DNA of 22,560 nt. It comes from Candidatus Thorarchaeota archaeon SMTZ1-45 (GTDB taxonomy: Archaea; Asgardarchaeota; Thorarchaeia; Thorarchaeales; Thorarchaeaceae). The number at the start of each line of letters is the position of its first letter. Within the stretch, counting starts at the first letter, position 1. Positions 1-22,560 of this stretch are shown piece by piece. The notes beneath the pieces are model-generated. The model was given only the letters and a program-made list of their open reading frames with translations. It was not told the origin of the DNA and did not search any database. The position numbers were made by a program, and so were the translations under genes. The stretch lies in assembly GCA_001563335.1 (NCBI GenBank), contig LRSL01000035.1, positions 1 through 22,560 on the forward strand, in the 5' to 3' direction.

Positions 1-2
1 TC

Positions 3-320
3 TATGGTTGGTATCCAGACTTCATCGATCCAGATAACTACGGGTTCCTACCATTCGCAAGTTGGCTAAATCTAGGCTACAACAGCTCATATCCAGCAGG
101 TGGTATTGCTCAATACAACCTGTGGCAAGAGGGTAGGAGTGCTACTACTGACGCGGCCCGAGAAGCTGCCTATCTTGAATTGCAAGAATTACAGGCGGAA
201 GAATGCTCAGTGGTCCCATTATGGCAGAGTAGTACTGTGGCTGTATCAAAGCTCAATATCCAAGGTATTGTACTAGACATCACAGTAAACTGGCGTCATT
301 GGTTGGTCTATATAGGGTAG
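3..320 (+). CDS. dppA: 3' end (partial, runs off the window) of a family-5 peptide/nickel ABC substrate-binding protein
   Basis: Not in the ORF track. Frame 3 is open from the edge to TAG at 318-320: YGWYPDFIDPDNY...AREAAYLELQELQAEECSVVPLWQSSTVAVSKLNIQG...VYIG*. GWxxDxxDP and the final helix + VPL match the canonical C-terminus of SBP_bac_5 proteins. It lies directly upstream of dppBCDF. Confidence 0.88.
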   Translation, partial: YGWYPDFIDPDNYGFLPFASWLNLGYNSSYPAGGIAQYNLWQEGRSATTDAAREAAYLELQELQAEECSVVPLWQSSTVAVSKLNIQGIVLDITVNWRHWLVYIG

Positions 321-358
321 CAGAAGCACACACCCAAATTAATGTAAACTAGAGATTT

Positions 359-398
359 GGCAGGTAAACATTCCTGCCCTTCTCTTTCTCTTTTTCTC
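359..398 (+). terminator. Hairpin plus pyrimidine tract after the first binding-protein gene
   Basis: GGCAGG(359-364)-TAAACATT-CCTGCC(373-378) followed by CTTCTCTTTCTCTTTTTCTC. Confidence 0.65.
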
Positions 399-477
399 AG
401 CATATAATTAAATTACTACGCGAGTCGAAGAGCTTAAGACAGGCAATATATTCCAAAACAGGAAATTGGTGTAAGAG

Positions 478-1488
478 ATGTCGCTTAAGTCATATGTAGT
501 CACCAGGATTCTGATGACAATTCCAATGATAATGCTACTCCTGACCTTTGTATTCATCATTGTCAGAATACTTCCAGGAGACCCTGCTCTTCTCCACTTT
601 GAAAGGAATGTTAGCCCTGAAACACTTGAAGAATTTCGCAGAGTGCTTGGTTTGGATGTGCCTATCCTTCAACAATACTTCAATTACTTAGCTGGACTTC
701 CGTTTGGTGACTTTGGATTGTCAATGCAAGACTTCACTCCTATTAGTGGGCATATTGCAATAAGATTCCCTGCTACTCTTGAATTGACACTTTACTCAAT
801 GTTATTTGCAGTTCTTCTAGGAGTTGCACTAGGTGTAAAGTCAGCAAAGAATTACGACACTGCACAAGATCACGGAATCAGAATGTTTGGAATTGTTACA
901 TATGCTATTCCTGTCTTCTTCCTTGGAATGGTCTTGCAGATTGTATTCTCAATCTTTCTAAAGATATTTCCAACTGGAACACGATTTGATCCTCACTACA
1001 CTCCACCACCAACAATCACGGGAATGTATACAATTGATAGCTTACTAACTGGTAACATTTGGGGTTTTATCGTTTCAATGAGGTATTTGATTCTACCAAC
1101 AATTACCCTTGGAACAATTCTATGCGGCATATTCATTAGACTTACACGTACAAACATGCTTGAAACACTTCGACAAGATTTTGTTGTAGCTGCAGAAGCG
1201 AGAGGATTGTCTGCTAGCAAGATTACCTATACATATGCTTTGAAGAATGCCTTCTTACCAATTCTTACAATGATTGGTCTGCAGTTCGCTGCTCTTCTTG
1301 CTGGAGCTGTGCTTACAGAAACCACATTCAGTTGGCCGGGTTTAGGAACATATCTTGTTCAACGAATAGCACATAGGGATTACACAGCGATTCAAGGAGT
1401 TGTTGTCTTTTTTGGCATTCTTGTTTCTATTGTGACTTTAGTCCTTGACATCCTTTATGCATACTTGGACCCACGTATTCGGTTATGA
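478..1488 (+). CDS. dppB: Peptide/nickel ABC transporter permease (DppB/OppB)
   Basis: N-terminal RILPGDP...LGLDVP..QYFNYL..GDFGLS, RFPATLEL, EAA-loop-like DFVVAAEARGL, ETTFSWPGLG and C-terminal YAYLDPRIR. GGTG RBS upstream. Confidence 0.95.
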   Translation: MSLKSYVVTRILMTIPMIMLLLTFVFIIVRILPGDPALLHFERNVSPETLEEFRRVLGLDVPILQQYFNYLAGLPFGDFGLSMQDFTPISGHIAIRFPATLELTLYSMLFAVLLGVALGVKSAKNYDTAQDHGIRMFGIVTYAIPVFFLGMVLQIVFSIFLKIFPTGTRFDPHYTPPPTITGMYTIDSLLTGNIWGFIVSMRYLILPTITLGTILCGIFIRLTRTNMLETLRQDFVVAAEARGLSASKITYTYALKNAFLPILTMIGLQFAALLAGAVLTETTFSWPGLGTYLVQRIAHRDYTAIQGVVVFFGILVSIVTLVLDILYAYLDPRIRL

Positions 1489-1500
1489 GGTGAAGAAGAA

Positions 1501-2769
1501 ATGTCTCAACAATCTAAGGCAATCAGCGGCGTCTTTTATTTCCTCATACCAAATACTGGTGATTGGAAGGAAAAATCTCGTAATTTCCTCATTGGACTAG
1601 CGGTTGTATTAATCGGGTCACTTCTGATTGTTGCAACCTTCATAGGTCTCTCCGTTCGTTCGAATAGCGGAATCGGTCTCTGGGTTATTGGATATACCAT
1701 TCTCTGTGCGTTTGTCATACTTCTTTCAAGCGCTTATAGGAGGTACAAAATATCCGAGAACCGGATGACTCCAAGGAGAGGTTGGTTGTTTATTGTAATA
1801 GTTTTCATAATAATAGGATTCGTTTCTGCAATGGTTGGATTCTTTTGGGTTCCAGAAAGCGAAGGGAGTCTATCTTCAGCTCTAGTCTTGGGAGGAACAG
1901 TTCTTGGCATCATTGTTATTCTCCTTTATGAGGGCTATCCACTACTGGAGGATAGAGGGTCTCCGGGATATGTCACTCTAGCAGGTCTATTGATTGTGTT
2001 CGCTGTCGTATATATGACTGCAGTTTCTTGGTGGATTGTACCATTCGACCCAACAGAACTGGATGTTGGACCCTATGGTGCTCCCCCGTCGGACCGGTTC
2101 CCACTCGGTACAACATCACTTGGGCAAGATCTATTGAGCAGAACTATTGCTGGTGGAGGCATAATGCTGCAAGTTGCAGTATTATCGGTCATAGTCTGTT
2201 TTTCAATTGGAGTTCCATTAGGCCTCGGAGCATCATATAGAGGTGGCTCAACTGACAAAGTTTCTTCTCTTATTATGGACAGCATCTTTGCTTTTCCAGG
2301 CTTGGTTCTGGCAATTGCCATCGCTGCAATGCTCGGTCCGGGAGTGGCAAATATGGCTCTTGCAATTGCTGTTGTGTATATACCCTCATACTTCAGAGTG
2401 ATTCGAAGTCAAGTTCTAACTATAAAGGAGCTTCCATATGTAGAAGCAGCTATTGTTTTGGGAGCGAGGGACAGAGATATTCTATTTCGATACATATTAC
2501 CTAACGTGCTCCCCTCAGCTGTTGTAGTAATGTCAATCAACTTCGCTGATGCAGTGTTAACTGCAGCGGGTTTAACTTTCGTTGGTCTAGGATTACCTGT
2601 AGATGTTCCAGATTGGGGATGGGATTTAACATTTGGTTCCCATCAGTATATTGCTGGAAAGTGGTGGGTAATCTCGTTTCCAGGGTTAATGATTGTGATT
2701 CTTGCTCTTGGATTCACATTAGCAGGTGAAGGATTGAACGAAGTACTAACGCCAAAACTAAAGGAGTGA
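1501..2769 (+). CDS. dppC: Peptide/nickel ABC transporter permease (DppC/OppC) with an extra N-terminal 4-TM domain
   Basis: PLGTTSLGQDLLSR, DSIFAFPGLVLA, YVEAAIVLGA, ILPN, PDWG and GEGLNEVLTPK motifs. GAGGTGA RBS overlaps the dppB stop. About 150 extra hydrophobic residues precede the core. Confidence 0.93.
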   Translation: MSQQSKAISGVFYFLIPNTGDWKEKSRNFLIGLAVVLIGSLLIVATFIGLSVRSNSGIGLWVIGYTILCAFVILLSSAYRRYKISENRMTPRRGWLFIVIVFIIIGFVSAMVGFFWVPESEGSLSSALVLGGTVLGIIVILLYEGYPLLEDRGSPGYVTLAGLLIVFAVVYMTAVSWWIVPFDPTELDVGPYGAPPSDRFPLGTTSLGQDLLSRTIAGGGIMLQVAVLSVIVCFSIGVPLGLGASYRGGSTDKVSSLIMDSIFAFPGLVLAIAIAAMLGPGVANMALAIAVVYIPSYFRVIRSQVLTIKELPYVEAAIVLGARDRDILFRYILPNVLPSAVVVMSINFADAVLTAAGLTFVGLGLPVDVPDWGWDLTFGSHQYIAGKWWVISFPGLMIVILALGFTLAGEGLNEVLTPKLKE

Positions 2770-2775
2770 TATAGG

Positions 2776-3804
2776 GTGACTGTGCTTCTTAGAATACAGA
2801 ATTTAACAGTCGAATACAAAACTCGGAGAGGTACTGCCAGAGGAGTTGATAATGTATCACTTGAGCTTGAGGAAAACCGAACACTTGGATTAGCTGGGGA
2901 AAGTGGTTGTGGCAAAAGCACGCTCGGTAGGTCGATAATGAAATTAGTTCCATACCCTGGTCAGATCGTCAGTGGTCGTATAGAGATGCTTCTTCATGAT
3001 CATGTCAAGTATCTGAAAGGCGTGATAGAGAGAGGCATTGTAAACATCATTGATCTAAATGAGGATCAGATGAGAGGCCTTCGAGGTAAAGAGATAGCAT
3101 ATATCTTTCAAGACCCGATGACGTCTTTGAATCCAATGATCACAATTGAAACACACTTTAAAGAGATAATGAAGGCACATTATCCAGACATTGAAGAAGA
3201 GGAGATAATTGGAAGAGCATACGAAATTCTAGATGGTCTTGGAATTTTGCCTGAGAGAATTACAGACTATCCTCATCAGTTTAGTGGCGGGATGAGACAA
3301 CGTGTAATGATTGGACTTGGACTTGCGCTGCGGCCAAAACTACTGATAGCTGATGAACCTACAACATCCCTTGATGTGATTGTGGAAGCTCAGATACTTG
3401 AGGAGGTAGCTGAACTAAAGGATGTGTTCAATCTCACAATGATTCTCATCACTCATAATCTTGGTGTATTAGCTCAAACAGCAGATGACATAGCCATAAT
3501 GTATGCTGGAAGAGTAATGGAACTCTCTTCCACCGAATCACTTTTCGATGATCCGTTACACCCCTATGCTAAAGCACTTCTGGAATCAGTCCCAGATGTG
3601 ACCCATCCAGAGAAAAAACTATCATGGATTCCAGGCGCACCTCCGGATTTAACTGATCCCATACCAGGTTGCATGTACAATCCAAGATGTCCGCATGCAA
3701 TGGATATCTGCAGGACAGTTCAACCAGACTTAATCACGGTTGATGGGGGTAGGCTTGTGGCGTGCCATCTTTTTGGAGGAGAGAAATCACATGGCACTAG
3801 TTGA
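2776..3804 (+). CDS. dppD: Peptide ABC transporter ATPase (DppD/OppD)
   Basis: Walker A GESGCGKS, Q-loop IFQDP, signature FSGGMRQR, Walker B LLIADEPTT, H-loop ITHN, C-terminal HPY...GCxxxPRC...C...CH domain. GTG start. Confidence 0.95.
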   Translation: MTVLLRIQNLTVEYKTRRGTARGVDNVSLELEENRTLGLAGESGCGKSTLGRSIMKLVPYPGQIVSGRIEMLLHDHVKYLKGVIERGIVNIIDLNEDQMRGLRGKEIAYIFQDPMTSLNPMITIETHFKEIMKAHYPDIEEEEIIGRAYEILDGLGILPERITDYPHQFSGGMRQRVMIGLGLALRPKLLIADEPTTSLDVIVEAQILEEVAELKDVFNLTMILITHNLGVLAQTADDIAIMYAGRVMELSSTESLFDDPLHPYAKALLESVPDVTHPEKKLSWIPGAPPDLTDPIPGCMYNPRCPHAMDICRTVQPDLITVDGGRLVACHLFGGEKSHGTS

Positions 3805-4774
3805 AGTCAGAAATATCAAGAAATACTTCCCAGTAACGAAGGGAATTATTGACGCTCTATTAGCGCGAGAAGAGGAGTTCGTAAGAGCCGTGGATGGTAT
3901 CTCCTTTGAGATTGAAAAAGGAGAAGTTCTTGGACTTGCTGGGGAGAGTGGATCAGGCAAAACAACAACTGGAAGATTGTGTGTCAGACTTATCAGACCA
4001 ACTGAGGGAGAAATCATCTACAATGGGAAAGACATTGCAAAACTGAAAGGAAAGGAGCTACGTTCTATACGCAGGCGAATCCAATTCACATTCCAAGATC
4101 CTACATCCTCTCTCAATCCAAGACTCAAGATTGGAGATGCAATTGGAGATGCACTCAGACTTCAAGGTATTGGCTCAACTGAAGAGAGGAAAGAACGTAC
4201 TGAAGATGTGCTCGAACGTGTTGGTCTCTCGCCAGCCAAATCATTCTACAATAGACTGCCTCACCAACTTTCTGGAGGACAAAAACAACGTGTTGTTTTT
4301 GGAAGAGCAATAATTCTCAATCCGGAATTTGTAGTCACAGATGAGCCTGTGGCTATGGTTGACGTGTCGATTAAGGCTCAAATCCTCGACCTGATGATGG
4401 ATTTAAAGAAAGAGCTTGATCTAACATATCTGTTCATCTCACATGATCTTGCTACCTCAAGGCATGTATGTGATAGGATTGCAATAATGTATCTTGGAAA
4501 AATAGTTGAAGTAGCGGATAAAGATCGTATCTATGAAGATCCTCTTCATCCATATGCAGTTGGACTTATGAGTGCGATTCCAATTCCTGATCCCAAAGTA
4601 AAGAAGACAGAAGCCGTTCCTCGAGGAGAAATTCCAAGTCCAATCAATCCACCAAGTGGTTGCAGATTTCACCCTAGATGCCCAAAAGTCTTTGAAAGAT
4701 GCCCTAATGAGGAACCAGAGCTTAGAAACCTAGGTAATGGAAGACAAGTCGCATGTCACTTATATGATTACTAA
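3791..4774 (+). CDS. dppF: Peptide ABC transporter ATPase (DppF/OppF)
   Basis: GESGSGKT, FQDP, LSGGQKQR, TDEPV, ISHD, HPY and GCRFHPRC...VACH. Start moved from 3740 to ATG 3791 because of GGAGGA at 3775-3780; overlaps dppD by 14 nt. Confidence 0.95.
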   Translation: MALVEVRNIKKYFPVTKGIIDALLAREEEFVRAVDGISFEIEKGEVLGLAGESGSGKTTTGRLCVRLIRPTEGEIIYNGKDIAKLKGKELRSIRRRIQFTFQDPTSSLNPRLKIGDAIGDALRLQGIGSTEERKERTEDVLERVGLSPAKSFYNRLPHQLSGGQKQRVVFGRAIILNPEFVVTDEPVAMVDVSIKAQILDLMMDLKKELDLTYLFISHDLATSRHVCDRIAIMYLGKIVEVADKDRIYEDPLHPYAVGLMSAIPIPDPKVKKTEAVPRGEIPSPINPPSGCRFHPRCPKVFERCPNEEPELRNLGNGRQVACHLYDY

Positions 4775-5082
4775 CGCTGGATGAGACCCTTGTTTCTGAG
4801 ACGCTTTACACGTTCTGCTACCTTTTCTCTCTCCTTAGAGAGTGTGTTGCTTTCAATGATAAGTTTCAACAATGAACTTGCATATTCAGACTCTGGAAAA
4901 TGACCTCGACGTAGGTCATGCTCAAGACGCATTCTTTTAGTTTTAATCTCATCAATCGCCTTGCCCAAACTACGAAGTCGGATCTCCATGAATGTAAGTG
5001 ACTTTGAGTTATTCTTTGAGCGATCTATTTTTCCCCATGATATACTGCTATCGCTAGCTGTCGTAGCACTATCTCGCCTCAT
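4771..5082 (-). CDS. Hypothetical 103-aa basic helical/coiled-coil protein (SHOCT/steadiness-box-like hairpin)
   Basis: Fills an otherwise empty space, has a GAGG RBS-like element upstream of the ATG and amphipathic heptad patterning (LEHDLRRGHFPESEY). Its stop overlaps the convergent dppF stop (4771-4774). Confidence 0.7.
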   Translation of the reverse strand: MRRDSATTASDSSISWGKIDRSKNNSKSLTFMEIRLRSLGKAIDEIKTKRMRLEHDLRRGHFPESEYASSLLKLIIESNTLSKEREKVAERVKRLRNKGLIQR

Positions 5083-5097
5083 CTTATTATGCCTCAG

Positions 5098-5200
5098 ATT
5101 CTATAATATATATTCATATATCATATAAAATATTCTATTATATTAACATAACATAATAAATATCCATAAATATTTGTTAGTGGGTATTAATATGCTTGAC
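5098..5200. promoter_or_regulatory. Extremely AT-rich divergent promoter region
   Basis: No G on the + strand from 5098 to 5175, only 8 C in 5101-5170, several TATA-like hexamers. Lies between divergently oriented genes. Confidence 0.55.
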
Positions 5201-5273
5201 TAAGGATTTCAATTCCATCACAATGTTCTAATGGTTGTTTCGTAAGGAATATTGTATCACATCAATCGACAAG

Positions 5274-6575
5274 ATGGTAAGGAAATTCGCAGGCACATTG
5301 GAGCTTAATGCATTGAGGGATGCACAAAAAAGCACGCAAGGGAAGGTAGTTTCATATAAGAAAATACTAGATCTGCCAAAAATCCTCACACGCCCAGCTC
5401 CATCAATTACTGAAGGTGGACATAGGAGAAGAGCAAGATTTCTGAGAACTGCTTTGTTCACTGGAGTTTGTGTCTTTCCAATCTTACAATATACGAGTGA
5501 TCCTGTTCAGGGAATTCCGTTTTACTCAGTTTTGGCAATATATTCAGCTGTCGTGTACCTTTTGAGTGGCACCACTCATCTTAGGTTAGCATCAGCAATG
5601 ACCTTAATCTGCGCTGCATGTATCCCTCTTGTAACTATTACTATATATCCAAGTTGGACAAGAGGGATGTTAGCCTTTCAGATGTTGACATGGCCAGTAC
5701 TTACTGTTCTCTTGGCGACTCAACTAATCTCAATTAAAAAACAATCATTGCTTGTGGGTGGTTTATTCATTGCTTTGATAATTGTATCAATTTCACATCC
5801 AGGTATCTATGTTGTAGATGCAATAGAATCAATTGCAGTTTTCATAGCAATAGCAATTCTGTTGATGTTCACATCATGGAATCAGGACTATTATGTAACA
5901 GGTCTCGAGAAAAGTAATAGGAATCTTGATGCAAGACATAAGGAATTAGAAATTTACACAAGCTTATTGAGACATGACCTCAGTAATGATGTACAGATGA
6001 TACTTGGTGGAATTGAGCTTTCACAGATGTCAGATGGTGAGCCAAAACAAGCAGCATTCCTCGAATCAACATATGCTGCAGCTCAGAGAATGCGAAGTCT
6101 TCTTCACATATTCTCATTATCTGAAGCTGAGATGGACTCAGACATTGTAACAGTAATAGAAAAAATAGGAAAACGAGCGGAGATAGCATTCAAGGGGATG
6201 CTCGTTTCTGTCAATGTTTCAAATGATGTTCGTCAACACTCTCCAAAATACGGAAGGTTGGTTGCATTAGCATTCGAAAATCTACTCCGTAATTCAGCCC
6301 AACATGCTGGGAACGACCCAAGTGTCGAAATCACAATTTCTAAGACTGGTGAATCTCTTGAAGTTACGTTTGGTGATGATGGTCCAGGTATAGAACCTAC
6401 AATTCGCGAGAACCTATTTGAGAGAGGGGTATCAACAGGACCCGAGGGTAAAGGACTGGGACTGTATCTTGCAAAGAAGATAATCGAGTCAGAGAATGGT
6501 TCCATTGATTTATTCACAACTGGAAAACCAGGATGCTGTTTCTTAATCAAACTCCCATATGATAACAATCGATGA
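5274..6575 (+). CDS. Membrane-bound sensor histidine kinase (about 6 TM + HisKA + HATPase_c)
   Basis: H box LLRHDLSND, N box FENLLRNSAQHA, G1 DDGPGI, F box LFERG, G2 GKGLGLYLAK and six hydrophobic segments in the N-terminal half. Start uncertain (ORF opens at 5235; first ATG at 5274). Confidence 0.92.
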   Translation: MVRKFAGTLELNALRDAQKSTQGKVVSYKKILDLPKILTRPAPSITEGGHRRRARFLRTALFTGVCVFPILQYTSDPVQGIPFYSVLAIYSAVVYLLSGTTHLRLASAMTLICAACIPLVTITIYPSWTRGMLAFQMLTWPVLTVLLATQLISIKKQSLLVGGLFIALIIVSISHPGIYVVDAIESIAVFIAIAILLMFTSWNQDYYVTGLEKSNRNLDARHKELEIYTSLLRHDLSNDVQMILGGIELSQMSDGEPKQAAFLESTYAAAQRMRSLLHIFSLSEAEMDSDIVTVIEKIGKRAEIAFKGMLVSVNVSNDVRQHSPKYGRLVALAFENLLRNSAQHAGNDPSVEITISKTGESLEVTFGDDGPGIEPTIRENLFERGVSTGPEGKGLGLYLAKKIIESENGSIDLFTTGKPGCCFLIKLPYDNNR

Positions 6576-6649
6576 GTTAAACGACCTCTAGTAGCATCCT
6601 GAGAAAGAATAAATGGCATCGTGTTTATCGACCTGATGGGAGAACAGAC

Positions 6650-8224
6650 TTGACAAGTGTTCAAACTCAAATATCAAAGGTTACGGTATTTCGGGATGCT
6701 GCGCGAGTGACAAGAACAGGAAAGGTCAAACTTGAACCAGGCCCACACAAGGTTTTGGTCACAGGAATCACTAATTATGCTCAGGTAGATAGTTTTCGTG
6801 TCAAGGGTCGAGGACCAGCGAAACTATCAAGTATCGACGTACAAAGTGCATCAGAGGTCTTTGAACCTTCAGCAAACATCAAGCCACTGTATGATGAGCT
6901 GAAGGACTTGGAGAAGAAAAGAATCGGTATTCAAGATGAGATCGAGTTTCAACAAAACAGGTTTGTTCAAGTCAATAATATGGTTTCTGAATTTTCCAAT
7001 CATTTTGGTATGGTCTATGCTGCAAATGAGGGAGACATAAAATCACTAAACGAGATGGATAGAAAATCAATCAAACTTGTGAGTGAAATTCAACTTGAAA
7101 TTCGGAAGCTGAATGAAGAGCTTGAAGAATTGGATGGTAGAATGCAAGTACTAAGAGATAATATTGGTAGAATCAATTCAGAAAGGAGAACAGTTTCAAC
7201 ATATACAGTTGAGGTGACTTTGGAAGTTTCATCAGCCGCAAATATCGAATTGGAACTAACATATCAGAGTGGAGGAGCATCTTGGACTCCCCGTTATGAT
7301 GTGGATCTGTATCCTGCGAAAGCCAAACTTCGAAGACTAGCAATGGTGGTCAACCGTACTGAGGAAGACTGGAATGATGTGGATTTGATAATCTCCACTG
7401 CTACTGCTCGACCAGTAGAAGCAATTGAGGGCAGACCATTCTTTATCACGGCACATGATCCAACTACTATCGAGAAGGCTTATACAACGACTGGAAAAAT
7501 GGAGAGACGTGCAAAACCATCAGTTGCTCCTGCAGGAGTTGGAGCATTCGCACCTCCAGCACCGCCACCAGAGATAGAGGAGGAATTTGCAGATGCAATT
7601 GAAACAGTTTCTGGGATTGCTGTCTATGAGCTACCAAAGAGGATGACTATACCATCTGACTATGAACAACATCCAGTCACATTGATTGAGGAAAACCTTG
7701 ATTCTTCAACAATACACTATTGGTATGCTGAAGGAATGGCTGAAGTTGTTGCACAAGATAAGGTAGTGAATAACGACAGTGTAATTTTGCCAGGAAAAAT
7801 GAAAGTGTTTTCAGAGGGAGATTATATTGGAGAAACCTCTATCACTCAGATTTCACCTCGAGAGGAGTTCAAAATTGGTACAAGAGTTGCTTATGATGTA
7901 AAAGCAGAGAAAAAGCTTGTTGAACGTGAAATGGAGAAAGCAGGTGTTCTTCGGGGTAAACTCAGGCGTTCCTACAGATACAAACTAGAGATTCAGAATT
8001 TCTCAAAAAGAAAAATAGAGATTGAGGTGTTAGATAGAGTTCCTCACAGCCTAAGTACTGAAATTGAAGTGAAAATTGATTGGGTGAAACTGGCAGCGAA
8101 GAAACATGAACTTGGAGTGATAGAATGGTATAAAGAAATAGAGCCCGATGAAAAGACCAGCATCCAATACAATTACGAGGTGGAATGGGAGAAGGGAGTG
8201 ACGATTAGTCCGCAACTGCCCTAA
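6650..8224 (+). CDS. DUF4140/DUF4139 (mucoidy inhibitor MuiA / TIGR02231-like) protein, copy 1
   Basis: N-terminal ISKVTVFRDAARVTR, DSFRVKG, long coiled coil, LELTY..GASWTPRYD, NRTEEDWNDVDLIISTA, ILPG, IEVLDRVPHS. TTG start with GGGAG RBS. No signal peptide. Confidence 0.88.
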   Translation: MTSVQTQISKVTVFRDAARVTRTGKVKLEPGPHKVLVTGITNYAQVDSFRVKGRGPAKLSSIDVQSASEVFEPSANIKPLYDELKDLEKKRIGIQDEIEFQQNRFVQVNNMVSEFSNHFGMVYAANEGDIKSLNEMDRKSIKLVSEIQLEIRKLNEELEELDGRMQVLRDNIGRINSERRTVSTYTVEVTLEVSSAANIELELTYQSGGASWTPRYDVDLYPAKAKLRRLAMVVNRTEEDWNDVDLIISTATARPVEAIEGRPFFITAHDPTTIEKAYTTTGKMERRAKPSVAPAGVGAFAPPAPPPEIEEEFADAIETVSGIAVYELPKRMTIPSDYEQHPVTLIEENLDSSTIHYWYAEGMAEVVAQDKVVNNDSVILPGKMKVFSEGDYIGETSITQISPREEFKIGTRVAYDVKAEKKLVEREMEKAGVLRGKLRRSYRYKLEIQNFSKRKIEIEVLDRVPHSLSTEIEVKIDWVKLAAKKHELGVIEWYKEIEPDEKTSIQYNYEVEWEKGVTISPQLP

Positions 8225-8236
8225 GGAGGAGAGATG

Positions 8237-9829
8237 ATGAAAGAAATAATGACAAACATAGTTGAAGTCACAGTATTTCGTGACGGTGCAAGAATTATCA
8301 GAATGGGCAGAACTGAACTTGGGCTTGGTGAGCAGATTGTAAAAGTTACAGGGATTACTCGTTATGCTGAACAAGACAGCTTTCGTGTCAAAGGAAAAGG
8401 TAATGCCATTCTTCGAGGAATAGATGTAAAACAAGTTAGTAGGAGCTACGAACCTGAAGGCAATATCAAAGAATTATATGATAAACTCAAAGAACTTGAG
8501 AAAGAACGTGCAGTTATAGAAGATAGATTGCAACTTCAAAGGACTAGGGAAGAGAGAATGAATGTTGTTCTGAATCAGTTCAGCTCTGAATTCGGAAAGT
8601 GGTTTTCCGTTGGGGAAACACCAATGGACCAAATGACAAGAATGGAGAAAACTGGAAGTGAATTGCTTCGTGAATCAAGAAAGACAATTCGTCAACTAGA
8701 AACCGAGCTTGAGAAAATTGATACAGAAATAGCAGCCCTCCATGATAACATCAACAGATTTCAAGGTCAGAGAAGAACAGAAACCGTCAATGAAGTATTT
8801 GTTAGTCTTTATGCAAAGGAAAGTACACAACTCGAATTGGAAATTACATATCAACTAAGAATGGCATCATGGCACCCTACCTATGATATTGATATTGGTG
8901 ATGAAACATCATCCATCAAAAGAATCTGTGTGGTTAGAAACCAGACTCTTGAGAATTGGGAAAATATAGCACTTATAGTTTCTACAGCATCTGCACAACC
9001 AGTTGAAGCGGTTAGACCAAATCCGTTCTATGTTGATGTATACTCTCCACGAGACTATCGAAGAATATCCTCGAGATCATCTGCAGCACCAGCTGAAAGG
9101 ATGAAGAAAGAAATGGACTATGACGATGTTGCAGAAGGATTGATGATGATGGAACCTGAGGAAGAGCCAATGCCTGAAATCATGGAAGACTATGCACATG
9201 CTTCGGAAACCCTTGGAGGAATTACTGTCTATAGTGTTCCTGGAGAGGTTTCGATTCCAGCTGATAATGATCCACACCCGATCACTCTCACACTTGAGGA
9301 GTTTGAATCAAGAAGACTGCACTTCTGGAACGCTTCAGCAATGGCGGAGGTAGTAGCTCAGGATGAAATAACGAATGGAAATGCTGTGCTTCTTCCTGGT
9401 AATGTGAAAGTATATGCTGCGGGTGACTTCATTGGTGAAACGTATCTAGACCTAAAAGCACCGCATGAGAAATTCAGACTTGGCACACGAATCGCTTATG
9501 ATGTAAAAGCAGAGAAGAAACTCGTTGAAAAGGATACAGAGAAAGCAGGAATTACTCGTGGAAAGCAAAAGAGGGGATATAAGTACTCACTCGAGATACA
9601 TAACTTTGGGAAGCAAGAAATTGCAATCAAGGTAGTGGATGTGATACCACATAGCAATTCTGAGAAGATAACAGTAGAACTTACTGAACCAAGTTTACAG
9701 ATACAGAAAGAGGAACTTGGTGTAATTGAATGGGAAACGAAAATTAGAGAAAGTGCAGAATTCAATATTACATATTCCTATGAGGTAGAGTGGGAGAGGG
9801 GTGTAGTCATCAGACCACCACTCCCATGA
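8237..9829 (+). CDS. DUF4140/DUF4139 (MuiA / TIGR02231-like) protein, copy 2
   Basis: IVEVTVFRDGARIIR, DSFRVKG, ASWHPTYD, NQTLENWENIALIVSTA, LLPG, VVDVIPHS. Clear paralog of the upstream gene. GGAGGA RBS at 8225-8230 favours the second ATG (8237) over 8234. Confidence 0.88.
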   Translation: MKEIMTNIVEVTVFRDGARIIRMGRTELGLGEQIVKVTGITRYAEQDSFRVKGKGNAILRGIDVKQVSRSYEPEGNIKELYDKLKELEKERAVIEDRLQLQRTREERMNVVLNQFSSEFGKWFSVGETPMDQMTRMEKTGSELLRESRKTIRQLETELEKIDTEIAALHDNINRFQGQRRTETVNEVFVSLYAKESTQLELEITYQLRMASWHPTYDIDIGDETSSIKRICVVRNQTLENWENIALIVSTASAQPVEAVRPNPFYVDVYSPRDYRRISSRSSAAPAERMKKEMDYDDVAEGLMMMEPEEEPMPEIMEDYAHASETLGGITVYSVPGEVSIPADNDPHPITLTLEEFESRRLHFWNASAMAEVVAQDEITNGNAVLLPGNVKVYAAGDFIGETYLDLKAPHEKFRLGTRIAYDVKAEKKLVEKDTEKAGITRGKQKRGYKYSLEIHNFGKQEIAIKVVDVIPHSNSEKITVELTEPSLQIQKEELGVIEWETKIRESAEFNITYSYEVEWERGVVIRPPLP

Positions 9830-9830
9830 G

Positions 9831-9850
9831 TTCTACTAGTAGGAAAAAAG
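9831..9850. terminator. Short palindrome and A/T tract between convergent genes
   Basis: CTACTAGTAG palindrome (9833-9842) next to A6 (T6 on the - strand) in the 22-nt gap between two converging stops. Confidence 0.35.
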
Positions 9851-9851
9851 C

Positions 9852-11195
9852 CTACCACTTACTCATCTCTTCCATTACTGCTACAATCCTATTCATTGCT
9901 TTTCTGAAATTCTCAATAACGATGCTCTCATTTGGTGAATGTGCTTTTGACTCATAATCACCGCATCCAATAGAAACCATAGGGACATACTTATTGAAGA
10001 GATATAAAGGACCAGAACCGGGACTAGTAGGATGGATGACCATATCACCAAATACACGTTTGTTTGCATTTTCGATTATTTTGACGAATGGATGATTAAT
10101 AGGAGTCTTTGCAGCAGGATATCCCTCAAAGTATGAAAACTTGATGTCAGAGAAGCCTCTGTCATCTAAGTGTTGTCTGAGTTTCTTGTGGATGTCATTT
10201 GGATGCATTCCCTCCACTAGTCTAAAGTCTACCTTGCATGATGCCTTTGCAGGAAGTACTGTCATCGAGCCCTTGCCTTGATATCCGCTCGTAAGTCCAC
10301 AGATGTTACACGTGGGAGTGCCATAGTACGCTTTCTTTAGTTCATCACCGGTAAGACCATTCAGATACTCTTCAATCCCATAGACCTTCTTGAACTGCTC
10401 CTCGTGTAAATCGATTTTCCTGATTGCTTCAAGTTCCGAATCAGTAAGTGGTTTGATGTTTTCATAGAACCCTTCAATCAAGATACGACTTGATTCATCC
10501 TTAAGCGAGTTCAACGCCCAAGTCAGTCTGCTAGCGGCAGATGGAAGTATACAAGCTGTGCTCGAGTGTACATCTCTTGAAAGACGCTGAACCTCGAGCT
10601 CCACAAAGAATATCCCTTTGAGTCCAAGCCAAGCCTCTTGGCGTCCATCAATTCCAGCTCCACCAAATTCCCATATCCCTCCATCAGCAGTGATAAAATC
10701 GGTATTTTTCTCGATATACTCAGGGAGGTGAATACTACCAATCTCTTCTTCACCCTCGATTACAAATCTTACATTGACTGGTAGATCAGTGTTTGTTTCT
10801 TGGAATGCTTTTAGAGTCCATATCCTCGTTGTTATATCACCTTTGTTATCTGCAACGCCTCTACCATATAGTCTATCATTTCGAATCTCAGGTTCGAAAG
10901 GAGGAGAGTCCCAGAGATCAAAGGGTTCAGCAGGTTGGACATCATAGTGGTCATAGAATAGCAGTGTTCGCTTTGCTCCAACATCTTTCCAACCTGTTAC
11001 AACTGGAGCTCCAGAAGTCAAATGCACTTCAGTTTCCAAACCTGCATCTTGAAGCATTTTTTCAACCAAATTGGCAGCTTCCAATAGACCTTCATTTTTT
11101 GCTGCGACCGAAGGAATCCTACAGAGTTTCTTAAGCACTTCAATGGATTCATTCAGCTTATCATCTATGAATTTAATGATAGACTTATTCATCAT
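9852..11195 (-). CDS. M20/M25/M40 family metallopeptidase (dipeptidase/carboxypeptidase-like)
   Basis: Metal/catalytic motifs HYDVQP, YGRGVADNKG, EGEEEIGS, DVHSS, TVLPAKA..KVDFRLV and AHSPNE. The likely start is the ATG-ATG pair at 11195/11192 rather than 11267. Confidence 0.93.
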   Translation of the reverse strand: MMNKSIIKFIDDKLNESIEVLKKLCRIPSVAAKNEGLLEAANLVEKMLQDAGLETEVHLTSGAPVVTGWKDVGAKRTLLFYDHYDVQPAEPFDLWDSPPFEPEIRNDRLYGRGVADNKGDITTRIWTLKAFQETNTDLPVNVRFVIEGEEEIGSIHLPEYIEKNTDFITADGGIWEFGGAGIDGRQEAWLGLKGIFFVELEVQRLSRDVHSSTACILPSAASRLTWALNSLKDESSRILIEGFYENIKPLTDSELEAIRKIDLHEEQFKKVYGIEEYLNGLTGDELKKAYYGTPTCNICGLTSGYQGKGSMTVLPAKASCKVDFRLVEGMHPNDIHKKLRQHLDDRGFSDIKFSYFEGYPAAKTPINHPFVKIIENANKRVFGDMVIHPTSPGSGPLYLFNKYVPMVSIGCGDYESKAHSPNESIVIENFRKAMNRIVAVMEEMSKW

Positions 11196-11326
11196 AATCG
11201 CTTTGAAGAGAATAAGTTCCTCATGATATATTCTCTCTTTCAAGCTCTGTAAATTCGACCAGTTCAAAATCCTAATCGCTATCTATGCAATTAGAAACCA
11301 AAACAAAAACTAGGATCTTTATAGAT

Positions 11327-11374
11327 GGAAAAGAAAAATCCACTTCTGGAGGGAATTCCCTCCATATGAAGTGG
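11327..11374 (-). terminator. Intrinsic terminator-like hairpin of the microprotein gene
   Basis: - strand reads CCACTTC-ATA-TGGAGGG-AATT-CCCTCCA-GAAGTGG-ATTTTTCTTTTCC, starting 12 nt after the stop. It contains a perfect 18-bp palindrome TGGAGGGAATTCCCTCCA (11347-11364). Confidence 0.7.
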
Positions 11375-11386
11375 TTGTTCGCTATA

Positions 11387-11539
11387 TTAGAGATTTACGG
11401 GCCTACAAAGATAGTCTTTGTTGTTTGCTGCACGACCACAAACTTCACAGATGTACTTGGCATCCTTGACCCGTTCTCTCATTTCTTTGACACCGTGGTG
11501 TTTTGCAAACTCACACATGTGATCTTTATGATCTCCCAA
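11387..11539 (-). CDS. 50-aa Cys/His-rich microprotein (putative Zn-binding, CxxCGR...LCxP)
   Basis: Below the ORF-track cutoff. Translation MGDHKDHMCEFAKHHGVKEMRERVKDAKYICEVCGRAANNKDYLCRPVNL*. AGGAGG lies 7 nt before the TTG start (an in-frame ATG at 11545 is only 1 nt from the RBS), a TATA-like CTTATTA at 11590-11584 and a terminator downstream. Confidence 0.85.
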   Translation of the reverse strand: MGDHKDHMCEFAKHHGVKEMRERVKDAKYICEVCGRAANNKDYLCRPVNL

Positions 11540-11712
11540 ATTCATTCCTCCTTAAGGAATATCATTGAAAATAGTTTGTTTTGTAATAAGCATTCAGAAA
11601 GGGTAGTGCTGAAGGTTTATCTGTACCTATAATTTCACACAAAAGAGGGATTTACTTACGACTAGTTAATGAAGTACTGATTATATGCCTCTGCAATATT
11701 GAATGAGAATGA

Positions 11713-12510
11713 GTGATTCCAATGAAGATGCTTGCAGGACCTATGTTCAGCAATGAAGTCCTGGATTCCTTTGCAACGACAAGGACAAAAAAGAAAGGAC
11801 TTCTAAAGAGGGAACCTATAGAGATCTTTGAAATAGGACAGCCAATTATGCGAATTTTTCGTCAAATTGATTTCTATAATGAAGATGACGAATTTGTATC
11901 TACAAGTTTAGTGGATGTTGAGTTAGCTTCATTGGTGAATGCTTTTGAGGAAAATCTACTCCTCTGGCGCCCACTTTATGTAGGTTTAGTTCATGAAGGT
12001 GCACCTTTTGACTTGTCTAGAAATCGACTCGGTCATGATAAAGAAACTCTTGAGACTATTACTAATCAAATGATTAATGTGCGGAAAGCAGCTCAGAAGG
12101 AACTTGAAGAATTCAAAGATGAATTTGCCAAGGTTCAGAGTGATTGGAAATCATCATCAATGTCTCTATTGATTCCTAGATCACCATCTAGTTTAAGGGA
12201 ACAAGATAGACTGGCAAACATTAAGAGAACTGCTGAAGGGATAATAAAGGCGGTATCACTTGTAATCAATTGCCCCTATGATTCCAAGGTCAAATCAACA
12301 GCTATTGGGGAATATGTTTTTGTTCTAACAACTCTAATCAGATACACTAGTATAATAGATGACTCCATTAGAATCATAGCCCTTGAGAATCCTTCTGCTG
12401 AAAACATTGACGATGCTCATATGAAAGGTCGAGCACTCACCAGATTATTAGAGAAAAATCAAGATTGTCAAGATTTTATTATTGGCACAACATACACTAC
12501 TGAAAAGTAA
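11713..12510 (+). CDS. Hypothetical protein (265 aa, soluble, central coiled coil)
   Basis: Long ORF filling the space, TTATAT box at 11681-11686. No recognisable motif. The start may be GTG 11713 or ATG 11722/11728. Confidence 0.8.
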   Translation: MIPMKMLAGPMFSNEVLDSFATTRTKKKGLLKREPIEIFEIGQPIMRIFRQIDFYNEDDEFVSTSLVDVELASLVNAFEENLLLWRPLYVGLVHEGAPFDLSRNRLGHDKETLETITNQMINVRKAAQKELEEFKDEFAKVQSDWKSSSMSLLIPRSPSSLREQDRLANIKRTAEGIIKAVSLVINCPYDSKVKSTAIGEYVFVLTTLIRYTSIIDDSIRIIALENPSAENIDDAHMKGRALTRLLEKNQDCQDFIIGTTYTTEK

Positions 12511-12513
12511 ATG

Positions 12514-12582
12514 CTTAAAGAGCCTAATGTTGTTGTTATCAGCACTTAGGAAAAATGTTTCCTAATAAGTTAGGAAGGAGTA
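12514..12582 (+). promoter_or_regulatory. TATA-like box plus repeat-containing leader and RBS of the second ABC operon
   Basis: CTTAAA at 12514-12519, inverted repeat TTAGGAAA-AATG-TTTCCTAA (12546-12565), and a second TTAGGAA (12570-12576) running into the GAAGGAG RBS. Confidence 0.55.
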
Positions 12583-12585
12583 ACT

Positions 12586-14346
12586 GTGATACGCAGAAAG
12601 AAATTACTTTATGCCCTATTGGCGCTAGCGCTCTTTATTCCATGGGGTGTTATTCCAGTAAACGCACAGCAAGATGCTACTCCAGATCTTTCTTTTGACT
12701 TGTGGGTTCTATCCTGGGATGACATCAGCGTCGACACAGGCGGTGGGATAAGGACACTGCTAGATGAAATAGGGATTGAAATCAACGTCGTGATCAAAGA
12801 TGATGATCCGATGTATGAAGGAATATACCAAGAACCAAGGCAATTTGGCTTATATGAAATGAGCCATGGCTATGGGAGTGTACCTGACCACGTTTGGTAC
12901 AGGATGCACTCAGAGGAAATCATCGATTGGGGTTCCAACTGTTACGGTCTCAACAATGCTACAGTGGATGCCGCATTAGATGACTTCATGACATCAACAC
13001 CCGCTACAGTGGCTGAAGCCGCAAGGCTTGTTCAGCTATATGCTACACAAAACATTCCTTACATTCCACTGTTTCTATCTGATGACACTCATGCTATAAG
13101 GGCAGAGTGGACAAACTACAGTGCGAAACCAGGTGGTGTCTTCACATCATTCAATCCACAGACAATGATCTTCATGTACGATGATACATGGACTTCAGGT
13201 CCGATGGAATTTGTCATGGCATATGGGTCTGATATTGGTGAACTCAATCCGATGTTCTACAGGAGTGAGCGCTCACACTGGTATGATATGCTTGTCTATG
13301 ACACTTTGATATCATTTGATGATAACCTAGATCCAATACCATGGCTTGCTGAAGACTGGGACATCAGTGCAGACGGTACAACGGTGAATTTTACTGTCCG
13401 GTCTGGAGTTCAGTGGCATGATGGTCAACCATTGACAGCTGACGATGTTGCCTTCTCATTCAACTATTGGCAAGATGCTTCAGAAGATGCAGTCTATTGG
13501 GCATTCTTACAACACATGGTCAGTGCGACAGCATATGGTGATGTAGTAAGTATCGTGATGGATGATGCTTGGTCATTTGCTCTGCAGATTCTGGGTTCTG
13601 AAATATACATCCTACCTCAACACATCAGAGAGGGTATCGCTGCAGATGATCCTAGGTGGGATGATCCTGACAATGTGACCGCACACACGGGTTCTGGTCC
13701 ATTCAAGTTTGTTTCAAGAACTCCTGACGAGTTCACGGACCTTGATCGAAATGACAATTGGTGGGGACCAACTAATCCTTACGTCGGTCAACTGCCAAGT
13801 ATCACCGATGTGAGAATTGATGTTATTCGTGGTCAGGATGCTCGAATTCTAGCCATGAGAAACGGAGATGCAGACACAGAACGATACGAAGTGTTTGGAG
13901 CGTATGTCAACACCATTTTAAATGCACCAGAACTCGACCTCGTGACTGGCGTTACTTCACAGTGGGACTATGTCCTTGGTTTCAACACAACATTCCCAGG
14001 CTTTGATGACGTAAATGTCAGGCGAGCAATAAGCCTAGCAATGGACCGACAATACTTGGTCAATGTTGGTCGACTTGGTTTTGGTACTCCTACAAACAGC
14101 ACAATTCCTGCAGATTTCTTCCCATCATACTATCATGAAGATGGAGTCTTTGTGGAAGATGTAGATTTGGCAAAACAGATACTGGATGATGCGGGTTATA
14201 TTGACATCGATAATGATGGTGTCAGAGAGTTTCCAGGTGTTGCTCCACCTCCTCCAGGTATTGATATTGTCTTAATCTTGGGTATCGGTGCTGGAGCACT
14301 GATTGTGGGAGTTCTCGTAACATATGTTTTACTAAGGAAAAAGTAA
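12586..14346 (+). CDS. dppA: Family-5 peptide ABC substrate-binding protein, apparently circularly permuted, with signal peptide and C-terminal membrane anchor
   Basis: Signal peptide MIRRKKLLYALLALALF...VNA/Q. SBP5 motifs VYDTLI..PWLAEDW..SADG..F.VRSGVQWHDGQPLTADDVAFS, GSGPFKF, VRRAISLAMDR and AKQILDDAGY. Ends in a PPPPG linker + TM + RKK. Confidence 0.93.
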   Translation: MIRRKKLLYALLALALFIPWGVIPVNAQQDATPDLSFDLWVLSWDDISVDTGGGIRTLLDEIGIEINVVIKDDDPMYEGIYQEPRQFGLYEMSHGYGSVPDHVWYRMHSEEIIDWGSNCYGLNNATVDAALDDFMTSTPATVAEAARLVQLYATQNIPYIPLFLSDDTHAIRAEWTNYSAKPGGVFTSFNPQTMIFMYDDTWTSGPMEFVMAYGSDIGELNPMFYRSERSHWYDMLVYDTLISFDDNLDPIPWLAEDWDISADGTTVNFTVRSGVQWHDGQPLTADDVAFSFNYWQDASEDAVYWAFLQHMVSATAYGDVVSIVMDDAWSFALQILGSEIYILPQHIREGIAADDPRWDDPDNVTAHTGSGPFKFVSRTPDEFTDLDRNDNWWGPTNPYVGQLPSITDVRIDVIRGQDARILAMRNGDADTERYEVFGAYVNTILNAPELDLVTGVTSQWDYVLGFNTTFPGFDDVNVRRAISLAMDRQYLVNVGRLGFGTPTNSTIPADFFPSYYHEDGVFVEDVDLAKQILDDAGYIDIDNDGVREFPGVAPPPPGIDIVLILGIGAGALIVGVLVTYVLLRKK

Positions 14347-14387
14347 AGGGTAGTAACTACCCTCTTTTTCTCTTTTTTTTATTTTTC
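14347..14387 (+). terminator. Hairpin plus long U tract after the second binding-protein gene
   Basis: AGGGTAG-TAA-CTACCCT (14347-14363) immediately after the stop, followed by CTTTTTCTCTTTTTTTTATTTTTC. Confidence 0.75.
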
Positions 14388-14464
14388 ATCAATGATACTT
14401 AATTCGGTAGTCTTTAATTAGTGGAAACTATCATAATGTTGAAACAGAAATTGGGGAATTTTAA

Positions 14465-15457
14465 ATGGCTGAAAAGGAGAGAAGTAAACCTATCGAGTAT
14501 ATTGCAAAAAGATTGGGGCAGACATTACTAATCTGGTTTCTAATCGTTATCGTTAATTTCTTCTTATTTAGAATAATGCCAGGAGACCCAAGGGGATCTT
14601 TAATAGCTGAACATATGCCACCGGAGGTAGTACAATCAATCGTAGATAGATTCGGTCTTGATAGACCAATTTTGGAGCAATTTTTCATTTATATTGTAAA
14701 TATCTTTAGAGGCGATTTTGGTGAATCTTTTTCACACTTTGGTGAGGATGTATTGTATACTATCTTTGATCATAGATTTTGGAATACTCTATGGCTAATG
14801 GGAGCTTCATTAGTCATATCAATTGCAGTGGGTATGGTCATGGGAGTAGTAGCAGCAGCTCGCAGGGGTTCTAAGACTGATACAGGTTCTACAGTATTCT
14901 TCTTGGTTGCATATAGTATTCCTGTGTTTTGGATCGGTCTACTTCTACTTTTGTTCTTTGGATATCATTTTGACTTGATACCACTTGCAGGAACAATAAC
15001 TCGAGGCTATGCACATGTGAATTTTATTGACTATATTCGGGACTATGGATGGCATATGATAGGGCCAACAATAGTCTTGACACTCTCATTCATTGGTGGA
15101 TTCTATTTAATTATGAGAGATACTGTTTTGGATGTATTTACTCAGGACTTCATGCTTGCAGCAAAAGCAAAAGGTCTCAAAGAAAAAACCATACTGTATA
15201 AACATGCAATGAGAAATGCGATGCTTCCGATGGTTAGTGTTATTGCTGTAAATATCCCATTTCTAATTAGTGGTGCAACAATTACTGAATTTGTATTTAG
15301 TTGGGAAGGAATAGGTCTATTGACATATGATTCGGTGCTAGCTAATGATTATCCAGTTCTTCAAGGGATATTTCTATTTCTAGCAACAATTACTGTATTT
15401 GCGAATTTTGTAGCAGATCTTCTCTATTTGTATCTTGATCCAAGAATTCGATATTAG
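14465..15457 (+). CDS. dppB: Peptide ABC transporter permease (DppB/OppB)
   Basis: RIMPGDP, FGLDRPILEQF, GDFGESF, DFMLAAKAKGL, HAMRNAMLP, EFVFSWEGIG, YLYLDPRIRY. Confidence 0.95.
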   Translation: MAEKERSKPIEYIAKRLGQTLLIWFLIVIVNFFLFRIMPGDPRGSLIAEHMPPEVVQSIVDRFGLDRPILEQFFIYIVNIFRGDFGESFSHFGEDVLYTIFDHRFWNTLWLMGASLVISIAVGMVMGVVAAARRGSKTDTGSTVFFLVAYSIPVFWIGLLLLLFFGYHFDLIPLAGTITRGYAHVNFIDYIRDYGWHMIGPTIVLTLSFIGGFYLIMRDTVLDVFTQDFMLAAKAKGLKEKTILYKHAMRNAMLPMVSVIAVNIPFLISGATITEFVFSWEGIGLLTYDSVLANDYPVLQGIFLFLATITVFANFVADLLYLYLDPRIRY

Positions 15458-15468
15458 GAGGAGAAGAG

Positions 15469-17028
15469 ATGATAGAAGAACAGAAATCAATAGAAATGCC
15501 TGCGGAAGAAAAACAGAAGAAATCTATCAAGAAAAAACTCGATATCGAAGGAAAACCACTTCATTTGATAATAGTATCTCTTGGAAGCTTCGTGATAATT
15601 TCATTACTAATTATCTACGGTGTCGATATGGGAATCACTACGTTAATGAATTGGTTAGCACAATCTATTATCGGATTCGATGCTGCTACAAGCATAGGGT
15701 TCACGACAACAATCCGAGTTATAGGAATAATCATGCTCATCATGACACTATGGATAGGATTTCTTGGAAAGCCTCTTTATGAGAAAAGACCTGCTGAGAT
15801 AGTTCTTATAGTATTGAAACTTTCAATCATTCTATTACTTCTAATTGCTTTTAGTATTGGACTGGCTATAATTACAGCCTTTATCCTGTTTCTCTGGGAT
15901 CCACCCCAACTCAAACATTGGGATACTAATAGGATGACGCAATATCACTTGGCAGTGATTGGAGTAGTAGGCATCTGGATGGTGATAGAATCATTCCTGA
16001 CAGAAGAGATTATTGGATTTAATCTATTGCCATCAGTTATCAATTTATCAATATCTGGTTTCCTGAGAGCAAGTGGTTTCTCTATAATTGCAGTAGGAGC
16101 GGCTTTTATTGTAATTCCATTATACATATTCATTCCAAGATTAATTATGATTACGTGGGATTTGAGAGATGGAATCGAATCATTCTGGCGGGAGTTTGTT
16201 CACGACAAACTTGGATTGGTTGGTTTCTTTCTAATTTCGGGGATTGTTCTAATAGCAGTTCTTGCTCCCTGGATAACGCCATATCATTGGTCATACACTT
16301 CACTCAACCCTAGTGAGTGGTTCCTACCTCCAAGTCTGGAGCATCCGTTTGGCACAAATCACGAAGGTGGAGATATCATGAGTCGTGTGATTTGGGGAGC
16401 CCAGATATCCTTACTTGTTGGATTTACAGCCAGTTTAGTCGCGGTGGTCATTGGGACTCTAGTTGGTCTCATTTCTGGATATTATGGTGGCCTTCTGGAT
16501 TCAGTCCTGATGCGAATTACAGATATGTTTCTCTGTCTTCCAACTCTACCCTTGATGCTGATCTTTCTCATGTTCTTTGGCCAAGGTCTTCAGAATGTTA
16601 TCATTGTCATAGCAATTCTTGGATGGACAGGTACAGCGAGGATGGTTAGAAGTGAAGCGTTGAGTCTAAGAGAACGTCCTTTAACTGAAGCCGCTCATGC
16701 TATTGGAGCATCTGACAATTATATCCTGTTTCGTCATATAATGCCAAACGCACTCCCTCTAATTCTAGCAAATGTCATCATTGGAGTTGTAAATGCAATA
16801 CTCAGCGAGGCGGGAATTTCATTTCTTGGATTCATGCCAATTCATGCTCAACCTAGTTGGGGGATAATTTTGTATTGGGCATCTCGGAAGGCTGCGCTTG
16901 TAAATGAGATGTGGTGGTGGATTTTCCCACCTGGATTGATGATAATGTTGACAACTGTAGGATTTGCATTTGTTAGTCATGCGGCAGATAAAGTTGTAAA
17001 TCCACGGCTTAGAGGGAGGCGTGGATAG
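15469..17028 (+). CDS. dppC: Peptide ABC transporter permease (DppC/OppC) with an extra ~235-aa N-terminal membrane domain
   Basis: The canonical OppC N-motif FWREFVHDKLGLVG appears only at residue ~240, followed by HPFGTNHEGGDIMSR, EAAHAIGAS, HIMPN, PSWG and WWWIFPPG. GGAGGAG RBS. Confidence 0.93.
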   Translation: MIEEQKSIEMPAEEKQKKSIKKKLDIEGKPLHLIIVSLGSFVIISLLIIYGVDMGITTLMNWLAQSIIGFDAATSIGFTTTIRVIGIIMLIMTLWIGFLGKPLYEKRPAEIVLIVLKLSIILLLLIAFSIGLAIITAFILFLWDPPQLKHWDTNRMTQYHLAVIGVVGIWMVIESFLTEEIIGFNLLPSVINLSISGFLRASGFSIIAVGAAFIVIPLYIFIPRLIMITWDLRDGIESFWREFVHDKLGLVGFFLISGIVLIAVLAPWITPYHWSYTSLNPSEWFLPPSLEHPFGTNHEGGDIMSRVIWGAQISLLVGFTASLVAVVIGTLVGLISGYYGGLLDSVLMRITDMFLCLPTLPLMLIFLMFFGQGLQNVIIVIAILGWTGTARMVRSEALSLRERPLTEAAHAIGASDNYILFRHIMPNALPLILANVIIGVVNAILSEAGISFLGFMPIHAQPSWGIILYWASRKAALVNEMWWWIFPPGLMIMLTTVGFAFVSHAADKVVNPRLRGRRG

Positions 17029-17029
17029 A

Positions 17030-18001
17030 TTGCCTATTCTTGAAGTTGAGAGTTTGTCAACCCACTATTACTTGGGTGGTAAACCAGTGAGAGCAGTTGA
17101 GGATGTATCATTCACTATTGATAAACAGGAAACTCTAGGAGTTGCAGGAGAATCAGGATGTGGTAAAACGACTACTGCTTACAGTATCATGAGAATTCTC
17201 CCAGTAAACGGAAAAATAATCGGAGGTAAAGTTCTTCTTGATGGTGAAGACTTGACCACCAAGACAGAAGAACAAATGCGTAAATTAAGATGGAGAAGCG
17301 CTTCAATCGTTTTTCAATATGCTATGAATGCGTTTAATCCAGTGCTCAGAATAGTAGACCAAATCACGGAGGTAATGATGGAAAAATTCAAAGTCAGTGA
17401 AGAAGAAGCAGAGGATATAGTAGCCAATCTATTTGATGAAGTTGGTCTTGAACCATCAAGAATGCGGGACTATCCTCATGAGTTCTCAGGGGGTATGTTG
17501 CAGCGGGCTATAATTGCGCAGGCATTATCTTGTGATCCAAAACTGATTATTGCAGATGAACCTGTGACAGCCCTTGATGTAATTGTACAAAACAAGATTC
17601 TGGATCTTCTCAGAAGTCTACAGAAGAAGTATGATCTTGGTGTTCTCTTCATAACACATGATCTATCTGTTGTGGCGGAAAACTGTGATAGCACTGCTAT
17701 CATGTATGCTGGGAATATTGTTGAAAAAGGGTCTACTTCTAATGTCTTCAAACGAAGTCTTCATCCCTATACATACAAGTTAATTGGTGCGTTTCCAAGA
17801 ATCTCAGGACCAAAGAAACGCCTTGAGTTTATTCCCGGAACTCCTCCAAACCTCCTGAATCCACCACCAGGTTGCAAATTCCATCCAAGATGTCCTTTTT
17901 CCGAGGACATTTGTGCAAATCAAGAACCAGAATATCTTGAGATTAGTCCAAGACACTATGCCAAATGCCACTTTGCTGGGCAATTAAACTTGGGGGGATA
18001 A
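17030..18001 (+). CDS. dppD: Peptide ABC transporter ATPase (DppD/OppD)
   Basis: GESGCGKT, FSGGMLQR, IADEPVTALD, ITHD, HPY and GCKFHPRC...C...CH. GGAGG at 17015-17019 favours TTG 17030 over GTG 17021. Confidence 0.94.
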   Translation: MPILEVESLSTHYYLGGKPVRAVEDVSFTIDKQETLGVAGESGCGKTTTAYSIMRILPVNGKIIGGKVLLDGEDLTTKTEEQMRKLRWRSASIVFQYAMNAFNPVLRIVDQITEVMMEKFKVSEEEAEDIVANLFDEVGLEPSRMRDYPHEFSGGMLQRAIIAQALSCDPKLIIADEPVTALDVIVQNKILDLLRSLQKKYDLGVLFITHDLSVVAENCDSTAIMYAGNIVEKGSTSNVFKRSLHPYTYKLIGAFPRISGPKKRLEFIPGTPPNLLNPPPGCKFHPRCPFSEDICANQEPEYLEISPRHYAKCHFAGQLNLGG

Positions 18002-18003
18002 TT

Positions 18004-18987
18004 TTGGTTACTAGAAAAGACATACTAGAAGTCTATGATTTACAAAAATGGTTTCCAGTTAGATCAGGAATTCTATCATTGTTTGGAGAGAAGAGGTTTG
18101 TAAAAGCGGTGGATAAAGTAAGCTTCAGCATTGAGGAGGGAGACTCTCTTTGTATTGTAGGCGAATCAGGATGCGGAAAAACGACCTTAGCACGTACTAT
18201 TTTGAGATTGATTGAACCAACAGGAGGTAGAGTTCTTTTCCGTGGGGAGGATATTACCAAAAAGAACCGTGAAGAGATGCAAAAACTAAGGCTTAAGATG
18301 CAGATCATTTTTCAGAATCCGTTTGAGGTTCTGGACCCAAGATTGCCTGTACGTACTCTTGTGGGTGAAGCTCTCTCTATTCATAACCTGACCGAGGATG
18401 AAGATGAGTTAGAGAAACGAGTTCTTAAGGTGCTTGAAGATGTTAGACTTATTCCCTCAGATGACTTTGCACAACGATACACTCACGAATTAAGTGGCGG
18501 ACAACTTCAGCGAGTATGCATAGCAAGGTCGTTGATATTAAAACCAGATCTAATTATTGCAGATGAACCTGTTTCAATGTTAGATGCAAGTATCAGAACA
18601 GAAATCATGAACCTCATGGAAGATCTAAAGAATGAGTATGGTCTGACTTACATCTTCATTACTCATGATTTAGCTCAAGCAAGATATATTGGAAATCATA
18701 TCATAGTCATGTATCTTGGGAGAATTGCTGAGATGGGACCAATGGAAGAGGTGATTCAGAATCCTGTGCATCCTTATACAACAGCATTGGTTTCCAATGT
18801 CCCCATCCCAGATCCTGATGAAGAAAGGTACAGAATCATGCTACCTGGAGAAACTCCTACTCCAATTGACCTTCCACCAGGATGTAGATTCCAGCCAAGA
18901 TGTCAAGAATATGGAGAAGGTTGTCGCCCCGAAGAACCCGAACTTCGAGAAGTAGCACCTGGTCATTTTGTTTCATGTTGGAGATAG
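18004..18987 (+). CDS. dppF: Peptide ABC transporter ATPase (DppF/OppF)
   Basis: GESGCGKT, LSGGQLQR, IADEPVSMLD, ITHD, HPY and GCRFQPRC...VSC. Probable TTG start at 18004 after a G6 RBS (ORF track opens at 17965). Confidence 0.94.
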   Translation: MVTRKDILEVYDLQKWFPVRSGILSLFGEKRFVKAVDKVSFSIEEGDSLCIVGESGCGKTTLARTILRLIEPTGGRVLFRGEDITKKNREEMQKLRLKMQIIFQNPFEVLDPRLPVRTLVGEALSIHNLTEDEDELEKRVLKVLEDVRLIPSDDFAQRYTHELSGGQLQRVCIARSLILKPDLIIADEPVSMLDASIRTEIMNLMEDLKNEYGLTYIFITHDLAQARYIGNHIIVMYLGRIAEMGPMEEVIQNPVHPYTTALVSNVPIPDPDEERYRIMLPGETPTPIDLPPGCRFQPRCQEYGEGCRPEEPELREVAPGHFVSCWR

Positions 18988-19070
18988 GGTACTATTTTAC
19001 ATTCGATTGAGATATTGCTCAATCGGACAGACAAATTAATAGAAGTCGCCATATATTAACAGTGTTGGTA

Positions 19071-20291
19071 ATGAATAGAATAATAGTGCTCCTAGCCATT
19101 CTATTAGTGGTTTTTAATCCAACACAGGAGTATCTGTTTACGAATCAAACTCCTGATGAAACAAATCCTATAGCTCCGTGGCCAACAAACGAGTGGAGTA
19201 GAACTACTCCCGAAGCTCAGGGTATGGATTCTACAAAATTGGATTCGATGACAGAGCATTTTAAAAGTAACAAGATTCAGATTGATAGTTTCCTAATCAT
19301 AAGAAATGGATGGATGGTTTATGAAGAGTACCCGTCTAGGTTTGGCCCAGATGATACACATCATCTTTTTTCATGCACAAAAAGCATTATGTCCACACTT
19401 GTTGGCATTTCTTTAGATTTAGGATGTCTCGAATCTATTGAGGCGTCAGTTCTTGATTTCTTTCAGGATTATGATTTCAGTAATCCTAGTAGAAGTAAGG
19501 AGGACATCTCAATCAAGAACCTACTTGAAATGACTACAGGACTATCATGGAATGAAGAGTACTACGGGAATGACATAAACGATTACAATAAGATGGTTCG
19601 ATCAGACGACTGGGTGAAATATGTACTTGATAAACCAATGATTTCTGAACCTGGAAACACTTTTCACTACAACTCAGGTGCTTCACATATTTTGTCTGCA
19701 ATCATTCAAGAAGTGACTCAAAATTCCACACTCAATTTTGCATTGAACAATCTATTCCAACCTCTTGGGATAACTGATTATGAATGGGGTCAAGATCCTG
19801 ACGGAATCTATAGAGGAGCTTCAAGCTTGAAACTGAAGCCTATTGATATGGCTAAGATTGGTTATCTTTACATTAGAAATGGCTTATGGGATGGAATTCA
19901 AGTAGTTCCTCAAGATTGGGTCCAGATGACTTCAACCTCACAGATTCAGGTGGACGAATCAACAGACTATTCATACCATTGGTGGGTCTTGCCAGAAATA
20001 GGAGCATACTACGCTTTTGGATGGGGATATCAGAGTATTACTGTAGTCCCAAACTATGATCTTGTTGTAGTTGTTACAGCAGCAACCCTAGATTCATCTG
20101 TGCAAGTGGGAAATTTCCTTAGAAAATGGATATTCCCATCTCTTGGACTTGAAACTACTGTACACACATCATTTACGATTTCTCCCATTTTCGTTTTGAT
20201 TGGAGGAAGTCCCTTCATCGTTCTTGGAATAGCGTTATTGATGGACAAGAAAGGTCTTTGGTATGAGATTGAAGTTAAGCAGGAAAATTGA
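19071..20291 (+). CDS. Beta-lactamase class C-like / NylB-like serine hydrolase with N-terminal signal and C-terminal TM anchor
   Basis: SxxK motif FSCTKS, LLEMTTGL, PGNTFHYNSG (Y-x-S/N motif), LFQPLGI, DMAKIGYLY..NG.W.G.QVVP..WV. Hydrophobic N-terminus and C-terminal IFVLIGGSPFIVLGIALL. ATG 19071 preferred to GTG 19062. Confidence 0.9.
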   Translation: MNRIIVLLAILLVVFNPTQEYLFTNQTPDETNPIAPWPTNEWSRTTPEAQGMDSTKLDSMTEHFKSNKIQIDSFLIIRNGWMVYEEYPSRFGPDDTHHLFSCTKSIMSTLVGISLDLGCLESIEASVLDFFQDYDFSNPSRSKEDISIKNLLEMTTGLSWNEEYYGNDINDYNKMVRSDDWVKYVLDKPMISEPGNTFHYNSGASHILSAIIQEVTQNSTLNFALNNLFQPLGITDYEWGQDPDGIYRGASSLKLKPIDMAKIGYLYIRNGLWDGIQVVPQDWVQMTSTSQIQVDESTDYSYHWWVLPEIGAYYAFGWGYQSITVVPNYDLVVVVTAATLDSSVQVGNFLRKWIFPSLGLETTVHTSFTISPIFVLIGGSPFIVLGIALLMDKKGLWYEIEVKQEN

Positions 20292-20330
20292 TTAAATGAT
20301 GTTCGAGGAGAGTTAAACCTAGCCAGAACT

Positions 20331-20390
20331 GAGCAAACTTATATCAGAGCATATTGATGTTCAAAGATATATACTCACTAGAGAGGTGGC
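20331..20390 (+). promoter_or_regulatory. Archaeal-type promoter and RBS of gap
   Basis: Purine-rich GAGCAAA followed by CTTATAT (20338-20344). GAGGTG RBS at 20383-20388, 8 nt before the ATG. Confidence 0.5.
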
Positions 20391-20396
20391 ATTCGC

Positions 20397-21404
20397 ATGG
20401 CGATTCGTGTTGGAATTAATGGATTTGGTCGCATCGGACGTGGTTTCCTTCGTGCGGCACTAGAGAAGAAAGGATTTGACATTGTGGCAGCAAACGACCT
20501 CACGACAGAGGTGACTCTTGCACATCTGATGAAGTACGATACTGTGATGGGACACTTTGAAGGTACTGTAGAAGCAGGAAAAGGTAGCATCACAGTAAAT
20601 GGCGATGAAATCAAGATATTATCTGAGAGAGACCCTGTAAATCTTCCATGGGGAGATCTCGGAGTAGACATCGTCATTGAATCAACAGGTATTTTCAGAA
20701 AATTGGAAGATGTCAGCAAACACCTAGCTGCTGGAGCTAAAAAGGTGATTCTGAGTGCTCCTGGAAAAGGAGGAGAAATGCTTACAGTAGTTCCTGGTGT
20801 TAATGATGATGATTATGATTCAAGCAAACATCACGTGATATCAAATGCATCTTGCACAACAAATTGCCTAGCTCCGATGGTCAAGGTACTAGATGAAGCA
20901 TTTGGGATTGAAAAGGGATTCATGACGACAATTCATGCTGTGACAAATGATCAAGTCATGTTAGATGGTCCACATAAAGACCTGAGGAGAGCAAGAGCCG
21001 CTTGTTGGAACATTGTACCTACAAGCACAGGTGCTGCAAGTGCAATAGGACTTGTCTATCCAAAAGCTGCTGGTAAACTGGATGGAATGGCTCTTAGAGT
21101 TCCTGTGATGGACGCATCTCTCGTTGATATGAGTGTAATTCTCCAAAAGACTGCTGATGTTGACGCAGTAAATAACGCATTCAAAAAAGCGGCTGAATCA
21201 GGAGACCTCGCGCCATATCTTGCTTATATCGATGAGCCACTTGTTTCTTCGGATTTCATTGGAGACCCTCATTCCTGTTCTTTTGATTCCATGCTCACAA
21301 TGGCTCATAGTGGAATGGTAAAGGTTTTCGGATGGTATGATAACGAGGCGGGATATAGTCATAGATTAGCTGATCTTGCTGCTGTAATCGGTAGGAAATT
21401 GTGA
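20397..21404 (+). CDS. gap: Class I (bacterial/eukaryotic type) glyceraldehyde-3-phosphate dehydrogenase
   Basis: GINGFGRIGR, ESTG.F, catalytic SNASCTTNCLAP, TTIHAVT.DQ, DLRRARAA, RVPV and WYDNE. Confidence 0.97.
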   Translation: MAIRVGINGFGRIGRGFLRAALEKKGFDIVAANDLTTEVTLAHLMKYDTVMGHFEGTVEAGKGSITVNGDEIKILSERDPVNLPWGDLGVDIVIESTGIFRKLEDVSKHLAAGAKKVILSAPGKGGEMLTVVPGVNDDDYDSSKHHVISNASCTTNCLAPMVKVLDEAFGIEKGFMTTIHAVTNDQVMLDGPHKDLRRARAACWNIVPTSTGAASAIGLVYPKAAGKLDGMALRVPVMDASLVDMSVILQKTADVDAVNNAFKKAAESGDLAPYLAYIDEPLVSSDFIGDPHSCSFDSMLTMAHSGMVKVFGWYDNEAGYSHRLADLAAVIGRKL

Positions 21405-21414
21405 AGTTGAATAT

Positions 21415-21447
21415 GAGGAAGTTCCTTTGTATAACAAAGGAACCCTC
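21415..21447 (+). terminator. Stem-loop after gap
   Basis: GTTCCTTTGT-ATA-ACAAAGGAAC (21421-21443), a perfect 10-bp stem extendable by GAGG/CCTC. No strong U tract. Confidence 0.55.
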
Positions 21448-21480
21448 TAATCATCTTTAAAGGATGGAAATGCATCTGCT

Positions 21481-22458
21481 ATGAAACCCATAAGTACGAT
21501 TGATCCTTTAACCAATCAACTCTTTTTCAGAGGAATAAATGCAACAAAACTCTGCGGTAATTCAAGTTTTGAGAGGGTACTCCATTTGCTAATTCACGGA
21601 CAACTACCCTCGCACCAAGAACTAGTTTCAATTTCAGAAAGAATGGTGGAACTCAGAAGTCTCTATGACAGTGAGTTTGATTCATTATTCAAACTAGCTT
21701 GGAGTCTGGAACGTATTAAAGAAGATTACAAACTAAATCTTAATGATACTCTTTTGACATTTGTTTCTCTTGCACCACTTGTTGTTGCAAATGAATACGG
21801 TATTGCATGGGGGAAAATGATGAAGAAACCGAAGAAACAACTTGGCCATGTTGCCAATTTTCTTTGGATGACAAAGGGAGTTATGCCAACTGAAACAGAA
21901 CTTGACGATTTCCAGACATCATTGATATTACACATGGATGACCCTCAAAATCCATCTTTATCAACGCTTGAAGCAGCTGTCAGAGATGGCAAATCAATTT
22001 CGGACATTTTCTCATCAACCCTCAATGTCCATGTCGAGCCCTTGCATCATGGTGCGGGATATGAAGCAATGATGATGTTCCAAGAAATTAAAGAACAAGC
22101 AAATGTAAGAAAGTATCTTGAACAAAGATTGAAATCAGGAGGGAAAATCTTTGGACTTGGACATCGAATCTATAGGGGTATTGATCCTCGTGCAGTTGTT
22201 CTTCGAGAAATGCTTGAAAGAAGGACATTGAACACAAAGAATGAATGGCTTCTAAAAGTATCTGACTCCGTCGCGAAATATGGAAGATTGCTCCTTTCAG
22301 AGTATAAAGGAATAGATGCATATCCAAATGTAGATCTCTACAACGCTGCAGTCTACTTTACTTTTGGATTTCCTCCAGAATTGAATACACCTCTTTTTTC
22401 GATTTCTCGATCAGCTGGGTGGATGGCTCACATTTTAGATTTATCCAAATCTGACTAG
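21481..22458 (+). CDS. Divergent citrate synthase-superfamily protein (citrate/2-methylcitrate synthase or citryl-CoA lyase-like)
   Basis: ISTID...LFFRG, SFERVLHLLIHGQLP, PLHHGAG, IFGLGHRIYRGIDPRA, YPNVDLY and LFSISRSAGWMAH. TTTAAA about 25 nt upstream with no RBS suggests a leaderless transcript. Confidence 0.88.
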   Translation: MKPISTIDPLTNQLFFRGINATKLCGNSSFERVLHLLIHGQLPSHQELVSISERMVELRSLYDSEFDSLFKLAWSLERIKEDYKLNLNDTLLTFVSLAPLVVANEYGIAWGKMMKKPKKQLGHVANFLWMTKGVMPTETELDDFQTSLILHMDDPQNPSLSTLEAAVRDGKSISDIFSSTLNVHVEPLHHGAGYEAMMMFQEIKEQANVRKYLEQRLKSGGKIFGLGHRIYRGIDPRAVVLREMLERRTLNTKNEWLLKVSDSVAKYGRLLLSEYKGIDAYPNVDLYNAAVYFTFGFPPELNTPLFSISRSAGWMAHILDLSKSD

Positions 22459-22560
22459 TTACAGTTTAACAAGAAGATTTTTCAAAAAGTTGGATTGTGT
22501 GACAGACTCAGTGGATGCATAATGAAAGCAATCATCAATGCTATAATTCTTTGTCCTGTC
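22459..22560 (-). CDS. Possible 3' end of a convergent gene running off the window
   Basis: One - frame is open from the edge (DRTKNYSIDDCF...LLVKL*) to a TAA at 22459-22461 that abuts the upstream gene's stop. A second frame is also open, so the assignment is uncertain. Confidence 0.3.
   Translation of the reverse strand, partial: DRTKNYSIDDCFHYASTESVTQSNFLKNLLVKL

Follow-up and report, generated by a model that had tools for sequence, protein, structure and literature searches.

A circularly permuted family-5 substrate-binding protein in an oppBCDF operon of a Thorarchaeota archaeon, with close orthologs in both chain orders

The window described here is the whole stretch of 22,560 nucleotides analysed from contig LRSL01000035.1 of Candidatus Thorarchaeota archaeon SMTZ1-45 (GCA_001563335.1). 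It harbours an oppBCDF operon whose first gene (12586..14346, + strand) encodes a substrate-binding protein (SBP) of family 5 (cluster C), 586 aa long and with a circularly permuted chain. The gene starts with GTG and consists of a single reading frame without internal stop. What we define here as AB is the order of block A followed by block B, BA being the canonical order, B then A. The SBP begins with a probable cleavable signal peptide (residues 1-27, 12586..12666, +), read from the sequence and its hydropathy, which has a basic start and a hydrophobic core without a lipobox Cys. Block A (residues 32-198, 12679..13179, +), the canonical C-terminal third equivalent to residues 357-513 of AppA, is joined by a linker connecting the canonical C-terminus to the canonical N-terminus (residues 199-206, 13180..13203, +) to block B (residues 207-550, 13204..14235, +), which represents the canonical N-terminal two thirds, or AppA 17-356. 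The chain ends with a proline-rich stalk (residues ~551-560), a predicted transmembrane helix (~561-583), and a basic tail (14236..14343, +). Directly 3' of the stop codon lies a terminator-like hairpin with a T-run (14347..14363, +), a weak signal since the hairpin search returned two sites (one hairpin seen on both strands) against 1.2 +/- 1.1 in shuffled sequences; promoter-like sites are at chance level (6 against 5.5).

Downstream, on the same strand, the operon encodes an OppB-like permease (14465..15457; PF00528 and PF19300), an OppC-like permease that carries a long membrane extension at its N-terminus (15469..17028; PF00528 and PF12911), and the OppD-like (17021..18001) and OppF-like (17965..18987) ATPases, both with PF00005 and PF08352. 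These are followed by a serine hydrolase of the beta-lactamase fold (19062..20291, +; PF00144), which accompanies several AB loci. Immediately upstream of the SBP, here as in the majority of the family's AB and BA loci, there is a conserved gene of 265 aa (11713..12510, +), which has syntenic homologs at 25-52% identity and for which no Pfam family reaches its cut-off. A divergently transcribed M20 peptidase (9852..11267, -; PF01546 and PF07687) is likewise kept beside the operon in AB and BA loci. The rest of the window includes two DUF4140/DUF4139 genes in tandem (6650-9829, +) and a second Opp-type operon (3-4774, +), whose binding protein, truncated at the start of the contig, has block A at its end and no transmembrane anchor.

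The initial annotation proposed that the motifs of the SBP are rearranged, and the matches of its two blocks to canonical proteins bear this out. In the case of Pfam, where two matches in swapped order had been expected, PF00496 matches only once, at residues 250-547 and profile positions 2-287 of 368 (202.1 bits, cut-off 32.4), and it is a block A profile that reveals the swapped order. Built from 32 sequences, this profile has matches in AppA (361-497, E 2.8e-7) and in NikA (338-465, E 0.005). When the SBP is searched against the PDB with phmmer, the best 60 of the 97 matching sequences all fall within block B, residues ~205-550 corresponding to the N-terminal ~335 residues of the NikA, AppA and DppA chains, and Brucella NikA adds a second, sub-threshold segment that places SBP 32-147 on residues 336-449 of its chain. 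The AlphaFold model of the permuted chain (26-row alignment) has a pLDDT of 81.3 and a pTM of 0.80, with low pLDDT near the linker. Aligned separately to AppA with VIA-align, rather than as one whole-domain superposition, residues 202-550 of the full model match AppA 17-356 (Z 22.8, rmsd 3.0, 334 aligned) and block A alone, in a weaker model (pLDDT 62.5), matches AppA 357-513 (Z 10.6, rmsd 5.8, 141 aligned). AppA is the top match for the block A model among 48,161 chains, and the best 50 structural matches of this block are C-terminal parts of family-5 chains, with the exception of the small domain 3noh; block A is not an unrelated domain. These Z scores support the cluster C fold from predicted models, and the fold of the permuted chain is predicted to be intact.

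The AppA ranges of the two blocks abut exactly, which locates the cut at AppA 356/357, the surface loop where the annotation had put it. The same complementarity is found with the canonical relative P0019, in which SBP 207-554 corresponds to residues 31-378 (69% identity) and SBP 35-206 to residues 379-550 (70%). Two swapped blocks thus cover a canonical relative without overlap, as in natural permutants, and the SBP does not follow the collinear canonical order; neither the best 50 structural matches nor the best 60 of the 97 phmmer matches include a collinear full-length one. The canonical start was correctly read at about residue 207, since M207 is encoded at nucleotide 13204, and the old termini are indeed joined by a linker, residues 199-206, whose length and sequence differ between AB relatives. 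The second binding protein of the window (3-320), offered as an internal control, partly serves as such: a single-sequence search aligns it with block A (profile 98-148, E 4e-9), where the protein stops, which fits the canonical order, although its gene is truncated by the contig start. All the NCBIfam equivalogs considered (Opp4A, NikA, DppA, OppA) score below their curated cut-offs, the best being Opp4A (122.9 bits against 650) and NikA (117.9 against 393). The split block order lowers these scores; block A alone finds no NCBIfam family. Taken together, we regard it as virtually certain that the SBP is a circular permutant of a family-5 binding protein.

Among the best 120 of 584 homologs, at up to ~70% identity, 30 are AB and 90 are canonical BA, and the source labels of the closest ones are mostly Thorarchaeota. 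Within the same genus, 16 of the 27 other genomes match the SBP: one with an AB gene, 13 with BA genes having both blocks, and two with genes cut by contig ends in which B comes first. The neighbourhood formed by the M20 peptidase, the 265-aa gene, the SBP and oppBCDF is identical in AB and BA loci, and this common context makes the AB and BA genes orthologs at one locus. The canonical Thorarchaeota-labelled orthologs (P0019, P0025, and those in the operons of G037, G045 and G046) share ~50-72% identity per block, signal, anchor and gene neighbourhood with the permuted SBP; however, their order is B-A. The source is a metagenome-type assembly of 119 contigs, 87.7% complete, which might raise the suspicion that the permuted order arose in assembly or annotation. 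Even so, the chance of such an artefact is negligible. The gene is one open frame, the AB homologs come from many assemblies and have diverged linkers, and a related strain's contig from a different run (X4, record 26, 13051-13361) crosses the A|B joint, extending more than 130 bases on each side. Contigs of run X1, which may be the window's own source, cover the SBP gene piecewise.

Several observations were made at these related loci. The permeases of the window are nearer to those of AB operons from other genera (OppB 74-80%) than to those of same-genus BA operons (64-71%, full-length matches only), whereas the M20 peptidase shows the reverse, with 58-64% identity to the AB loci of other genera and 73-84% to the BA loci of the same genus. 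This comparison of window positions 9852-18987 with the same-genus loci L055, L056, L059-L067 and L074-L077 suggests that the SBP-oppBCDF cassette may have been exchanged at a fixed locus. Another contig, of 7.6 kb, carries two divergent canonical paralogs in tandem (L050:3738-7376, G066:C244) and no match to the permease genes of the window. Single in-frame stops, which would be errors or signs of pseudogenes, are found in L018:5235-7568, G082:C3 and G178:C284.

The annotation also anticipated similar permutations in other archaea, and AB clusters do occur across several archaeal groups. A profile of AB proteins run against representatives of 50%-identity clusters gave, in its best 150 matches, 148 new representatives: 27 are A-B1-B2, 79 canonical, seven B2-A-B1, 26 have B without a detected A, and nine are fragments or multi-domain proteins. 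As the profile was built from AB proteins, these counts are not frequencies, and such a sample, with one protein per 50% cluster, could over-represent AB at depth. The labels of the AB clusters include Hodarchaeota, Heimdallarchaeota, Bathyarchaeota, Culexmicrobium, Sulfolobales and one Alphaproteobacterium, many clusters being without a label. At the level of the phylum, 41 of 301 genomes match the SBP; outside the window's family there are 14 of them, 12 with an AB protein as best match and two with distant block-B matches only. AB proteins without a C-terminal transmembrane anchor are seen in the P0224 cluster, which has an Alphaproteobacteria-labelled member, and in P0265 and P0150. P0224 and P0265 stand apart on the tree, and their AB order probably has an independent origin.

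In order to follow the direction of change, trees were built from block alignments rearranged into one order. At least three order changes are required among 128 close rows and 12 on a tree of 148 rows (40 selected close proteins, together with representatives 500-800 aa long in which each of the three blocks was detected). On a 66-row tree, comprising the 61-row clade around the query plus five rows and rooted on two canonical rows, there are eight changes (bootstrap range 8-8), seven of them forced by starred branches for AB. The backbone of this tree is AB, and the canonical rows form five nested islands: P0179, P0143, a Bathyarchaeia/Thermoproteota-labelled clade, P0127, and a 19-row Thorarchaeota-labelled clade. 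One of these islands contains P0125, which is AB again, so this tree can be read as one re-permutation and as many as five returns to the canonical order. A topology that keeps all AB rows in one group is rejected both with 39 rows (p-AU 9e-45; 27 rows were omitted to save time or because they have a third order) and with 33 hand-picked rows under a mixture model that left out the other canonical islands (p-AU 2e-47). On the 33-row tree, eight close canonical rows lie under six nested starred branches whose remaining members are AB, and two changes explain it, a basal gain and a return in these eight rows. When trees are made from A or from B alone, none of their strong splits disagree (17 and 25 splits, of which 13 are common to both). 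In the permease tree, made from OppB+C+D of 22 loci, the 10 family-level BA operons fall inside the AB operons (99/99), a nesting that depends on one basal AB locus (L014), with an outgroup that is itself BA and with L069 scored as AB from a partial gene whose block B runs into the anchor.

According to these trees of the sampled rows, the backbone of a broad archaeal clade is AB, with the Thorarchaeota-labelled canonical orthologs nested inside it; a single origin of AB without later change is rejected, in agreement with the permease tree. The gene of the window would have inherited an ancient permutation. Because they nest within the AB clade, the nearest canonical orthologs are most likely revertants, re-cut at the same loop, and we consider a return to canonical order quite likely. 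The whole explanation, namely a permuted SBP in an AB lineage with revertant canonical orthologs and a drifting order, is likely as well.

Two other histories have to be weighed against this one. Canonical order could be ancestral throughout, with AB gained many times at one permissive loop and never reversed. The order trees are not polarised for this trait, the AU tests reject only one unchanged AB group, and the probably independent distant AB proteins P0224 (Alphaproteobacteria-labelled) and P0265 indicate that the site is permissive. However, this history needs at least six separate gains on successive backbone branches of the 33-row tree, where two changes suffice, and no close canonical gene is found outside the window's family in the 301 phylum genomes, making it improbable. 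True rearrangements could also have been few, if AB and BA scaffolds coexisted for long and their blocks were replaced separately by homologous recombination. This is most conceivable in a Bathyarchaeia-labelled clade of mixed order, where a metagenome scan with P0125 gave six loci, one AB, four BA, and one partial with B first; together with L015, L019, P0125 and P0126 they are 75-96% identical per block and form a star-like tree. The DNA of the AB gene L078 and the BA gene L079 is 90% identical in the signal region and B1, and 82% in A (Fisher p=0.0004; p>0.4 in four control pairs), which points to block-wise recombination between genes of opposite order. Such mosaic identity means that recombination can inflate the rearrangement count, and the true number could be below the eight of the 66-row tree. 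In addition, the AB linker of this clade resembles deep AB linkers (P0093, P0099, P0131), and the tests do not reject a grouping of L015 with L078, the two AB sequences compared as DNA (p-AU 0.125 and 0.38), for which reasons some flips may be exchange between standing scaffolds. One BA junction type is common to the BA genes of this and the Thorarchaeota-labelled clade, and G063 and G065 carry both orders. Against this, the trees of A and B agree in their deep branches, chain order in the window's family follows the operon as a whole, permeases included, and the BA paralogs beside AB genes (L051, L052) are divergent rather than homogenised. Even then, this history would still require that a BA scaffold is nested in AB sequence or has been converted by it repeatedly, and we find it unlikely. 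Within the same clade, L078-L081, L083, L018, L019, P0125 and P0126 have two repeated domains of ~85 residues, placed after the binding domain and before the transmembrane anchor, present in both orders. L015:1-1884 is one open frame of two apparent parts, which we take to be methylpurine-glycosylase-like and a sugar-type binding protein; their junction may be an assembly slip.

A further possibility concerns the meaning of the order rather than its history: an adaptive re-tethering, in which an anchor on the other lobe alters docking or kinetics and the permeases have co-adapted. Presumably the N-lobe holds the canonical C-terminus, and the C-lobe the cut loop; if this is right, the tether changed lobes. 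The SBP has hydrophobic N- and C-terminal segments, seen in the model and by hydropathy. Contrary to the initial annotation, its C-terminal anchor is not new, as canonical relatives have the same proline-rich stalk and hydrophobic helix (P0019: 53% over 36 aa); what moved is the attachment point, the anchor itself being common to both orders. Among 128 close rows no alignment column separates AB from BA (80%/80% threshold) and 98 positions show at least 97% conservation over AB and BA rows taken together; since no residue tells the orders apart, the proposed change in presentation to the permease is unsupported. The stalks are alike, with medians of 11 aa in AB (n=27) and 14 aa in BA (n=82), and both orders occur at 80-92% protein identity within one clade. 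The permeases of AB and BA operons do group separately, although shared descent explains this grouping. In Mycobacterium tuberculosis DppABCD, DppB recognises the tethered N-terminus, which stable assembly requires, according to the available text of PMC10954201; because the tether site matters there, an effect of chain order on assembly is possible. In Escherichia coli DppABCDF, the scoop motif of DppB inserts into the cleft between the lobes (available text of PMC12136057), a contact that would depend on the fold and not on chain order. Overall, adaptive re-tethering seems improbable.

The genome of the window also holds permutants with a second cut site. Its nine family-5 ORFs comprise one AB, three B2-A-B1 (C118, L001:7296-9158; C76, L002:7221-9080; C1, L003:6595-8481; all on the - strand of G000), three full canonical, and two cut by contig ends. 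As in the AB SBP, the three B2-A-B1 proteins are permuted family-5 members with a signal peptide and a C-terminal transmembrane helix; nevertheless, their cut lies near AppA ~205 instead of 356/357. The B2-A-B1 order is kept in 120 of the 120 best homologs of C118, and this family looks stable. In another genome, G109 (C1, C10, C63), profile ranges suggest that all three chain orders are present. The most encompassing reading would take chain order as a reversible two-state trait of a 500-residue, three-domain protein, re-cut several times at one loop since one ancient permutation, with block exchange continuing in one Bathyarchaeia-labelled group and the second cut site giving three rotations in single genomes. 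We put it forward tentatively, at a little under even chances.

As for the route of rearrangement, the mature domain would have been duplicated internally and then trimmed, aided by block-wise recombination between alleles, and the two orders would be close enough to functional equivalence for the order to drift. The Discussion of PMC13552848, as far as its available text goes, likewise gives duplication followed by truncation as a probable route of circular permutation. Tandem B-A-B-A proteins make up six of the 455 proteins examined, all distant relatives. No A-B-A or B-A-B intermediate is found in close relatives, the best 120 of 584 homologs being at most 624 aa long, and a search for longer proteins gave only four distant matches, which is weak evidence. 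An apparent fusion intermediate of 1213 codons, G066:C244, turned out to be the two separate canonical genes in tandem mentioned above. At least two family-5 domains in tandem, some in mixed orders, are found in P0149 (4308 aa), P0264 (2427 aa), P0159, P0170, P0215 and P0122-P0124. No repeat was detected at the three block junctions (12300-14600). The cut might fall where the second pseudo-repeat of the type II fold begins, but pseudo-symmetry as a reason for the site finds no support at sequence level. A cut between sequence repeats was discarded, hhalign comparisons of A with B, B1 and B2 and of B1 with B2 giving probabilities below 2%. For the type II fold, 10.1101/2020.10.19.344861 describes a two-fold symmetry and a possible duplication; its available text mentions circular permutation once, generically.

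Regarding function, the SBP would be exported, tethered by its C-terminal helix, close on its ligand and dock on OppB/C, handing the captured solute to the OppBCDF importer encoded downstream. The neighbouring M20 peptidase and serine hydrolase make peptides the likeliest ligand, and the transport function is probably ordinary. AppA (Bacillus subtilis, PDB 1XOC), NikA, DppA, OppA and CtaP have in common with the SBP the fold made of both blocks, PF00496, and an OppBCDF-type importer. Contrary to them, the chain of the SBP has its first block A position at what is residue 357 in AppA and its last block B position at what is residue 356, at ~23% identity, and bears a C-terminal transmembrane anchor; every solved cluster C protein among the matches listed has the canonical order. 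Natural permutants such as PDZ domains, in four forms, and saposin/swaposin likewise keep the same fold with moved termini (available text of PMC13552848). The main text of that article does not mention periplasmic or solute-binding proteins, nor is a return to ancestral termini described in the text available. In P. syntrophicum, an abundant glycosylated family-5 protein is reported, with no mention of permutation in the available text (PMC11284389). The literature searched, which covered few subscription journals, has no description of natural family-5 permutants, and the CIRPIN database of PMC13552848, with 18.3 million pairs, may include some. In its topology, the permuted SBP is a variant of a known family that has apparently not been described before.

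Circular permutants are usually recognised by comparing distant proteins, in which neither the direction nor the mechanism of the change can still be read. The orthologs of opposite order described here have one operon in common and are ~70% identical as proteins, with as much as ~90% identity of the DNA in one clade, and such closeness makes the neutrality of topology, its reversion, and duplication-deletion versus recombination directly testable. This locus adds evidence for a return to ancestral termini and for short-range mixing of orders. As Pfam and NCBIfam see only part of these proteins, trees and annotations that assume collinearity mis-handle permuted SBPs. At the same time, the natural cut points show where cluster C proteins tolerate new termini, which may be of use in sensor design.
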